From positions 1 through 64,000 of the IMG/VR virus record IMGVR_UViG_3300025141_000036: a DNA stretch of 64,000 nt; one strand, given 5' to 3'. Below, piece by piece: positions 1 to 64,000 of the stretch. The stretch is from a virus. The notes under the pieces were generated by a model that saw only the letters and a list, made by a program, of their open reading frames with translations, ran no database searches and was not told the origin of the DNA. A program made the position numbers and the translations under genes. How positions within the stretch are numbered: position 1 is the stretch's first letter; each line of letters begins with the position of its first letter.

Positions 1-693
1 TGCTGGTTCTAAAGCTGATGTTCCGTAAGGAGCATACTTATCATTCCCTAAAATCCTAAAATGAGCAATTTGCCAGTTTTCAAAGGTCAATCCACCACTG
101 TTCCACTGGAATTGAACATAATTAGGGTTGGTTGGGTCCTCTCCTTCTAATCTCTCGACTTCATCTTGGGGTAAACCGATACAATTTTGAATCCCCGTGT
201 GTTCGTCGATGTCTAAATATAAAAAGAAGTCTCCATATTTACACATTGTTCGTGCCCAACCAAAAAGGTTGGAATTTATGTTTAAAATATCATAATATAA
301 TGAATGAAGGATAAACTTTATCTCTTCGTTAGAACATTTAATGTTTAACATAGGGGTTAAACTAGAATGAGTTGTCATTTCATCTGCATAAATATCTAAA
401 GATGAGGCAATTTCAGGAGTGTATTCCATTTGATCAAAATCAACATAACGCTCTGAACGGTTTCTGTTAGAAATCATATTCAGTGCCATGACATTCATAG
501 GGTTGTATTCAGACTTTTTAAACTGTAATCCTGACGCGGACTGAAATTGTGACGCAAATCTATCTAGTTGCCGCCTTCTCAGTTGTCTTCCTGTTTGAGT
601 TCGTCTCTTTACGATTGGTCCGGAAAAAATCCTCGTCAATGCTTTAAACAGGTTATTCTCGTTGTTGTTGGGGTTTCTATCGTTTTTAGCCAT
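1..693 (-). CDS. Portal protein, T4 gp20-like (3' end runs off the window)
   Basis: Not in the ORF track. Read manually from ATG at 693: MAKNDRNPNNNENNLFKALTRIFSG...RYVDFDQMEYTPEIASSLDIYADE...WARTMCKYGDFFLYL...FENWQIAHFR...PYGTSALEPA. These are gp20-type motifs, and the gene lies directly downstream of terminase. Confidence 0.88.
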   Translation of the reverse strand, partial: MAKNDRNPNNNENNLFKALTRIFSGPIVKRRTQTGRQLRRRQLDRFASQFQSASGLQFKKSEYNPMNVMALNMISNRNRSERYVDFDQMEYTPEIASSLDIYADEMTTHSSLTPMLNIKCSNEEIKFILHSLYYDILNINSNLFGWARTMCKYGDFFLYLDIDEHTGIQNCIGLPQDEVERLEGEDPTNPNYVQFQWNSGGLTFENWQIAHFRILGNDKYAPYGTSALEPA

Positions 694-696
694 TTT

Positions 697-2280
697 TTAT
701 CCTTTGTAAATCCAGAAAAACTCTTTCGCTTTCTCTATTTCTTCTTCGTGTTTCTGGTCAAAAGTCTCTTTAAATCCTTTTTGACCATCAATTCGTGTTT
801 CAAAAGTTGTAGTTGTCCTCATAATACCTCCTATCATGGCCTTTTTGTATTCGATCTCTCTCTGATTTTCTTCCAATGCAGTATCGCGGACCCAGCAAGC
901 AATAGCCAAAGACATGACGAGATCGTCATTGTAAGAGCGCATTGCTTGGGGCTTGCCATTATACCAGATAAAAGTTTTAAATTCATGAAACAGCCTTGTA
1001 GAGTTCAGTTTAATTAGTTTGTTTCTAACGTACTCTTCCAATTTAGCTACAATTAAGGGTCTGGTTTTGGTACTTGTTGTAAACCCCATGACGGCACGGT
1101 CGTTACCTTCAGCCATCACAGCATCAATATATTCATGAGTCGACTTAACCGAATAATAGATCTTGGGATAACCAAGATCATTTAATTTCTCTAAAACTGA
1201 AATTCCAATTCCGTTGTTTTCTACCACTAATAAACAAAATCCATACTCTTTCCCGGATTCGTTTAAAATATTCGCGAAGAGATCTAAGCTTGGCTTCCCT
1301 TGGTATTCAGCGACGACCTCCATTGTATCAAGCCGGATGATGTGAAAAACAGAATAGTCAGCACCGTCTCCTCTGGCGACATCGGCCACAAGTACATATG
1401 AGGCTCCTTCAATATATTTTTCCCAAATCCAAAAATTTCGGTCATAGCCGGTCTTATACAACGGAGCCTTAAGGTTTTCAAATAACCATTGCATATCATC
1501 CGGATGAACAACCGTATCTCCTGACGTATTGAAGTTACATTCCAGTTCTTGAGCAATTTGTCTCCGAGACATATTCTTGGTTTCTTTTAAAAACCAGTCT
1601 TGATCTCTTTCTGGGTGTACATCCCAAGGTAAATTAATCGGGTGAAAATCGTTCTCTTCTGCATCTGCATCAACGTATGTCTTGTGAAACCAGTTTCCTA
1701 CCCCATTAGGGGTCGACAAGGCTATACAACGGCCTCCTGTTGACAGAGTAGGGTAAAGACCGGTCCACAGGTCGGCGAGGCCGTCAACGTGTGCTGCTTC
1801 GTCTATAACGAGCAGTGATAACGCTTCAGAACGACCGGCATCTCCAGAAGTGGTTCCGGCTTTGATCTGAGACCCGTTTGATAATTCAAATGAAGTCTTA
1901 TTGTCCGTGATGATCTTTGAGATCTTAATCCAATCCGGAAGGTGCTTCATGATTGCTTTTACTTTTCTTACTAAGTTGGCCGCAGTCCCAAATTTGGTTG
2001 CGATCACAAGAATGTTCTTGTCTCGGTGGAAAAGCATAAACCAGACAATGTACCCCGCTGAGATTGTGGAGATACCAAGTTGTCTGGCTTTAAGTATAAT
2101 ATTAAATCGATAATCATTAAAGTCCTTGAGTAGGTCTTTCTGATAATCGAAGGTTTTAAAAGGAATGAGTCCCCTAAGCGGATGTGAAATTAGACAATAG
2201 TTATCAATGAAGAATTGTGGATCCTTCCCGCATTTCACAATCTCCTTAACAATTTCTTGCTTGGAAAGTTTAAAAGCCAT
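697..2280 (-). CDS. terL: Terminase large subunit, T4 gp17-like
   Basis: KARQLGIST (Walker A), LLVIDEAA (Walker B), STPNG coupling motif, RNase H nuclease ADVARG...DYS and NDDLVMS. Confidence 0.96.
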   Translation of the reverse strand: MAFKLSKQEIVKEIVKCGKDPQFFIDNYCLISHPLRGLIPFKTFDYQKDLLKDFNDYRFNIILKARQLGISTISAGYIVWFMLFHRDKNILVIATKFGTAANLVRKVKAIMKHLPDWIKISKIITDNKTSFELSNGSQIKAGTTSGDAGRSEALSLLVIDEAAHVDGLADLWTGLYPTLSTGGRCIALSTPNGVGNWFHKTYVDADAEENDFHPINLPWDVHPERDQDWFLKETKNMSRRQIAQELECNFNTSGDTVVHPDDMQWLFENLKAPLYKTGYDRNFWIWEKYIEGASYVLVADVARGDGADYSVFHIIRLDTMEVVAEYQGKPSLDLFANILNESGKEYGFCLLVVENNGIGISVLEKLNDLGYPKIYYSVKSTHEYIDAVMAEGNDRAVMGFTTSTKTRPLIVAKLEEYVRNKLIKLNSTRLFHEFKTFIWYNGKPQAMRSYNDDLVMSLAIACWVRDTALEENQREIEYKKAMIGGIMRTTTTFETRIDGQKGFKETFDQKHEEEIEKAKEFFWIYKG

Positions 2281-2293
2281 TTGACCTCAATTA

Positions 2294-2647
2294 TTATTTA
2301 TTCCATTGTTGAAGAAGAGAATAGGCTCCGCCAGTATCTATACTCGCTTCCTCTAAAGTTCTGAGGGCCTTCATAATTCCTTCGAACCCTGCTCGATCTT
2401 TCTCTATTGCTTCTCTTCCGACCTTTTGCACTGCTGCAGCGATCCGTTGTGCCTCGGCTTTTGGATTCTCTTGATAGGAAGCACGAACCGCCGCGTTATA
2501 AACCGAATGCCACGGGCTATTATGATAATATTCTTGATGCCGATCGTTTTTCCATGAAGAAAAACTCTGCGGGACCTGCCTAAGTTCCAGAACGTTTTGC
2601 AGTTCTTCTCGGATTATTTGTTTTAGTTGTGGATTTGTAAGTTTCAT
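2294..2647 (-). CDS. Leader-bearing hypothetical protein (MKLTNPQLKQIIREELQNVLE...), putative head internal protein
   Basis: Start reassigned from 2791 to the ATG at 2647, which overlaps the upstream stop (ATGA) and begins the shared leader. Confidence 0.7.
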   Translation of the reverse strand: MKLTNPQLKQIIREELQNVLELRQVPQSFSSWKNDRHQEYYHNSPWHSVYNAAVRASYQENPKAEAQRIAAAVQKVGREAIEKDRAGFEGIMKALRTLEEASIDTGGAYSLLQQWNK

Positions 2648-2760
2648 TTTTTTGTTCCTTTCTTTTTTACAGGTGCCTTGCGTTGCGGTTTGGTTGCATT
2701 TATAACATTCTTTAATTCTTCGCGAATAATCTGCTTTAGTTGTTCTTGTGTAAGTTTCAT
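2644..2760 (-). CDS. 38-aa leader-bearing basic peptide MKLTQEQLKQIIREELKNVINATKPQRKAPVKKKGTKK
   Basis: Below the ORF-track length cutoff. ATGA-coupled to both neighbours and carries an intact family leader. Confidence 0.75.
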   Translation of the reverse strand: MKLTQEQLKQIIREELKNVINATKPQRKAPVKKKGTKK

Positions 2761-3311
2761 TTGTTATTTGCTCCTTTTTTAATTTTTTCATTTTGTGGGC
2801 GCTTAGTAGAGTGTTGCGCTAAAAATTTTCTAGTTACTTCGTTTTCAGTATCTCTAGAAGGTTCTAAGAGCGGATCTCCTTTTAGCCCCGAGATTTTATA
2901 ATTTTGATGAGCCTTGACAAACGATCGGACTCTCGAGATAGCTATAAAATCAACAACGGGTTCACCTTGTTTTGTCAAAGTAACACTGTTACCTGTTATT
3001 TTTTTGTACTCTCTTTGGAGGAACTTTTTCACTTCATTCAACATTGATTCGATTTCGTTCTCGAATTTTGGATCAGCAGCCTTCTTTAGAGGATAATCGC
3101 TTTGATAAGTAATGCAGACCGAATTAGCAGAAAATCTAACTGCGAATCCATCATTCACTCTCTTATCAGTTATGGGGTTTCCCTCTTCTCTTTTAAGACC
3201 AACCTTGCGAGCCTCTCCATCAGATGAATACCTTTCATCATGTGCACCATCATAGCCATTTGCGGCTGCTTGTGCTAGGCCTTGTATAATTTCTAGTGTA
3301 TTTGAGCTCAT
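2757..3311 (-). CDS. Hypothetical phage protein (184 aa)
   Basis: Intact ORF coupled within the operon; no recognised motif. Confidence 0.7.
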   Translation of the reverse strand: MSSNTLEIIQGLAQAAANGYDGAHDERYSSDGEARKVGLKREEGNPITDKRVNDGFAVRFSANSVCITYQSDYPLKKAADPKFENEIESMLNEVKKFLQREYKKITGNSVTLTKQGEPVVDFIAISRVRSFVKAHQNYKISGLKGDPLLEPSRDTENEVTRKFLAQHSTKRPQNEKIKKGANNK

Positions 3312-3314
3312 ATT

Positions 3315-3932
3315 TTATTCTCCTGGTCCTTTGGGGTTTTTACCCTTTTTAAGATTAGCTTTGTGAACGTCTCCACTTTTAAAACGTTTGGCTAAATTAT
3401 ATTGAGGAGAACCTTCGGGACACTCTTTTGTTCCCATGGGAGTACAACGTCCTTTTTTGAGATCTGATCCTTGGATCCAATCTTTCTCTTCCTCTATTTC
3501 TGATTTGGCCGCCAAACCAGCGTCTTCATAACTTTGCATATTATAAAATGGAATGTTTTCTGGGTTTTCATTTCTGATAAAGAGTTGGCTCCACACCAAC
3601 CTTTGAAAGTCGTGTTTGAATTCATTATCGAAAGGTTCTGCTCCGATTAACTTTGGAGCGTCTTCTAGGCCCCAGCCATAGTCAAGTTTCTTTTTGAACA
3701 TACCGTGCTCTTTATCAAAAAGGTCCTCGAGACCAGCTCCGGTTTTTAATTGCTTAACTGCTAATTGAACAACCTTATTATAACGATTCAACATTTCGCT
3801 TTTGGTTTGTTTTGACATGCCAAGCAATTCATGTTTAAAATACTTCCACACTTTTGACTTCATGTCATCAAATCGGCCTTCTTCCAATTCTTCCTTTATA
3901 AGTTTTTTTAGATAATTGGGTGTTAATTTCAC
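3315..3932 (-). CDS. Leader-bearing hypothetical protein (GTG start; [M]KLTPNYLKKLIKEELEEG...)
   Basis: GTG at 3932 overlaps the upstream TGA and has GGAG upstream. Leader variant; C-terminal KDWIQG...CTPMGTKECP motif. Confidence 0.68.
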   Translation of the reverse strand: MKLTPNYLKKLIKEELEEGRFDDMKSKVWKYFKHELLGMSKQTKSEMLNRYNKVVQLAVKQLKTGAGLEDLFDKEHGMFKKKLDYGWGLEDAPKLIGAEPFDNEFKHDFQRLVWSQLFIRNENPENIPFYNMQSYEDAGLAAKSEIEEEKDWIQGSDLKKGRCTPMGTKECPEGSPQYNLAKRFKSGDVHKANLKKGKNPKGPGE

Positions 3933-4306
3933 TTGTTTGGTCTCCAGCCTTTCATCCATCGTTCTTCTCTGTTTTCGACCCACTGAATGTAACACTTGTT
4001 GCAACATTCGAATTTGGTCATGTAAACATCATCATTCGATTTAAATGAATATGTATTACAAACAGGACAAGAGCGCTTGGATTCTTCTTTAAGTAGTTTT
4101 GAGGGGATAAAAACGCCATGGATCTCTTCTTTGTCTAGGTCTTCGCTGGTCGTGTTGTCCTTGTAGGTCTTTTTAAGTTGAACTAAATAGTCTTTTTCTT
4201 TTTCATCATCCCAGGTGGCTGCGGGATTCACAACAGCTGCTTCCCCGTACTTCTTTGCTATTGCTTGTTCTACTTTAACGGCGTAGTTTGGGTCTTTCTT
4301 GTTCAT
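3929..4306 (-). CDS. Hypothetical protein with C-terminal Zn finger
   Basis: CPVC...CCNKC cysteine pattern; GAGG SD upstream. Confidence 0.7.
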   Translation of the reverse strand: MNKKDPNYAVKVEQAIAKKYGEAAVVNPAATWDDEKEKDYLVQLKKTYKDNTTSEDLDKEEIHGVFIPSKLLKEESKRSCPVCNTYSFKSNDDVYMTKFECCNKCYIQWVENREERWMKGWRPNK

Positions 4307-4337
4307 ATTACCTCGGTTTTTTAGGGATTATTGGATC

Positions 4338-4757
4338 TCAGCGCATTTTGTCCAAGTCGTCTTTGGTGTATGGCTGAGGCCGATCGGGATCTTGAGGATA
4401 TGCTCTAAATTCTTGATCCAGTCTCGATGCCGATTTCATACTTTTAAAATATTGACTGGATATATCTCCGTCGCGTTTTTTGTAGTAAACAATGGTATGG
4501 TCTTTTGTACCTTCAGGGATTTCACTGTCCTCGTTGCCGATATAAACAGCAGGCTTTTTAACTTGGTATGTCCTTTTTGTTTTAGGGTCGTAATTGGTTA
4601 GTAACGCTTGAAACTTTTCACCGGGCTGTATGGCTTTGGCTTCAACAGCCGCATGAACGTCCTTTGGTTCATACGTTTTGCTTTCGCTATCTTCATTAAC
4701 GAGACTTTCAAGTTCTTCTTTAATAATTTGTTTTAATTGTTCTTTAGTGAGTTTCAT
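4338..4757 (-). CDS. Leader-bearing hypothetical protein (MKLTKEQLKQIIKEELESLVNE...)
   Basis: Shared leader, GGAG SD, ATGA overlap. Confidence 0.75.
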   Translation of the reverse strand: MKLTKEQLKQIIKEELESLVNEDSESKTYEPKDVHAAVEAKAIQPGEKFQALLTNYDPKTKRTYQVKKPAVYIGNEDSEIPEGTKDHTIVYYKKRDGDISSQYFKSMKSASRLDQEFRAYPQDPDRPQPYTKDDLDKMR

Positions 4758-5092
4758 CTTTCATATTCTCCTGTAAGGTAAACATATCGTCCTGCTGCGG
4801 GCTGATCTATATCCCATTCTCTTGGTACATCTTTTGTCATGATTCGAGCGCTGTCTCCATCATCAAAATAAATAACAATTTCACCATCGTCTTCCACATC
4901 TTTCTCCAAAAAATCATATTTCTTAAGAAACATTTCTACTTTAGATGGACTTGTTTTTGGGGCAATCCGCGGACCGTCTTTGGCTCCCCAATCTCCCCAA
5001 TCGTCGAGGCCATATCGGCCAAACATATTAGATTGGCTCTCGAGAACATTTTCAAGTTCTTCTTTGATAATTTGTTTTAATTGTTCTTTAGT
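4706..5092. repeat. 43-bp near-perfect direct repeat (copies at 4706-4748 and 5050-5092) encoding the leader
   Basis: tttcaagttcttcttt[a/g]ataatttgttttaattgttctttagt; 42 of 43 positions identical by manual comparison. Confidence 0.9.
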
Positions 5093-5101
5093 TATTTTCA
5101 T
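4754..5101 (-). CDS. Leader-bearing hypothetical protein (MKITKEQLKQIIKEELENVLE...)
   Basis: Shared leader; ATGA overlaps at both ends. Confidence 0.75.
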   Translation of the reverse strand: MKITKEQLKQIIKEELENVLESQSNMFGRYGLDDWGDWGAKDGPRIAPKTSPSKVEMFLKKYDFLEKDVEDDGEIVIYFDDGDSARIMTKDVPREWDIDQPAAGRYVYLTGEYER

Positions 5102-5316
5102 TTTCTATAAATCCTTTTGAGTTGCTCCAACTCGGCATCTTGTTCCTCGTCGGACATTGCTTGAAACTCTTGACTATTCATTAATTCATCAAATGCAGCG
5201 TCGTAATCTGCATCGGCTTTTTCAGCAGGATAATTTCGAATATCTCCAGCTTCATCTAACATAATTTCAAGCTCTTCTTTAATTGTTCTTTCTAGTTGTT
5301 CTTTGGTTATTCGCAT
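5098..5316 (-). CDS. Leader-bearing acidic small protein (MRITKEQLERTIKEELEIMLDE...)
   Basis: Start reassigned from 5379 to the ATG at 5316 (GGAG SD, just after the upstream stop). Confidence 0.7.
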   Translation of the reverse strand: MRITKEQLERTIKEELEIMLDEAGDIRNYPAEKADADYDAAFDELMNSQEFQAMSDEEQDAELEQLKRIYRK

Positions 5317-5317
5317 C

Positions 5318-5542
5318 TTAAATTTCTCCGTAGTAACGCTTGCCGTTAATTTCGACAGCGTCTTCATAGCCATAATCACCGGGCTTTACTTCCCAAAATT
5401 CTGCGTCTTCGATGGAACCACCGTCGGGCACGAGTTCTCTTTTAACCATGTCTGCGAAGATTACTTCCTTTGCTTCTTGAGGAACCTCTGATTTCATTAT
5501 TTTTGCTATCATTCTTTTAAGCATTTCTTCAGTTATTCGCAT
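5318..5542 (-). CDS. Small protein with degenerate leader (MRITEEMLKRMIAKIMKSE...)
   Basis: Leader-like N-terminus; sits in the array; GAGGG SD. Confidence 0.62.
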   Translation of the reverse strand: MRITEEMLKRMIAKIMKSEVPQEAKEVIFADMVKRELVPDGGSIEDAEFWEVKPGDYGYEDAVEINGKRYYGEI

Positions 5543-5936
5543 CGATTTCCCTCACGGCATAATATGTCCCCAGTGATGTTCCTGTCGCAAGCAAAAAGCC
5601 TCCGAAGAAAGCCCACATGGTTTTGTTTGGCTTCATTTCTTTCCGGAGCGTTGCAATTTCGGTATCGCGAATCTCCAGTAGAGTTGTATTTTTTGCGGTT
5701 TCTGTTTCCAACTCTGCTTTTAAATAGTCTAATTCCAGTTGTAATTCCGCTTTTGTTGTAGCAATTGCTAATGATTTTTGGATCTCGCACTGCTCAACGG
5801 ACATCTCACGACCAGCAATAATGTTGGCCACCGCCTCATCATTCATTAGACGGCCGTCAAAGGGTGCTACGTCGCCTTCTTCAAGGTGAACCATCAAAGG
5901 CTCTGCTAACGCTGTAGAAAGCAAGAATAGGATCAT
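5529..5936 (-). CDS. Exported/membrane protein: short signal peptide, coiled coil, C-terminal TM helix (possible spanin-like)
   Basis: MILFLLSTALA|EP signal-like start; heptad region LELDYLKAELETETAKNTTLL; hydrophobic MWAFFGGFLLATGTSLGTYYAV. Confidence 0.6.
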   Translation of the reverse strand: MILFLLSTALAEPLMVHLEEGDVAPFDGRLMNDEAVANIIAGREMSVEQCEIQKSLAIATTKAELQLELDYLKAELETETAKNTTLLEIRDTEIATLRKEMKPNKTMWAFFGGFLLATGTSLGTYYAVREIDANN

Positions 5937-6532
5937 TACGCCTCTTCCTGTTGATAGTGACTTTTAACAAGTGCAACAATCTCTTCTGCTGTGGCTAGTG
6001 GCCAACCTTGAGATTCATAACGCTTAAATTCGTCCTCGATCCACTTAATCGATTCATCGGTTACTCCGGTCTTGGGAGAATCTCCGGTCCTTGGTGCTCG
6101 GTCTTGATAGGCCTGGGCGACAGTTTTGGGATCACGATACAAGCAAATCTTTTCTGCGTGTTCTGGAAACTTAAAGGGCATCCTATAGTCAATCCACGCA
6201 ATTCCAACAAGAAACATGTCTTGCTCTGCATGGTCAATTATAAAATCATTAATCCCACTATTCATTTTAGGTGTAGCTGCTTTCTTGAGAGCCATAACGG
6301 TTTTGCTGTTTTCATCTCTTTCATCCTCGGGCACCTCATTCCAATTGGGGGTTGCAGCCTCAACTGCCGGAATGTAGTCTATATCCTGAATTATAAGGTT
6401 GGGAGCATTTAATGCTTTCACTTTATCCATCAAATAACTTTTACCAACCGCCGGTGGTCCGGCAATAACCCAAAGTTTATTGTTTCCTTGTTCTTCTAGA
6501 AACCTATTCCAATTTTCCATTATAAGTTTCAT
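5936..6532 (-). CDS. P-loop kinase (NMP/AAA_33-like) with second-family leader MKLIMENWNRFLEE
   Basis: WVIAGPPAVGKS Walker A followed by IIQDID. Confidence 0.7.
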   Translation of the reverse strand: MKLIMENWNRFLEEQGNNKLWVIAGPPAVGKSYLMDKVKALNAPNLIIQDIDYIPAVEAATPNWNEVPEDERDENSKTVMALKKAATPKMNSGINDFIIDHAEQDMFLVGIAWIDYRMPFKFPEHAEKICLYRDPKTVAQAYQDRAPRTGDSPKTGVTDESIKWIEDEFKRYESQGWPLATAEEIVALVKSHYQQEEA

Positions 6533-6933
6533 GGCTTATCCTTTGGATCCATAACAAGGATTCCAAATTCATCGGCGAGGATGCGATCAATTGCTTCTGG
6601 GTTGTCTTTGTTTTCTTCGACAAGCCTTCGCACTCTCTCTGCTTTTATCAATTCAGCATGGTCGCTAGACTCCATAGCTGTTTTGTTTGCAATCTCTAAA
6701 GCTCGTTTGTATTTAATGTTGGCTTCGGTTTGCATCTCTGTTTTCTTTTGGGAGGATCCTTCAATCGCATCGATCTCTTTCTTATAAAGTTCTCGAGACA
6801 TTTGTAATTGAGTTTGAAGGGCTCTGACCTTCTTACCTCCAAGAGCGTAAGCCAAAACAATAGCGCCTCCGATAACCAGAAATCTCCAGTTATGGAAGCA
6901 CCATAGTTTTATTTTAGCCCACTTAAGCCTCAC
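6529..6933 (-). CDS. Single-TM protein with coiled coil (possible i-spanin-like)
   Basis: FLVIGGAIVLAYALG TM followed by a long charged helical region; directly downstream of a holin-like gene. Confidence 0.5.
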   Translation of the reverse strand: MRLKWAKIKLWCFHNWRFLVIGGAIVLAYALGGKKVRALQTQLQMSRELYKKEIDAIEGSSQKKTEMQTEANIKYKRALEIANKTAMESSDHAELIKAERVRRLVEENKDNPEAIDRILADEFGILVMDPKDKP

Positions 6934-6936
6934 GAC

Positions 6937-7176
6937 TTATCCTCCGTGTTTCCACGATTTTGCAAAATCAATTGCAGATTGTCCACCGATGTAGCAAACA
7001 GCGACCATTCCCCAAATGTCTGGGTCCAAGTGAGCCCAAAGCATCAAGCCTGTTGCCGTGAGAAAAACAAGCAATTTACGGCTTGCAATTTTTTCTTGGA
7101 TGGAATCTAGGATCCCTTTATTTTTGTTTTTAATGTACAATTCTTTTTGTATCATTACTTTCTTTTCTTCATTCAT
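6937..7176 (-). CDS. Putative holin (2 TM)
   Basis: Start reassigned to 7176 (ATGA overlap, GGAGG SD). SRKLLVFLTATGLMLW and IWGMVAVCYIGGQSAID resemble SRK-type small phage holins; basic C-terminus. Confidence 0.55.
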   Translation of the reverse strand: MNEEKKVMIQKELYIKNKNKGILDSIQEKIASRKLLVFLTATGLMLWAHLDPDIWGMVAVCYIGGQSAIDFAKSWKHGG

Positions 7177-7373
7177 TTTTGATCCTCCTCCATTCGACCT
7201 AGGCGTTGGCGCATACAATCCTCGTGTTCTTCTTGGGTTTCAGCACCTTTGCAGAATTCTGCTGCCTCTTGATCGGCTCTATCTCGCCAATCCTCTTCAA
7301 TTGTCTCTTCGGACATCACGGCTTCGAGTTCTTCTTGGATAATTTGCTTTAATTGTTGTTTTGTTATTTTCAT
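7173..7373 (-). CDS. Leader-bearing small acidic protein (MKITKQQLKQIIQEELEAVMSE...)
   Basis: Shared leader; TAATG overlap with the Mre11-Rad50 stop. Confidence 0.72.
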   Translation of the reverse strand: MKITKQQLKQIIQEELEAVMSEETIEEDWRDRADQEAAEFCKGAETQEEHEDCMRQRLGRMEEDQK

Positions 7374-10300
7374 TAGATTTTAACCTTTGCATAGCCATCT
7401 ACTTTTTGAATGTCAATTGTCATGTCGACAATGTCTTTGAGGGATTCGAGATGGGAAATAAGTAGAACCGTTTTGAATTGTCCTTTGATCATCTGCAGGA
7501 GTCTAATAAACCCTTCCATATGCTCTTCGTCCAATGCTGTTGCTGGCTCGTCAAGGATAAATAGTTCGCTTTTCGGTAAATTGGTTACTGAAATTAAGGC
7601 TAAACGTATAGCCATTGAAGCAATTGTCTTCTCTGCTCCGGAGCCCATCGACAACGGTCGAGGATCATATTTGGGGTGTTTAATATAAATTTCTAATTTA
7701 TCTCCAACATTATCAAAGAAAACCTCAAAGTTAACAAGGGTATTAAGAATGTTAGAAATCTCTGAATTAATGATAGGGAGCATAGATTTAATTACTTGAT
7801 AAGAAACACCGTTGGCATGCATGGATTGAATGAATAAATCATAGGCAATATAATCTTTCTCTGCATCTTCGATCTGTCTAATTTTTTCTTTTGCCTCATC
7901 TATCTGTCGGCGGGTTGCTCCTTCTTCTGACATAAGACTTAGCACTTTCTTATTACACAAATCTGTGTCTTTTTCTTTCTTTATTATTGTGCTTTTAATA
8001 GCAGTGAGGTCTCTCTGCAAGGACTCGAGATTTTCGTAAGCCTCCTGGTTTTCATAGTAGTGACTAATCTTTGCTTCGATCTCTTGGATCTCCTTTGACG
8101 CAAGAGCCTTCTTACTCTCGTTTGCCTCGTTTTGCGCTTTAGTCTTTTGTATCTTCGATTCATTTGTTTTTACCTCTCTCATTTTTAAACTGTAATCAGT
8201 CAGTTCAGCTTTGATGTAAGTGATGTTAATAGCGCCTTTTTTCTCTGCTGTCAATTCTAGATCATACTCAAAACCCTTAAGGGCTCTTTGGGATTCTTGG
8301 ATTAGAGTCTTTGCTTCCTCTGCTTCCTTAACGAACTGGTTGTTGGAGCAATATTGACACTCCGGATCATATTCGTGGTCATGCAACAAGTCAATTTTGT
8401 TTTGATAATTGACTATCTCCATCTTAGTTGAACGAATATTCCTTTCTATAATTGAAATATCCTTTACAAGATCCTTGTGTTTTTCAACTTGGGACTCTCT
8501 AGAGTCAAGATCAAAACCCTCAATAAAGCCTCGTAAACGTGCTTTTAAGGCAACCAATTTCTTCAGGCGACTCTCACCATTAATTAAAGACTCGGAGGCT
8601 GTGGATAAGCTATTCTGCTTATTTAATAGTTCATCTTTCAAATCATCTATATCAAGCCAATCTGCTCCAACGTTGTTTAGTTGATCTTGAATTATTTTTT
8701 CTTCTTCTTGTAATTCTTTGGTTCTTGCTGTGTGTTTTTTGCAAAGAACAGTTTGGCACTCAACCTCTTCTTTAATCTCAATCAGAGCCTCTCGGCTCCA
8801 CTGAAGTTTTTTTCTCCAATCGGTTGAATTGAGATGCTTGATTACCCCTTTCATTTCAGCTGAATCTTTCTTTGCTAGTTTATGCTTCGCTTCAAACATC
8901 TTGAGATCTAGGAACTTTGCAAGAATTTCTTTACGCTTTGTAGAGCCCTCATTGATGAACCCGAAAGCATCTGTCTGAGATGCCATCGAAGTCAGCATGA
9001 AGTCATTAAAAGTTCCGAAGGTTTTTTGAATGTTGGAATCCGTTTCGTTTCGGGTGGTTCCGTTTTTACTTTCGTAGTGCTCACCTAGGGCATAGCGTGA
9101 AAAATCGAGTTCCGTTTTAGCTTCGTTGGTTTTAACACCTTTTAGGGTTTTTTCGTATTTTTCAAGATTTCTAGTAATCGTGTAGGAATCGTCGCCGACG
9201 CCGATCTCGAGTTGACACTTAGATTTTTGTTTATTTTGATTAATAATGTGGACATTCTTTCTTTCTCCTTTTGACGTTGCATTAAACAACCCAAACAAGG
9301 CAGCATCTATTATGCTTGATTTACCTGAGTAATTTTTTCCAAAGATTCCAACAAGACCGTTCAGTTTATCAAAATCAATTTCATTCTTTTCGCCGTAGTT
9401 AAATAGATTGTTCCACTTCATTTTACGCAGTTTCCATACAATATTCCTAGAAACATCTTCAGAGCCTTCTATTTGTTTGGAAAACTTTCTATTTAACTCC
9501 AGAACTTTGTCGAGAACCTCGGTTGTAATTTCCTTATCGGACAAAAAAACTTTTATATATTTCTCCTGTGTGTTGGGGTCTCGCATATTTATTCTCTTAC
9601 CGTCGTTATCAACAACAGCCTTAGAAGAATATCCTGCTTTGTTAACAAAATTAACAGAATGAGGATTCCATTTTATATTAGCATAATCGCAAGCTCTTCT
9701 TAATTTGACGAGTGGTAGATTATAATTTGATACCAATCTAAGTCTGGCATTTTTAGGTACATCTACTTTTGGTAGAGTTCCGTCTTGATTAATCTCAACG
9801 GTCACAAATGGCCGGGGCGACATAAATAACCTCTTCTCAACGTTGAAATTGTCTTTGTCTCGAATATTCCAGAGAAGATAACCTTTAAATAAAGATTCTC
9901 CAAAGTTCTGCTGAACTGTAGAGCCGGCATACCAAACGCGCTGATCCATATCTAAATATTGAGTTCTATGAATATCTCCAAGCATGGCGAAGTCAAAGTC
10001 TTTAAAAACATTGATGTCGTCCTCTCCGTTTTCTAGAGACCAACCATCATTGATTTGACATCCCATAATCGCCCCATGGTAAAGCGCAATGTTTACCTTA
10101 GATTGATCTGAGGGAGAGACCCAATTGTCCCGGTCAAACACCGAGAGGACATTCAGGCAGACCGAGTCAGTTAATTGGGTCTCTCCAGAGTTCTTTAATA
10201 AATGTAAGTTTGGATGCTTTAGTGCCTCAATAATTGGGGTTATAGCATCTTGACGATTCTCATTCTTAAGGTTGCCATCGTGGTTTCCTAGGATGATATA

Positions 10301-10522
10301 AGTCGGCGCGATATCTGCTAGGTTCTTTAAAAATTCTGATGTTAGCTCAAAATACTCAGGAGATAACTGTGTCTTTGTATGCGCCATATCTCCAGTGTGG
10401 ATAATATAGTCAGGACAATCTTGCTGCAGTCTATCGTAGATGTTTTTAAATACAATCCTATATTCTTCGTGATATTTTAAATTTCTTATGTGAGTGTCGC
10501 TAATGTGTGCAAAAGTAGTCAT
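7373..10522 (-). CDS. Fused Mre11/SbcD nuclease - Rad50/SbcC ATPase (T4 gp47-gp46 equivalent)
   Basis: Phosphoesterase motifs HISDTH, HTGD, GNHD, LGDIH. ABC motifs GKNYSGKSS, Q-loop, coiled coil with CQYC zinc hook, GSGAE signature, ILDEP, ISH. Confidence 0.93.
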   Translation of the reverse strand: MTTFAHISDTHIRNLKYHEEYRIVFKNIYDRLQQDCPDYIIHTGDMAHTKTQLSPEYFELTSEFLKNLADIAPTYIILGNHDGNLKNENRQDAITPIIEALKHPNLHLLKNSGETQLTDSVCLNVLSVFDRDNWVSPSDQSKVNIALYHGAIMGCQINDGWSLENGEDDINVFKDFDFAMLGDIHRTQYLDMDQRVWYAGSTVQQNFGESLFKGYLLWNIRDKDNFNVEKRLFMSPRPFVTVEINQDGTLPKVDVPKNARLRLVSNYNLPLVKLRRACDYANIKWNPHSVNFVNKAGYSSKAVVDNDGKRINMRDPNTQEKYIKVFLSDKEITTEVLDKVLELNRKFSKQIEGSEDVSRNIVWKLRKMKWNNLFNYGEKNEIDFDKLNGLVGIFGKNYSGKSSIIDAALFGLFNATSKGERKNVHIINQNKQKSKCQLEIGVGDDSYTITRNLEKYEKTLKGVKTNEAKTELDFSRYALGEHYESKNGTTRNETDSNIQKTFGTFNDFMLTSMASQTDAFGFINEGSTKRKEILAKFLDLKMFEAKHKLAKKDSAEMKGVIKHLNSTDWRKKLQWSREALIEIKEEVECQTVLCKKHTARTKELQEEEKIIQDQLNNVGADWLDIDDLKDELLNKQNSLSTASESLINGESRLKKLVALKARLRGFIEGFDLDSRESQVEKHKDLVKDISIIERNIRSTKMEIVNYQNKIDLLHDHEYDPECQYCSNNQFVKEAEEAKTLIQESQRALKGFEYDLELTAEKKGAINITYIKAELTDYSLKMREVKTNESKIQKTKAQNEANESKKALASKEIQEIEAKISHYYENQEAYENLESLQRDLTAIKSTIIKKEKDTDLCNKKVLSLMSEEGATRRQIDEAKEKIRQIEDAEKDYIAYDLFIQSMHANGVSYQVIKSMLPIINSEISNILNTLVNFEVFFDNVGDKLEIYIKHPKYDPRPLSMGSGAEKTIASMAIRLALISVTNLPKSELFILDEPATALDEEHMEGFIRLLQMIKGQFKTVLLISHLESLKDIVDMTIDIQKVDGYAKVKI

Positions 10523-10532
10523 GAGTCCTCCA

Positions 10533-10745
10533 TTACTTTCTTACTATAATATAACCCATATTGTATAGGTTGTCAAGTGTGAAATCTAATTTATAAAAAA
10601 TTAAAACCTCACAAACTATGCTTTTCATATAAGCCGAGTTGCCCGTTATAATTCTCATTTCAAGACCCCAGTGTTCATTGATAAAAATATGCAAAGCCTC
10701 CTCTACTTCCCAATGACGCAAGCCATGTAAGTCAAGCGTCTTCAT
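10533..10745 (-). CDS. Stand-alone Smr (MutS2 C-terminal) domain protein
   Basis: TLDLHG and RIITGNS motifs in a 70-aa protein. Confidence 0.8.
   Translation of the reverse strand: MKTLDLHGLRHWEVEEALHIFINEHWGLEMRIITGNSAYMKSIVCEVLIFYKLDFTLDNLYNMGYIIVRK
10548..10576 (-). promoter_or_regulatory. Sigma70-type promoter for Mre11-Rad50, embedded in the 3' end of the Smr gene
   Basis: TTGACA-17 nt-TATATT, followed by GGAGG SD before the ATG at 10522. Confidence 0.72.
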
Positions 10746-11592
10746 CTTTAAGGTCCTGCAGGATCAAGGGAACTTGAGCCTTCGAAGTCTTAAGAATTTT
10801 CAGGTAAGATTTAATAATTTTCTCATATTCCTCTTTGGAAGTATATTTTTTAAGGTAATAATGTATCGACATAAAATTATATAAATCCTCCCTAGTAAAT
10901 TTACCAAACAGCTGCGAGATCAAGCGGATGGCTTCTTCCGGTGATGTTGCTACAAAATTTTGAGTTTGTTTATCTTTTATGCCGTGTAGGTGAGAAAAAG
11001 TATAGCCTTTTGCGGAGAGCATTGCCACCATTAATTGTGTCCGATGCATTCCTTTAAGGTGTCCGGACTCGCCTGAATGGTAAGCAAATATTAACCAGGG
11101 AAGGTCACCTATCATCCAATCAATTTGAACATAACTTTCTCTTTGGCCAAAATAATCATATTGAGGAAACATTGAAAAAAGGTTACCCGTGGTTGTTTTT
11201 TTATTAGCCACATGGATCATCCCCTCTGTACTTATCGGGTGTGCTAGCAGTGTTAAGAAAGCCTTCAATTTACACATTTCATCAGTACTTGTTCTCGCTC
11301 TTGACCTTATATTTTCATAAAGAACCTGCCATTCATTATGACACACCCTATATTCACTAAGCTCCTCAGCGTTATACGGGGCGGCTTCAAATAAGTGTTT
11401 AAAATCCAAAGCCAAGTCCATATCGCCCGAAACCGGCTTTTTACCGACGCTACCAACAGGATAAAAGTTCTTAAACACATGCGCCTTTTCTGGAAAGATA
11501 AATCCTAAATGCTCTATATACTTTTTCAATGTTGGTCTAATGTTTTCGCGAACAATTGGACTCGCGTAGTCCTTGAATATATTACCGCCCAT
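10732..11592 (-). CDS. Pol-beta superfamily nucleotidyltransferase-like protein
   Basis: MGGNIF start, VGSVGKKPVSGDMDLAL (hG[S]...DxD) and a third Asp in VQIDWM. Confidence 0.68.
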   Translation of the reverse strand: MGGNIFKDYASPIVRENIRPTLKKYIEHLGFIFPEKAHVFKNFYPVGSVGKKPVSGDMDLALDFKHLFEAAPYNAEELSEYRVCHNEWQVLYENIRSRARTSTDEMCKLKAFLTLLAHPISTEGMIHVANKKTTTGNLFSMFPQYDYFGQRESYVQIDWMIGDLPWLIFAYHSGESGHLKGMHRTQLMVAMLSAKGYTFSHLHGIKDKQTQNFVATSPEEAIRLISQLFGKFTREDLYNFMSIHYYLKKYTSKEEYEKIIKSYLKILKTSKAQVPLILQDLKDEDA

Positions 11593-11899
11593 TGGTGCCT
11601 CCTTCTTGTGCTGTTATGAATATTTCCTCTATTTCTATACAATTTTCTTCTTGAAGTATTAAACTATACCACCAGCATCCGCCTTCATGATACATTTCTT
11701 GCTCCACATAAGAATCGTTAAGCAACAAAACAGAAACAGTCAAAGAGTCGAATTCATTACACACCCCTGCTGTTATTTCAATTTCGGTGTGACTCGGGTA
11801 ATCACAACAAGACCACTCATAAGCCTCTGTTGGTATCTCTATGTGAGATGTTTCTTGAGTTGGTACGTTTCCGCAACCTAGTAATAAATATAATAACAT
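11582..11899 (-). CDS. Putative lipoprotein
   Basis: MLLYLLLG|C lipobox; acidic and Cys-rich body; GGAGG SD. Confidence 0.6.
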   Translation of the reverse strand: MLLYLLLGCGNVPTQETSHIEIPTEAYEWSCCDYPSHTEIEITAGVCNEFDSLTVSVLLLNDSYVEQEMYHEGGCWWYSLILQEENCIEIEEIFITAQEGGTNGR

Positions 11900-11919
11900 A
11901 TGTCCTCCATGTTAATAAA

Positions 11920-12004
11920 TGGGATTAAAGGGACTTGAACCCTTACAGCCTATTTGGCCAACGGATTTTAAGTCCGTTGTGTCTACCTATTCCACCATAA
12001 TCCC
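11920..12004 (-). tRNA. trnL: tRNA-Leu(UAA), CCA end not encoded
   Basis: Acceptor stem GGGATTA/TAATCCC plus discriminator A; D-arm GGTGGAATAGGTAGACAC; anticodon arm ACGGA-CTTAAAA-TCCGT; long variable arm; T-arm AAGGG-TTCAAGT-CCCTT. Confidence 0.93.
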
Positions 12005-12940
12005 TTATAAGTTTCTTAATTGTTTCTCGAGAAAATACATGTCGCCATCTATATTCTCTGCTTTGTTTAATCTTTTTTGGAAGACCTCTGGTGACATCGA
12101 TCCAATGTCCTCATAACTTCCAATGTTTAATTTTTTAATTTCTAAATCATATTTCATCAGCGATCTAATAATCCAGTGCGCTTTCTTTTCGGCATCCGGG
12201 TCTAAAGCAATATAGACTGGTGTGTCATGAATTGCTATTGCTTGAAATAACTTTGAGTCTTCTCGAAGTGTTGAGCCGAGAATTGGAATTGCATTGTCTC
12301 CTGCCACAATAGCATCAAAGACACCCTCGACTATTATTACAGGCTCGTCCCAGTCGATATTAAGCTCATTAAAGACGATGTCTCGGCCACAGGGCGGATT
12401 AAGATAGCGACGACCATGCCCCACATATGAACGAGCAATAAAGTAATTACAATCTCCGTCGTCGTTAAAAGATGGGATGATGATTCTTCCGGCATATTTT
12501 CCTTTGGGGCAAAAGCCCATCTTCCAGTTTAGGATTTCTTTTTTTGTTACTCCTCGGCCTTGAAGGTAATCAAGAGGGGTCTGTGACCTAAGTGGCAGAT
12601 GTTTATTACAAAGCGAAATAAATTCTCTGGGCAAATCAACCACCTGTTTTTCTTCAACGTTGTTCATTTCATCAAATAGACCATCAAACTCAGAAAGATC
12701 AAGTCTTCCTTGCAGCTCCAGATACTTTTGTCTTTGCTGATATTTTCCAAACTTTCTTACAAGTCGATAAATGTTTTTTCCTCTCGCATCACACACCCAA
12801 CATTTAAAGGAGTTGATCGAGAAATTGACCGACATCTTTTTCTTGTGGTGTTTGCAAAACGGGCAGGAATATAAGTGTTCGTCGCCTGCACGACGATAGG
12901 AACCGAGTATGTCGGTTACGATCTTTCGTTTATCATTCAT
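12005..12940 (-). CDS. DNA primase (DnaG/T4 gp61-like)
   Basis: CPFC...CWVC Zn finger, RIIIP, Toprim IVEGVFD and ALDPD. Confidence 0.92.
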   Translation of the reverse strand: MNDKRKIVTDILGSYRRAGDEHLYSCPFCKHHKKKMSVNFSINSFKCWVCDARGKNIYRLVRKFGKYQQRQKYLELQGRLDLSEFDGLFDEMNNVEEKQVVDLPREFISLCNKHLPLRSQTPLDYLQGRGVTKKEILNWKMGFCPKGKYAGRIIIPSFNDDGDCNYFIARSYVGHGRRYLNPPCGRDIVFNELNIDWDEPVIIVEGVFDAIVAGDNAIPILGSTLREDSKLFQAIAIHDTPVYIALDPDAEKKAHWIIRSLMKYDLEIKKLNIGSYEDIGSMSPEVFQKRLNKAENIDGDMYFLEKQLRNL

Positions 12941-12957
12941 GTTGTCCTCTCAATTAT

Positions 12958-12985
12958 AATATAACTGGTTGAGAAGATTTGTCAA
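12958..12985 (-). promoter_or_regulatory. Sigma70-type promoter for primase
   Basis: TTGACA-16 nt-TATATT(ATAAT), then GAGAGG SD. Confidence 0.65.
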
Positions 12986-13524
12986 GAAAAAATCTTTTTT
13001 ATTTCTTCTTCATTGACATGATCTGGTATAAATTTATCAATTGGTTTCCCTGCAGCGAGGGCTTCTCTGAACTCTGTCGCTGAAACAAAGTCTTCCTGTT
13101 CGTAAGAATGTTGGATCTCAACGATGTTCGCAAAGGATTTAAAGTAACCCAAGAACCCTGCTTGGTATCCTGTGTCTTTTGACGACATCCCAAGAGAGAT
13201 TTGATTTTCCGTTTTGTCGTAATTTTCCTCAGCCCAATCAAACACATCAGCAAAAGGGTTCGTGTAGTGGCCGTTTTTGCCCTTTCTGACGCTTGCGCGT
13301 TGATAGATGACCTTTGGGTTATCCAAGATGCCGTAAAGCCTTAAAACGGCTTCTGCTTGCTCTATGGAGACTGCAAAGTCATCGCCAACTTTACGCTGAC
13401 GTTCTCCGCAGAAAATTCGAACCTCAGAAACTTCTGGGTTGTTAATATAGTGCATAAAGAATTTGTAGTGCCCTACATGGGGTGGCTTAAAGCCGCCGGG
13501 TATAAGTACAGTAATCATGTCCAT
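12982..13524 (-). CDS. HIGH-superfamily nucleotidyltransferase (cytidyltransferase-like)
   Basis: PGGFKPPHVGH and VSATEFREAL. Start reassigned to 13524 (GGAGG SD and promoter). Confidence 0.82.
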   Translation of the reverse strand: MDMITVLIPGGFKPPHVGHYKFFMHYINNPEVSEVRIFCGERQRKVGDDFAVSIEQAEAVLRLYGILDNPKVIYQRASVRKGKNGHYTNPFADVFDWAEENYDKTENQISLGMSSKDTGYQAGFLGYFKSFANIVEIQHSYEQEDFVSATEFREALAAGKPIDKFIPDHVNEEEIKKIFS

Positions 13525-13551
13525 GTGTCCTCCTAGTGCATGATAATATAT

Positions 13552-13580
13552 AATATAACGTGTTAAGTAGTTGTTGTCAA
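13552..13580 (-). promoter_or_regulatory. Sigma70-type promoter
   Basis: TTGACA-17 nt-TATATT in the intergenic gap. Confidence 0.75.
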
Positions 13581-13582
13581 AT

Positions 13583-14086
13583 CTAAAAGTGAGACAAAGC
13601 GACGACAATTGAATCGGCCATGTCATCTGTGCCGGGTTTTGGGTTTCCGTGTCGAGTTAGTTCAAAAATAAAATCTTCTGGATATCTTGCCGAGACCCAT
13701 TCAATAATTTTTTTCTTTGTGTTTTCGCCTCTTTTAATTTTGATGCCGCACTTAGACCTGGCTGATCTTGACGGAACGAGAACAGGAACCATATGAAAGC
13801 AGTGATACGCCATAAGCGAAATCATGCCGTTGAAGCGTTGCAATTTACTCATTGTTCCTGCCGTGGTTTTTCCACCAGAGAACATCGTGAAAGGCTCCTC
13901 TATTCGAACTTCCGTTACCTTATACTTGCGATCTATATCCTTTAAGGTATCGACAAAGAATTTCCAAGCCCTTTCCTCTAAGGGTTCTTTTTTAAATTTT
14001 ACAAAGCCGAAGACCAAAAGGTTTTGTTGATCATCAACAACACAGTATCCAATTTTGGATGTGCTTACATCTATTCCTAAAATCAT
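13583..14086 (-). CDS. ruvC: RuvC-like Holliday junction resolvase
   Basis: MILGIDVS, RIEEP and DDMADS catalytic motifs. Start reassigned to 14086. Confidence 0.88.
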   Translation of the reverse strand: MILGIDVSTSKIGYCVVDDQQNLLVFGFVKFKKEPLEERAWKFFVDTLKDIDRKYKVTEVRIEEPFTMFSGGKTTAGTMSKLQRFNGMISLMAYHCFHMVPVLVPSRSARSKCGIKIKRGENTKKKIIEWVSARYPEDFIFELTRHGNPKPGTDDMADSIVVALSHF

Positions 14087-14092
14087 ATACAT

Positions 14093-14121
14093 ATTATAAC
14101 ACATCTAAAGGTATGTGTCAA
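14093..14121 (-). promoter_or_regulatory. Perfect-consensus sigma70 promoter, probably giving a leaderless ruvC mRNA
   Basis: TTGACA-17 nt-TATAAT with extended TG; ATG 6 nt after the -10 box; no SD. Confidence 0.8.
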
Positions 14122-14137
14122 GTTTTATTTTATCTTA

Positions 14138-14665
14138 TTAGTAGTTGGACCTGTAATTGATATTTATAGTTGTCCCATGTTGGCCCCAATAATCAAGTAA
14201 TTCTTGGTCTCCACTATATTTTTCAATATGTTTTTCAAGTAGTTTTAATAGATCAGCATCTCTACCTTCGAGCTTCTCAAGGGCACTGGGGTCTCCATCG
14301 CTGGCCTTGTCTAAGGCTGCTGAGACTTTGGCCCATTCCATATTCATATCATGTTTGTCTTCTAATGGCTTTGAATCAATATACATATCAAGCATTCCCA
14401 AAAGAACATGATATGGGTTATATTCCACTTCTGCTTGTTGGGTTGTCTCTTCGCCACTAGGAGGGGCAGTATCGTCTGCTTGTGCAGTATTTGGGGCCCC
14501 CATCATTCCTAAAGCTAATGCGCCGCCGGCTAAAGCTTTTTGTAGCCACCCTTCTAGAAGCTTTTCTTCTTCGGTTATATCAGAATTAAATTCATAAAGG
14601 ACAGTTGGGTCTTGAGACTCCACAATAAATTTACGCCAGTTTTCCATAATTAATTTTTGCTTCAT
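14138..14665 (-). CDS. Leader-bearing protein (MKQKLIMENWRKFIVE) with an internal signal-peptide-like segment
   Basis: Second-family leader; LLE|GWLQKALAGGALALGMMGAPNTAQA|DD. Confidence 0.7.
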   Translation of the reverse strand: MKQKLIMENWRKFIVESQDPTVLYEFNSDITEEEKLLEGWLQKALAGGALALGMMGAPNTAQADDTAPPSGEETTQQAEVEYNPYHVLLGMLDMYIDSKPLEDKHDMNMEWAKVSAALDKASDGDPSALEKLEGRDADLLKLLEKHIEKYSGDQELLDYWGQHGTTININYRSNY

Positions 14666-14683
14666 GATATAATCCTTTTTATT

Positions 14684-14692
14684 ATAAATAGT
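14684..14692 (-). promoter_or_regulatory. Putative late-promoter motif ACTATTTAT
   Basis: The same CTATTTA core recurs in the rare intergenic gaps ahead of virion genes (18008-18016, 39111-39119). Confidence 0.45.
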
Positions 14693-14694
14693 TT

Positions 14695-15864
14695 CTATAG
14701 ATCTAGTTTCAATTTAAAAATGAATTCCCGATCTTCAGTTTTGCGGACGGGGGTTGCAAGTTTTGCGATTCCAATTAGATTTTTGTCTTTATCATAGAGT
14801 CCGATTTTGGAAATATAAGTCTCTTTCTGGAATGGCGGCAGTGTATCTGTATAATCAGATGGAACAACATTAACAAGGATTCTTTTACTTTCCTCATAAA
14901 TGTTTGAACCAGAGGTCACCGTTCCCAAGGAACCTGCTGAGTTCTTGTTATAGGTGGGGTTGTTTGAGTGATTTAATTGATTATAGGGTGCTTTTGCCAT
15001 AACAGTTAATGTTTGAACATGATTGGTCCCTTGGAATTCTAACGCATAAGAGGCGGTTAGTTGTGTATTTGTCACAGCAGTCAGCGAATTTCGAGGATAG
15101 GTTCCATCGTTAGATCCAAACCCAAATCTACACCACGAAGAGCTTGTGGTCGTCTCATATGCTAAATCCTCGTTGCTAATCTGGACCGAGGATGTTAATA
15201 GAATAATCCCTTCATTGTAAAGAACAGTGCCCACAATGCTACCAGTAGTCGTGCCGGAGACCTGAACTAGTTCGCCGTTAAAACGACTGTCTGATGCCTG
15301 TGCTGCCAATGATCCTGAGATAAAATACTTCAGGTTTACTGTTCCTTTTTTTATCGAACTTCCATAGAAAATAGAGGGGATGGAAATCATATTTACTTCT
15401 TTACCAGAACCATAATAGTCCGCAAAATTAAAACAATTAGAAAGGTAACGATAGTGATTAATAGTGTTAGTTAATGCCCTCAATCTTTTGTAGCTAGTAT
15501 CGGATTCCGAGGTAATCCTATATCGAGTGATTGAAGAAGATAGATTATAACTAGATGTAATTTTGTTTCCACCGTAGTTAAATTGAGTATCCCAATCCAA
15601 TTGTGATATTGATTTAAAGGTGGTCTTTTGGCCGTCTTTTATTACAAAAGGATAGATTCGTTGAGAGTCGGATCTGTTTATATTATACTCGTAAAGAGAA
15701 ATAAAATTTCTAGGTACGCCTGTGATATTGTCAGAATAAGTTCCTGAAATATAGTTTTGATCATTGACATAAATTGAACCAGACTGAACATAAAATTTTA
15801 CATTCGGATATGCTTCTATTGTGTTAACGAATAAATCATTCTCTCGAAGTTTAAAATATGGCAT
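14695..15864 (-). CDS. Baseplate/tail-fibre attachment protein (tail-collar-like C-terminus), paralog of 15871-17034
   Basis: NHSNNPTY and YISKIGLYDKDKNLIGIAKLATPVRK...KLDL. Confidence 0.65.
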   Translation of the reverse strand: MPYFKLRENDLFVNTIEAYPNVKFYVQSGSIYVNDQNYISGTYSDNITGVPRNFISLYEYNINRSDSQRIYPFVIKDGQKTTFKSISQLDWDTQFNYGGNKITSSYNLSSSITRYRITSESDTSYKRLRALTNTINHYRYLSNCFNFADYYGSGKEVNMISIPSIFYGSSIKKGTVNLKYFISGSLAAQASDSRFNGELVQVSGTTTGSIVGTVLYNEGIILLTSSVQISNEDLAYETTTSSSWCRFGFGSNDGTYPRNSLTAVTNTQLTASYALEFQGTNHVQTLTVMAKAPYNQLNHSNNPTYNKNSAGSLGTVTSGSNIYEESKRILVNVVPSDYTDTLPPFQKETYISKIGLYDKDKNLIGIAKLATPVRKTEDREFIFKLKLDL

Positions 15865-15870
15865 AACATT

Positions 15871-17034
15871 CTAGTAATCCAATCTTGCACGAATCGTAAA
15901 CTCCGTAGCGGGTGACTTCTTAAGGGGTTCACTGAGTTTCGCTGTGGCTAACAACTCATTGTTATCGTTATAAAGACCGATTGTGGTAATGTAGGACACT
16001 GGGTTGTCCGAGGCTATAGTCTTCACTCTAACTTTGGAATTAAGTAAGTAAGTCGGATTAGATGAATAATTGAATTCATTATGATTCGCACGACAGAAGT
16101 AAATTGTAGAATTCAACTCTGTTGTATTGTTGAATTGTAAATTATAGATTCGATGCCGGAAATAATCCGCAGAGCTCGAAATCTGAGATCCTGTTAAACC
16201 GGCCACGATATCGGACAAAGCACCTTCGGAATTAAGACCCCAAACCAAACCTTGAGTGCCATCGGCAATCCCGCCGGCAGTTTCGTTTAATTGTTGCTTG
16301 AAAACTGACGAAGTCAAAACCATAACTCCGGCCTGATAAAACAATAAGCCGGCATACCAATATTTGTTGCTATTAAAGGAACTAGTGTGTTCACTTGACG
16401 CATTCAAAGCTCCACCGGCACCAGCACCTGCTGCCGAAGCAGTTGCATAAAGGATCCCGTATTCCCCCACAGGAGAGTTTACTCTATATTCAGAGGATGC
16501 ACTAACATCTGTAATTGTCATTATGCAACCAAAGGGATCGTCATATCCCGATTTCGATCCAGATATTCCAAGCTTTAGTTCGAAGGTTTCTTTCTTGATT
16601 TCATCTTTCGACAGAAGACGTGCCATCGGGACAATAATAGCATCTTTTATTTTGACGCCGCCCCCAATAATGTCCCCATCCTCATCGAAAAGTTGGATTG
16701 ACCCTGTCTGATCATATCCCATTAAAATTTGGGACATTTGATTATAGATATTCTTTTTCTTTGATGCCTGTGCGGCTGTAGTCGTACAAAGAGGTTGTAA
16801 TTCCCCTGCTGTACTTAGGCCAATGGTGATATCAAAGATATGATTGGCGGATGAGCTTAGATATGGGTAATCATAAACTGATTGAAGCATTCCATGGGAA
16901 TAATTTTTAATATTATTTTCTTGGTGAAATGTTCCATAAGTTCCAGAAATAATTGTTCCCGTTAGTGGAACAGCCTCATGCAAAAGTGTTCTGGTATTTG
17001 CAATGTCGTTTTCGTTTAATGGTTTGAATGTCAT
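15871..17034 (-). CDS. Baseplate/tail-fibre attachment protein (tail-collar-like C-terminus)
   Basis: FNYSSNPTY and YITTIGLYNDNNELLATAKLSEPLKK...RLDY. Confidence 0.65.
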   Translation of the reverse strand: MTFKPLNENDIANTRTLLHEAVPLTGTIISGTYGTFHQENNIKNYSHGMLQSVYDYPYLSSSANHIFDITIGLSTAGELQPLCTTTAAQASKKKNIYNQMSQILMGYDQTGSIQLFDEDGDIIGGGVKIKDAIIVPMARLLSKDEIKKETFELKLGISGSKSGYDDPFGCIMTITDVSASSEYRVNSPVGEYGILYATASAAGAGAGGALNASSEHTSSFNSNKYWYAGLLFYQAGVMVLTSSVFKQQLNETAGGIADGTQGLVWGLNSEGALSDIVAGLTGSQISSSADYFRHRIYNLQFNNTTELNSTIYFCRANHNEFNYSSNPTYLLNSKVRVKTIASDNPVSYITTIGLYNDNNELLATAKLSEPLKKSPATEFTIRARLDY

Positions 17035-17043
17035 TATAAAGTC

Positions 17044-17982
17044 CTATTTAAGTCTTAGATATCTGATTGGGACATCTATCATACATCCGGTTTTAACACC
17101 GGTAACTCGCACATTAGAGTCGATGTAATAGCAAACAGATGTGGTTCCGCCTCTATTATCAAGAGTTACTTCTGCCCCTAGGGTAGTGAACAAATATGAA
17201 CTAGTATTAAGATCCATAGAAGACATTATTCGAAATTCCACCTTTGTTCCTCGAGGGCCTTGAATGATTTCCTTTTCGTTTGTAGAGTCATCAGTGATGT
17301 CTGTTACAAATGTATCTCCCAAATCTACTGTATAGTAAGCCATGTTATCATCATCAACATAATCAAAGGACGCTAGTGTTCCCGTCGAATCAACAAGCTT
17401 GCCAAGACGATTATCCATTTGAACAATATAGCTGGTTTCTTTTAGTTCATCGTCTAGTTTTCTTTTTGGAGAGATCTCGCTGGTGTCTAATCCCTCGTCC
17501 ACACGAATAATAGTTCCGATTAGTTCCTCACCAAAAATAAATCCTTGATTTAAACCCTTGTCGGAGTTTCTACCCACGCCAGTTTTAGTAACTTCTGAAC
17601 CATCATTGTCTGATGTTTCTCTGTTAGCTGTTACATAAAAAACATTATTTGATGCCATTCCGTTGACACCTGGGTCTCTGGTGTTAAGCCTCAGAACTGG
17701 TAAAAATAGCAATTCTAGATTAGAATATGTCTGCAGTTGTGTCTTCATTGACGCTGCGTTATCTGTAAATGCCTCTAAAATTGGAGTTTGTAAAATCTCT
17801 AAATCATAATAAGAGCTGCCGCTAGGGTTTGTTTTATCATAAAGAGAATAGTCTATCTCCTCGTCGCTCAGGGCAAACTTGGTTATTTGAAAAGAACCAT
17901 CTCCTCTTGCTAATAGTTTCCTTCCGTGGTCTGTCAAAACAACATCTAGAATGATGTCGCCGCTGTTATCTAAAAAGCCCAT
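17044..17982 (-). CDS. Virion structural protein (tail-collar-like N-terminus)
   Basis: VVLTDHGRKLLARGDGSFQITKFALSDEEIDY, similar to the N-terminus of 23076-24038. Confidence 0.6.
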   Translation of the reverse strand: MGFLDNSGDIILDVVLTDHGRKLLARGDGSFQITKFALSDEEIDYSLYDKTNPSGSSYYDLEILQTPILEAFTDNAASMKTQLQTYSNLELLFLPVLRLNTRDPGVNGMASNNVFYVTANRETSDNDGSEVTKTGVGRNSDKGLNQGFIFGEELIGTIIRVDEGLDTSEISPKRKLDDELKETSYIVQMDNRLGKLVDSTGTLASFDYVDDDNMAYYTVDLGDTFVTDITDDSTNEKEIIQGPRGTKVEFRIMSSMDLNTSSYLFTTLGAEVTLDNRGGTTSVCYYIDSNVRVTGVKTGCMIDVPIRYLRLK

Positions 17983-18007
17983 GTATTATCTCCCGATCTT
18001 TTTCATA

Positions 18008-18016
18008 GTAAATAGA
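18008..18016 (-). promoter_or_regulatory. Putative late-promoter motif TCTATTTAC
   Basis: CTATTTA core in the gap before the ATG at 17982; GGAG SD downstream. Confidence 0.4.
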
Positions 18017-18022
18017 ATTTAA

Positions 18023-20086
18023 TTAGAAATCTTCTTCTGTTTTGTTCTTTGTGAGTTTAAACGTTATATTATAGTCTATAATTTTTCCACTCGTGGTTGA
18101 TTTTACTCTTACTTTAAATTTCCTTCCCCACACAGAATGCTGGGCTATTCCCAGATTTAAGTTATCCACTGTTCCCTGTAGAGAAGTTTTTCCATAAAGA
18201 TATGGTTGACTCTCATCAAACCAAGTTTGTTCATATGATGGATAAAGCTGAAAGAGATTTTTAAATTTCCTGGAGTCTGCCTTGACAACTGGTTTTGGGA
18301 ATTCATATTCTGAAACCATTATCTTAGAATCATCTGCATCTTTAATTAACTCTACTCCATAAATAGCAGTTGGATTAGACACCAACCCTTTGACATTAAC
18401 TTTTCTAAACATATAATAATATTTGGTGTTAGGTATAACCGTGTCCTCAAAGCGAGCAGAATTCGAAAGAAAAGTCATCTGGACATTTGTCAATTTTTTT
18501 CCTTGGAAGTCAGACCAGTATTTCGGCGGCACCTTTGTTCTGAAGATTTCATATTTTCCCCTTTGGTTAGAATATTTAAACCTCGTTTTGTTGTCTTGAT
18601 TCATACTATTCATATTCATATTGATTTCCTGGTGCATATCAGAAGGAGTCACTTGAATAAAGGAATCTATTTTTTCACCTTTAGTGGGAGATAAATAGAC
18701 TTGAATCTTATTGTTAGAGTTGTTTTCAGTTACAAACTTAACCTGCGGTTCGATTGGTGGAGGCATTAGTGCTATGACGGATTCTGTAAACAAATGAAAA
18801 GGAACGATTACAACACTAGGGACATTAACAACATCAACCAACGCATGGTTCTTCGGTTGCTCTATGGTCTGGGCTCGAGGCTCGGCGCCGAAGTCGTCGA
18901 GGATTTGCATGTTGTTGAACCTTAAATTTTCATAACGATAGCGGTTACCTACTATAATATAATAGGCATCACACTTATAGACGTATTGTTGACCATATTT
19001 GATTTGAGAATCATTAAATAGGCTTGTGTCATCGACTGCTGGAATATAAATATTTTGGGCTTTGGCTCCTTGTAAAGTATCTCTAAATTTCTGCACTTTA
19101 TAAACAAAATCTTCACGGTAGGCCATTTCATTATTATAAACTTCTTCGAAAGAGCGGAATTTTCCCTTAGATAAACTCCTAACATAACCTGCAAATAGCA
19201 GTTTTTTGTATTTATTAATCATAGTAGATTTTGATGATGCATTAGGGTCCAAAGGAAACATATCATCTGGTAGTAAAAATGCTGTTGAATTGGCCCACTT
19301 TAACATTTCAAAAGCCTCAATCGACTTGGTAGTTACCGATTGGCCTTCTTGAACTACAAAATCTAACGTGGGATTTGTTGATTGCTCAAAAGCATTCAAC
19401 AAAGCATCAAATAATTGTGTTTCGATAATAAAATCAGAAAAATTATTGTCAACTTTATTGGTGATCTTGATTTCGTTGTAATAAGGATATTCGTCAGAAA
19501 CATTGGAAGAGTTCATCCCAGGATCCCTGTTGGGGCCTGCATTTGGAACTACAAAATTTTCATATCGGCTCGAATCTATTGAATAGTTTATTGGGCTTTG
19601 TTCTTTATCTTTAATAAAACCTACAAAGTCCTGTTTTGACTTCCTAAACGTTATAGGGGGCAACTGAGGCTCATTAGTGACCATCTGGAGTTCATCATAA
19701 TCCGAACTAAGATAATTAAAATTAGTAACAATATCATAAGATGACACGGATTGATTTAAATTTTCTGCTTGAATAGCAGTGGCTTTTTCTGGGATTGGAA
19801 TCTTAACAAAATGATTAGTGAACTCTTGCCCTGTAGTAATCGCCTTGTTAACTAACTCATAGACATCATCTGATGAATTCAACGCTTCCAATTTTAAAGT
19901 TGTAACCTCTGAATACAAGACACCTTCTTGTTGCATTTTGCTTTCAAGAAAACTAACTTTGAGATTGGAGAGATCGTTACTCTTAATTGCTTGGGTTTCA
20001 AATCCAGTTGGGACAACAATGGCAGCTTTCCCTAGATCTTTTAATAAAGGATCGACAACTTGTTCTGTCATAATAGCTTTAGCCAT
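18023..20086 (-). CDS. Putative virion structural protein (687 aa), FN3-like C-terminal elements
   Basis: Lies in the baseplate operon; YEIFR...FEDTVIPNTKYYYMFR and FNDSQIKYGQQYVY patterns. Confidence 0.55.
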   Translation of the reverse strand: MAKAIMTEQVVDPLLKDLGKAAIVVPTGFETQAIKSNDLSNLKVSFLESKMQQEGVLYSEVTTLKLEALNSSDDVYELVNKAITTGQEFTNHFVKIPIPEKATAIQAENLNQSVSSYDIVTNFNYLSSDYDELQMVTNEPQLPPITFRKSKQDFVGFIKDKEQSPINYSIDSSRYENFVVPNAGPNRDPGMNSSNVSDEYPYYNEIKITNKVDNNFSDFIIETQLFDALLNAFEQSTNPTLDFVVQEGQSVTTKSIEAFEMLKWANSTAFLLPDDMFPLDPNASSKSTMINKYKKLLFAGYVRSLSKGKFRSFEEVYNNEMAYREDFVYKVQKFRDTLQGAKAQNIYIPAVDDTSLFNDSQIKYGQQYVYKCDAYYIIVGNRYRYENLRFNNMQILDDFGAEPRAQTIEQPKNHALVDVVNVPSVVIVPFHLFTESVIALMPPPIEPQVKFVTENNSNNKIQVYLSPTKGEKIDSFIQVTPSDMHQEINMNMNSMNQDNKTRFKYSNQRGKYEIFRTKVPPKYWSDFQGKKLTNVQMTFLSNSARFEDTVIPNTKYYYMFRKVNVKGLVSNPTAIYGVELIKDADDSKIMVSEYEFPKPVVKADSRKFKNLFQLYPSYEQTWFDESQPYLYGKTSLQGTVDNLNLGIAQHSVWGRKFKVRVKSTTSGKIIDYNITFKLTKNKTEEDF

Positions 20087-23085
20087 CAGTAAGTTCCTCC
20101 AGGAATGTATGGGCCAGGACTAAAGCCAGCAACTGGTGAGTCGCTTACTCCTCCGATTGTTGCTTGATCAACCTGCTCGATTGTTGGCGGTCCCACGGAA
20201 CCCAAAGGTGCCACTGCAAATTGCAGGGAGTCTTTAAAAGTTCCTTGAGTTACGATGTTAGTGGTGGCAAACTTTATCACTTTGGATAGGTGATTTTTGC
20301 TTAGCATATTTATATTACCACCGGCGTGGACTTCATCAGGCAGCGTGGTAATATCCACCGTTACAGGCTGGTCTCCTACTACAATCACATCATTTGTGGA
20401 TGGTAATTTGAAAATTTCATCTGGTTTTAAACCAAGTTCAGGAATTTCCGCATATTCCATTTTTACCAACACTCCTCCTATGGTGGGTAAAAAAGAATGG
20501 TTCATTTCTTCCCAAATAGGTTCTGAGAGCATTAGATCCCCTTGGTTGTCTCTTTTATAACCAACCAAAACAAGAAGGCGTTTATTAGTTTGAAAAAGAA
20601 TTTCTGTTGAAATCTTAGTTTCTGGGCTTTGAAATATATCTCCTTCTTCAGAAAGAATTTCGTTTTTAGCAGCTTGAGATCGAGAACATACTGCTGCCTT
20701 GTATGACACCGGTGCTCTTCCCAATATAGTATTTTTAAAACCATCTGATCTTACATACTGGGACACAGAGCTATCTGAGTTTGTTAAATCAAAATTAAAT
20801 TTTGATGCTCCAGTTTGTGCCTGGGTAGTTGATAAAAGCGTTGCCACCATGGCATAATCTGAAGAAATTGATGGGCGGTGTAGATGAGCCTCTGCTTCAA
20901 TAAAGGAGGAGTTGATTCCCAAGTATTCTTTACTATCTGCTAATCTTTCTTTTTGTTCTTCTTCTATTTTAAATTCAGGTATATCAAAACCTGGAGTAAA
21001 TGAACCATTAAACGTTGGTGCTCTTTGGCGACCTACTGTCACCCTTTGTTGGGTTTCGGACTGGTCTTCGGGAGGAGTTTCTGTGTCTCTTTTTTGAGAT
21101 GCTCTCCAGGGTCTAATGATTTGATCTGAAACTTGTTTTGCTCTTAAAAATTGGATTGATAAACCTAGATTATCAATGTTTGTAAGGTCTGTTAAATTAA
21201 AACTCTGATTATCAAAAACAAAAGCCAAGGGGGATAGATATATTTGCTTTGCCGTGGCCGTGTTGGTTATGGCTTTTGCGGTTGCATCATCTAAATTGCT
21301 GAATTCAGCAGGAAACTTACTTTCATCTAAATTAAAATATCGTTGTTCTTCTAGGTTTGATCTTTGTTTTAAGTTTTCTATCGATATAATAGAATTAAGG
21401 TCGTAAGGGTCATTCATATATTTATAAAACCGTCGATAATTATTAAATTGTATTATTTGAGCAAATTCTTTAGTGAAAGAGATTAAGTTAGGAATCATAG
21501 ATCTCTTATTGTTCTTCGGTTTAGAGGACCCTGGGGTTCGGTTAATCGGCGGAAATAATCTTCTGAATGTCGAGAGAGCGGCCTTAAAGTCATTCAAAAT
21601 CTTAAGCCCCATTGTGGCTGTATAGTTTTCTGTTACTGTTGCTTTCATCAAAGAAACAATTTCCGCTTCAACCTCAAAGGGTTGCATCTCTACTAGATAT
21701 GTCCTAAGAGTTATATAACTAATTATTGCTGTTTTTATAGTTTCAGGGATTTCTATCCCTTCCCTTAACCTTTCTTCCCTATGAGAATAATTGGTTTTTT
21801 TATTTAATCTATAGATCGATTGCTCTAAAGAGTCAATCTGTGAAGTGAAAGCTTTCATCTTTGTTTCAAAAAACTGCTGTGATTTGTCAACAATAGAGAA
21901 CTCTGCTTTGTAGGAAAACTGGCCGCTTGTTTTAGAGGTATTCTCATTGTCTTTAAATTGATAATACCTTATTGTTGGGTCCTGATTAAGATAAATTTGA
22001 TGTATAGCCTCTGTTGGTTTTAGTTTATTGGCCTTGTCATCAACAGTTGTGGTAATGTATTTATACCTATCTACCGAAAACTTAGCCACCTTGGGAGTTC
22101 CTAAATTATTTATTACCCTTCTGGTTCTTACTTGGTTCCGAACTATTGAGAGGGAGTTTATCTTAATACTAAACATAAATTCATTAAACAATGAATTGCT
22201 AATTTTTTTGAAAGTTTTACCGTGTTTAGTTTTCTGGAGTACTATTTGTTTCATATTAATCGCAAAAACCCCTATAAGATCAATGTTTTCATTAATAGAA
22301 TAATGAAGAGTCCCTATTAAGGGGTTGTGGTTAAACGGCGATTGATTCTTGGACTTGTAAATGTTAGTTCTCAAGTCGACTAATTTTAAATTCTGAACCT
22401 TGACTCTCTTTAAAACTGGTTTTTGTTCTAATGAACTAAAAGATCCAGCCATGTAACCTGCTGCGTTGAGGTGTACTGGCCCGGGCCAAACGCCAGTGTC
22501 TGATTGTAAAAACAAGTTTGTTAATCCTGGGTTGGATCCATTTTTAAAAATTATTTCTGATGTCACTGCTCCAAAATATTGCTTCAGTAAACCAGTTAAA
22601 TCGATCTCAAAATGAGCCGAAAGGTCTTGAGTATCGATAAACCCATAAGCAAAAATTATATAATCTTGCGGGTCCATCGGTAATTCCAATACAAAATTCC
22701 TGTGATATTGACACACTCCTGGGTTTACAGAACTGGCTGACTTCACAACTTTATTAAATGTCTTAATCGACGTTTTTTTAATTTCTGTTGATGAAGCATT
22801 ATAATAGGAAGACCCTACAATCTTAGATGGATATGGGCTAAGAGTCCCCTCTTTTATCGCTGTTGCAAGGCTAACATCACGGGTAGCTATAAGTCCGACC
22901 TTAAAAAAATCGACAAAACTTTCCTCATCTTTCCAAATATAACCACGATTCGTTTTTACATCCAACACTTGTAAGGTCACAATTGCTTTAAAAGTCTCTG
23001 TATTGTTATCCTCTAGTTTAACTCTGGAGATATAAACATTTGGAATGTTTTCTAGACCTACCACTTCTTTTGACATTAATCGCAA
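20086..23085 (-). CDS. Putative virion structural protein (999 aa)
   Basis: Long intact ORF coupled within the baseplate operon. Confidence 0.55.
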   Translation of the reverse strand: MRLMSKEVVGLENIPNVYISRVKLEDNNTETFKAIVTLQVLDVKTNRGYIWKDEESFVDFFKVGLIATRDVSLATAIKEGTLSPYPSKIVGSSYYNASSTEIKKTSIKTFNKVVKSASSVNPGVCQYHRNFVLELPMDPQDYIIFAYGFIDTQDLSAHFEIDLTGLLKQYFGAVTSEIIFKNGSNPGLTNLFLQSDTGVWPGPVHLNAAGYMAGSFSSLEQKPVLKRVKVQNLKLVDLRTNIYKSKNQSPFNHNPLIGTLHYSINENIDLIGVFAINMKQIVLQKTKHGKTFKKISNSLFNEFMFSIKINSLSIVRNQVRTRRVINNLGTPKVAKFSVDRYKYITTTVDDKANKLKPTEAIHQIYLNQDPTIRYYQFKDNENTSKTSGQFSYKAEFSIVDKSQQFFETKMKAFTSQIDSLEQSIYRLNKKTNYSHREERLREGIEIPETIKTAIISYITLRTYLVEMQPFEVEAEIVSLMKATVTENYTATMGLKILNDFKAALSTFRRLFPPINRTPGSSKPKNNKRSMIPNLISFTKEFAQIIQFNNYRRFYKYMNDPYDLNSIISIENLKQRSNLEEQRYFNLDESKFPAEFSNLDDATAKAITNTATAKQIYLSPLAFVFDNQSFNLTDLTNIDNLGLSIQFLRAKQVSDQIIRPWRASQKRDTETPPEDQSETQQRVTVGRQRAPTFNGSFTPGFDIPEFKIEEEQKERLADSKEYLGINSSFIEAEAHLHRPSISSDYAMVATLLSTTQAQTGASKFNFDLTNSDSSVSQYVRSDGFKNTILGRAPVSYKAAVCSRSQAAKNEILSEEGDIFQSPETKISTEILFQTNKRLLVLVGYKRDNQGDLMLSEPIWEEMNHSFLPTIGGVLVKMEYAEIPELGLKPDEIFKLPSTNDVIVVGDQPVTVDITTLPDEVHAGGNINMLSKNHLSKVIKFATTNIVTQGTFKDSLQFAVAPLGSVGPPTIEQVDQATIGGVSDSPVAGFSPGPYIPGGTY

Positions 23086-24038
23086 TCCTCTATTTCTGTT
23101 ATCCGAGTTCCATAAATATCAAAATCTATTCCTCTTTCTTGTGTACATTCCACATCTACATCCAATTCTATATCCTGAGCTTTTAATTGACTGACGCCTC
23201 TGCAAATATCCACATCCGGAACCTGTGTATCAAAATTCATATCTATCCAATATTCAACATAAGAAGAATCCAGTTCCACATATGAATCGTTACTTTCCTC
23301 TAGTAGAATTCCATCTTTAATTAAATTAGTTCGCGGACGAAACTTCAAGGGAATCAAGTCTGTTTCTGAGTTTTCTTCGTAAAGATAAACTTCCATCTCT
23401 AAGCCGTCCTTAAATGTAAAACCCTGTAGTTCTTTTAGTTGACATAAAATCTGCTGTTGAGTGATTTCCAAGTAGGTTCCGTCTGCATAAACATCTGATG
23501 CGGGAATCTGAGTTGAAATCGTTCTGCCTGAAACCGATGGAGAATTATAAGTATTTTTTACTCCCATCTTATACTCAATAGTGGAGTTAACTTGAGGGAT
23601 TTGCCTCAAATAAACATTAGATCCCGTCAGTACTGTCTGGACAGATCCTGATATCTCTCCTTGAATAAAAATAGACTTCCACGCGGGACCATAATCACTT
23701 GCTTGTTCGGAGGTCCCTAGGGGTTCTGTCAAATAATTTAATTTTAATTTAGTGTGCGGTCGAGTGTTTTCCTGAGTTCTCTCGTAACTAAAGATTAAAC
23801 TCTCAGGGGAAATCAAATCCCTTTGAGTTTTTAATCTTGGTGTATTAGTTAAAATCCTCGCCGTGATTGCGTCTTGGTCTTCAGCCGATGTCTCGCCTGC
23901 TGCCATAGTGTCATAAAGAATGTCATCATCAAAAAAAGCATAGTACTGCGGTAGAAGTTGGCCTTTGGCTATAAGGCTTCTACCGTAGGGGGTTAATTCT
24001 ATATTTATTACATCTTCTTTTTTATTAAAAAATGTCAT
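23076..24038 (-). CDS. Virion structural protein (tail-collar-like N-terminus)
   Basis: IELTPYGRSLIAKGQLLPQYYAFFDDDILYD. Confidence 0.58.
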   Translation of the reverse strand: MTFFNKKEDVINIELTPYGRSLIAKGQLLPQYYAFFDDDILYDTMAAGETSAEDQDAITARILTNTPRLKTQRDLISPESLIFSYERTQENTRPHTKLKLNYLTEPLGTSEQASDYGPAWKSIFIQGEISGSVQTVLTGSNVYLRQIPQVNSTIEYKMGVKNTYNSPSVSGRTISTQIPASDVYADGTYLEITQQQILCQLKELQGFTFKDGLEMEVYLYEENSETDLIPLKFRPRTNLIKDGILLEESNDSYVELDSSYVEYWIDMNFDTQVPDVDICRGVSQLKAQDIELDVDVECTQERGIDFDIYGTRITEIEDCD

Positions 24039-27000
24039 TCCTCTTCCTTCGTTATTCCCAATGCAGTTTCTTGATCAGTAATAGATTGATCTCTTTCTGC
24101 TAATTCTTCTGGGGATAATTTTTTTATAGGCACTATATCTCTCTGATTTTCGGACGTTGTTTCAATGTTCGCAAATGTCACTTCACTGTCTAGTTTAACT
24201 AGTTCGACGAGAGAAAAGAAATCATAAGGCCAGTTGTATGTTATTGAGGGATCTTGACCGACAGTGGAGGACTCTAGACCCTCTACGGTGATGTTACTGG
24301 TGTCTTCTGTTGTTCCTTTTTGTTGAACCACTTTATCAAAATAGTTCGTCTTTGCTCTTTGTTTAACCTTAAATAACATCCACCGGATTTCTGAATCAAT
24401 GCCGTTTCCGGGAGCATTAGGGACTAGCTCCCCATCTCTCATGACTGCTCCTCCTCCCATAAGCTCTTTTGCTAATAGTTCATGAGAAATAGAAACTTCG
24501 GACTCTTCAAAGCCGGTGCCAATTGAGGGAGGGAGATTCTGCCAAATATCTCCAACGTCTTTCCGAGTAAGATTAGCAGAGAACTCAAAAATATACATTG
24601 CAAAAGGTTGGATTTCTGGATATTTCACAAAGTCCATGGGTGGCGGAAATACATATTTTTTCATGTTTCTAACCATCTGGACCACTGATGCTCCAGTCTT
24701 TGGTGGGCCGCCGGCAACGAAAACATTGGGCTCAATTTCTCTATTCAAAGCTGCCGCTACATCATCTATTTCTTTTCTTGGTATCGTGAAAAACTTTCGT
24801 TTTCCTTCTTTCTCGACAAACGGAACTGCTACCACAGCCTCCCAAAGTTTTTGAGTAATGGCAAGGTTTCCAAGTTTTACAGGTTGCTGATCAAACCCAC
24901 ATAAGCTCGCTAAGGATTTTACATATCTTTCCTGAGTCCCTGAATTTAATCCTAGTGCGCCTTTTAGCCAATTTTTGGGAATATCAGTAACCTGGAGAAA
25001 GACTCCTTTTGATGGGTCCTCTTCTATTTCGCCATATTGATGCCACATTCCTCGAGGCACCACTGGTTGTCCGTATCTTGGTTCTGTACACTCATCCGAT
25101 AATTTTTTATATTTATTAAAATTCATCATAGGGGTTTCAAATTTTGGTTGAATTATCCATCGAGACGTACGCGATGTTCCGGCGGACTCCGCAACAAGGA
25201 CAGTTTCGTCCTGCCCAGTTGTCGAAGAGCCAACCTTTATTTCACGTGCCGCGCCAACGCCAAACAGATTTACTGATGATTCAAGTTGCATGGCGTTACT
25301 ATTAACATAATAAGGGTGATAAGGGTAACTACCAGTGTTGCTCCATATAGGAGGGCCGGCCCAGGCTCCAGAATTGAATGTATACCCGTCAGTCATCCTA
25401 TTGTCTCCCCAATTAAAGTAGGGGACATTATAATCAAGAGTGGCCAGTTGAGGCCAGCTCGGTTTTCCACCGCTGCTCGGCCCAGGTGGAAGAGCTTGGT
25501 AATTATAAGCAGAATAATAAGCGAAAATCCTACCAAATTGACTTGAGTTTATTAAATTACTCCAAGGACTGTAAACATAGGATTCATAGGGGCCTCGAAT
25601 ATCACCGAAGCGGTCGGAAACCAACCCTGGGTAAGTAACACCTTTTGCACCTGGTGGTCTATTTTTTGGACTCGTTATATCTTGATAGCCCGTTAGGTCT
25701 CTCAAAGCATTCATTGTTCCATTCCACCAATGTCGGGTTTGATATGGCCATTCTTTGGCTTTGCCTATGATCTCTTCCACGGTATATTTCTTACTAGCGG
25801 TGCAATTAAAAACTAAATCGCACCACGCTTCGCCATGATAATACGGAGGAGTGTATGCCCAATTATAGCCCCAAAGAGAATCATTTCCGATCACTCTACT
25901 TGTTGGCTGAACGGAAGAGGTATAGTTACCAGCGGAGCCGCCCTGGAGCGCATCCCCCCAGGAGCCAGTTCCGGCGCTGCCCCAGAGGGGTGGCCCAAAA
26001 GCAGACGGCCTTGAGTACATGGTAAATGTCTCTCTTGGGCCGGAACGGTTTCCGCTCCAAGAGCCACTTACTAAATCCTGCGGGGCCCACGTTTGCCAGT
26101 TTCCGTAACCCCTTAAGTAGGTACTTGGGCGGTCTGTGGAGCGGTACATCTTTACTCTCATCATATAATAGTTGCCTGAGATGGCGTTTCCAAAATTAGG
26201 ATCTTCGGATTTTGCAGAGGCAATGGTGGAGAAATTTTTACCTTTTAAGAAAAACTCTGGAACCATGGCAAGGAAGTTGCTCGACATCTTCGTAAATAAA
26301 GAATCTCCTTGGCCATTCCATTGTGCCCATATTGATCCTGTTCCTCCATAAGACCACGGATGTATTTCTTGTGATCGTAATGCAACATCTCTCAAGTATT
26401 CTTCAGGCTGGACCATTGCTTCGAATGGAACCCTTTGGGAAAAAGTAGTCCACAGATCACCGTAGAGATTGGAGGGTGACCCAGCGGTCCAGGTGACACT
26501 GGCATTTTTTAATGAACCGGTGCTCATACAATTCATAAAACTATATTGTTTCCAAGGCATCAAGGACACTCCGCCATAGCCGCCCCATTTGGAGTAGGCT
26601 TGATTGTATATGGCCTGGCCGAAATCATTAACAAATGTCATGCCCGATCCCTTTGTAGCGTTTTCTGAGTTGAGATCATCACGGTTAATCATTGGCCAAT
26701 CACATGCAACACCGGCCTTTATTGTGTTATAAAGAATTCCTGGAGCAAACAGAGGCTGGAGAAGACACTGGGCTGCTGCTGGGTCTTCTCTAGTATAAGT
26801 GTTATAAAATTCTGTGTTACTAGCATAGGACTCATAGAACTGTTTTGCCATTTGGATTGTTCGCTGCACTGGGTAGAAGCCTTCATAAGGCAAAAACTTC
26901 TTAACCACTTTGCATTTTAATTTCAGAACCGTTGGTTTGACAAAATCTTGATGGTCTTTTTTAATCAAATCAAAATGTTTTAAAAAGTCTGTATTGGATA

Positions 27001-28600
27001 GAATTGAGTAAAAATTCTTCCTCTTATAAGGATCGAGATCATCCAGAATAATATCTGATGAAGTTGTGTTTTTGTCCAATGCCCCAGAGAGCTCAAAAAT
27101 GTCCTCTAATTCTTCTGTCACACCAAGAGACTGATAAGTCTTTACGTGCGAACTGATTCTGAATTCCGGAAGAATGGAATAGTCTGCTCCTTTTAAACGG
27201 ATATCAGCTGAATAATCAGAATATGAATCGTACCATGGGTTTTTTCCTGATTGTTTTCCAGCATCCCAAGCTGCTTCTCCGGCGAACACAGTGCCACTAT
27301 ACATCGACATGGGAAATGTGGCACCGTAATCTTGCAGATATGCAGATCCTGTCTCGTAAATCGCCATTCCCGAGGGAGCAACAACAGAATTAATATTTCT
27401 AAGAGTGTGTCTTCTGGCGTAAACCACGGAAGCTGTCATAAATTGGTTAATTTCGATGTCTTTATAATCATTCTTTGGGTAATTAAAAGGCCCAGCACTG
27501 GTGGCGCCGATGCCGAGATTGCCCCCAAATTGGGCATAAGAGTTCCATAAAACCCCTTGGCCTCGGATGGTGTCGGACCTGGCAGCTCCTCCACCGGGGA
27601 TATTGGCATAGCCTCCAGTGATGTCAAACAAAGAAGGTAACGTGCGGGTGGTGAAATCCTCTGATGCGTCCAATGGCCATATGGATTGGGTTGGAATGGT
27701 TGGCTGGTTGGTCGCGAACCTGTTAGGGATATTGGTTTCCTGCCTGTTGGTTCTGCTGTTTCTCCAAAAGGTTTTATAGAACATCCTAGATCTTGTTTTG
27801 TTTAAGAAACTCCTCGACATCTTAGGAAAAACAGTCTGCTTATAGAGAAGCATTCGAAATGATTGGAAGGGTGATGAAGACCGATTAAGAGCGTCGTTTA
27901 AATATAGACCCTTGAGGTCTTCATAACTAACGTCAGTTTCCATTACGGTGCCCACTTGATGATTAAATTTTTCATCAGCAAAAAAGCAAGTTTCATTTGA
28001 AAACGCAGTGGACACCGATACGGCTCGGACTTGATTTCCATTAATATTGGGATTGTAAACAGTCATATCTCCTACAAATTGTAAGGGTTTATAAGATGAT
28101 GCAACCACTGGCTCAATGGAAGAAGAAATTGGCCCATATCGATCTGCCCTGTTCACTGTTTGAGATCCAATCTGCGTTTGATAACTAGATCCCGGGGATC
28201 TGACATGTGTCACGATGTTGTTTCTTTTTTGATAACGAATTAAATGGTTATGGGATGCTCTAATTTGTTTCCAAGATCCATAGCCGTAAGGCCCATTACG
28301 ATGAAGATTTAATAAAACTAAAACATTTGCATTTGGAGTTTTTGTTAAGGGACCGACGTTTCCATATCCAACAGAATTTGTATAATAAAAATTTGTTTTA
28401 AATGGGTCACTGCCCCACTCGGATCCTGCATTTATTGTCCTATAGCCCATAGTGTTGGTACTTGGCCAGTAAATCGGTCCATTATTATCGAAGTAATCTT
28501 TTTGTACGTAAATATTATCAAATGAGCCACTGTCGGGACCGCACGGGTCATAAATACAAATGTTTAATCCCAAAAAATCTTTATATATCTTGTCAGCCAT
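24035..28600 (-). CDS. Large virion structural protein (1521 aa) with a G/W/Y/P-rich central region
   Basis: Long intact ORF in the baseplate operon; GGAG SD. Confidence 0.58.
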   Translation of the reverse strand: MADKIYKDFLGLNICIYDPCGPDSGSFDNIYVQKDYFDNNGPIYWPSTNTMGYRTINAGSEWGSDPFKTNFYYTNSVGYGNVGPLTKTPNANVLVLLNLHRNGPYGYGSWKQIRASHNHLIRYQKRNNIVTHVRSPGSSYQTQIGSQTVNRADRYGPISSSIEPVVASSYKPLQFVGDMTVYNPNINGNQVRAVSVSTAFSNETCFFADEKFNHQVGTVMETDVSYEDLKGLYLNDALNRSSSPFQSFRMLLYKQTVFPKMSRSFLNKTRSRMFYKTFWRNSRTNRQETNIPNRFATNQPTIPTQSIWPLDASEDFTTRTLPSLFDITGGYANIPGGGAARSDTIRGQGVLWNSYAQFGGNLGIGATSAGPFNYPKNDYKDIEINQFMTASVVYARRHTLRNINSVVAPSGMAIYETGSAYLQDYGATFPMSMYSGTVFAGEAAWDAGKQSGKNPWYDSYSDYSADIRLKGADYSILPEFRISSHVKTYQSLGVTEELEDIFELSGALDKNTTSSDIILDDLDPYKRKNFYSILSNTDFLKHFDLIKKDHQDFVKPTVLKLKCKVVKKFLPYEGFYPVQRTIQMAKQFYESYASNTEFYNTYTREDPAAAQCLLQPLFAPGILYNTIKAGVACDWPMINRDDLNSENATKGSGMTFVNDFGQAIYNQAYSKWGGYGGVSLMPWKQYSFMNCMSTGSLKNASVTWTAGSPSNLYGDLWTTFSQRVPFEAMVQPEEYLRDVALRSQEIHPWSYGGTGSIWAQWNGQGDSLFTKMSSNFLAMVPEFFLKGKNFSTIASAKSEDPNFGNAISGNYYMMRVKMYRSTDRPSTYLRGYGNWQTWAPQDLVSGSWSGNRSGPRETFTMYSRPSAFGPPLWGSAGTGSWGDALQGGSAGNYTSSVQPTSRVIGNDSLWGYNWAYTPPYYHGEAWCDLVFNCTASKKYTVEEIIGKAKEWPYQTRHWWNGTMNALRDLTGYQDITSPKNRPPGAKGVTYPGLVSDRFGDIRGPYESYVYSPWSNLINSSQFGRIFAYYSAYNYQALPPGPSSGGKPSWPQLATLDYNVPYFNWGDNRMTDGYTFNSGAWAGPPIWSNTGSYPYHPYYVNSNAMQLESSVNLFGVGAAREIKVGSSTTGQDETVLVAESAGTSRTSRWIIQPKFETPMMNFNKYKKLSDECTEPRYGQPVVPRGMWHQYGEIEEDPSKGVFLQVTDIPKNWLKGALGLNSGTQERYVKSLASLCGFDQQPVKLGNLAITQKLWEAVVAVPFVEKEGKRKFFTIPRKEIDDVAAALNREIEPNVFVAGGPPKTGASVVQMVRNMKKYVFPPPMDFVKYPEIQPFAMYIFEFSANLTRKDVGDIWQNLPPSIGTGFEESEVSISHELLAKELMGGGAVMRDGELVPNAPGNGIDSEIRWMLFKVKQRAKTNYFDKVVQQKGTTEDTSNITVEGLESSTVGQDPSITYNWPYDFFSLVELVKLDSEVTFANIETTSENQRDIVPIKKLSPEELAERDQSITDQETALGITKEEE

Positions 28601-28615
28601 TATTTCTCCTTATTT

Positions 28616-31600
28616 TTATGCTATAGCTATGGTCACTTTTTTCAATGTAATTAATAGTTCAGCCGATGCACCATCGCAAGTTAGCACTATTTTAATCTGT
28701 GTTGGAACTTCTGCTCCGGGGGCATGGGTGAATGTGACCGCTGCTCCATTATTTGTAACAAAAGTTCTTGGACTAGCTACATAAACAACTGAATCGTATG
28801 TTGCTTTGGTTCCTCCTGTCGTGAGTGGGCCTTTTACAACCATCCCATATTTCACCTCATCACAACACTCTTCGCTGTAGGTGTAAGATAACACTAAGTC
28901 ACTTACTAATTTATTGACAGCGACTGTATAATCACCTGTTGGGGTTGCTCCTGAAGCTAGGACGTCCCACTCTGTAGTATCATCTGACGATGTAGAAGAA
29001 CCAGCATCTCGATCACCATCAGCATCCCAAGTTAGAGTAATCAATGCGGAATCATCGTCGCAATTATCACAAACAATCTCGGAAATAAGAGGCCAGTTTA
29101 TGGCGCTCTCAAGTTTAGTGAGAGCTCCGTTGCCAACAATTGTTAATTCTCCGCTTTTAGGGGCATAGCCACGAACTTTCTGTTTGTCCATCCATTTGGA
29201 TCCACTTAAACTTTGTCGAATCCAAGAATATTGAAAATCAGATCGGGGCATTAGAGAATTATAATTCATGTTGTCGTGCTGGTTGACATCTTCTAAGGTG
29301 TGTATGCCATAGGGGCCGACAGAACAGGATAAATTATCTTCTGCTGTTAAGGAATTTCCTCCGATCTCCGAAGGGATAATGGTTCCTTTTGATATTCCGC
29401 TTCCAACGGCAATTGATGATAAAGTGCTCTCTGTTCCCAATCTCCAATAATCAATCAAAGCAGAGTAAAAAGAAACCCCAAGGGCTTTTCCGTTTGCATT
29501 ATAAAGCTCAGAAACCTGCCTGGGAGTAAATTCAGTAGTCCAGACTGCGAAATCTGATAGTGAACCTTGTAGTTCATAAAAATGAGCTGCGGCGGGTCCA
29601 TCCAATAAATAAATTTCAGGGTTTAGATACCTAATTGGGTTTGGTGGTGATGCAGTCACTGTTCTTGTTACTGTTTGCTCAATGTTGTTTATAAATACTG
29701 TAATGTCTGAAGATGGATTCCCAGACCAAGAAATAACTATAAAGTTCCAGGTGTTGGTATTTGTAAATGGGAAAGTCCAAACATTTTCATTGGTATTTAT
29801 ATCTTCAAAGGAAACCTCTATTTTATCAGTGTCAATCTTAATAAATTGGGTGGCATATCCATCTAAAATTGTTTGATCAGTGGCTGTTGTAGTAACGTTG
29901 ATCCAAAAACTATAAGAAATAGCACCAGTTTGTGACCAAGGCTGAGTTACCGATTGATTGCTCAAATAGCACTTATTTTCCACTGCTGTCGTTGGGCTAT
30001 TAATAGCCTTTCTTAGTGAGGTGCTTTTAATCCTCGGGGTCACCAATGTATTTCGGTGCTGCTTATAAAATGCAGCCTGTGGGTCAGTGGATCCCGAATC
30101 AGGGTAGCTAATAGAACCCCATTGGGAGTCGACCCCGCCTTTGCCAAGCCAGCGGGCCAGGAGCGTTCTGTTGCCTTCTCTTCGATTTAGGTTCGAATTA
30201 ACCCTAATGGTGCCTGCTTGTCCTGAGCCGCTTGCGCGAACAGAAAGGTTTCTATAGTTAATCGCATTATAGACGGAAAATTCTTGTGAAGAGACATCTA
30301 GAAAATCCTCAGACATAGTCTCAGGTCCGCCGGGTGCCGAAAAGCGAGTGCGGACAACAGACTTGTGAGTGGTTGCGCCGCTTAATTGAGATGCCAACTT
30401 GTTAGTTTGACCCATACGATGACCTGATCCGACTCTAATATAGGTTAGTGTTATTCCAGTGGCGGGTGTTAAAGGAGCGGCAGAGTCTACAACCCTAAAT
30501 TCTCCGGCATCATTCGCCTGTAAATAAACTTGAAAGTTCGTCGGGGTTGTTGTGGGGAACCTTGTGGCATTGAGCTTGCCGGCAGTGATTGCTGCTCCGA
30601 AAGCAGTCCAAAGAGCGACAGCACATTTAGTAGCGTTGGAAGCATTAAGTGTCCCAATAGTTGTGGCATTAGATGATAAGTAATCTAACGAATTATTGAC
30701 AGTGAAGGTGTGCTTCCTAAATGCATTTGTTGGACAAGGGTTATAAATCGTAAGGGTTTTCCCGTTTCCAGATGCTTGCAGATCTGTTGAAACCCTGAAA
30801 TAAATTCTTGCGTTTGCATTACCAAAAGTGCCAGCTCCCAGCAGCGAAGATGGCTGGGTGGTTTGGGGCAACGTTGAGTGAACTGTTCCGAACAATCCAT
30901 CAGTAGGATTCAATAAAATTTCTCTCATTCGGAATCTTTGGTCACTAATTCCAAAACTAGACACAACTTCATAGGGAAATTGGTAGTTCCCATGAACTGC
31001 TGATGCTGTTGTTGTTAAAATGTTTTTAACATTAACGGGCCTCTTTGCTCGCTCTTCACGATACCACATGGCTAGTTTTTTAGTCTGATCAGGATATGGT
31101 GCTCCATAATCAGGGCCTGTCAAGCCCATAGCACCATCGGAATCTGAGAATGGGTTGTTGAGTGGGTTTTCACCGAATAAATATCTCCAAGCTTCGGGTC
31201 TCGTGTAAAGACCTTGGAGGCCGTTTGGTGGGGCTACACCAGCACCTTTCAGGGTGGCATCGTATTTGTTTATATCTATGTGTCTACTTTGACGACCGCC
31301 CACCCACGCATCAGTGAAAGGTCCCTGAATAGGGATGGCATTGGTGTAGTCAGTAGTGTCGGAGTGAACATTGGTTACTATAGAAGAACTGTTAAACCAA
31401 TAAGAAACCCTTTTGTTGTAACCCGAGGTTAAAGTCCCGGAAACCACATTAAATGGCCAAAATCGAGAAGAATGCATCTTATACATATATTCTTCTTTTG
31501 GGGTCTTAGGTAATTCTCCCTCCACGCCTGTAGCATATTTACCTGCTGTACACTCGAAAAACTTGTAAGCCTTCTTGTTGGGATTATAAACATCATCACA

Positions 31601-34600
31601 GCGCTGCTGGACGATGAGGCTAGATCCTGTTGTTATCCCCACCGTGTAAATATTCTCCGGCGCATTACCTACATTCTTTCCCCCTCCAAAAGAAATTAAG
31701 GTTTTATAAAACTCTCTATCTTTTCCTAAAGGGTAATTTATTCCCCCATGGATTCTTTGTCCAAAATCAATGCCGACTTTATAAGGCCTTGCCAATCTGC
31801 GAGCCGCGAAGGTTGATCCCTGGTATATTGTTTTATCTACGGTTGATAAATTGGAGGATGTTGCATTAGTTTGGTTTATTATAATTTCTCGAATTTTTTC
31901 TCGATCCGGACCTACCGAGGATTGGCAACTTAAAGTGCTACGCTCTTTTCTTTCTTTTTGCCAAACACAGTTTTCGTTTGGTGAGCCGGTACCGGTGACA
32001 AACGCGCCGGGTGCGGAGGTGACATTTGTAACCCCAGACATATCAATAACTGTGTTGCCTGTAGTTCCTACTATTTGCTGGTATAGCCCAACAACTAAGG
32101 GAAATGGGGATGTTGCTGTTATAGCTATATCTCCATTTGAAGCGGCACCATTGATGGCCGATACAAATCGATCTCTTATGGTCGTGCTGGATCCTAAAGC
32201 GCTTTGGATTCCAATAATGACTTTCCCCGAAGATTTAGTTCCATCCGCAGTATTAGAAGTAGTGTCTGTAATAAAGACCTGGCTGCAACCATTTGCATCT
32301 GTTAAAGTAAATTCTTGTGAGTTTCCGGGGTCTCCTGCGATTACTATTGTTCCTATTGCTGCTTTTAAAACAGGTGCATGTCCAAATTTCCAATTATATG
32401 TAAGCTCTTCGACTCCACGGATTATACCCTCCGTACTTGCAAGTTGATCTAAGAGTCCTACTCGCCTTTGATACTTGTTTCTCTCAAGAATGTGTGACTC
32501 AATGACATCTGTTGCTCCGGTGCCAAAATTAACAGAAGCAGGCACAAGTTGTCGGATCATTTCTGATATATTTCGATCTATCCATTTATAAAACTTAATA
32601 AATCTTTCCTGGTCTGGGTCATCTTCTACTCGATTGAAAAAGTCTTGACGAACCTTGTTTAATCTCTTATAGTCCATTCTATATCGATCTTTAGGGCGAC
32701 CCATTAAATTGGCAAATTCGTGAACACTTGAGAACATCTTGAGCATTTCTTCAGAAATAATCTGATTCATACTTTTTTCTAAAGTGTAAAAATTGTCGCT
32801 TACATCATCATCTTTTATAAAATTAATATCTCTATCAGTCTTGATAACAATGTTGTCATCAGTGTAGGCTATCTCTGGGAGTTCTTTCTTTTGGGCATAA
32901 ATAAATTCATTTTCAGCGAACGTTGTTTTGCTAGCCCCAAAAGAGTATCCTTTCCCTCTATTTTCTCTGCGAATAACCGCATCAATCACTGTACTATAAA
33001 TAACATCTGTGGAGCCGCTAGTTAAATCTTGAACAATAAAATCACCCGACGGACTAGACCCTGTGACTAAGTCGAACTCCCAATTAAGAATAGTTAATTC
33101 TTCTGAGGGTATATTTTTGTTAGTCACTGTGAAGATGTTCGATCCGCGGAACGCTTCAGAGTTACCATAATTCATTGGATCTTTATTGTGAGCTTGTATG
33201 GACGAATCTTCTAGGTAATCCAACCATGATCTTACGGCTCCAATTTCGATATCGGACTTGGTCAAAACAGAACCAGTAAAGTCTGAATAATGCGCACCGG
33301 CATAAATTCTTTTTGCATTAGATAAAAAGGCTGATCCAGAGGCGTTGTTCAGACTAGCTGTTAAATGAACCACATTCTCCAGTTCGTCAAAGTTATAGTT
33401 TACGGCATAAAAATCTAAAGTATAGGAAGGTGCAACATCCGTGACGTTCCCTGCGTAGGGATATGTATCTGGCTTCACGCGGATAGCCATATTCCAATGG
33501 TTATTCTCGTAAATGTTAGTGAAGTAACTAGATGTTAAGTTTATGGTTCCATCAGTATTTTTTAAAACAAATTTTCCATTTTTCGAATCAAGTTCGTCTC
33601 GGACTAAATAAACTTGAAGATTTGCAGTCTCTCTCGACCCGCCAGATCCAGTAGCCCACATGTAATTGCCGGGAGTTTCCTCTCGGGCTTCATGGAATCC
33701 AAAAATTGACGATGATAAAAACGGGGTGTAAAGATATCCTATTTCTGTGGTATCTTTTTTATATGGAAAAAGAACGTCGGCCTCTACAGTAAAAGCATCC
33801 TTCATTAATTCAGTAGTGGCGAGGCGGCCAAAAATAAAAGTATAAGGATTGTTCGCTGATGAGGTTTGAAAGATTGTTGATGAGTTATATTGAGGGTCCT
33901 TAAAATTTAAATATTTTTTTCGAACTGAAGATCCTTTCGCCTTATCGGTAAAGTAATGAGTCCCCCCATCCGTATAAACATTTAATTTAACTATCTCATC
34001 ATCTATCCCGAAACAGCGGAGGAAGTTCCTGATTGACTTTTCAGTTCCCTTAGATTTATAGATCGCCTCAATGTTATTATAAATGTTAGTATAAATCAGG
34101 TTTCTCAACCTATCAAGATTTTGTTCAAATTTAATAGAATCAAGATCAACATCGCCAAATAGATTGACAATTTCCGAGTCTATGAATAGGTTTCTGACCA
34201 CAAACCCTCTATCTGTTAAAAGATGGCTTGCAAAAGGAAGTGGCTTCTCGTTATCTTGAACGTAAACCTTGTCTTTGAGGTTAGGTAATGCAGTTATTTG
34301 AGCGTGTAGGGTGTCAAAGTAACTAGCCATGATTTGTGTCAGACTTCTTAGATTTGCACTACCCTCCTCGACGTCCTCATTGGTCATCCATTGAGGCAGA
34401 GAGCGAAAGATGGAGCTACCCACCGTGTTGTCATGCAAAGCCCCGGAGATAGCCATTTCGGACTCCAGAGAGACGACTTTGGGATGATCTGAATAGATGA
34501 TTGGGTTTTCCTCTTCTATATAAGCAAAAGAGGAAGATGCAAAAGCAGATCCAGTATTTCTTTGAGTGGAAGAAGTATATCCTTGCCAATAGCCATTAGC

Positions 34601-35788
34601 AATTCTACCCGAGTAATCTAAAACCTTTTGATCGAGTGCCGTATAGCCAGTTATTCCTTCATTAAATTTATAATAGACCCCCAAATCAGTGTTAGAACTA
34701 TTGTTATCAGAATTAGCTCCTCCTCCAATTTGACGGAACCAGTTCAGGCCGATTTGTTGCCCTGTTCTTTCTTTCTTCCAAAAACGAAATTCATCCAGAG
34801 ATCCGGAAAGCTTACCATAATTGGCGCCGCCGAAGCCACTTGGGGTGGTTGTCTGTAATGCTCCCATGTAGCCAGTTATCAAATTTTCTACTTCTGATCC
34901 CATTGTAGCACCGTGCTGAAGCAGCCGATCTTCTTGTCCATCGACATAAAAGCGCGTCCAAACTTGAGATCCATTTTGTATAAAAGATAGGGCGTAGTGA
35001 TGCCAATTCGCCATTGATGCATCCGTTGTTGATCCCACTGTACTTACGACTTGCTTTATGAAACCGTTGGTTCCATGGCGCAACGTCAACCTAAAGACAG
35101 GATCAGTTCCACCAGATGCTTTATAAACTTCTAAAATAAGACGCCCATAGTCAGCGTCAGACGGAGTCGTTACTCCATTCCATAGGTCTAAAATAACCTG
35201 AGATTGAGTCTCTGTTGAAGTATTTGGAAAGGTCGGAATCTTCAGCCAAAATTCAACTGTTGATCCACTAGCAAAATTTAGTCTCCAATTTTGAGTTCGA
35301 TTATATTCTAGGTCATATTTACCGGATTTTTCAAAGGTCTCCCTAAGTGGCTTACCAATCATTCCTGCTGATGCAGTATGGATGCCTCCCCACGTTCGAA
35401 TAAACTCTGGTGTGTTAGTTGAACCGTAGTTCGCACTTATGCTGCCGCCCCAATCAGCGGTAGTTCCTAAGTTTATGTATCCTGTGGTTTTTGGATACTT
35501 TTCCTCATACATCCACCGATCAAGATAAGAGGAAGATTGGTGAAATTGAATTGTTTCTAATTTAGAACCATCATAGGGATAATTGTTATAAATGCGAGAA
35601 ATGGAATCGGCGTAATACACTTCCGCAAGGCCATATTTAACAAAATTAGATGCGGTTGTAAAATCTATAGGTGGTATATAGGTTTCTCTTTCCTTCACCT
35701 CCTCAGATACAAACTCTGGAGATTCTACATAAACACTGGAGCTTGCGTAGCTTTTGACACCTTTGCCGAATAAATTTTTAATGCTCAT
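28616..35788 (-). CDS. Giant baseplate wedge (gp7/P2 gpI-like core) protein with LamG/concanavalin-like domains (2390 aa)
   Basis: IYKSKGTEKSIRNFLRCFG wedge motif; LamG motifs STVEFWLK...WHHYALSF...GSLDEFRFW and ISYSFWIN...WNFIVISW...GSLSDFAVW. Confidence 0.68.
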   Translation of the reverse strand: MSIKNLFGKGVKSYASSSVYVESPEFVSEEVKERETYIPPIDFTTASNFVKYGLAEVYYADSISRIYNNYPYDGSKLETIQFHQSSSYLDRWMYEEKYPKTTGYINLGTTADWGGSISANYGSTNTPEFIRTWGGIHTASAGMIGKPLRETFEKSGKYDLEYNRTQNWRLNFASGSTVEFWLKIPTFPNTSTETQSQVILDLWNGVTTPSDADYGRLILEVYKASGGTDPVFRLTLRHGTNGFIKQVVSTVGSTTDASMANWHHYALSFIQNGSQVWTRFYVDGQEDRLLQHGATMGSEVENLITGYMGALQTTTPSGFGGANYGKLSGSLDEFRFWKKERTGQQIGLNWFRQIGGGANSDNNSSNTDLGVYYKFNEGITGYTALDQKVLDYSGRIANGYWQGYTSSTQRNTGSAFASSSFAYIEEENPIIYSDHPKVVSLESEMAISGALHDNTVGSSIFRSLPQWMTNEDVEEGSANLRSLTQIMASYFDTLHAQITALPNLKDKVYVQDNEKPLPFASHLLTDRGFVVRNLFIDSEIVNLFGDVDLDSIKFEQNLDRLRNLIYTNIYNNIEAIYKSKGTEKSIRNFLRCFGIDDEIVKLNVYTDGGTHYFTDKAKGSSVRKKYLNFKDPQYNSSTIFQTSSANNPYTFIFGRLATTELMKDAFTVEADVLFPYKKDTTEIGYLYTPFLSSSIFGFHEAREETPGNYMWATGSGGSRETANLQVYLVRDELDSKNGKFVLKNTDGTINLTSSYFTNIYENNHWNMAIRVKPDTYPYAGNVTDVAPSYTLDFYAVNYNFDELENVVHLTASLNNASGSAFLSNAKRIYAGAHYSDFTGSVLTKSDIEIGAVRSWLDYLEDSSIQAHNKDPMNYGNSEAFRGSNIFTVTNKNIPSEELTILNWEFDLVTGSSPSGDFIVQDLTSGSTDVIYSTVIDAVIRRENRGKGYSFGASKTTFAENEFIYAQKKELPEIAYTDDNIVIKTDRDINFIKDDDVSDNFYTLEKSMNQIISEEMLKMFSSVHEFANLMGRPKDRYRMDYKRLNKVRQDFFNRVEDDPDQERFIKFYKWIDRNISEMIRQLVPASVNFGTGATDVIESHILERNKYQRRVGLLDQLASTEGIIRGVEELTYNWKFGHAPVLKAAIGTIVIAGDPGNSQEFTLTDANGCSQVFITDTTSNTADGTKSSGKVIIGIQSALGSSTTIRDRFVSAINGAASNGDIAITATSPFPLVVGLYQQIVGTTGNTVIDMSGVTNVTSAPGAFVTGTGSPNENCVWQKERKERSTLSCQSSVGPDREKIREIIINQTNATSSNLSTVDKTIYQGSTFAARRLARPYKVGIDFGQRIHGGINYPLGKDREFYKTLISFGGGKNVGNAPENIYTVGITTGSSLIVQQRCDDVYNPNKKAYKFFECTAGKYATGVEGELPKTPKEEYMYKMHSSRFWPFNVVSGTLTSGYNKRVSYWFNSSSIVTNVHSDTTDYTNAIPIQGPFTDAWVGGRQSRHIDINKYDATLKGAGVAPPNGLQGLYTRPEAWRYLFGENPLNNPFSDSDGAMGLTGPDYGAPYPDQTKKLAMWYREERAKRPVNVKNILTTTASAVHGNYQFPYEVVSSFGISDQRFRMREILLNPTDGLFGTVHSTLPQTTQPSSLLGAGTFGNANARIYFRVSTDLQASGNGKTLTIYNPCPTNAFRKHTFTVNNSLDYLSSNATTIGTLNASNATKCAVALWTAFGAAITAGKLNATRFPTTTPTNFQVYLQANDAGEFRVVDSAAPLTPATGITLTYIRVGSGHRMGQTNKLASQLSGATTHKSVVRTRFSAPGGPETMSEDFLDVSSQEFSVYNAINYRNLSVRASGSGQAGTIRVNSNLNRREGNRTLLARWLGKGGVDSQWGSISYPDSGSTDPQAAFYKQHRNTLVTPRIKSTSLRKAINSPTTAVENKCYLSNQSVTQPWSQTGAISYSFWINVTTTATDQTILDGYATQFIKIDTDKIEVSFEDINTNENVWTFPFTNTNTWNFIVISWSGNPSSDITVFINNIEQTVTRTVTASPPNPIRYLNPEIYLLDGPAAAHFYELQGSLSDFAVWTTEFTPRQVSELYNANGKALGVSFYSALIDYWRLGTESTLSSIAVGSGISKGTIIPSEIGGNSLTAEDNLSCSVGPYGIHTLEDVNQHDNMNYNSLMPRSDFQYSWIRQSLSGSKWMDKQKVRGYAPKSGELTIVGNGALTKLESAINWPLISEIVCDNCDDDSALITLTWDADGDRDAGSSTSSDDTTEWDVLASGATPTGDYTVAVNKLVSDLVLSYTYSEECCDEVKYGMVVKGPLTTGGTKATYDSVVYVASPRTFVTNNGAAVTFTHAPGAEVPTQIKIVLTCDGASAELLITLKKVTIAIA

Positions 35789-37295
35789 TCTTTACCACTC
35801 GTAAATTATAAATAAATGGTTGTTCCTCATAAGTTAAAGTATCCGGATCATAAACCGAAAATGTTATCCCATATTGATAATTGGGTTGCAACATTGAACA
35901 GTTTAGATCAAAATAATTTCCAGAAACATCATAGGATAGGCGCGTTGCTTGATCAGAGCCCGTATTATAAGGAATGACAACTTTACTATCAGACACTCTA
36001 ACTACCTGATAAGAAGAACTTTCAAAAACTAGGCTATTTGGCACAGTTGTTGCTTTCGTATAGATGTTTGGGGACCAATTCTTCTCTCGGGCGTAAAGTC
36101 TTATTCTGTGGGTCTGATTATGATAATAACTCTGGTTTTTATTGCTTACGGCGAAAACATATTTAGGGGTGTAGGAATATTGCAGTGCTGCTGATCTTTT
36201 GATCGCGATAGAGCCTGTTGAAAATTGATTGGCTGAATCCCTGGCATCTGTTGCAGAATTGCTTCCGCTCCACCACACATCATAAACGGTTTCAATGGTG
36301 GACGAACCTGTATAGGCAAAAGAAGCAGAATAGATTCCTTTTGAAACCCAGCCGCCTGTTACTGCATATTGGTTCGCAGACCTCACATAGTCACTGTCGG
36401 CTACTAATTTTAAGGCTGGACCAGTCGGATCAGTTGACCCAGAAAATAAACTAACCATTATTCCACGCTCTGCTGTTCCAATAGAAGGAATGTTGGATAG
36501 TCGACCTCTAGCATAGTTATAAAGATAAATTGTATTTAAATTGTCTGGGCCTGAAACTAGGGATGAACTTAAGTAAAACGATCCACGATCATCTAGTTTT
36601 GCTGAATCCCATCGGGCTTCAATAACCGGCCTCTCAAACCAATTGTGCGAATTTCTTCCAAAGAACATCTTAGTGTAATAGGATCGATCCTGCTCGGCTA
36701 ATGAATCAGCAATGCGAATAACCACCCCATTGTTGGTTTCTTCACCGTCTACCCACTTATTAACAAGCGAAGTGATGTCTACCTCGAGGTTTTCATCGCC
36801 AACCGGGAACGCTGCGGAATATATAATAGATCCTGAGGCTCCGCCGGTCTTCGGGCTGGGGACAGTGCCCCATATTTGAGAACCCGAGCGCATAATCCAG
36901 TTAGAACCGCGAATGTCATAAGTCAAATCGGAGTAGTCGTTCATGTCTAGTCCGAGGCCCTCTTGCCACTCTTCAGTAACGTTCAGAATCTCTAAAGTAT
37001 AGTCACGCGGCAGGGTCTGTGAACTTTTACAATTATATAACTTTAAATAAAAGGAAGACCCAGATGAAATTGCGCCGGATGTCTTATCTGCTGCCACCTG
37101 AGTGCTATCAAATTGTAACAAAATATTGGCCTTTTCTCTTTGGAGACCTACTGAATTTGAGACCTGGCCATAAATTGTGAACACCTCTAAAATGTCAGAC
37201 TGGCCCATGTTGGACCCTGTTCCTCTGGTAGCCAAATCACTCTCATAAGCATTCGTTACTGTATTGTCCTTTGTGGCATAATATCTTTTTATCAT
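35778..37295 (-). CDS. Baseplate-associated structural protein (DNRLRE/CBM96-like N-terminal domain)
   Basis: ATKDNT...ILLQFD...LKLYN...EVDITSLVNKW...NNGVVI...RPVIEARWD pattern; follows gp6. Confidence 0.55.
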   Translation of the reverse strand: MIKRYYATKDNTVTNAYESDLATRGTGSNMGQSDILEVFTIYGQVSNSVGLQREKANILLQFDSTQVAADKTSGAISSGSSFYLKLYNCKSSQTLPRDYTLEILNVTEEWQEGLGLDMNDYSDLTYDIRGSNWIMRSGSQIWGTVPSPKTGGASGSIIYSAAFPVGDENLEVDITSLVNKWVDGEETNNGVVIRIADSLAEQDRSYYTKMFFGRNSHNWFERPVIEARWDSAKLDDRGSFYLSSSLVSGPDNLNTIYLYNYARGRLSNIPSIGTAERGIMVSLFSGSTDPTGPALKLVADSDYVRSANQYAVTGGWVSKGIYSASFAYTGSSTIETVYDVWWSGSNSATDARDSANQFSTGSIAIKRSAALQYSYTPKYVFAVSNKNQSYYHNQTHRIRLYAREKNWSPNIYTKATTVPNSLVFESSSYQVVRVSDSKVVIPYNTGSDQATRLSYDVSGNYFDLNCSMLQPNYQYGITFSVYDPDTLTYEEQPFIYNLRVVKNEH

Positions 37296-39091
37296 TTAAT
37301 TAAAGTCCCCTTTATATCACTATTCGGATATTTTAATTCCATAATTACATTTTTTGGAGTGTTGATATAAGTCCCATCTTTAGATAGCGCGTCGGCGAAA
37401 CTTATGCGGGTTGATGAATAGGGGCCACCAAATTTTTGATCAATGCTAACCTTTTTTACATCCGAGACTCCCTCAACTTTTCCTAACACACTGTAAAGGC
37501 GACTGATATAAACTGGTTCTCCAATGTATAATTGATTAGAATAATACTCTTTCAGTCTGGCTACGCACCTTCCAATAATATCAAATTGAGAATATCTATG
37601 GTCAACTGTTACCTTAAAATCTACACCAAAGTTTACGACCTTCGCATCATAAATATCTACAACATCATTAAGTGATTTATATTGCATAATCCATGTCTTA
37701 AGGTTGCTTTTTATCTTGGAGTTACAAGTAGTTAGTTTTCCATCTGAGTCTTCAGAAATAACATAAAGAGCCAATCTGCGGTTAGTTGCACTTGGGTCAT
37801 TCACTACACTTGCCCTCTTAACTGTTCCAAACTTCTTGGGCATGTTATAGATCATCGACTCATAATCTTGCCTTGTTACTGCTCTATTCTGAGAGGCATA
37901 AAAGGATTTTGCTCTTTGTTTTAGTTCTTCATTTGTCAATTGTTCTATGTCGCCCACTATAGGCTCTTCGTTCGTAACTTCCAATGAACCTAAGACATCA
38001 GCTTTACCAATTGAGGACAAAGTTTCTGTGTTATCAAACTCCATTTTGACACTCTGCACAGTTGTGATTGTGTTGACTGCCGCATTAATGTTTGCATTAT
38101 CATTTGACTTAACGATGATAGTTAAATTAGTACCTGACGGGGCCACTCCGAGCTTGTTAGTCTTTAGCAACTTTGATGGATCGAAAGACATTTTAGAAAT
38201 ACTTTTCTTCCCAAACATCTTAATAGCTACTTGAGAAGGGTCAGCTATTTCATCAACGCCGTCGTCTTCAGAGCCAAACCCAAATTGTAAATAGGTTCCC
38301 GTATCGTCTTGTTCTAAAACAAACCTACGAGATGCCACATAGGGTTTCATAATGCTCCTAACTCCATCGCTTAAGGCATCCTTGTTGGTGGTTTCCTGGA
38401 ATACTACCTCTTGAGATAAATTTTCCACTTCGTAATAATCATTTCCGTCGGAATCTTTAACTGAAATAATCTCTGAAATCAATGATCCTCCGACTCTAAC
38501 TTTCCTAAACTTCTTGAAAGTAGCGTTGGCCAAGTTCACATCTACACGCTGGTAAATCCCACTGACTACTTGTCCGAAGGCCTTCACTGCGAAGTATGTG
38601 GTTGCTCCCGTGCTTGGATTAAATCTAGCAGCAACAATTTCATTTTTGGGATCGGAGAATCTCACATCTTCTGTCAAAGTATAGGTACTTGATGCAGCTC
38701 CGAAAGAAGATCCCTGTTTTATGGTGGGCAGATAGGCAAAGTCAGGAGCTGTTCCATCACCATTAGCTGGTATTAAACAAAACATTGACACAATCCCATA
38801 AGCATTAGGGTTTCCTGCGAACTTATATCCCATGGCCCGTGCGTGTTTGCGAATATTATTAAATTCTAAAGCGGTGTCCAGGAAACTTTCATTAGCAGAG
38901 TAATCTACGTAATATGACAAAACATCTCCTACATAAGCGACTGTGTCTAACATTAAGGAGTTGATTGTTGATTTAGAAAAGTCCTTCCATTCTGCGGAAT
39001 AATATCTCTTTGCATGATTGAGCAAATCTCTTTTGATAGACTCATAATCTCTGCTGGTGTAATTAATGGGTGTTTTTTTTAATTTTGACAT
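37292..39091 (-). CDS. Baseplate wedge subunit, T4 gp6-like
   Basis: INYTSRDYESIK, AYVGDVLSYYVD..ANESFLDTA, HARAMGY, QNRAVTRQDYE. Confidence 0.9.
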   Translation of the reverse strand: MSKLKKTPINYTSRDYESIKRDLLNHAKRYYSAEWKDFSKSTINSLMLDTVAYVGDVLSYYVDYSANESFLDTALEFNNIRKHARAMGYKFAGNPNAYGIVSMFCLIPANGDGTAPDFAYLPTIKQGSSFGAASSTYTLTEDVRFSDPKNEIVAARFNPSTGATTYFAVKAFGQVVSGIYQRVDVNLANATFKKFRKVRVGGSLISEIISVKDSDGNDYYEVENLSQEVVFQETTNKDALSDGVRSIMKPYVASRRFVLEQDDTGTYLQFGFGSEDDGVDEIADPSQVAIKMFGKKSISKMSFDPSKLLKTNKLGVAPSGTNLTIIVKSNDNANINAAVNTITTVQSVKMEFDNTETLSSIGKADVLGSLEVTNEEPIVGDIEQLTNEELKQRAKSFYASQNRAVTRQDYESMIYNMPKKFGTVKRASVVNDPSATNRRLALYVISEDSDGKLTTCNSKIKSNLKTWIMQYKSLNDVVDIYDAKVVNFGVDFKVTVDHRYSQFDIIGRCVARLKEYYSNQLYIGEPVYISRLYSVLGKVEGVSDVKKVSIDQKFGGPYSSTRISFADALSKDGTYINTPKNVIMELKYPNSDIKGTLIK

Positions 39092-39110
39092 AGATTGCCC
39101 TCTCTAAATG

Positions 39111-39119
39111 ATAAATAGT
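39111..39119 (-). promoter_or_regulatory. Putative late-promoter motif ACTATTTAT
   Basis: Identical to 14684-14692; in the gap before the gp6 start. Confidence 0.45.
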
Positions 39120-39133
39120 TGGCTGATTAAAAG

Positions 39134-39505
39134 TTAAGGAGTCACATAAAGGTTCAAAACCTCAGAAAAGGCCGAATTTGAAATAGAATAGTTTATTGAC
39201 ACCCCCAGGGCATTTGAATCTATATTGTCCATTTCAAATTCAACACTATTAATGGTAATATAGGGCATGTATTCACCAACTTGGGAATAGATTCTAGACT
39301 CGACCTCATCATTCGGGAATTCGATATCCAAGGAGAATAGGTAATTTGGCAGACCTACACCAAAGTTACCACTCATTGCATACTCCCCGGGTCTAGTCAG
39401 TAATAAAAATTTAAAATTTTGTTTAATTGCCTCAGATTTTTGCTCATCTGTGAATGATGCAAACCCTGCGGTTCCCATTTGTATAGGTAAAATAGTTGAA
39501 ATCAT
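39134..39505 (-). CDS. Baseplate wedge subunit, gp25-like
   Basis: AIKQNFKFLLLTRPGE...FGVGLPNYLF...YMPYITI; adjacent to gp6. Confidence 0.88.
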   Translation of the reverse strand: MISTILPIQMGTAGFASFTDEQKSEAIKQNFKFLLLTRPGEYAMSGNFGVGLPNYLFSLDIEFPNDEVESRIYSQVGEYMPYITINSVEFEMDNIDSNALGVSINYSISNSAFSEVLNLYVTP

Positions 39506-39516
39506 TTGTTGTCTCC

Positions 39517-42500
39517 TTATCTGAACATTTTTTGGAAAGAATTAAGACAATCCTGGCCATCGGCATCAAACGGCTTTATGTCTACAAAGCGTATACGCTG
39601 CCACCATTGAACACTAGAGTCTAAATTCATAAAAGCTTGGGGGAGCAAATTCTTAAGAAATTCGCTTTTTTCTCTCTTTGATCGAGGTTCGTTCTCTTCT
39701 TTCTCGTCATCATCTGTGCGATAAGTAGCGTTGAAAAGTTGTCTTAGTTTTTTCTTTGTTTTATCAAACAGAGCTTTTTTCCATTGCTCTCTCAGTTTAC
39801 CCGGGTCTTCATCTACTTCGTCTGGGTTGCTAAGATCCATGCCTATAGATTCAAAGAACCCGTAAAATGAATAAACTCCATAAAACGAAACAAATGATCG
39901 GGCTGGAAAACATGTGTCAAAAAGAACCTTGAAATCTTCTTCTTTGGTTAAGTTGTCTATATAACACTTTAATTCTTCTCCCATGTTTTTGCCTTCGAGA
40001 TCTAAGTCTCCAACAGGCCTATCTTTAATGTCTTGCTCAAACTCAACTACAGGAATGGCTCTTGAGAGCGACTCTTGTTGCACAGTTATGCCGTCCAAGG
40101 ATTCTATTATTCTCTCCTTTAAGGCTGTGTTTCCTAGAAGAGTTTCCAACCACGCATGCACACTCTCGTCCACTTTCAAAGAAACTTCAGGGACTCCGAT
40201 CGTATACGTCCTTTCTTTCTGATTGTCTTCAGGTGCAGTGTAGTTAAATTGAGGAGGAGGACTATAAATAAGACGTACTCCAAACTTCACCCCTATGGTC
40301 CCCATAACTTCATCCTCTACTATATAAGCGTTGCCAAAAAACTCAGAGATATTTTTAGAGGGATCCAAAACCAAAGTTTCTAAAGAAAGATCTTCGGATT
40401 GTGTAATAGCCACTCCTGGTTCATACGCCTGCAACTTTGAGGCTATTAATTCTTGAAATTCCGGAATGCTTAAAACTCGTTCTTCACCATCTTTTGTATA
40501 TACTCTCACATATTTCTCAAGATAAAATAAACCATTTTGAAAAAGAGTAATCATATTGGAGACTTTTCTTTTTAAAAATTCAGGAATAGCGGCGGGAGGA
40601 GTTTCAAGAAGGCCCTCGGAAAAGTATGCCAATGCATCGTCGTGCTCAGCGGGGATGGCCAGATTGGCAGCGGTTACCGTAATCTCTTGATTATTAAAAG
40701 GGTTGTCTACTTCCACATCTCTTACTACATTAAAGATGTCACCATAATCGAAACCAGTTGAACCTTCGACGGCTGGTTGCTCTATTTTCATCTCTCCTGA
40801 TCTTAGAGAGGATCCGAAAAGAATGCCATTACGAGATAGTAAATATTTTTGTATGTCTTCTATATGAGGACGGGGCCGCATATTCAAATTAATTTTTTTC
40901 ATTAACAATGACAATTCATTTTTTGCCAACGCTCGTAAAATTACCTCTGCTGCTGCGCGAGATTCATGAAGCGAGTTTATTTTTCTTGCTAGTCTCAGTT
41001 TGAAAGGGCTTAGAAAAGCGCAGCGGGTCAGCAAAGTACCAACGAGATGGGCTTGGGCCGCTGTTATCGCGGCAGGGCCGCCTACAGCAAGCAACGCCAG
41101 ACTCTTTAGTAATTCTTCAGTAAGAACGTTATCATAATCTTGCTGCCAGTCTTCTCCGAACGCAATAATCGCTGCTCCTCGGAAGGTGTCACTTATTGAA
41201 TCCCAAGGCATATTCTCCCAATCAAAAATATTTATTTTTATAGGATCATAGTTTATTTGCGTCGTTTCGATAATCGTGAACGCGTTCTTTATCTCTTGAG
41301 TTTCTTCCATTAACCCATCTTGAATTTGACGTTGTACAACTTGAACTGCTTGCTCCAAGAACATCAAATAATAAGTATATCCCTGAACCATATTCCAGCT
41401 AGTTGTTTGTGCTGTCAGGCCATTTTTCATCTGTTGTATGATGAGATTTAAAAATGCATTATCCACGTTTTTGCTGGACAATTCTATTCCGCTATAAACG
41501 GGAAGAGTTTTAAATATGTATTCTGAACAATATACTCGCATAGTAGAGAGCACGACCCCTTCCATTATCCCATGGGTTGCTGATGAAAAATGCTTATCAT
41601 AAGGAACCTCTATTCTGCAGTCTGGTGCTAACGAGAGTCTCTCATCGAAAGGCAAATTATCTTCCACTTCTTTAGCTCTCTTGGCTATCTGAGTGATATT
41701 GAGAAACCCGTTGTCCTCTTTTTCACAAGACTTTAGCTCTGGTATAAAAGTCCTTATCATCCCTAGCCAGCCATTGTAGCTAGCTGGTTCTACATAAATT
41801 TTTGGGAACAAATAATTTCCACCATGAATCGAAGGATCCAAGAAATGTACTCTGGGATTTTCTGTTGCGCTTTTTCCTAAAACCCTGTCTCCGGGGAGAT
41901 GAGTATACACCCAAGACGACTTGTCGTCTGGGGATGCGTCGGGGTTAACATACCACAGATCTGCAAAAGTTAAAGGCTCTCCGCCTTCGTAGCCAAATCT
42001 AAATCCCGTTGGGATGTCTCCGCTTGGTGTTTGAATTACCGCATTCTGTACACACTGCAGGACCGTCTTGTTGCCTCGATCAAAAGCCTTCATCAAAACT
42101 GCTGGGTTTTGTTCGATAGTACCACTTATTTTAGATTCCAACAGTGATTTAAAGATCAAGGCCTGATATGGCAACTCCTCTTGGTTATCAACATAATTGA
42201 AATTTAAATACTTAGTGGCCTTAAAATCATTATTTACTTCTAAATCTAAAGAAACCATGGGTGGCAAAGATTTTTTCGAAAACAATCCGTAATCAAGACC
42301 TAATCTCTCAGCTTCTGCCTCTGTTATCTTATTTCTAAAGGTTTCCACCACCTCAAGCTGATAAGATGGCTTTGCTACTTTTCTTAATTTAAAGTTAAGT
42401 TGGAACTCGTATGAGGGAACAGATTCAAATGAATTAATAAATTGCTTGGATACTTGTGCTTGGGGAGTAGTGGATCTGTTCGAAAGGTAGCTCGTGTAAC

Positions 42501-45500
42501 TTTCCATCTGAGTTTTCATTAAAGACCCCACTGTCTTAGGGTAATTCCCTAAAGGTTTTGGCTCAGGGTTGAAGACCGGGATGGGCTCCATCCTTCCTGA
42601 AATTAAAATGTTACTATTTTCCTTCCGAAATTCCCAATCCGCTGGTGAGTTGGTATAGTTTGGAAAAAAGAATGGCGAGTCCGCTCTTCTTTCGTGTTTT
42701 TTGAGTCGAAAATTGTTTTTGTCTCTCAGGATATTGTTTAAAACTGCGTTTCTCCTACCAATTAATTCTCCCAGAAAGGATCTGTCTATGTTTTCAAACA
42801 TGCTTTTAATCATTTCCAACTTTGTTTGTCTCAAAGATTCGTCTTCAAAAAGGAGGGCGCTTTTGTCGTTAACGCACCCAGGATCCCTACTGGGGTCCAG
42901 CAAGGAGTCTACGGCGTCCCCTAGAATCCCATCGGTTCCTTTTTCTAAGTAATCCAATAAATCCCCTATATCTTCATCTCGCTTGCCGTTTGCTTGATCT
43001 ACTAGGTCTCTAGCAGTGGCTGGGTCAACACCAAGGTTTTCGTAGATATTTGCACGCTCTTCGTTCCAGGCGTCCAGCTCGGGTTGAGTTAAACAAACTG
43101 CATCATATAAAGGAGTCTCTTCATCTGTGAGGGCTTGGTCTCGCAGGGCTTGTCTCAATTCGGGCGGGATGTAGTTTCCTGCCTGGCCAAACACTTCTGC
43201 TACTTGGCTCGGGGTCCCGAAGACATCAGCCAGTTCAGGATGCACAGTGGCAACTAATTGTGATAAATCTGTTAAAACCTTCGCATTCATATTTTTGGGA
43301 GTGTTTGTCAACAATCCTACCAGGTCATTCTTAGACATTGTAGAGTTCATTGACTTATAAAGATCGTTATAGCTTTGGTCGGTAATGCCTGATCCTACAA
43401 TGCCCGATGCTTTGAAAATGTTTTTCTTTGTGTTATTGAGTTCATCTTCTGATGCGTCTGGGCAAAAAGCTTCTGCAAAAATAGAATCCAACCCTGCTGT
43501 TTTGCCCGAGGCTAAATCAGCTGCGGCCATGCCTACGGCATTCAACCCTTTACACAAAGCACTATCTATACCTTCTAGGACTTTTAAAATTAGACGCTTA
43601 ATAACTTCCGTAAGCAGTCCCTCTATTTTACCTGCGAATTGCTTTTTTAACACTAGCAGTGCTGATTTATCAAAAAAGCCAGGGATTTCCTTTATTTGAT
43701 CAGGAAAGCCGATTCCTATTCCGCCATCGCCGCAGACATCCAGAGTAAAGGTAGACAAGAAACTATCTATAGGGGGCTTAAACATTCCTTGATAAGCACA
43801 AGTGTAGTCTCCTACAAATTTATACAAAATGTCTGATCCTGGGAATCGATCTAATATTTGCATTAACTCATCTATTTCTACAATATCTAGTAAAAATTCT
43901 ATATAAGCATCTACCACTAGTTTTTGTATATTACCTAATGCTACACCATAAGTGCCCTGTTGCCCGCCGGGTGAATCTTTGCCAAGTTCATTTTTGGTGA
44001 TTTGCCGCCGTTCCTTATCTGTTAATTTTGACCACTCTTCCGATAGGCTTTTTCGTGTTGCCGAGGCAGATCTGCCAATATAACTATTTCCTGCTTTTGC
44101 TTGTTGTTTGCGTCCCCAATCTCTAATCGCCATGGCGCCGGGTGACAATTCATAGCCAGACTGCTCTTGTTGTTCATATCGAGCATCTATAAGAGCTTGA
44201 GTGTCAGCCATCATTTGCTCTTGCTCTCGGCGATATGCCTCGGCTTTGGCTGCAGCTTCTTCTTGGGCTGCTTGGGCTGCAGCTGCCATAACTTCTCTTT
44301 GTTTCTTTCTTTCTTCTTCTATAACAGCCTTGTCCCATTCTTCTAGAGCTGCTTGAGTTAAAGGAATCAGTTTTTTAATCTCTTCAACTGTTTTGTCTCT
44401 TCGCATTAATTTAGTACGACTGGCGTTTTCTACCAGATAGGCTTGGGTGTTATTATACCACTTTACATAGTTATCGTAATGAAGGAGATTGTCATCTCTA
44501 GGAAAATCCATGTGAAAATCATAAACACCTTTAAAATCCTTAAACGCCTGGGTAGTAACCCTTGCGTCCCAGTATAAAGTAATAAATTCATACCACGCTT
44601 CTTTGACTGGGGTTCCTGATGAATATCCTTTATTCTTTCTCCTTTGAATATAGGCTTTCCAAGATTTATCAGCATCTTTTAAATGTTGTTCTGTTGGGCG
44701 TTTAATGGGATCGGGCGCAGGGGGTGTAGCTACAATCTCTTCTTCAGAGATTCCTGTATAGCCTGGTAGTTCCATATCTGGTTCTTCCGGGGTTTCTTCT
44801 ATTTCTGGTTTTGGAACTTCCGGGGGCAATTCTTTTAAATATTGAATGTATAAATTAGTGTTCTCTATTGAACCGGGGTCATAATCTTGCTCCCATGGGA
44901 GAGGGAGATTGCCAAATTCCTGCTCGAAAGCTTTTCTGAGTTCTATTTGTTTCTGTGGTGGCAAGTTGTTAATGAAAATTCCAAAAACATCAAGATCCAT
45001 AGCTTCTAAGGATGCTTTTACTATTTTTGTCAGCGCATCATCTACAGTTACACCCGAAAATAAGCATCTAACTGATTGGATTGTTAAAGTCTTTAAATTA
45101 CAAACTGACATTCTTTTTATCAATTTTACTAAATCAAGTTCTTTCATATTCTTGAAATTTAGTCCCCCCTTTTTCAAATAAGTCGCCTTGTCCACGATAG
45201 ACTCCAAAAGAGTGTCTTGTTGTGCAAACTCTTCTAGAGCTGCCTCATATCCAATTCTCCAATAAGGATCCTCTTTGGGTTTTTTGCTTTTATTGTGTTG
45301 CTGTCGAACATATTTAGATGCGGCTCTAGAGTATTGCCTTTCTTTATTGTTTGTCTGTCGGTCTGTTTTTTTTATTTTCTTTTGAATCTCTTTAATTTTT
45401 TCTTGATTCTCTTGAATCCCTTTCATCCAACCTGCAAGTTCCGTGGGGCTTGTCCATTTTTGTTGAAAATCAGGATCATAAACAGATTTTAAGCTATTAA

Positions 45501-47142
45501 ACCTATCAATCTTTTGTTGCAGTATAATAATTTCGGATTCTAGGGCTCTTACTTTCTTCCATAAACGTTCTTTTTCTACTCGCGCTTCTTCGATTGCTAT
45601 ATCCCGGGCTTCCTTCTTAGCTTGTTTAACTGAGTCTTTCTTCTTTTTTCTTTCTGATTCTGGGATTTTTACTTCGTGTTCTTGATCCAGATCACCGAAG
45701 TCAGTGCACGAATTCTTATTAAATTCGTATTGAATAAAATCGGAGACAGACAGGGACTCGTTTAAAATGTAATCTCGCAACTCCACAGCATGATTTTTTA
45801 TGTTTTCTGATACACACTGCAGTCCTTCTTCTTCTAGGGATTTCTCCGAAAATCTCCCGTAATCAACGGAAAGCAATGGATAGGTAAATTTTATTAAAAA
45901 ATCCATCCAGGGATAAGATTTGCGGGATCTCAGAGATACATCTATCTCATTTAATTTAGCTATGTAGTTCCAAACCGTTGCGTCAAAAGGTGACGGGCTA
46001 CCAGAAAGCTTAGACATTCCTTGCGTCCACTCTTCATATGGGCAACCTTTCTTTTTAGACTCGATTTTAAGAACCTTGTAGGGCTTGTCAGTGTCGGAGT
46101 TATCAAAGGTGATTTTCACCAACCTCGCATTGTTTTTAATTACACTCGGTATATTCGATCGAATATTCCACCCATTGTCTAAGCCTACATCTTTCAACGT
46201 CGTGTAAAGAGTGCCAATTCTTTCACTATATGTTGAGGCATAAAAACTAATTTTACTCTCTTCAATCGGAACATATAAATAGCCCTTCTGAACCTGTAAA
46301 AAGGCAGACTGATATTGAGAGTAAACCCACATTGCTGATTTCAATCTTTGAATTTGTGCCCATAACTTATCGGTTGTTAAGACAACCTCTGATTTTAAGT
46401 TTACTGCTTCTTTTTCTATTTTATCTCTGGTTGGATTATCTGGGACTTTTTCTAAAATAAAAGACGGAATAGCTATCAAAACTTTTAATAACCCACCTTC
46501 ACCCTCTACTAAAGTCCACTCCTTAGGATAAGCATAGATTTCCAAGGCTAATGGATTTTTGATTTGTGGCAATTTTGCTGATGCGCCTATTAAATTTTGA
46601 GTAAACTCCGAAGGATCCTCGGGGTTTAAAAAGGGAGAAGTAGGCAAGTCAATGTCTCGGCATGCGTTGACTCTATCTTCTGCTGCCATCACGGGGTCAA
46701 GAGCCAATGCAGCATATGCATCCTCATAATCCTCATAGGTAGTTATGATTTCGGCAGGGAGCATATCCAAAGCTGGACCAGTGTGATAGGCACAAATGAT
46801 CTGGTCCGCAATGAGCTTGCCATATTCCTCCAACATTAGTCTAATTCCGGCTTCGACATAGCTTCTTAATAGCTTTCTCTTCTGGGTTCGACTCTCTGCG
46901 GTTTCGCCACTTGGGAACATGTTAGTTGGGCTAACCACATAAGAATCACCAAATTTGTTTAAGGTTACACACACCATAAATTCGCAAGTTTTTTCATTAT
47001 AAAATGGCTCGGCAACCATCTGAGTCCAATTTGGAACAATATAGTTGGGGTTGGGCTTACATGCAGGACAAATCCTCTTTAAAGGCTCTCTTTCCGGTGG
47101 CTCGCACACATTTTTTTGAAATTCACTAAAATTTTCTGCCAT
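39517..47142 (-). CDS. Very large, mostly helical virion-associated protein (2541 aa), function unknown
   Basis: Intact ORF between spike-like and gp25 genes; charged coiled-coil, P/E-rich and Ala-rich segments. Confidence 0.55.
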   Translation of the reverse strand: MAENFSEFQKNVCEPPEREPLKRICPACKPNPNYIVPNWTQMVAEPFYNEKTCEFMVCVTLNKFGDSYVVSPTNMFPSGETAESRTQKRKLLRSYVEAGIRLMLEEYGKLIADQIICAYHTGPALDMLPAEIITTYEDYEDAYAALALDPVMAAEDRVNACRDIDLPTSPFLNPEDPSEFTQNLIGASAKLPQIKNPLALEIYAYPKEWTLVEGEGGLLKVLIAIPSFILEKVPDNPTRDKIEKEAVNLKSEVVLTTDKLWAQIQRLKSAMWVYSQYQSAFLQVQKGYLYVPIEESKISFYASTYSERIGTLYTTLKDVGLDNGWNIRSNIPSVIKNNARLVKITFDNSDTDKPYKVLKIESKKKGCPYEEWTQGMSKLSGSPSPFDATVWNYIAKLNEIDVSLRSRKSYPWMDFLIKFTYPLLSVDYGRFSEKSLEEEGLQCVSENIKNHAVELRDYILNESLSVSDFIQYEFNKNSCTDFGDLDQEHEVKIPESERKKKKDSVKQAKKEARDIAIEEARVEKERLWKKVRALESEIIILQQKIDRFNSLKSVYDPDFQQKWTSPTELAGWMKGIQENQEKIKEIQKKIKKTDRQTNNKERQYSRAASKYVRQQHNKSKKPKEDPYWRIGYEAALEEFAQQDTLLESIVDKATYLKKGGLNFKNMKELDLVKLIKRMSVCNLKTLTIQSVRCLFSGVTVDDALTKIVKASLEAMDLDVFGIFINNLPPQKQIELRKAFEQEFGNLPLPWEQDYDPGSIENTNLYIQYLKELPPEVPKPEIEETPEEPDMELPGYTGISEEEIVATPPAPDPIKRPTEQHLKDADKSWKAYIQRRKNKGYSSGTPVKEAWYEFITLYWDARVTTQAFKDFKGVYDFHMDFPRDDNLLHYDNYVKWYNNTQAYLVENASRTKLMRRDKTVEEIKKLIPLTQAALEEWDKAVIEEERKKQREVMAAAAQAAQEEAAAKAEAYRREQEQMMADTQALIDARYEQQEQSGYELSPGAMAIRDWGRKQQAKAGNSYIGRSASATRKSLSEEWSKLTDKERRQITKNELGKDSPGGQQGTYGVALGNIQKLVVDAYIEFLLDIVEIDELMQILDRFPGSDILYKFVGDYTCAYQGMFKPPIDSFLSTFTLDVCGDGGIGIGFPDQIKEIPGFFDKSALLVLKKQFAGKIEGLLTEVIKRLILKVLEGIDSALCKGLNAVGMAAADLASGKTAGLDSIFAEAFCPDASEDELNNTKKNIFKASGIVGSGITDQSYNDLYKSMNSTMSKNDLVGLLTNTPKNMNAKVLTDLSQLVATVHPELADVFGTPSQVAEVFGQAGNYIPPELRQALRDQALTDEETPLYDAVCLTQPELDAWNEERANIYENLGVDPATARDLVDQANGKRDEDIGDLLDYLEKGTDGILGDAVDSLLDPSRDPGCVNDKSALLFEDESLRQTKLEMIKSMFENIDRSFLGELIGRRNAVLNNILRDKNNFRLKKHERRADSPFFFPNYTNSPADWEFRKENSNILISGRMEPIPVFNPEPKPLGNYPKTVGSLMKTQMESYTSYLSNRSTTPQAQVSKQFINSFESVPSYEFQLNFKLRKVAKPSYQLEVVETFRNKITEAEAERLGLDYGLFSKKSLPPMVSLDLEVNNDFKATKYLNFNYVDNQEELPYQALIFKSLLESKISGTIEQNPAVLMKAFDRGNKTVLQCVQNAVIQTPSGDIPTGFRFGYEGGEPLTFADLWYVNPDASPDDKSSWVYTHLPGDRVLGKSATENPRVHFLDPSIHGGNYLFPKIYVEPASYNGWLGMIRTFIPELKSCEKEDNGFLNITQIAKRAKEVEDNLPFDERLSLAPDCRIEVPYDKHFSSATHGIMEGVVLSTMRVYCSEYIFKTLPVYSGIELSSKNVDNAFLNLIIQQMKNGLTAQTTSWNMVQGYTYYLMFLEQAVQVVQRQIQDGLMEETQEIKNAFTIIETTQINYDPIKINIFDWENMPWDSISDTFRGAAIIAFGEDWQQDYDNVLTEELLKSLALLAVGGPAAITAAQAHLVGTLLTRCAFLSPFKLRLARKINSLHESRAAAEVILRALAKNELSLLMKKINLNMRPRPHIEDIQKYLLSRNGILFGSSLRSGEMKIEQPAVEGSTGFDYGDIFNVVRDVEVDNPFNNQEITVTAANLAIPAEHDDALAYFSEGLLETPPAAIPEFLKRKVSNMITLFQNGLFYLEKYVRVYTKDGEERVLSIPEFQELIASKLQAYEPGVAITQSEDLSLETLVLDPSKNISEFFGNAYIVEDEVMGTIGVKFGVRLIYSPPPQFNYTAPEDNQKERTYTIGVPEVSLKVDESVHAWLETLLGNTALKERIIESLDGITVQQESLSRAIPVVEFEQDIKDRPVGDLDLEGKNMGEELKCYIDNLTKEEDFKVLFDTCFPARSFVSFYGVYSFYGFFESIGMDLSNPDEVDEDPGKLREQWKKALFDKTKKKLRQLFNATYRTDDDEKEENEPRSKREKSEFLKNLLPQAFMNLDSSVQWWQRIRFVDIKPFDADGQDCLNSFQKMFR

Positions 47143-47144
47143 TC

Positions 47145-48173
47145 TTACATTCCTATATAAACTGTTGAACTCAACAGTCTTTCTGTTTTGGAGCCCTGTA
47201 GGACTCCGTTCTCTGTACCTAAAGCCTTGAAGGTTTTCATGTGCTGTTGATACGTCTTAATAATAGAGTCCACATTCGTTTCTAAAAAAGCCGGGATGCT
47301 CTTGGCTGCTTGAGTAGCAGCATTTACAGAAGGGATGGTCTGGACAACACCCAGGCCGAAGCCAGTATGGGTATGAAGAGCCATTGCTGTTTTGTATTTG
47401 ACAAGATTAAACTCAACATCCATAACCCGGTTTCTTAACGTTTGAATCTCCTCGTTTAATGATCTCAAATATTTAACTAAATTATCTCCTAGAACTGCTG
47501 GTTGTGCGCTATCGTCTCCAATTTGGGCGATTTCAATACGAGGAGTTATATTCTTGTTGTAGTTAACAAGCCTTTCTACACCTTCGGCTTTTGAAAACCC
47601 TACTAAAATTCTGACTCGTTCGCGGCCTATAATCAAAGTGTGATCAGCTTTTATCCCTATTCCCGATTTCATAGTGGAAGTAATTGAGGTAGCGGGGGAT
47701 CCATCTCCTACTGCGAAGTAATGTTGAATATCTCCCCTCTCTGTTAAATAAATTCTCGCGCCGTCTGAAATAAAGTTGGCTCTGGTTTCTGTTGAAGAGG
47801 TTTTTATTCTAGCTTCACAACTAAGAGCCCCAGCAACAATGTCTATAGCTTCACACATAGTTCCACCTTGGCCTCCAACACCAGTTGCTCTAGAACCATA
47901 ATTATCCTTGGTAAAAACAATTCGGCCGCCTTGGTTTTTTGAACCTTCTTCCACCCGGGATAACACTCTTTCGATTGCACCTTTGGGTCCAAAAACTGGT
48001 AAATCCTCACAATCTTCCGTTAAAAAAACTCCGGACTTTTGAGGCATAAATGGAGAATTTATCTCCCGATCTATACACTCTTCTATCAATCGACGGTCAT
48101 CCTTAAGAGCTGTGTACGCGCCAACTAATTTTACTTTTTTAGGTCCGCCTTTTTGCAAAGGATTAAAAGCCAT
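47145..48173 (-). CDS. Baseplate central spike-like protein (gp5/gpV C-terminal-like)
   Basis: Start reassigned to 48173 (GGAGG SD). QPAVLGDNLVKYL and ALHTHTG (HxH metal-binding tip motif of spike proteins). Confidence 0.55.
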   Translation of the reverse strand: MAFNPLQKGGPKKVKLVGAYTALKDDRRLIEECIDREINSPFMPQKSGVFLTEDCEDLPVFGPKGAIERVLSRVEEGSKNQGGRIVFTKDNYGSRATGVGGQGGTMCEAIDIVAGALSCEARIKTSSTETRANFISDGARIYLTERGDIQHYFAVGDGSPATSITSTMKSGIGIKADHTLIIGRERVRILVGFSKAEGVERLVNYNKNITPRIEIAQIGDDSAQPAVLGDNLVKYLRSLNEEIQTLRNRVMDVEFNLVKYKTAMALHTHTGFGLGVVQTIPSVNAATQAAKSIPAFLETNVDSIIKTYQQHMKTFKALGTENGVLQGSKTERLLSSTVYIGM

Positions 48174-48174
48174 T

Positions 48175-49329
48175 TTATGTTTCTCCTCCACCAACATCTT
48201 GTGGTGATTTTTTAATGATCCCTTTGAGGTCTATCCATTCGAAATGCCATGGTTCATCGGGACCTTTCGCTCCTTCTAAAGCCCACGGTGGGTTATGAAA
48301 ACCAAATCTTGGAGCATGCTCTTTCATCCATTTGTAAGTAGCCGATCGGTATCTTTTGGATCCATATACTTTTTTACCTTTGAGGTTGCAAACTTTCCAG
48401 TCAATGGCCAAACCCCATCCGTGTCGGGATCTGCCTGGGGTGGCTGCATATTCTGAAGTTCCAGCTTTTATGTTTCTTATTTTAGTGGAAACTTGCCTGT
48501 CGTAACTTCTGACTCCACTCGCAGTTCCTGCTATGGAAATTTGAAATCCGAAATGTGCATTGAATGCATCTTCTATCTGGTTCCAACTAGGGATTATGTC
48601 TTTCACAACTATTGTTCCTTGATTAGTCACACCCAATAATTCTTGTGGAAATGAGCCATTATAAACTGGCTTATTGTGCCAACCGGAGACGTTGCCTACA
48701 TAATATCTCTTCAGAGGCGCAGGAAACCCAGAGTGTCCCGTAGTTCTAACGGAATCGGATCCGTTTGGTGCATTCGGAATGTTTGAGAGATCCGGGGTCC
48801 CTGAGTTGTAAAATTGCCCCATAGTTTCTTGATCCCAACTGTTTGCAAACGTTTGGAATAGACTATCCTTTTCTCTAAGGTTCAAAAATTTCTTAGAGAG
48901 GCCCACTCTTTGCATTAAGACTATGGAATTTTTCTTTCCTTCTGAATGGTATCTAGCAGACCAGATTTCCCCTTCTTGAGGGCTCCTTCCAGCCTCTTGC
49001 ATTACAAATCCAATTGGGTGCATATTTATTAATTTCTTTGTCATTTGAACATCGGGTTCACTAAAAGGATCGGGGAATTCTAAATCATCGTTGATATAAC
49101 TCCTCACTCTACTAAAGAAATACGCAGGCTCTTGAGGATTATTAGTAGCTGGGTTTCCATGAGCAGATCCTCGAAATGGATTACTGCTTTTTTCTCCAGA
49201 CAAAACCACCACTTGAAATATCTTTGGTTCTTTTCTTTGATTATGTTTTACCACCGCATGTTGCAAGTTTTGGCGATGTAGGTTGATTTTTTCAACTGCA
49301 CCCATAAGAATAGCAGGAACTTCTATCAT
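48175..49329 (-). CDS. Shared N-terminal domain + M15/VanY-type Zn peptidase (D-Ala-D-Ala carboxypeptidase/endopeptidase)
   Basis: SGVRSYDRQ, ATPGRSRHGWGLAID (SxHxxGxAxD), EPWHFEW. Confidence 0.82.
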   Translation of the reverse strand: MIEVPAILMGAVEKINLHRQNLQHAVVKHNQRKEPKIFQVVVLSGEKSSNPFRGSAHGNPATNNPQEPAYFFSRVRSYINDDLEFPDPFSEPDVQMTKKLINMHPIGFVMQEAGRSPQEGEIWSARYHSEGKKNSIVLMQRVGLSKKFLNLREKDSLFQTFANSWDQETMGQFYNSGTPDLSNIPNAPNGSDSVRTTGHSGFPAPLKRYYVGNVSGWHNKPVYNGSFPQELLGVTNQGTIVVKDIIPSWNQIEDAFNAHFGFQISIAGTASGVRSYDRQVSTKIRNIKAGTSEYAATPGRSRHGWGLAIDWKVCNLKGKKVYGSKRYRSATYKWMKEHAPRFGFHNPPWALEGAKGPDEPWHFEWIDLKGIIKKSPQDVGGGET

Positions 49330-49334
49330 TTTCT

Positions 49335-50666
49335 TTACCCCTTGGCTAAATCACGTATTGCTATAGCACGTGGGCTTTTATCGATTGCAGCCCTGACTTG
49401 ATTAATGGCATTCATTGATCTGTCGGCGTCTGCTTTATTTACAGCCCCTTGCTTGTTAACACCAACACCACCATAATATTTAACATAAGCAGGGATCCAC
49501 TTTCCTTTTCTATATGCCCCTTTTTGTAATCTTATTGATGCAAACTCATAAGCCAAATCGTTTCCGGCTGACTTTGGGCTTACGCTGTCTCCAAATAAAT
49601 AGCGGCCGAGTGTTTTTCTCTTCATCGAAACCAAGTAAATGCCTAAAGCATTTTGATTTAATTTATTAAATTGATCACCTGTGTTCAAACCCTGGATTCT
49701 ACTGACAGCACTTTTGAAAGTTTTGGGAATTATCTGGTAGCCTCCGGTGGCAAAAAGACGTCCATTTCCTGCTGTTATGACTTTTGCGCCTTTTGATTGT
49801 CCAGCTCTGACTTGAGCAATTGACCATTGTGATAATGGTCCCCAGCCAGTTCCAATGTAATTAGTGTTGCCTATATAACCAGGCTTTCCATATCGGGAAT
49901 AGTAATTAAAAGCATCGTACTGTTCACCATTAAAGTGTTTGGTTGCACAACCTTCTCTAGAGCACTCGTGTTGTCTTATGTTGTTTAACAGTGGTTCAAA
50001 GATCCCCATACCTGCTAGTTCTTTTAATTGAGCCCACGTGAAGTTTAAACGACCTTTGATTTTTGTCCCTTGAGAGACTCTTACATTTACAACTGGTTCT
50101 GTGATCTCACCATTGGGCCCTACTTGTGCAACATCGCCGATGATGACAGGGCTATGCCTGAGATTTTCCCAAACATTTGCTGCTTGTTGGTATAAACTAT
50201 CCTTCTCTTTAAGATTTAAGAACCCTTTATCTACCCCCACTCTATTAATAAGAATTATCCCTTTTCTATCTTTTGTTAAATAACGACAAGTCCAGATATC
50301 CCCTTCTTTGGGGACAAGGCCCGTTGATTTCTCCAAGACACCGATCGGGTGCATATTAGCCAACTTCTTTGTCATCTTCACATCTGGTTCTTTAAACGGA
50401 TCCGGCGTGGTTAATTCATCTATATCTTTTCTTCTTATTCTCGCGAAATAATATGAAGGCTCTTGAGGGTTATTAGTAGCGAGATTACCATGGGCAGTGC
50501 CTACGTGAGGGTTATTAGAATTAGTTTCACCGCCTGATAAAACCACCGCTTCGAAGATTTCAGGTAACACATTAGAGAATGTTTTACTTATAAAACCGAA
50601 TTCTCTTTCTCTTTTGAGAGAAATGCGATTTAAAGCAGTCATAATGTTGGCGGGGACATCTATCAT
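49335..50666 (-). CDS. Shared N-terminal domain + lysozyme-like (lambda-type/GH104-like) domain
   Basis: IRQHE...YDAFN, ATGGYQIIPKTF, FNKLNQNALG, LAYEFAS. Confidence 0.72.
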   Translation of the reverse strand: MIDVPANIMTALNRISLKREREFGFISKTFSNVLPEIFEAVVLSGGETNSNNPHVGTAHGNLATNNPQEPSYYFARIRRKDIDELTTPDPFKEPDVKMTKKLANMHPIGVLEKSTGLVPKEGDIWTCRYLTKDRKGIILINRVGVDKGFLNLKEKDSLYQQAANVWENLRHSPVIIGDVAQVGPNGEITEPVVNVRVSQGTKIKGRLNFTWAQLKELAGMGIFEPLLNNIRQHECSREGCATKHFNGEQYDAFNYYSRYGKPGYIGNTNYIGTGWGPLSQWSIAQVRAGQSKGAKVITAGNGRLFATGGYQIIPKTFKSAVSRIQGLNTGDQFNKLNQNALGIYLVSMKRKTLGRYLFGDSVSPKSAGNDLAYEFASIRLQKGAYRKGKWIPAYVKYYGGVGVNKQGAVNKADADRSMNAINQVRAAIDKSPRAIAIRDLAKG

Positions 50667-51910
50667 GATGGAAAAACCCTATCGACTGCGTCTGCTCTTT
50701 TTTTGCGGTGGCTTGGATCATGACTATTATTAACATAATCAGCTAAAGATTCGTTTGGAGTTCTTTTACCGTTTGAAGAGTGCTTATCTACACCCCCAGA
50801 GCCTGCTGAGTTTCTGATTCCTGCTATTATTGCAAGATTTCTATTAGTTTTAGGCCAACCATAGCCTGCTAGTTGTGCTTCGGATGTATCTGCATATTTT
50901 CTTTTCCATACCGCTCTCTGTATGTCTCTGGTTTTGGGGTGTTGAACAAAACTTTCCCAACCTTTTCTCCACCAAGGGTGTTTATAATAACAAGGGTTTC
51001 CTTTTGACTTCTTTGTACAAGTCTTGTTGAAAGCCTTAAGTGCGGAAGAAGATTTGCCGAACCAAGTTACAATGATCTCCTCCCCTAGCAGCTCAACTGC
51101 TTTATCCACTAGCGGATTCAAAGTTTCTCGCTGCCAGTGGGCTATACCTATAATGCCTCTACCATCTACAGGGCAAACCTCATCATACCGTTTTCCCCAT
51201 TTACACTTTTTGTCTCCTTTTATACCAGCGTCCAGTGCAATAATAGATTCTAAAGTAATAATCCACCAGTCTGGAGTGTATTGTCCCGGGGCCGTCGGCT
51301 TTGATTGGTAATAGACAACATTAGGGTTTGTGGGACCTTTATTTTTTGGGGCTTGATATTGTTGCTGGGGCTGTTGATAACCTGAACCTATCAATTGTGG
51401 TTGATTGCTGGACCATTCTGCTGCGGATGTTTGATACATGCTGTCTTTTGTGGTCAAAGATAAAAACCCCTTATCAACATCTACTCTGTTAATCAAAAGA
51501 ATAGTGGCCTTATCGGGCCCCAGAAACCTACAACTCCATATATCTCCCTCCTTGGGGATTACATTCGCTTTATTATTCAATAAAACTCCCAGAGTGTGCA
51601 TCACAGCTAGCTGTTGTGCCATTTGTTTGTTGGATTCTAGGAACGGGTCTGGTTTATTTTCTTGTAATGCTGCCACCTTGCGACACCTAACAAAATGATA
51701 GTTTTGTTCCTGGGGATTATTATTCGCGGGATTACCATAGGCAGTGCCGATATTAACATTATTGCTTTTAAAACTAGCAGCAACCACAACAGCATTAAAA
51801 ATTTCCCCTTCTTTGTTGTAATAATCTCTGGCTATCGTTTCGAAACTTTGTTCATTAGTCAAAGAGATTCTATCTAGCATCGAATGGATTGAAGCTGGAA
51901 CCTCGATCAT
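50663..51910 (-). CDS. Shared N-terminal domain + divergent putative lysozyme-like domain
   Basis: N-terminal ~170 aa paralogous to the two downstream genes; C-terminal DGRGIIGIAHWQ resembles lysozyme-fold G-x-x-Q/HW motifs (weak). Confidence 0.5.
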   Translation of the reverse strand: MIEVPASIHSMLDRISLTNEQSFETIARDYYNKEGEIFNAVVVAASFKSNNVNIGTAYGNPANNNPQEQNYHFVRCRKVAALQENKPDPFLESNKQMAQQLAVMHTLGVLLNNKANVIPKEGDIWSCRFLGPDKATILLINRVDVDKGFLSLTTKDSMYQTSAAEWSSNQPQLIGSGYQQPQQQYQAPKNKGPTNPNVVYYQSKPTAPGQYTPDWWIITLESIIALDAGIKGDKKCKWGKRYDEVCPVDGRGIIGIAHWQRETLNPLVDKAVELLGEEIIVTWFGKSSSALKAFNKTCTKKSKGNPCYYKHPWWRKGWESFVQHPKTRDIQRAVWKRKYADTSEAQLAGYGWPKTNRNLAIIAGIRNSAGSGGVDKHSSNGKRTPNESLADYVNNSHDPSHRKKRADAVDRVFPS

Positions 51911-52197
51911 TTTTCATCTTCCTCTGATTTTTGAATTTGGTCGAAAATTTGTGCGAAATCTTTTTCCGATAGCTCATCTGATGATTCTTGCTTGGTCATT
52001 AGGCCACAAAGCTTAACCAATTGTTCGTTCGACCGCTGTAATGTTTCTACATATTTTGCTAGTGTCATTCCAATAGTTTGATGTCTTGCGTCGTCAACAG
52101 CAAGCCACTTAATGGCATCATCGAGCAATTCTCTCGTTATTTCCCTATCATCTTCAAGGTTTTTAATAGCTTTTTCAATGTGTTTTTTACTTTTCAT
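51907..52197 (-). CDS. Small helical hypothetical protein (96 aa)
   Basis: Intact coupled ORF; coiled-coil character (AKYVETLQRSNEQLVKL). Confidence 0.65.
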   Translation of the reverse strand: MKSKKHIEKAIKNLEDDREITRELLDDAIKWLAVDDARHQTIGMTLAKYVETLQRSNEQLVKLCGLMTKQESSDELSEKDFAQIFDQIQKSEEDEK

Positions 52198-52216
52198 ATA
52201 AATAATTAGATTTTAT

Positions 52217-52909
52217 TCAAATTTTCCCGTCATCCCAGTCTTTTTTAAAGTCCTTATATCTACTTCTCATTTTATTAAGATGTGTCACAACCTGTTTAGT
52301 GTTCATCCCAGTAAGCTCCCGTAAATAAAGATAGATGGCTTTTTTATTGAAAATTTCAATGTCGTCTACTGACGATAAAATTATTTTTACCGCTTCGTAA
52401 ACTTTTTTCTCACCTTCTTTTTCGTAATCAACCTCCCAGGAATTAATCTCACCCCATAGGTTTTCCCAAAACTCTTTTGTCGATCTTTCTTGATAATAAT
52501 GATCTCCGGGATCAACAAAAGAAGTCTCCAGTTCTAATTCTGCATTTTCATATGGTACTTCTCTTTGGAGTCTTTTTGTGTTCTTTTTTACTTTATGTAT
52601 AAACCAATTTTTAGTTATCACACTAAAATAAGAAAAAGCCTTTGATCCACGATTTGGATCATATTTGTCTAAAATGGTGGTGAGCCAAACTTTGCACTCC
52701 ATCCTAAGTTCATCAATGTTTGGCAAGTTTGTAAACTTATAGGAAAATACAATCTTATCAACCATCTGATTAAACGCTGGTTGTATCCATTTTATGTATA
52801 GCTGTTCTTTTTCTGCATGATCATCGCTGTTGCAAAAATCAAGAATTGCCTGTTCGTGTTCCTGCGTAAAATACATTTTGCTCTTTGCTTTCTTCTTCAC
52901 TTTTCTCAT
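52217..52909 (-). CDS. Phage RNA polymerase sigma factor, T4 gp55-like (late transcription)
   Basis: MYFTQEHE start region and sigma region-2-like LDKYDPNRGSKAFSYFSVITKNWFI; GGAGGAG SD. Confidence 0.72.
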   Translation of the reverse strand: MRKVKKKAKSKMYFTQEHEQAILDFCNSDDHAEKEQLYIKWIQPAFNQMVDKIVFSYKFTNLPNIDELRMECKVWLTTILDKYDPNRGSKAFSYFSVITKNWFIHKVKKNTKRLQREVPYENAELELETSFVDPGDHYYQERSTKEFWENLWGEINSWEVDYEKEGEKKVYEAVKIILSSVDDIEIFNKKAIYLYLRELTGMNTKQVVTHLNKMRSRYKDFKKDWDDGKI

Positions 52910-53225
52910 TTATCTCCTCCATTTCTAAAACATCTAGGGGTTCGGTTATATCTACAATGTCACCATATTCATCATCCATTAGGGCAATAAGCGCCCTAGT
53001 GTGTTCTAGTAGGTGCTGTAGGGTCTCATCTCCATAAAAGGTGTCTAGAGAGTAAACTTTTTTTAAGTGGTTTTTGTAGGCGGCCAAAAGTTCTATCAAA
53101 TCACCTAAGTTCTGTGAAACATAAGACAATCTTTGTGACTGCTCTCTTGCAAACCAGATCAAAAAACAATTAAGGGTAAAAGACACACAAAGTGCTAACC
53201 CTAGCCATATTTCAATTGTCATCAT
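52839..53225 (-). CDS. Membrane-anchored hypothetical protein
   Basis: N-terminal TM IWLGLALCVSFTLNCFLIWF. Confidence 0.62.
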   Translation of the reverse strand: MMTIEIWLGLALCVSFTLNCFLIWFAREQSQRLSYVSQNLGDLIELLAAYKNHLKKVYSLDTFYGDETLQHLLEHTRALIALMDDEYGDIVDITEPLDVLEMEEINEKSEEESKEQNVFYAGTRTGNS

Positions 53226-53472
53226 AATAATTCTCTCTTACGTTACGTTTCATATCTTCTAGGAGGGCTCTGTTGTCCTCTATAGCCGCTTTTGTTGCGT
53301 CCCCTACCTTACCACTCCTTGGTTTACCAGAACTCTTGAGAAAAGGCATTTGCGGCACTCTATGAGGGTCTTCGGATGAGCAATGAATACATTTGTCTAT
53401 TTCCTCTGACATCCCATGGTATACCTCAAAGCACTCTTCGCAAGAGTTACATTTGTAAACATACTTTGGCAT
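53212..53472 (-). CDS. FmdB-family zinc-ribbon protein
   Basis: MPKYVYKCNSC...FE...CIHC. Confidence 0.82.
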   Translation of the reverse strand: MPKYVYKCNSCEECFEVYHGMSEEIDKCIHCSSEDPHRVPQMPFLKSSGKPRSGKVGDATKAAIEDNRALLEDMKRNVRENYYDDN

Positions 53473-53675
53473 TATTGAACGCTCGTTTCGATTGTTCCAC
53501 CTTCTGGTGACGGGGCTTGCACCACTGGAGGGTTTATAACCACCAGTTGGTCAGAATCATCGATTTGTATTTCAAAACCAGTTAAGGTTGGGACGATGTC
53601 TGTTTGTTCCATTAGTGATTTCTGAAGCGCCATCATAATGGCACCTACTGCTTGATTAGATAATTTATAGTTCAT
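53472..53675 (-). CDS. Hypothetical protein (67 aa)
   Basis: GGAG SD; TAATG coupling to the next gene. Confidence 0.65.
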   Translation of the reverse strand: MNYKLSNQAVGAIMMALQKSLMEQTDIVPTLTGFEIQIDDSDQLVVINPPVVQAPSPEGGTIETSVQ

Positions 53676-54513
53676 TTATAATCTCCTTAATATAATCTTC
53701 TAACTTGTATTTAGGCTCCCAGCCTAAAATTTTCTGTGTGTTTTTAATATCTGCCTTTGTTTCTTGGGCTTCTCCTCTTCTTTTTGGAAGAGTAACTTTT
53801 TCACTTTCGAATAGATCTACAATCTCATTGATTGAATAATTAATTCCCGTTCCAAAATTAAAAATCTCTCCTTGCCAAACAGCTTCGGCTAGTTGAATTA
53901 ACCCATCACATATATCGGATACGTGTGTAAAATCTCTTCTCTGTTTTCCATCTCCAACTACCGTTAGGGGTAATCCTTTGGATTTCAACTCTTCAAATTT
54001 CGCTATAATTGGGGTGAACTCTCCAATAAGTGGATTTCGTGGACCGTAAACATTAAAAAATCGAGCGGTCACTGTTGAAACCCCAAACACTTTTGAATAC
54101 ATTTCACACATCTCTTCACCTAATTTTTTACTAAAGGTATATGGGTTTTTTAGCTTACCCCCGTAACATGATGACGATCCAGCGTAAACCACTTTACAAT
54201 CTCTGGTTCTTGCATAATCGCAAACAACTGATGTACCTAAAACATTACTTTTTTGCCACAAATGAGGATTTTGAAAACTAGGCTGGATTCTGGCCTCTGC
54301 TGCTAAATGGAAGATAACGTCTACATCTTCGCAAAACACGGATGATAGTAGACCAATGTCATCATAATAATATTCTTTCACAGAATCATTCTTCCACAAA
54401 TAACTTCCAGATGACATATCGTCAATAACATAGACAGTCCAGCCTTTTTCGACTAAGCGATCAACCAAGTTGCTTCCCACGAAGCCTAAGCCACCAGTAA
54501 CTAATGCTCTCAT
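53665..54513 (-). CDS. NAD-dependent nucleotide-sugar epimerase/dehydratase (extended SDR)
   Basis: LVTGGLGFVG, HLAA, YTFSK (YxxxK), RFFNVYGP, RRDFTHVSD. Start reassigned to 54513. Confidence 0.92.
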   Translation of the reverse strand: MRALVTGGLGFVGSNLVDRLVEKGWTVYVIDDMSSGSYLWKNDSVKEYYYDDIGLLSSVFCEDVDVIFHLAAEARIQPSFQNPHLWQKSNVLGTSVVCDYARTRDCKVVYAGSSSCYGGKLKNPYTFSKKLGEEMCEMYSKVFGVSTVTARFFNVYGPRNPLIGEFTPIIAKFEELKSKGLPLTVVGDGKQRRDFTHVSDICDGLIQLAEAVWQGEIFNFGTGINYSINEIVDLFESEKVTLPKRRGEAQETKADIKNTQKILGWEPKYKLEDYIKEIINEL

Positions 54514-55361
54514 TTGTCCCCCTCGTCTTTCGACACAGCACCTTCGATTTTCAACCAATCATGGTTCTCTCTAACTTCAATATTCTTTTTCCATGCAGCC
54601 TCCATGACTGCCGGATCAACCCCCAATTCTTTTGCTTTAACGATCATAGCGTTGATATCCTTTGGGAAACATTTTCCCCCAAATCCCGGAGAACCATCAT
54701 GGCCCGGAACATCGATGTGTGAATTACCTATACGTCCATCTGTTATAAATCCTTCAATTGCTTGATCCCAATTGGCCCCTGCAGCGTCACAAATTTGCTT
54801 CATTTCATTCATAAACGAGATCTTCGTGGAGAAGAAACAATTAGCCATGTATTTAATCAACTCGGCGGTTTCAAAATCAGTTTTGATGATCTTAGTATAA
54901 GGAAACCGTAATCGATATAATTTTTCGACCTCTGTGGTATAAAGGATATTCCCTCCTAACACAATTCTAGAGGTGTTTATAAAATCTAATTTTGCTCGCC
55001 TTTCTGTCAAAAACTCAGGATTGAAAACGAATGCCATCTGAGGAAACTTTTCGCTAAGTTCTTGGCTTGTTCCCGGAACAATTGTTGATTTTAAAACAAA
55101 TATATTATCGCGGTAATCTATCCCCAGATCATCAATCGATTTTAGGACTCCTTCAATTATTGAAAGATCACATTTTCCATCTTTATTCATAGGAGTTGGA
55201 AGAGACAAAAAAATAATTTTTGCTTCCTCGAGCATTTCTTTTAGTGTGCTTATTGATCGATTTGGGTCCTTATCATAGATTAATATATCATCGGTGTGCA
55301 AAACAAACCCATGAACGATAGCTGACCCTACAAATCCATTCCCAATAATTCCAATTTTCAT
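54510..55361 (-). CDS. UDP-glucose/GDP-mannose dehydrogenase family protein (short form)
   Basis: IGIIGNGFVG, LPTP, KSTIVPG, NPEFL, AELIKY..N, GFGGKCFPKD. Confidence 0.9.
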   Translation of the reverse strand: MKIGIIGNGFVGSAIVHGFVLHTDDILIYDKDPNRSISTLKEMLEEAKIIFLSLPTPMNKDGKCDLSIIEGVLKSIDDLGIDYRDNIFVLKSTIVPGTSQELSEKFPQMAFVFNPEFLTERRAKLDFINTSRIVLGGNILYTTEVEKLYRLRFPYTKIIKTDFETAELIKYMANCFFSTKISFMNEMKQICDAAGANWDQAIEGFITDGRIGNSHIDVPGHDGSPGFGGKCFPKDINAMIVKAKELGVDPAVMEAAWKKNIEVRENHDWLKIEGAVSKDEGDK

Positions 55362-55380
55362 ATTTCACCTCTGGTTAAAA

Positions 55381-56151
55381 TCATGAATGTACTCCTCTTT
55401 TGCTCGGGTCAATATTATATTTCTTAAAAATAATTTCCAACTCATTCTTATAAATGTCCATAGCCCACATTGATGGGAGCCCATAAGATCCCCCGTGAAG
55501 GGCTGTGGATATATAAGGAAAAACACTTGAATCATGATGCAGTCTTCCTCTTTTCGGCTCCTCATTAAAGATATAACAACCTGTTATCCCAAGGGCCAAA
55601 CATGCATAAGTGCCCAGTCGTTCTGCCTCGAGAATGTTCTTTGGTTTGTAAGAATTCATCAATTGCTGAAGTCTTTTTCTTTTCCAAAGAGTTGTTTGGC
55701 AAGAAAAAATATATGGATGTGAGTAGGTTCCAGCTGGCTCTCCTCCGGTTTGAGGGATCTCATATATATTTAAGTCATTATGAATTTTCTTGCCGCCCTC
55801 TACTCCTGATTTCATAAATCTTAGAAAGTCATAATTTGAATCGATTAAAAAATTATTTAAATTCTCTATATTTTCCTTCTTAACGTCACCATATAAAAGA
55901 TGGTCTTCGTGGGAATAGATTATATTATCCTCTTCAATGTGATCTAATGATTCCACCAGCCTTTTGTAAAATGGGTCGTCTTCTTTGTTATAAACCACAT
56001 CGCAAAAATTAGGCTCATATTCTTCATTTTGATTTATAATGAGAGTGTGCTTTAAAAAGCCAGCATGTTGTTTAAATTGACCGTAATAGGCATCCCAAAC
56101 ATCGTTGTATGTAGAATGAGTCCAAGTTGCAACTCTAAGATTTTTTATCAT
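55381..56151 (-). CDS. Putative glycosyltransferase (GT-A-like)
   Basis: IIYSHEDHLL acidic motif after a beta-strand, FSCQTTLW; cluster context. Confidence 0.5.
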   Translation of the reverse strand: MIKNLRVATWTHSTYNDVWDAYYGQFKQHAGFLKHTLIINQNEEYEPNFCDVVYNKEDDPFYKRLVESLDHIEEDNIIYSHEDHLLYGDVKKENIENLNNFLIDSNYDFLRFMKSGVEGGKKIHNDLNIYEIPQTGGEPAGTYSHPYIFSCQTTLWKRKRLQQLMNSYKPKNILEAERLGTYACLALGITGCYIFNEEPKRGRLHHDSSVFPYISTALHGGSYGLPSMWAMDIYKNELEIIFKKYNIDPSKRGVHS

Positions 56152-56825
56152 ATTAAGATTTCCTCTAAATTTTTTTTCACATATTCCATGGGAAACTTAA
56201 TCCCCGTGTACATATGGAATTGTTTGGATGCTTGGAGTAAAGAAAGTTCTTTTCCTGTTTGAGTATTAATCAAGCAATCTATAAAACACACATTGGGGTT
56301 TACAGTTATATTTTCAACAGGAGTGCAATTAAAAATAAGACCAGAATCAATATTTCCAATCTCTTCCCAGTTGTTCCTAGTTATTATTTTAACTTCATCG
56401 AACAATTTTTTTGCCGAGAACTGTGCTGCTTTAGAAAAACCACCAGAACCTAATATATATATAATATCTCTGTGTTTTATTTTACTCAAAACAGTGTATG
56501 TCGAATAAGCGTCGGTGTTATATGCTGTCAATACTCCGTCATCATTTATGATTGTATTACAGGAACCAATCACCCCAACTTCTTCTGATATCTTATCAAC
56601 AAAATTGATTGCACTTATTTTATAAGGCATTGTAACTCCGCAGCCCCTAATCCCGAACGCTTTAATTCCTTTTATGGCACTATTAAGTTCTGATTTTTTG
56701 ACAGAAAAAGATTTATAAATAAAATCACATCCCACTTTTTTGAACGCTGCGTTGTGAATAGAGCACCCAAAGTTTCCTGCCGATTCTGCTATTGATATGC
56801 AGACTTTAGTATTTTTATTTATCAT
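56148..56825 (-). CDS. Shikimate dehydrogenase-like oxidoreductase
   Basis: HNAAF, GVTMPYK, NTI, NTD, ILGSGG, NCTP. Confidence 0.85.
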   Translation of the reverse strand: MINKNTKVCISIAESAGNFGCSIHNAAFKKVGCDFIYKSFSVKKSELNSAIKGIKAFGIRGCGVTMPYKISAINFVDKISEEVGVIGSCNTIINDDGVLTAYNTDAYSTYTVLSKIKHRDIIYILGSGGFSKAAQFSAKKLFDEVKIITRNNWEEIGNIDSGLIFNCTPVENITVNPNVCFIDCLINTQTGKELSLLQASKQFHMYTGIKFPMEYVKKNLEEILI

Positions 56826-57738
56826 TAAGAATCGTCTCCGTCATTTTTTCTGATGTTAATCCATATTTGTTCCACAAATCCATTGGAGGAGCAGACTCGG
56901 GAAACACATCATTCAACCCAATTCTCAACAGTCGTGCGGGATGGTTTTCACATAAAACCTCTGCTACTATAGAACCTAGACCGCCAACTATAGAATGATC
57001 TTCTATTGTAACAATTTTTTTAGTTTCCTTGGCGGCTTTGATTATAATTTCTTTATCAACGGGCTTTAAGGTCGGAAGATTTATAACTCGACATGAAATC
57101 CCTTGATCTTCAAGGTTTTCCGCTGTCTTTAAAGCTTCCGAAAGGATGCAACCGCTACTTATTAAAGTAATGTCATTTCCCGGTAAAAGCTGGTTTCCTT
57201 TTCCAAACTGAAATCTATAATTTTCTGAGAGGTGTTCTTCTACAGGTTGCCTTCCTATTCTTAAATAAACCGGATTTTTTAAATCTGTCTCTACTAGATA
57301 TTTTGTTATTTCACGAGCCTCAATAGGAGTTGCAGGTTGCAAAACAACCATTCCAGGAATAGACCTCATCAAACTTACATCCTCGAGACCCATTTGGGTC
57401 ACTCCATCCTTTCCAATGGCCAAACCAGCATGAGTGCCCACTAAAATTACAGGAGCCTCAGAATAACCTATAGAGACCCTTATAACATCATACTTCCCTG
57501 TAAGGAAAGAAGCAAAAGATGCCATAAAGACTTTGTAGCCATATTCTGACATACCTGATGCTATTCCAATCATATTACATTCAGCTATTCCACATTCGAA
57601 AAATCTATCAGGGTATGCTTCATGAAATTTTGAAAGCCTTGTCGCTTTTGACAAATCAGCACTCAAAGCTATAACATCTTTTCTGTCTCTGGCTGATTCT
57701 ACTAGTTGTTTGCCGAAGGCATCTCTTGTTGCTAACAT
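56815..57738 (-). CDS. Transketolase, C-terminal (pyrimidine-binding) subunit
   Basis: TRDAFG, SADL, GIAE, GKDGVTQMGLED, EDHSIVGGLG. Confidence 0.92.
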   Translation of the reverse strand: MLATRDAFGKQLVESARDRKDVIALSADLSKATRLSKFHEAYPDRFFECGIAECNMIGIASGMSEYGYKVFMASFASFLTGKYDVIRVSIGYSEAPVILVGTHAGLAIGKDGVTQMGLEDVSLMRSIPGMVVLQPATPIEAREITKYLVETDLKNPVYLRIGRQPVEEHLSENYRFQFGKGNQLLPGNDITLISSGCILSEALKTAENLEDQGISCRVINLPTLKPVDKEIIIKAAKETKKIVTIEDHSIVGGLGSIVAEVLCENHPARLLRIGLNDVFPESAPPMDLWNKYGLTSEKMTETILNDK

Positions 57739-58511
57739 CTCAACTCCTCTAGTGCTGCTTCATATTCTTCTTTATTTGGTGCTTTAGCATGCCAAGCTGG
57801 GTCATTCATGAATGAAACACCTGCTCCTTTCTGTGTGTCTAGGATTATACACTTTGGTTTTCCATTTGATTCTAAAGAATCCATAGCTTTCTCTATTTCT
57901 TCATAAGAATTGCCATTAATTCTAATTATATCCCACTTAAAACTAGCTAGTTTTTCCCCCAAAGGATCTAAGGGCAGGATATCCTCTACTAAGCCATCGT
58001 TCTGTGATTTATTAAAATCAATAAAACAGATAAGATTATCTAATTTGAATTTAGGGGCTAACATAAACGCTTCCCACACTTGCCCTTCTTGAATTTCTCC
58101 ATCGCCAACGATACAAAAACACTTTCCGCCAAGGGCCTGTAGTTTCATAGCCAGAGCATGCCCTAGGGCTATACTTAATCCTTGTCCTAGGGAACCTGTT
58201 GTAGCATGCATATAGGGCAACCTCACTTTGTCAGGGTGACCTTGCAAGGGAGAATCAATTTCTCTAAATTTTGCCAGATCCTCATCTGATAAGATTTCCA
58301 ATTCATAGAGTGCGGCATACAAAATAGGAACAGCATGCCCTTTGGACAAAATAAGTTTGCTCCCGCCTATCCCTCTAGATGTCAGATCATAATTTGAATA
58401 TAGATATGCCACCAACTCTGCTAAAGAAAAACTACCTCCGATATGACCAGACTGTTTTTCATAAATCATTCGCAGCACATGCTCTCTTAATCGATTAGCC
58501 GATATTTTCAT
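57732..58511 (-). CDS. Transketolase, N-terminal (TPP-binding) subunit
   Basis: GHIGGS, SKGHA, LQGHP, TTGSLGQG, GDGEIQEG...N; the ATG at 58511 is preferred over TTG 58517. Confidence 0.93.
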   Translation of the reverse strand: MKISANRLREHVLRMIYEKQSGHIGGSFSLAELVAYLYSNYDLTSRGIGGSKLILSKGHAVPILYAALYELEILSDEDLAKFREIDSPLQGHPDKVRLPYMHATTGSLGQGLSIALGHALAMKLQALGGKCFCIVGDGEIQEGQVWEAFMLAPKFKLDNLICFIDFNKSQNDGLVEDILPLDPLGEKLASFKWDIIRINGNSYEEIEKAMDSLESNGKPKCIILDTQKGAGVSFMNDPAWHAKAPNKEEYEAALEELRC

Positions 58512-59127
58512 TCGCAACCTTCCTTTTTAATAAACCCACAGCAATGTGAGTAATTTTAGAAATAGAATCTTCAAAATGAAAATTATTATTATTCTTCCCA
58601 GTTTGCCCCGGAAAAATAGAGTCTCCCCTAACAATTATCAACAAATCAGCTAAATCTCTTGCTTTGCAGCTTTCATTTCTTGTAATAACCACCACTTTCA
58701 TTCCAATTTCTTTTGCATATTCTGCTGCTTTAATAACGTTTTTTGAATTTCCTGAACCACTGATTCCGAAGAACACATCACCTGATGATCCTTGATATCT
58801 TAATTGCTCAACAAAAATGTTCTCATATCCCAAATCATTAGAGATGCCTGTTATTGTAGCTACACAATCACACAAATTCACACAATGAAACTTATTCCTA
58901 GGAGCGGATCTGTTTCCTTTGTCCTCAGAGACAAACGGATGCATATTTAAATCTACGACCAGATTGCCCACATAAGCCACATTCCCACCATTTCCACAAG
59001 CAAACACTTTCTTTTCTTTTTCATAAGCTTCAAAGATTATTTTTACAAAAGACTCGATTTCGGTTGATGAAATTGTCTGTATTACTCTTGATGATTCTTT
59101 TTTGTAAACTTCTATTAATTCTTGCAT
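58495..59127 (-). CDS. gmhA: SIS-domain phosphoheptose isomerase (GmhA-like)
   Basis: CGNGG, ISNDLGYENIFVEQL, GISGSGNSKNV. Confidence 0.82.
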   Translation of the reverse strand: MQELIEVYKKESSRVIQTISSTEIESFVKIIFEAYEKEKKVFACGNGGNVAYVGNLVVDLNMHPFVSEDKGNRSAPRNKFHCVNLCDCVATITGISNDLGYENIFVEQLRYQGSSGDVFFGISGSGNSKNVIKAAEYAKEIGMKVVVITRNESCKARDLADLLIIVRGDSIFPGQTGKNNNNFHFEDSISKITHIAVGLLKRKVANENIG

Positions 59128-60683
59128 TCTTCATCTCCTTTTAAATGTTTTGATAATAAATATTTTCCTAATAAAAATAAAAAATCTCCGTATTTCCCAC
59201 CATGAAAATCCTCATATAGAGAGCAAATTCCAATATATTGCAAAATACCCAATAACTTTACATTGCTCCAATCTAAATCTCTCTCAACACAAAACATTTC
59301 AAACTCTATCAACAAAAATAATAGATTGCTTTTGACTTTATAAGAAAGAAAAGCTTCTTTGTTTTTAATTTTATAATCATAATGTTTAGATAAAACCATT
59401 TGCCCATTAATCAAGAGAGCATGATATAACTTTCCTAAGTCATAATATGTATCTCCAACCTCCAAACTTTCGCCAAAAGATTCCCTCCAATCGATTAATT
59501 GAAACCGTTGGCCATCATAAATTATGTTTTCTGGTTGGAAATCACCATGAAAATTGCTAGGAATCGCATTCTTATAAATAGATTCCCAGTTTACTCTACT
59601 TAAGGTCTTTTGGATAGGTTCAACTTTTATCCCGTTAATAAATTCTATTTTATCTAACTCACTATCAGAATAAAGACTTATTCTATCGAACAACTTTTCT
59701 TTATACATTTTATTGCAATTGTCGAGAAAACCTTTCGATTTTTCAAAACGCGATGATGAAATCTTATCCATATAAAAATCTAAGACACTCTTCAAAACGT
59801 TCTCATCCAATATCTGGGATAGAGTTTCTCCTTCTATAAACTTATATGAATACATATTATCATTAACCAATTCTACTTCCGGAACGGAATTGTTAAGAAA
59901 ATCTACTCTCAACAGTCTTTTCTTAACCTTTTCGGGATTGTGAAAATATTTTATAACAGTTTCATTTTCAATAAAAATTGTTTCGTCATTTTTGGGAGCA
60001 ACCACTTCTTTATTGTAGACTTTTCGAGTTTCGTCATATGACTTATTATTTCCCGTATCATGCCAAGTAAAAAAGTTTAATCTTATTTCCTTCAAATCAT
60101 AAAACCCATGGATAACTTGATATTCATCATTTATAATACTCTTTTCTCTCAAAGAATCCCAGAATGTTTTATAATCATAAACCCCGGCCATTCCGTTATA
60201 AGCCAAATTCCCTATTCCGTAATAAAGCTCATCCAAGTATTCTTCTCCTTTTATTAAACAATATCCCGATGAGGAAGCACTCTCTATTATTGAAGTGCCA
60301 ATCCAATTGTCATCTAGGTAGGAAAATTTTTCGACTTCTTCTACTATAGTATCAGACGAAGTGAAAATAAAAGGGCACCGTAAATGTTTTTCACACTGTA
60401 ACAGACTAAGGCCCGGGCCGGATCCGGGTCCTGAGAAATTTTCTACATGAACATAAGTTATTTTTCTACTTGGAAACACCCTTTTTAGATAAGACTTAAC
60501 TTGATAACTCTTAAATCCCAGCGCAATCACAATCTCTATATCTTTACTGAAACTCCTTATTATTTTAGATATCACTGCTCTGTTTTCTATTGGTAACAAT
60601 GATTTGTGCAAACCAGCAACAGTAGTGTTTCTAGACCCCTGGCCTGCTGATAAAATACAAAGTTTGAATTTGCTATTTTTCAT
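59115..60683 (-). CDS. Sugar-phosphate nucleotidyltransferase fused to an APH/choline-kinase-like phosphotransferase
   Basis: ILSAGQGSR...K.LL N-terminal motif; HGDFQPENII...LIDWR kinase motifs. Confidence 0.85.
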   Translation of the reverse strand: MKNSKFKLCILSAGQGSRNTTVAGLHKSLLPIENRAVISKIIRSFSKDIEIVIALGFKSYQVKSYLKRVFPSRKITYVHVENFSGPGSGPGLSLLQCEKHLRCPFIFTSSDTIVEEVEKFSYLDDNWIGTSIIESASSSGYCLIKGEEYLDELYYGIGNLAYNGMAGVYDYKTFWDSLREKSIINDEYQVIHGFYDLKEIRLNFFTWHDTGNNKSYDETRKVYNKEVVAPKNDETIFIENETVIKYFHNPEKVKKRLLRVDFLNNSVPEVELVNDNMYSYKFIEGETLSQILDENVLKSVLDFYMDKISSSRFEKSKGFLDNCNKMYKEKLFDRISLYSDSELDKIEFINGIKVEPIQKTLSRVNWESIYKNAIPSNFHGDFQPENIIYDGQRFQLIDWRESFGESLEVGDTYYDLGKLYHALLINGQMVLSKHYDYKIKNKEAFLSYKVKSNLLFLLIEFEMFCVERDLDWSNVKLLGILQYIGICSLYEDFHGGKYGDFLFLLGKYLLSKHLKGDEECKN

Positions 60684-60701
60684 TTAATTCTCGTTTTATA
60701 T

Positions 60702-60730
60702 ATTATAACACATTCTTCGTCCCCTGTCAA
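60702..60730 (-). promoter_or_regulatory. Perfect-consensus sigma70 promoter inside the sugar cluster
   Basis: TTGACA-17 nt-TATAAT with extended TG, upstream of the ATG at 60683. Confidence 0.82.
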
Positions 60731-60737
60731 AAAAAAA

Positions 60738-61211
60738 TTAATTTTTATGCTCGATATCTATTTTTCCAGATTTTCTATTTGTATCATCTTGATATCTAAT
60801 GACATCATTAAGATGAGGAGTGGAAACCTCCAAAGCAGTATAGGATTCTCTAGCTATGACTCTATGTTTTCTATTGAGAGGGACTGTCCACCCTGATCCT
60901 GCTTTATAAATCTTGGATTCCATAACCCCTTCATCATTTTCCAAAAGAACCTCTGCTTCTCCTTCAATCACATAGTTTGCTTCAATCTTATATTCATGAG
61001 ATTGTAAACTACATCTATTACCTTTTTTCATATGAATCAGCTTAAAAGCATAAAACTCATTTAATTCCAACCATAGTTCATAGCCCCATGGCTTTACTAC
61101 TTTATAATCGCTTACTGATAGGTTATCCGGCTTGCTGTTATCAATCGTATCTTTGTACTCCTCTAGTGCTTGCTTTATAAACAAATCTTTAATGTGATCA
61201 AATTTTGACAT
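60738..61211 (-). CDS. Cupin protein (type II mannose-6-phosphate isomerase C-terminal-like)
   Basis: KPWG, SLQSH..K.E, HR, EVSTP. Confidence 0.85.
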   Translation of the reverse strand: MSKFDHIKDLFIKQALEEYKDTIDNSKPDNLSVSDYKVVKPWGYELWLELNEFYAFKLIHMKKGNRCSLQSHEYKIEANYVIEGEAEVLLENDEGVMESKIYKAGSGWTVPLNRKHRVIARESYTALEVSTPHLNDVIRYQDDTNRKSGKIDIEHKN

Positions 61212-61563
61212 CTTTAATTCCTTGGTTTCTTTTTAAATTTATTGCATATGCATAATCTTTATCCCCTGAGGGCTTTCTATCATTTATAATATATCTTTTT
61301 CCTCCGCCAATGCCCATAACTAATTGGTCATAGATAATGCCGGCTTTTGACAATTGTTTTTCTGTTTGCTTTCTCATACTCTCTCTACGACCAGTAGTGA
61401 GAATAATGTTGTAGCCTCGGCGGTCCCACTCTTCTAGTTTTTCTAGTGTTCCGTTTAAAATTTCCATTTTATTATCTTGTCGACAAGATAAAAAGGGTGA
61501 CTGATGTTTTACTAACGTGCCATCTATATCACAAAAAATAGTGGCTGGTCTCTTTTCATTCAT
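61198..61563 (-). CDS. HAD-superfamily phosphatase (capless)
   Basis: FCDIDGTL, LTTGR, IINDR. Confidence 0.85.
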   Translation of the reverse strand: MNEKRPATIFCDIDGTLVKHQSPFLSCRQDNKMEILNGTLEKLEEWDRRGYNIILTTGRRESMRKQTEKQLSKAGIIYDQLVMGIGGGKRYIINDRKPSGDKDYAYAINLKRNQGIKDVKI

Positions 61564-62681
61564 AATATAAACCTTGTACTTGGGTTAATGTTCTCCAAGA
61601 TATCTTTCTTTATCTCTTCTGTATACATTGCTGCCTTAAGAACAACAATGGGGTTAACAACATCTTTTAGAATCTGTGGAGACCGGACAAACAAGTTTGT
61701 TCCATAAAGTCTCTGGTTTATTTTCGCAGGGTCGTTATCCAATATGAAAGAAAAGTTTTCCTCTTTCAAACCAAACTTCAACAAAGATTGGGTAAAAATG
61801 TGAGCACCAAAAATAAATGTGTTACTCTTATTTTCCAGTTGGTTTTCAATTTTCTTCACTTCTGCATTGTAATAATTCATAAAATCATCCAAATAAGACG
61901 AATCTTGTTTATAAACCTTATCGGCTGCAACAGACGAAGATTTGATCGCTGAAACGAAAACACAGTGGTTGCTAAAGTCTTTTTCTTCTACAACTTCAAG
62001 GCCAGAGTAATGTAAAATTTCTCTTAACAACTCTTTTGTTAAACCATAGGTGTGTTCAAAATTCATCGCATTTGTGAAACCATCTTTCATCATCTCATCA
62101 ATTATGGGTGCCGAAATGAACATCATTTTTCCTTCTTCTAAAAGCTCTGTCATCACTTTAATCTCGTTCATAGGATCATAGAGGTGCTCTATAACATGAG
62201 AATGAATGATTGCGTCGGGTTTTTCTTTTACAGAATTCTTATCAAAAAATTGTTCTTTTAAAATAATCTTATCTGTTGGCTTATTACCATAACAACTCAG
62301 GTTAGTGTCATAAACCGTTATAGATTCAATCTTCTGGTTTTTCTCAAGGTGCTTAGCTAAAACTAGTTGTGCGCCACCAATCTCTACAAGATTACCTGAT
62401 GCACTAATATTGATGAAGTCTGCAAATTCTTTGTGGTGGCGATTCCAAATTTTACCAAAAGAACTGTTATGAGCATCTTTATATAAAATTTCCAACGGAA
62501 CTAATTTTGTTAATTGTGCTGTTTTACACTCAGAACATTTTGCAAAATTCAAATCTAGTGTCAAATCGGATTCTCTGTTTTGAGTTGTAGTTCCCATATA
62601 GATAGGAAAATCTTTTATAGAATAAGCATCTACTAAAGGAGACGAGCAATAAACACATTCGCTTCGCAGGACATATTTCAT
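61560..62681 (-). CDS. SAM-dependent (sugar C-/O-) methyltransferase with N-terminal Zn-binding domain
   Basis: CVYC...CSEC, VEIGG, SHVIEH, FEH, C-terminal FGA...LDNDPAK. Confidence 0.82.
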   Translation of the reverse strand: MKYVLRSECVYCSSPLVDAYSIKDFPIYMGTTTQNRESDLTLDLNFAKCSECKTAQLTKLVPLEILYKDAHNSSFGKIWNRHHKEFADFINISASGNLVEIGGAQLVLAKHLEKNQKIESITVYDTNLSCYGNKPTDKIILKEQFFDKNSVKEKPDAIIHSHVIEHLYDPMNEIKVMTELLEEGKMMFISAPIIDEMMKDGFTNAMNFEHTYGLTKELLREILHYSGLEVVEEKDFSNHCVFVSAIKSSSVAADKVYKQDSSYLDDFMNYYNAEVKKIENQLENKSNTFIFGAHIFTQSLLKFGLKEENFSFILDNDPAKINQRLYGTNLFVRSPQILKDVVNPIVVLKAAMYTEEIKKDILENINPSTRFIL

Positions 62682-63415
62682 TTATCGCTCCACACACAAA
62701 TTTTATTAATAGTTGGTTCATTTCGTAAATAACCGCGGGTCTTTCCTGCTTCTCCCAACAAATAATGATTAAGTGTTGATCCTATGTCGATGTAAGTATT
62801 TTGTGAATTAAACTCAAACAACTGATGGGCTAAAATGTTACCAAACGGTCCGGCACAAAAAAGGAACAAATTATCTTTTATTTCCTCTGTTGTTATGAAA
62901 TCTTTCACCTCCGATATTAATTCATTATTATCTACCCATGCATTCTTTCCAATCTGAAAATGTTTCGAGACATCAAACGGAAGACTATCCAAATTAGATG
63001 CCGAGTTTGAAACCAAAACCACCTCAAACTCTGAATAATGTGGAACCATCTTATCTAAATAATGCTTATGATTTCCATTAACAAAAAGATTGGCCCAAGT
63101 TAAATTTGTTAATTCTTGCCCCGATTGTTTTTTTAGCCAATTATGAACAGTTAACCCCCCAATACAACAAGGACATGAGATTCCTACGAAATAATTTTCA
63201 TTCTTAAATCTAAATGACTCTATCATTTGTTTTCGAAACTCTTGATTCTCTTTTGGATTAAACCAAAACTCACCATTATTAATTGGCTTATTTGATAGGA
63301 TGTGTAATTCTCCATCAGCATATTTAGAAAAAGAAAATGGCTCTTTGGTTTTTAACTTATCAATCAATATTTTTAAATCTTCCCTAAAACTTTTATTCTC
63401 TGTTTTAAATTTCAT
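62678..63415 (-). CDS. GT-D-fold-like putative glycosyltransferase
   Basis: FSFSKYADGE, FCAGP and YIDIGS resemble the DUF1792/GT-D R-x-x-DGE, LGP and IDIGH motifs. Start reassigned to 63415. Confidence 0.6.
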   Translation of the reverse strand: MKFKTENKSFREDLKILIDKLKTKEPFSFSKYADGELHILSNKPINNGEFWFNPKENQEFRKQMIESFRFKNENYFVGISCPCCIGGLTVHNWLKKQSGQELTNLTWANLFVNGNHKHYLDKMVPHYSEFEVVLVSNSASNLDSLPFDVSKHFQIGKNAWVDNNELISEVKDFITTEEIKDNLFLFCAGPFGNILAHQLFEFNSQNTYIDIGSTLNHYLLGEAGKTRGYLRNEPTINKICVWSDK

Positions 63416-63417
63416 AA

Positions 63418-64000
63418 TTATTCTTCCTTCCATTTTGGATAAGGTTTATTACAGGCTTTCTTAAACTTGACCTTGAAGTCATCGGGCCATTCTTTATTGA
63501 TAACTCCATCTTTTGGCACCCTCGGCGGTAAATAAATATTTAATCTATTTTCTCTACAATATTTAAAAATTTGATATACCTTGTAAGAATCAGTCCCTTT
63601 GGAAATTCGAACATCCCATAGTTTGTTTTGCGATGGCTCACAATCTCCAAGCAACACCTCCCTTAATGCCTCAACAGTTAAGGAGTCAGCCTCTCGGACA
63701 AAACCCTGCTCGGTTGTATAGGGTGTGTATGTAAATTTTTTTGTTTTTAATATCTCGCCACTATCCACCCTATTTTCAATTCTCATGATCGAAACTCCCC
63801 ATTCGCAGGATTCCAACATTCTTCCCCAGACTAACGAGGCGCCGCCTTGAACATCTGGGAGTATCGCTCCATGGTTACCAATTACTTCGAATTTTGATGT
63901 GATTGATTTAGGAACTATCCTAGAATCACCTAAAGTTATAATCAAATCAATTTTGTTTCTCTCACAAAACTCTAGGCAATTTTGCCATTCGCTTGTTTTA
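63418..64000 (-). CDS. Formyltransferase (Fmt/WbkC-like), 5' end outside the window
   Basis: GNHGAILPDVQGGASLVW and VDSGEI; the frame is open to the window edge. Confidence 0.8.
   Translation of the reverse strand, partial: KTSEWQNCLEFCERNKIDLIITLGDSRIVPKSITSKFEVIGNHGAILPDVQGGASLVWGRMLESCEWGVSIMRIENRVDSGEILKTKKFTYTPYTTEQGFVREADSLTVEALREVLLGDCEPSQNKLWDVRISKGTDSYKVYQIFKYCRENRLNIYLPPRVPKDGVINKEWPDDFKVKFKKACNKPYPKWKEE

Follow-up and report, generated by a model that had tools for sequence, protein, structure and literature searches.

The DNA analysed here (the window) comprises the first 64,000 nucleotides of a 112,401-bp linear IMG/VR contig, which has a GC content of 40% and is estimated to be 62% complete. 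On its minus strand, a gene for a protein of 175 amino acids closes a long minus-strand structural block and is followed by a RuvC-like resolvase gene (13583-14104), a position that corresponds to the boundary between the tail module and the replication genes and lies outside the head module. The landmarks of the locus are as follows:

1-2280, minus strand: T4-type large terminase gene (697-2280) and a truncated T4 gp20-type portal gene (1-693), the latter cut by the contig end
2294-7373, minus strand: array of genes, directly upstream of the terminase gene, for small unrelated proteins that carry a type-A leader (core IIKEELE)
5936-6532, minus strand: P-loop kinase-like protein with a type-B leader, the same as in the 175-amino-acid protein
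14138-14665, minus strand: whole coding sequence of the 175-amino-acid protein, ATG start, stop codon (14138-14140) counted in
14666-14691, minus strand: upstream region of this gene, with a CTATTTAT motif (14684-14691) and AAGGA (14673-14677)

The AAGGA element forms a Shine-Dalgarno sequence 8 nt before the ATG. The motif further upstream, CTATTTAT or CTATTTA(T), occurs over the whole contig in 24 copies on the minus strand versus 3 on the plus strand, and 6 copies are placed 26-64 nt upstream of gene starts, those of late structural genes among them (examples of the motif in the window are 14684-14691, 18008-18015 and 39111-39118). It is possibly a late promoter and, as such a candidate, recalls the T4 late TATAAATA box. 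In TARA contig L001, which encodes a close homologue, the order of structural gene, 175-amino-acid-protein gene and RuvC gene is kept; two further leader-bearing genes follow the RuvC gene there (2044-2918), one of them with a ParB-like D-G-N-H-R motif.

An earlier note on this locus had described a two-address protein, sent first to the capsid and then to the host envelope, and had conceded that a true start inside the reading frame would undo this proposal. Such a start can be excluded: between Met7 and Met54 the reading frame offers just two start codons, Val15 and Leu45, neither of which lies close enough to the junction at residue 38 to skip the pro-region, and the N-terminal 38 residues are conserved at the protein level in homologues. 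The encoded protein consists of five parts:

14618-14665, minus strand: residues 1-16, type-B leader (core LIMENWR, end I-V-E16), a putative capsid-targeting propeptide, the same leader being present on ~90 unrelated proteins
14552-14617, minus strand: residues 17-38, acidic spacer (net charge -6.5) whose end L-L-E38 is the putative final prohead-protease site
14477-14551, minus strand: residues 39-63, signal-peptide-like segment with n-region G-W-L-Q-K, an h-region of 14 Ala/Gly/Leu/Met residues and c-region P58...A-Q-A63
14420-14476, minus strand: residues 64-82, acidic P/T/E/Q-rich linker with a T-T-Q-Q-A motif common across the family (pLDDT <50)
14141-14419, minus strand: residues 83-175, acidic helical-bundle domain (AlphaFold2 with 24 sequences, pLDDT 82-91 over residues 83-165)

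The leader is basic and amphipathic, and the segment 39-63 contains one Lys and is directly followed by D-D. The elements listed in the earlier note (leader, acidic LLE spacer, segment with basic n-region, hydrophobic h-region and A-x-A, DD, P/T/E linker and helical domain) are thus all present, and they are conserved in ~28 relatives retrieved by HMM search of 1.8 billion proteins, nearly all of which keep the layout. Twenty-three of the relatives came from the profile search of 1.8 billion representative proteins and a few extra ones from a word-index search; there are four close homologues with 64-77% identity. Across the family, the order is leader, acidic spacer of 0-130 amino acids, hydrophobic-x-Glu-Gly/Ala junction, basic residues, a short Ala/Gly-rich core and P..A-x-A, after which a T/P/S and T-T-Q-Q linker leads into the helical domain.

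In the 24-sequence family alignment the mean column identity is 19%, and the best-conserved columns are E16, E38, P58, A61 and A63. Around the leader end and the junction, we counted a hydrophobic residue at position 14 in 22/24 sequences, E16 in 22/24, a hydrophobic residue at position 36 in 23/24, E38 in 22/22 and G39 in 18/22; within the signal-like segment the corresponding counts are 20/23 for G56, 22/23 for P58, 19/22 for A61 and 17/20 for A63. These columns stand out against the low mean identity, and the conserved five-part layout is not a matter of chance.

Searching other phages for this architecture, as the earlier note had proposed, recovered the layout of leader, junction, hydrophobic segment and A-x-A not only in the ~28 relatives but also on unrelated cargo domains, the same N-terminal module being joined to different C-terminal domains in P0021, P0024, P0027 and P0031 and in proteins of L087, L088, L147, L161, L177 and L193. 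Little was gained from word-index searches with residues 1-66 only or with the 24-sequence alignment; a scan of viral contigs with close-family patterns returned no relative, a metagenome scan returned only L001, and tblastn against 50,697 phage records found no family member in cultured phages. The family is absent from two relatives that we examined in full and gave no match in two more, and the gene is accordingly classed as accessory. Two of the leader-bearing proteins have additional features. P0003 (255 aa, on a 34.5-kb contig) is an orthologue with an extra Lys/Cys-rich C-terminal extension of ~80 amino acids. P0031 (306 aa) has the same leader and an LLEEG junction, followed by ~100 residues of glycine-zipper-like Gly/Ala repeats and more hydrophobic segments, and is a candidate membrane-active cargo by its sequence.

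To characterize the helical domain, the protein and its C-terminal domain were compared with Pfam, PHROGs, the 50,697 phage records (tblastn), the ESM Atlas and PDB sequence profiles, none of which gave anything usable, and with PDB and BFVD by Foldseek and more widely by VIA-align, again with no usable match (best Z 4.6). The domain is strongly acidic. In two family members, P0020 and P0022, the leader is joined straight to the helical domain and the signal-like segment is missing; a strictly periplasmic role is therefore disfavoured, and this arrangement argues against a strict need of the domain for export. The same two proteins speak for the alternative that the protein is solely an internal component of the head or core, its hydrophobic stretch serving protein-protein contact in the prohead and never meeting a membrane, and the acidic domain does resemble the T4 core proteins gp67 and gp68. 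We nevertheless regard this explanation as improbable, given that a positive n-region, a helix-breaking Pro and A-x-A with an acidic flank make up a specific signature of signal-peptidase substrates, and that cargo domains of at least five unrelated kinds carry these conserved features.

We then considered the distribution of possible prohead-protease sites. Of the six [LI]-x-E sites in the 175-amino-acid protein, five fall within residues 1-38, I-V-E16 and L-L-E38 among them, so that both the leader and the spacer end as in T4-type cargo. The pro-regions of the family contain 102 [LI]-x-E sites, or 9.0 per 100 residues, against 38.8 +/- 4.9 sites in shuffles that preserve composition, whereas the mature parts are depleted, with 0.43 per 100 (17 observed versus 34.2 +/- 5.2), a density ~20x higher before the junction than after it; the family sequences are related and not independent, which inflates these motif counts. 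Ordinary ORFs of the same genomes, used as a control, contain 1.21 per 100. In leader-bearing proteins in general, the hydrophobic-x-E-G-hydrophobic junction is ~12-fold enriched within residues 15-100, and helices of a cationic amphipathic or Gly-rich hydrophobic kind often come next.

The leader itself behaves as a modular tag. Using a degenerate DNA pattern for its core, we found the type-B leader in at least 120 marine viral contigs of IMG/VR, where it heads ~90 distinct cargo proteins that are unrelated to one another; by motif inspection, the cargo includes nucleotidyltransferases and ParB-like, GNAT-like, C5-methyltransferase-like and M23-like proteins. The type-A leader is present on 8 small unrelated ORFs adjoining the terminase gene, and the two types are interchangeable inside the family, as illustrated by the type-A leader of the orthologue P0003. 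Orthologous nucleotidyltransferases exist with and without a leader, the boundary lying exactly after hydrophobic-x-Glu (...FVAE/GGN... versus M/GGN...). Two minus-strand genes of the window, at 10732-11592 and 12982-13524, encode leaderless enzymes, one a nucleotidyltransferase of the pol-beta type and one cytidylyltransferase-like, and in leader-bearing orthologues of these two enzymes (G003 9658-10701; L088 2395-3006; L138) a type-B leader is inserted exactly before the shared mature N-terminus. The leader is thus, as for T4-type capsid-targeted cargo, common to unrelated proteins of one phage lineage. A literature search with the leader string returned nothing relevant. A role of the leader as a radical-SAM/SPASM recognition tag was also considered and rejected, PF04055 being absent from the contig and from four of the five complete leader-bearing relatives.

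Leader loss is common on the enzymes. Among ~30 family or bipartite members, in contrast, none has a plain N-terminal signal in which the leader is missing, and the reverse case, in which the signal is lost and the leader retained, is represented by two family members. This asymmetry favours an order of events in which the capsid comes first, and so does the presence of an acidic pro-region and an invariant junction Glu, which would be without purpose in plain secretion.

As to the segment exposed by a cut at the junction, the distance from the junction to A-x-A has a median of 25 amino acids (range 19-40); 20/27 members have an n-region of net positive charge, and in 23/27 the 15 residues after A-x-A are net negative. 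The best 11-residue Kyte-Doolittle window has a median of 1.82. Over 19 residues the median is 1.16, and the 1.6 threshold of a stable single-pass anchor is reached in 1/27 members. This hydrophobicity fits the h-region of a signal peptide, and not a stable anchor, as judged from sequence. By heuristics, the features of a Sec/signal peptidase I substrate are all found, namely a positive n-region, an h-region of 7-15 residues, a polar c-region and small residues at -3/-1. Gram-negative Sec signals share this n/h/c organisation with Ala at -3/-1, a helix-breaker at about -6 and an acidic mature N-terminus. The segment is, however, not N-terminal in the translated protein: it begins at position 39 here and is preceded by 19-143 residues in relatives, and would become N-terminal only after a cut at the junction. 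Type IV prepilin-like, lipoprotein and Tat signals were rejected (a G/F-x-x-x-E motif, Cys and a twin Arg are all lacking), and profile matches to organelle bipartite precursors over the signal-like region were weak and non-significant.

The completeness of the n/h/c organisation and of the A-x-A site is also the main argument for export from the producing cell. According to this serious, albeit on balance unlikely, alternative, the whole 63-residue N-terminus would be a long signal peptide or a cleavable signal-anchor, from which signal peptidase would free the domain in the periplasm of the producer, perhaps to time lysis or to exclude superinfection, the leader having another role or none. 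The basic residues directly before the h-region predict an N-in orientation, the gene may have its own late promoter, and in P0012, P0014, P0016, P0019 and P0028 the pro-region amounts to just 19-21 amino acids, with the hydrophobic core beginning at about residue 25. Conserved N-terminal extensions on signal peptides do exist, as in the ESPR of autotransporters; unlike these, the extension found here is net acidic (the median pro-region charge in the family is -4), measures 19-143 amino acids and corresponds to a tag also borne by cytoplasmic-type enzymes. Such export, for which a plain signal would do, gives no reason for the retention of leader, acidic charge and invariant hydrophobic-x-Glu-Gly junction, and leaves unexplained why not one of the ~30 members is leaderless and why the pro-region reaches 125-143 amino acids in P0006 and P0010.

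In topology, with a cytoplasmic N-terminus of short length, a single segment of weak hydrophobicity and a helical domain at the C-terminus, and in its presumed late expression, the gene product would further fit a lysis protein, whether a class-III holin-like protein, an antiholin with a domain of the signal-arrest-release type or an i-spanin. We consider this very improbable, since the N-terminus is a generic leader also present on enzymes, no embedded same-strand ORF of at least 40 amino acids is available for an o-spanin, better candidates are located at 6529-6933 and 5529-5936, and Pfam and PHROGs gave no holin, spanin or antiholin match, the last point being weak evidence as lysis families are diverse. 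These lysis candidates of spanin/holin type (minus strand, within the leader-gene array) are kept in the relative G002 (92297-93452); one has an N-terminal transmembrane segment and a coiled coil, and the other a signal-like N-terminus, a coiled coil and a C-terminal hydrophobic segment. Elsewhere in the window, 11582-11899 (minus strand) encodes a 105-amino-acid Cys-rich protein with a lipobox-like L-L-L-G-C start, a probable phage lipoprotein conserved in G002 (87614-87916).

The placement of the leaders relative to the head genes was analyzed in related contigs. The prohead protease gene is absent from the 62%-complete contig studied here, in which the portal gene is cut at the contig end, and in relatives it sits just past the position of this end. 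Peptidase_S77 (PF03420) was detected in all 10 large contigs checked, with E-values of ~1e-29 to 1e-35 (5/5 complete relatives of ~185 kb and 5/5 contigs picked by their leaders), and in 1/5 fragments that were 34-45% complete. A complete relative has leader-bearing genes as immediate neighbours of the protease gene on either side and also directly upstream of the terminase gene; in the complete relative G002 the S77 protease gene is located at 101418-102026. The nearest cultured relatives by terminase (~45% identity) are Flavobacterium phage immuto and Microcystis phage Mel-JY01. The head module of the former is classic T4, with portal, prohead protease and gp23-type capsid protein, and several hypothetical proteins encoded near its portal and protease genes bear type-A-like leaders (L089, NC_055915 107035-132480).

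The capsid targeting sequence (CTS) on T4 internal proteins was reportedly described by Mullaney and Black in 1996. It is carried by IPI, IPII, IPIII and Alt and is removed by the prohead protease gp21 at L/I-x-E (PMC9026906, PMC3012670). The published 10-residue CTS and the N-termini of T4 gp22, gp24 and gp21 in the T4 record have the same M-x-K...hydrophobic-x-E form as the leaders. Like the T4 CTS, the leader is short, N-terminal, common to unrelated proteins and terminated by hydrophobic-x-Glu, and it occurs in a lineage whose portal, terminase, major capsid protein and S77 protease are of T4 type and in which the cargo is similarly diverse and of fast turnover. Unlike the T4 CTS (10 aa, MKTYQEFIAE), it measures 14-17 amino acids, and behind it come an acidic spacer and another conserved Glu site; moreover, the cargo begins with a secretion-signal-like segment, whereas we know of no T4 internal protein that has one. 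The capsid protein of the lineage (G002, 112359 onward), when compared with T4 gp23 (L232 4946-6511), has kept a gp23-like propeptide (LLNKW...LLEG), and the last [LI]-x-E ahead of its conserved core is followed by Ala. This propeptide and the type-B leader show equal hydrophobic spacing around Trp, and LLEG is identical to the junction. The type-B leader may mimic the scaffold-binding helix of the capsid protein.

Taken together, the modularity of the leader, its hydrophobic-x-Glu end and its confinement to a lineage whose portal, terminase and S77 prohead protease are of T4 type give circumstantial support to its assignment as a T4-type capsid-targeting propeptide. What is established is the conserved architecture, the modularity of the leader and the restriction to phages with a T4-type head module. 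As the best explanation, which we advance tentatively and hold at somewhat below even chances, we propose that the 175-amino-acid gene encodes a pro-protein with a bipartite presequence, which would be packaged, trimmed, ejected and then directed by its signal in the next host. In a first step, the late-made protein would be bound into the scaffolding core of the prohead by its T4-CTS-like leader (residues 1-16). A protease of the T4 gp21 type (S77) would then cut at the clustered [LI]-x-E sites, the last cut falling after E38, and would thereby remove the leader together with the acidic spacer, which had kept the hydrophobic segment soluble and export-incompetent. The trimmed protein, beginning at G39, would be stored in the head and exit with the DNA. 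In the last and weakest step, the exposed 25-residue n/h/c segment would engage the inner membrane of the new host, most likely via Sec, and signal peptidase I would cut after A63 and free the helical domain on the periplasmic side. We know of no injected protein for which Sec export after translation is described.

Several observations weigh against this sequence of events: P0020 and P0022 do without the signal-like segment, the strongly acidic domain is unusual for a DNA-associated internal protein, the gene is accessory and lies outside the head module, and the protease gene is not on the contig. The two-address reading of the earlier note accordingly holds in part, in that the leader is CTS-like, the junction Glu is invariant and the segment has all sequence features of a Sec signal, while packaging, cleavage at E38, ejection and export in the next host are predicted steps.

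The earlier note had also stated that no comparable phage targeting logic was described, a statement that does not stand, as a related case is already in print. For gp47 of the Salmonella giant phage SPN3US, mass spectrometry shows that a propeptide is removed by the prohead protease, and the mature N-terminus is a predicted transmembrane helix for which the authors suggest an interaction with the host membrane (PMC5694885). This ejection protein shares with the 175-amino-acid protein a lengthy N-terminal propeptide together with a Glu-specific prohead protease, by which a membrane-type segment becomes N-terminal (protease and processing both predicted here). The two are unrelated in sequence, the processing of gp47 is known from mass spectrometry and that of our protein is predicted from sequence, and the gp47 segment is read as a transmembrane helix, whereas the one described here is short and weakly hydrophobic with a conserved P..A-x-A end.

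By the gp47 precedent, the protein might also be packaged and trimmed in the same way and its Ala/Gly-rich end inserted directly into the host membrane, with neither Sec nor a signal-peptidase cut, acting as an ejection protein of glycine-zipper-like, pore-forming or anchoring character. Right after the same junction, P0031, a 241-aa protein of L087 and proteins of L225 and L228 do have segments of cationic amphipathic or Gly-zipper type. Direct insertion of this kind appears clearly unlikely for the present family, as it would leave the conserved P58, A61 and A63 and the 25-aa length without purpose, and as 26/27 members are under the usual 19-residue hydrophobicity threshold for membrane spans. 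With respect to gp47, the new elements of the signal-directed pro-protein are that the segment, once exposed, is by its sequence a complete, conserved signal of the cleavable type, that the arrangement is modular across cargo domains and that the lineage is of wide marine distribution.

The closest mechanistic analogy, offered as an analogy only, is the bipartite transit peptide of thylakoid-lumen proteins. Presequences of the thylakoid lumen consist of a stromal transit peptide followed by a lumenal signal ending in A-x-A, and mitochondrial intermembrane-space proteins such as cytochromes b2 and c1 likewise have bipartite presequences. In these systems, as proposed for the phage protein, two signals are arranged in series and the first protease exposes a bacterial-type signal cut at A-x-A; organelle presequences, however, serve eukaryotic import, whereas here the capsid would act as the first compartment and another cell would be the site of the second step. 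Apart from these organelle bipartite transit peptides, we know of no other two-step targeting logic of this type.

In its most far-reaching form, which we consider rather doubtful, the capsid would be the first stop of a two-step sorting route in which the Sec system and signal peptidase of the next host export a virion-delivered protein before phage gene expression, the same module being reused on several unrelated cargo domains throughout a marine T4-like lineage of wide distribution. Should the sequential model hold, proteins would reach the periplasm or inner membrane of the new host before any transcription, where they might seal the entry site, exclude superinfecting phages at once or counter envelope-based defences. 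Moreover, this abundant uncultured marine T4-like lineage, with genomes of ~185 kb, carries putative modular capsid-targeting tags on scores of enzymes, and these tags point to an injected proteome that may be much larger than that of T4.

Follow-up and report, generated by a model that had tools for sequence, protein, structure and literature searches.

A putative split gp5 with exchangeable cell-wall hydrolases in uncultured marine T4-like phages

Introduction

The closest described counterpart of the proteins considered here is gp5 of phage T4, which comprises an OB fold (residues 1-129), a lysozyme domain (174-339) and a beta-helix (389-575) (PMC4576200 and its reference 5). According to the same sources, gp5 is cleaved, its C-terminal fragment stays in the baseplate, and the mature T4 virion holds enzyme part and needle together as two separate chains. 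A comparable logic is seen in evolved VgrG proteins and the polymorphic effectors of type VI systems, which pair a conserved spike-associated module with variable enzymatic 'warheads' exchanged by recombination. Tail-associated lysins and other virion-associated peptidoglycan hydrolases are likewise modular virion proteins in which a structural tail-tip module is joined to exchangeable wall hydrolases, as in the Tal proteins of Gram-positive siphophages and in RaK2-like jumbo-phage spikes, which have a lysozyme at the C-terminus. Virion-associated peptidoglycan hydrolases have been surveyed, for example in PMC10194240. In the Anabaena myophage A-1(L), dual hydrolytic activity has been shown for the hub protein gp15 (PDB 8KEA; PMC10966104).

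Here we describe a locus of an uncultured marine T4-like phage whose relatives form a large uncultured marine T4-like group. The window analyzed is 64,000 nucleotides long (positions 1 to 64,000 of IMG/VR record IMGVR_UViG_3300025141_000036). Three tandem genes encode proteins that resemble T4 gp5 (gp5*/gp5C) in their predicted N-terminal OB fold, long linker and putative cell-wall hydrolase, and in being encoded within a baseplate module. They differ from gp5 in several respects: the enzyme and needle parts appear as separate genes; in place of a T4-type lysozyme, the carrier bears a domain drawn from at least 15 unrelated types; the carrier gene is present in two or three copies in some phages; sequence similarity of the carriers to gp5 is not detectable; and the candidate needle, which lacks a recognizable gp5 repeat, shows a coiled coil together with an invariant HxH motif.

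Comparison with the other systems sharpens this picture. As at the A-1(L) tail tip, several hydrolase activities seem to be brought together in a myophage; however, in A-1(L) a single hub polypeptide with a gp27-like barrel as its base carries the lysozyme, endoglucanase and peptidase domains, whereas here a dedicated gp5-type OB carrier, the product of its own paralogous gene, bears each enzyme. VgrG unites the gp27-like part, OB domain and needle on a single polypeptide, with the effector attached to the needle's C-terminal end, and type VI effectors are directed at rival cells rather than at the wall of the phage's own host; the cassettes described here also lack accompanying immunity genes. 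In tail-associated lysins the structural module is Tal/gp27-like or a full spike, and not an OB carrier. Our literature search returned no description of tandem carriers that share one OB anchor and bear different enzymes. Overall, we consider it probable that the locus encodes a split gp5, in which a gp5*-like carrier of exchangeable hydrolases, present in this phage in triplicate, is accompanied by a separately encoded needle.

Results

The three carriers, here called pA, pB and pC, are consecutive minus-strand open reading frames that each open with MI[ED]VPA. pA (415 aa, 50663-51910) has a gp5-type N-domain (about 51401-51910), a Q/P-rich linker and a conserved C-domain (about 50663-51310). 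pB (443 aa, 49335-50666) is predicted to consist of a helix and OB barrel, a disordered linker and a lambda-lysozyme-fold domain, and pC (384 aa, 48175-49329) joins its N-domain (about 48814-49329) through a linker to a VanY/M15 zinc peptidase domain (residues 269-366, about 48232-48525). A first-pass annotation, made from the letters alone, had described three tandem paralogues with a common N-terminal part and differing C-terminal parts, and these coordinates bear it out. On the upstream side, the stop codon of a 96-aa acidic helical protein (51907-52197, minus strand) overlaps the pA start in an ATGA, an overlap repeated at the pA/pB junction; pB and pC are separated by a 5-nt gap, and pC and the following 342-aa gene by a single nucleotide. 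Judging from these junctions, pA, pB and pC are packed as one operon and translationally coupled. A gp55-like late sigma factor gene (52217-52909, minus strand; phrog_234, 5.6e-5) marks the upstream boundary of the array.

The N-domains, ~170 residues long, share 40-53% pairwise identity. Alignment of pA, pB and pC yields 55 invariant columns in the first ~166 residues, among them the motifs G[ST]A[HY]GN..NNPQE, PDPF.E, MH..G, P.EG[DE]IW..R and FL.L..KDS, which recovers those listed in the first-pass annotation. Past residue ~170 the three proteins are unrelated, and a forced global alignment gives the 25-30% identity expected of noise. Chance does not account for the similarity of the N-domains. 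Searched against 1.84 billion proteins, their joint profile matched 54 cluster representatives, 41 of them at E<=1e-10 (pA itself at 9.5e-95), and the domain was N-terminal in every match. No cultured relative was found. The Pfam families Gp5_OB (PF06714) and Phage_base_V (PF04717) had no match anywhere in the record at E<=10, and neither hhalign of the N-domain profile (probability 0.2%) nor BLASTP (E 0.62) gave a significant match to T4 gp5.

Directly downstream lies the gene for a conserved 342-aa protein (47145-48173, minus strand), our candidate for the spike or needle (gp5C-like). A longer open reading frame from 48197 was considered as the spike-like gene and rejected, the gene call being 342 aa with a start at 48173. 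The protein is represented by upwards of 208 clusters (about 50% identity) and has invariant H267 and H269 after a predicted long helix (229-266), and its profile picks up trimeric coiled-coil fragments. Weak leads from the Atlas point to DUF2345, Gp5_C and Gp5_trimer_C (0.82-0.84), and the monomer model is poor (pLDDT 46). Taken together, the 342-aa protein is probably a trimeric, spike-like, separate needle part. The earlier suggestion of a spike-like neighbor holds for its position; the gene is conserved and lies inside a gp25/gp6 baseplate module, with its identity as a spike plausible rather than proven.

The remaining neighbors extend this module. A 2541-aa giant protein (39517-47142, minus strand), which matched no Pfam or PHROG family, is encoded between the spike-like gene and a gp25-like baseplate wedge/sheath initiator (39134-39505, minus strand; Pfam GPW_gp25 2.8e-9, phrog_261 1.9e-19), followed by a gp6-like baseplate wedge subunit (37292-39091, minus strand; phrog_6 5.8e-24) whose best cultured relatives are in Microcystis phage Mel-JY01 (32%) and Flavobacterium phage immuto (29%). 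The gp25 and gp6 homologues are located 8.7-11 kb downstream of the carriers in the same operon direction. In all related loci long enough, the order gp55-like, ~98 aa, carrier(s), 342 aa, giant, gp25 and gp6 is fixed: a ~98-aa gene occupies the position of the 96-aa gene in all of them, the 342-aa gene comes directly after the carrier gene(s) in every one, and a giant orthologue of 2170-2670 aa lies in the same place wherever the locus extends far enough to show it. A gp27-like hub (Pfam PF09097) had no match in the 62%-complete record.

The fold of the N-domain was analyzed in an AlphaFold model of pB (m79c21a7a6d97; pLDDT 82.9), which predicts an N-terminal helix (11-31), a five-stranded OB barrel (34-145), two helices to ~170, a disordered linker (171-200) and a lysozyme-fold domain (~205-443). 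In a second structure search, the T4 gp5 entries 2z6b, 1wth and 1k28 were the top solved matches to the N-domain, with model residues 34-174 superposing on gp5 7-129 at Z 6.7 (rmsd 3.4-4.6, 96-100 residues aligned). Other spikes also matched (P1 spike Z 6.9, Afp8 5.5, Mu spike 4.8), as did the VgrG OB domain (VgrG1 4uhv, Z 5.7; 9mlp, Z 5.1-5.6), a further likeness to VgrG. Foldseek of pB against the viral models of BFVD returned a 'Gp5 N-terminal OB-fold domain containing protein' (E 3e-8, 426 columns) and baseplate hub/tail lysozyme proteins of phiM12, S-T4 and Kuja. The proposal that the common part is a gp5-type OB domain, first made from motifs, is therefore strengthened by the pB model, its top T4 gp5 matches and the Gp5-named proteins; the model assigns the shared N-domain, as folded in pB, to the gp5/VgrG-type OB fold, with a sequence-level link to gp5 absent.

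The fold match to T4 gp5 is only about one Z unit above generic OB folds, and OB folds are generic binding modules, which leaves room for carriers that are virion-borne at another site, such as the giant protein, the end of the tape measure or the tube interior, as ejected cargo and not as a gp5-like trimer. Consistent with such a placement, the N-terminal helix resembles the A-1(L) spike helix that holds the tape measure (PMC10966104), and the giant neighbor matched no Pfam or PHROG family. A non-significant hhalign match further hints at an OB-like stretch within the 342-aa protein itself, in which case that protein would be a complete spike and the site of the carriers would become unclear. 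Against this, the gp5 match spans the whole N-domain (96-100 residues versus 63-75 for generic OB folds at Z 5.2-5.7), gp5 and gp5-named viral proteins show the same succession of OB domain, linker and hydrolase, and the place directly before the spike-like gene is invariant. We regard a different virion site as unlikely.

The C-terminal domains were assigned with differing certainty. pC matches Pfam VanY at 4.5e-14 (52.8 bits versus a cut-off of 25), and the metal-ligand motifs SRHGWGLAID and WHFEW, which supply the H-x6-D pattern and the later H of zinc ligands in the M15 (LAS) metallopeptidases, are present in its translation, in agreement with the M15 peptidase originally proposed. The C-domain of pB has no Pfam match; its fold aligns over the whole domain with lambda lysozyme 1am7 (Z 10.2, 150/154 residues), which upholds the lambda-type lysozyme-like call, and the A-1(L) hub supplies the best structural match of all with its lysozyme domain (Z 10.3). 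SLT70, MltC, MltE and phiKZ gp144 scored Z 4.6-5.2. Among pB-type domains, GGYQI is kept in 12/12 homologues and HECS in 11/12, with YEVA in the remaining one; the candidate catalytic glutamate of HECS, near the domain start and a putative equivalent of lambda Glu19, is retained even in the YEVA homologue. The C-domain of pA has no Pfam, PHROG or PDB sequence match. Its nine homologues (about 405-424 aa) all carry the N-domain and share an invariant E221 and the motif DGRGIIGIAHW. Weak leads to PF18013/SLT clusters (Atlas feature score 0.88, TM 0.38-0.40) and to a PF18013-type cluster (hhalign probability 21%, E 0.0011 over 21 columns) suggest that this domain is possibly, if weakly, lysozyme-like (Phage_lysozyme2/SLT). 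Two of the three enzyme calls in the first-pass annotation thus hold, with weak leads for the third. In each of the three proteins the enzyme domain is the last element, and a C-terminal triple-stranded beta-helix is absent from these chains.

Enzymes of these families (M15, lysozyme, amidase, SLT) are also found in endolysins, and the top BFVD list for pB includes lysins and SAR endolysins, matched through the C-domain. The carriers might accordingly be soluble endolysins acting late inside the cell, with the N-domain as a cell-wall-binding or regulatory module, a possibility favored by the failure to find another endolysin in the record. That record is only 62% complete, however, and a true endolysin may be encoded elsewhere. 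For the N-domain fold, the closest matches are OB domains of spikes and the N-domain of gp5, and not known wall-binding modules; the genes lie within a late baseplate operon and overlap structural neighbors in every relative; and no holin-like or spanin-like neighbor of the carrier genes was seen. On balance, an endolysin role is very improbable.

Comparison of related loci revealed how the carriers vary. Copy number was determined in 48 bounded, de-duplicated loci, the interval being delimited with 62 gp55-like orthologues: 44 loci have one carrier, two have two and two have three. The 72 unique carrier proteins fall into 15 C-domain clusters, with cargo families including VanY, M15_3/4, M23, SLT, GH19, Muramidase, Phage_lysozyme2, Amidase_2, DUF2272 and GDSL, and every multi-copy array combines different clusters. 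In a tree of N-domains, clusters follow the phage and not the enzyme, with 27 changes of C-type. Near-identical phages were seen to differ in this cassette alone. Loci L077 and L080 are 98.6% identical in DNA to about codon 155 and again from the next gene, with no DNA similarity across the C-domain, and the same pattern is seen in L028/L029 and L076/L088, which in all three pairs puts one swap breakpoint near codon 155 and the other at the stop codon. The carriers are a polymorphic cassette architecture, with a fixed N-module and C-terminal enzymes exchanged between close relatives. These swaps lend strong support to the earlier idea of interchangeable proteins resembling polymorphic VgrG effectors.

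The companion idea, a heterotrimer by design, fared less well. Under this proposal the paralogues would assemble 1:1:1 on the three-fold axis, giving one peptidase and two glycosidases per spike. Three copies would fit the three-fold symmetry of gp5-type spikes, exactly three are present in the window, L032 and L039, translational coupling favors equal amounts, and the divergence of the window's N-domains could encode specific interfaces. Yet the single carrier in 44/48 loci implies a docking module that works as a homo-oligomer, and a further 2/48 have two copies; paralogues cluster by phage, without conserved A/B/C lineages; and in L026, L032 and L034 the paralogous N-domains are 76-90% identical, and thus probably interchangeable at one site. 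We therefore judge a designed heterotrimer improbable. An obligate heterotrimer is not supported; mixed or alternative trimers may occur.

Discussion

In the split gp5 that we favor, the three proteins would be baseplate-hub proteins corresponding to gp5*, the processed N-terminal OB and lysozyme part of gp5. The N-terminal helix and OB barrel may form a docking module at the tail tip, beside the spike-like product and the hub, from which a flexible linker would bear the peptidoglycan hydrolase for local wall digestion on tail contraction. The docking module would be inherited with the phage while the enzyme cassette is often replaced by recombination. A single gene is the presumed ancestral state, with duplication here and independently in a few relatives; of the copies in this phage, one would have acquired an M15 peptidase, another a lambda-type lytic transglycosylase/lysozyme and the last a domain that is probably lysozyme-like. 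Several bond specificities would thereby be represented across the virion population, and possibly within single virions. Presence in the virion, trimeric docking, sharing of the site by the three copies and enzymatic activity are all points that we infer.

A more elaborate version, to which we give a small chance, places three carriers on one three-fold spike, with a peptidase and two glycan-cleaving enzymes around the needle as a symmetry-breaking multi-enzyme drill, its copy number selected to match three docking sites and its make-up reprogrammable by cassette exchange. Arrays of two or three copies make it testable whether subunits mix on a three-fold spike.

If our reading holds, the gp5 'cell-puncturing device' is two genes in this group, with the enzyme half built as a standard carrier, and an exchangeable set of enzymes is probably borne at the tail tip. 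The at least 15 cargo domains catalogued, several without a known family, are candidate new peptidoglycan-active enzymes, and the combination of OB anchor, linker and enzyme would be a natural plug-in design for hydrolases on a contractile tail. The wall-digesting enzyme of the tail tip would be among the fastest-exchanging parts of these phages, which would point to host cell-wall chemistry as a selective barrier at entry, beside receptor recognition.

Organization of the carrier array

The source record, of which the window is the first 64 kb, holds 112,401 bases at an estimated completeness of 62%. Our ORF listing places three consecutive minus-strand genes, pA (50663-51910, 415 amino acids), pB (49335-50666, 443 amino acids) and pC (48175-49329, 384 amino acids), exactly where the first-pass annotation had put them, and all genes surrounding the array lie on the same strand. 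That annotation had also described one conserved N-terminal module joined to three different C-terminal parts, and alignment of the three products agrees, with 55 invariant columns within the first ~170 residues (the N-domain, pairwise identity 40-53%) and no relationship past residue ~170. The three genes of these N-domain-bearing proteins, or carriers, are packed as a single operon: stop-start overlaps (ATGA) join a preceding 96-residue gene to pA and pA in turn to pB, 5 nt separate pB from pC, and 1 nt separates the pC stop from the next start at 48173. The T4 late-promoter consensus TATAAATA was absent from the coding strand near the array, and a simple promoter and terminator scan of that strand, itself uninformative, returned no site of note.

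Upstream of the array lies a gp55-like late sigma factor gene (phrog_234). Downstream of pC follow genes for a 342-residue, plausibly spike-like protein (47145-48173, minus strand) and a 2541-residue giant protein without family match (39517-47142, minus strand), and then homologues of gp25 (Pfam GPW_gp25) and gp6 (phrog_6). Flanked in this way by gp55-like and gp25/gp6 genes, the array therefore heads the baseplate module of a distant T4-like myophage. The closest cultured gp6 relatives belong to Microcystis phage Mel-JY01 (32%) and Flavobacterium phage immuto (29%); N-domain and spike-like profiles found no significant match in either phage or in T4. Neither megablast with the region nor tblastn with the N-domain and the 342-residue protein gave a match among 50,697 GenBank phages, and thus there is no cultured relative at this level.

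Several neighbouring genes merit description. Mel-JY01 (PP395634) encodes a 'putative chitinase' two genes before gp25 (11948-12979 of locus L025), so that a wall hydrolase heads its baseplate module too; this gene is not matched by the N-domain profile. The giant protein, which spans 2170-2670 residues in relatives and whose gene invariably separates the spike-like gene from gp25, includes a long coiled stretch rich in K, E and A, is without match in Pfam and PHROG, and may be the site of missing hub or tape-measure functions. The acidic, helical 96-residue protein (51907-52197, minus strand) is encoded directly after the gp55-like gene, and a gene of ~98 codons occupies this position in every related locus. 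The C-terminus of the 96-residue protein, where DFAQIFDQI precedes an acidic tail, is reminiscent of the tails by which T4 late-transcription factors such as gp33 bind the sliding clamp.

The N-domain adopts a predicted gp5-type OB fold

In a search of 1.84 billion proteins, a profile built from the three N-domains matched 54 cluster representatives, in all of which the domain is N-terminal. These proteins of ~300-530 residues have C-terminal parts that include VanY, M23, SLT, GH19, DUF2272, M15_3/4 and GDSL domains and, in one representative, a phosphatase-like domain. A structure model of pB from a 38-sequence alignment (pLDDT 82.9) comprises a helix (residues 11-31), a five-stranded barrel (38-145), two helices extending to ~170, a disordered linker (171-200) and a well-defined C-domain.

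Comparison of the pB barrel with 48,161 representative chains retrieved the phage P1 baseplate spike (Z 6.9), residues 1-129 of a gp5-sized chain of Klebsiella phage KP1 (Z 5.8), VgrG1 (5.7), Afp8 (5.5), the PVC spike (5.4) and the Mu spike (4.8), together with ribosomal and other generic OB folds (Z 5.0-5.7). Among Foldseek's 1000 best chains, the three top-ranked were T4 gp5 entries (Z 6.7, 96-100 residues aligned), exceeding generic OB folds, which aligned over just 63-75 residues, by only ~1 Z unit. Residues 34-174 of the model superpose on gp5 7-129, the entire N-terminal domain as defined in PMC4576200. Predicted viral structures matched by Foldseek included a 951-residue 'Gp5 N-terminal OB-fold domain containing protein' (E 3e-8 over 426 columns), a Gp5/Vgr OB protein of Agrobacterium phage Atu_ph07, and products of phiM12, Vibrio phage Kuja and Synechococcus phage S-T4 that bear the name baseplate hub or tail lysozyme.

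Visually, the two final strands of pB (P-K-E-G-D-I-W ... Y-L-T-K ... G-I-I-L) resemble those of T4 gp5 (P-V-E-G-T-R-V ... F-L-D-K ... G-I-V-L), a likeness that no sequence method confirms: an hhalign comparison of the N-domain profile with T4 gp5 fell short of significance, and Pfam Gp5_OB and Phage_base_V had no match in the phage's own record. We conclude from the model searches that these proteins share their fold and domain order with the N-terminal part of gp5, as first proposed from the sequence, and homology to it is likely, sequence methods giving no significant match. The carriers could possibly dock at some other site in the virion, because no gp27-like hub was identified (Pfam PF09097 is without match in the 62%-complete record) and the lead over generic OB folds is so narrow.

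Two further features of the family were observed. The loop between the first two barrel strands (pB residues 50-70, 50460-50520, minus strand; G-T-A-H/Y-G-N ... N-N-P-Q-E), which also occurs in pA and pC, shows strong conservation across the clade of the window, is missing from distant members of the family, and has low model confidence (pLDDT 49-62); it could be a clade-specific partner-binding site. BFVD matches to the pB model include three proteins with neighbouring UniProt accessions, A0A1B1IUR3, A0A1B1IUT8 and A0A1B1IUR4 (456, 440 and 472 residues), one of which is the best match (E 6e-14), and these may form a further three-copy array in a deposited genome.

A putative spike encoded after the carriers

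The 342-residue protein is far better conserved than the carriers, with more than 208 clusters at ~50% identity. Its profile retrieves trimeric coiled-coil fragments, and the Atlas gave weak leads to DUF2345, Gp5_C and Gp5_trimer_C; 'spike-like' is a plausible, tentative description. Profile comparison with T4 gp5 (hhalign) was not significant, and comparison with the N-domain profile gave no match. The AlphaFold monomer had a pLDDT of 46, too low for fold search; failure of monomer folding is common for intertwined trimers. H267 and H269 are invariant in the family, immediately after a long predicted helix. A Gly-rich stretch also follows the helix in this region (residues 229-279), and the arrangement recalls the iron-binding HxH apex of P2 gpV-type spikes; here ~70 further residues lie past the His-x-His motif.

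Enzyme domains of the three carriers

Two of the three initial enzyme assignments hold. The C-domain of pC is an M15 Zn peptidase (VanY/M15, 4.5e-14, above the Pfam cut-off) with visible metal-ligand motifs, and that of pB, read as lambda-type lysozyme-like, matches lambda lysozyme 1am7 (Z 10.2 over 150 of 154 residues) and the lysozyme domain of cyanophage A-1(L) hub gp15 (Z 10.3), compared with Z 4.6-5.2 for lytic transglycosylases; HECS and GGYQI motifs are conserved among its homologues. The pA C-domain had no match in Pfam, PHROG or the PDB. Its nine homologues, every one on an N-domain carrier, share an invariant Glu (E221) and a DGRGIIGIAHW motif, and with weak leads to Phage_lysozyme2/SLT, 'lysozyme-like' is a guess that fits. 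PDB sequence searches with pA, pB, the 342-residue protein and their profiles returned chance or coiled-coil matches only.

Such proteins might instead act as soluble, non-virion endolysins, and no other endolysin was seen in the 62%-complete record, where Pfam Phage_lysozyme and Amidase_2 were without match. The N-domain fold and the invariant position inside the baseplate operon make this role unlikely.

A single carrier is the rule and its enzyme is exchanged

Patterns derived from the three-sequence N-domain alignment proved too specific and matched no viral contig. Related loci were therefore fetched with the 342-residue gene as anchor (20 viral and 80 metagenome loci) and searched with an iterated N-domain profile. 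After removal of duplicates, 48 loci bounded upstream by the gp55-like gene were kept. One carrier gene was present in 44 of these, two in L026 and L034, and three in L032 and L039. Carrier intervals of 1.25-2.2 kb for one copy, 2.6 kb for two and 4.0-4.15 kb for three agree with these counts (4.0 kb in the window); six loci scored zero by the interval filter, each with exactly one N-domain profile match. Every multi-copy array mixes differing enzymes: VanY with an unknown domain (L026), SLT with an unknown domain (L034), DUF2272-like, unknown and M15_3 (L032), and VanY, pB-type and GDSL-like (L039). At least 15 unrelated C-domain clusters occur among 72 unique proteins, Amidase_2, Muramidase and Phage_lysozyme2 also being represented.

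The GDSL/SGNH-like cargo, seen on carriers in L039 (3392-4675) and L041 at a Pfam value of 1.7e-4, below the cut-off, would, if real, be an esterase, perhaps of the peptidoglycan/polysaccharide deacetylase type, rather than a peptidoglycan backbone hydrolase. Separately, protein entries P0187, P0176 and P0056 are a pA-type carrier, a pB-type carrier (N-domains 60% identical) and a spike-like protein with 70% identity, and the longest contig given for each of the three measures 11,072 bases; they probably represent a close relative with at least two carrier copies.

In a maximum-likelihood N-domain tree, paralogues cluster by phage (the L026 pair at 100/100, the L032 trio at 99/98), and the window trio groups with L026 at 100/98. 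C-domain types are scattered over this tree, with 27 changes where 14 would be the minimum; the four VanY rows take four changes. Three near-identical locus pairs show the mechanism of enzyme exchange. Between L077 and L080, DNA identity stands at 98.6% from upstream sequence as far as about codon 155, gives way to no similarity across the C-domain, and is back at 98.6% from the start of the 342-residue gene; L028/L029 and L076/L088 show the same pattern. It follows that the carrier is inherited together with its phage and that the enzyme is a cassette, which strongly supports the earlier suggestion of an interchangeable enzyme set. An ancient A/B/C paralogue set common to all multi-copy phages is contradicted by the tree.

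The first-pass annotation had alternatively envisaged a heterotrimer. Three copies would fit a three-fold axis, and coupling of the genes favours equal amounts, yet a single copy is the rule, two-copy loci occur, conserved A/B/C lineages are absent, and N-domains within sister arrays are 76-90% identical. An obligate 1:1:1 assembly of pA, pB and pC is thus very improbable, and mixed trimers of any form within single virions, though compatible with these observations, are scarcely less doubtful.

A proposed gp5-like device encoded by two genes

Modular tail lysins and evolved VgrGs are well known; our literature search found no description of split gp5 carriers or tandem gp5-like arrays. T4 gp5 combines OB, lysozyme and beta-helix domains in a single chain (PMC4576200) that is cut during assembly, leaving the enzyme-bearing part and the needle as two associated virion chains (PMC4576200 and its reference 5). 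The layout in the window looks like this device divided over two genes, in which the half that bears the enzyme has become a standard carrier. We infer that the carriers are present in the virion, form trimers and are enzymatically active. The tail tip of myophage A-1(L) bears several hydrolase activities (PMC10966104), which reside on one hub chain, in contrast to the separate carriers of the window. The three co-expressed carriers would compete for or share one docking site, and tail tips would then deliver to the wall a peptidase together with one or two enzymes that cleave glycans.
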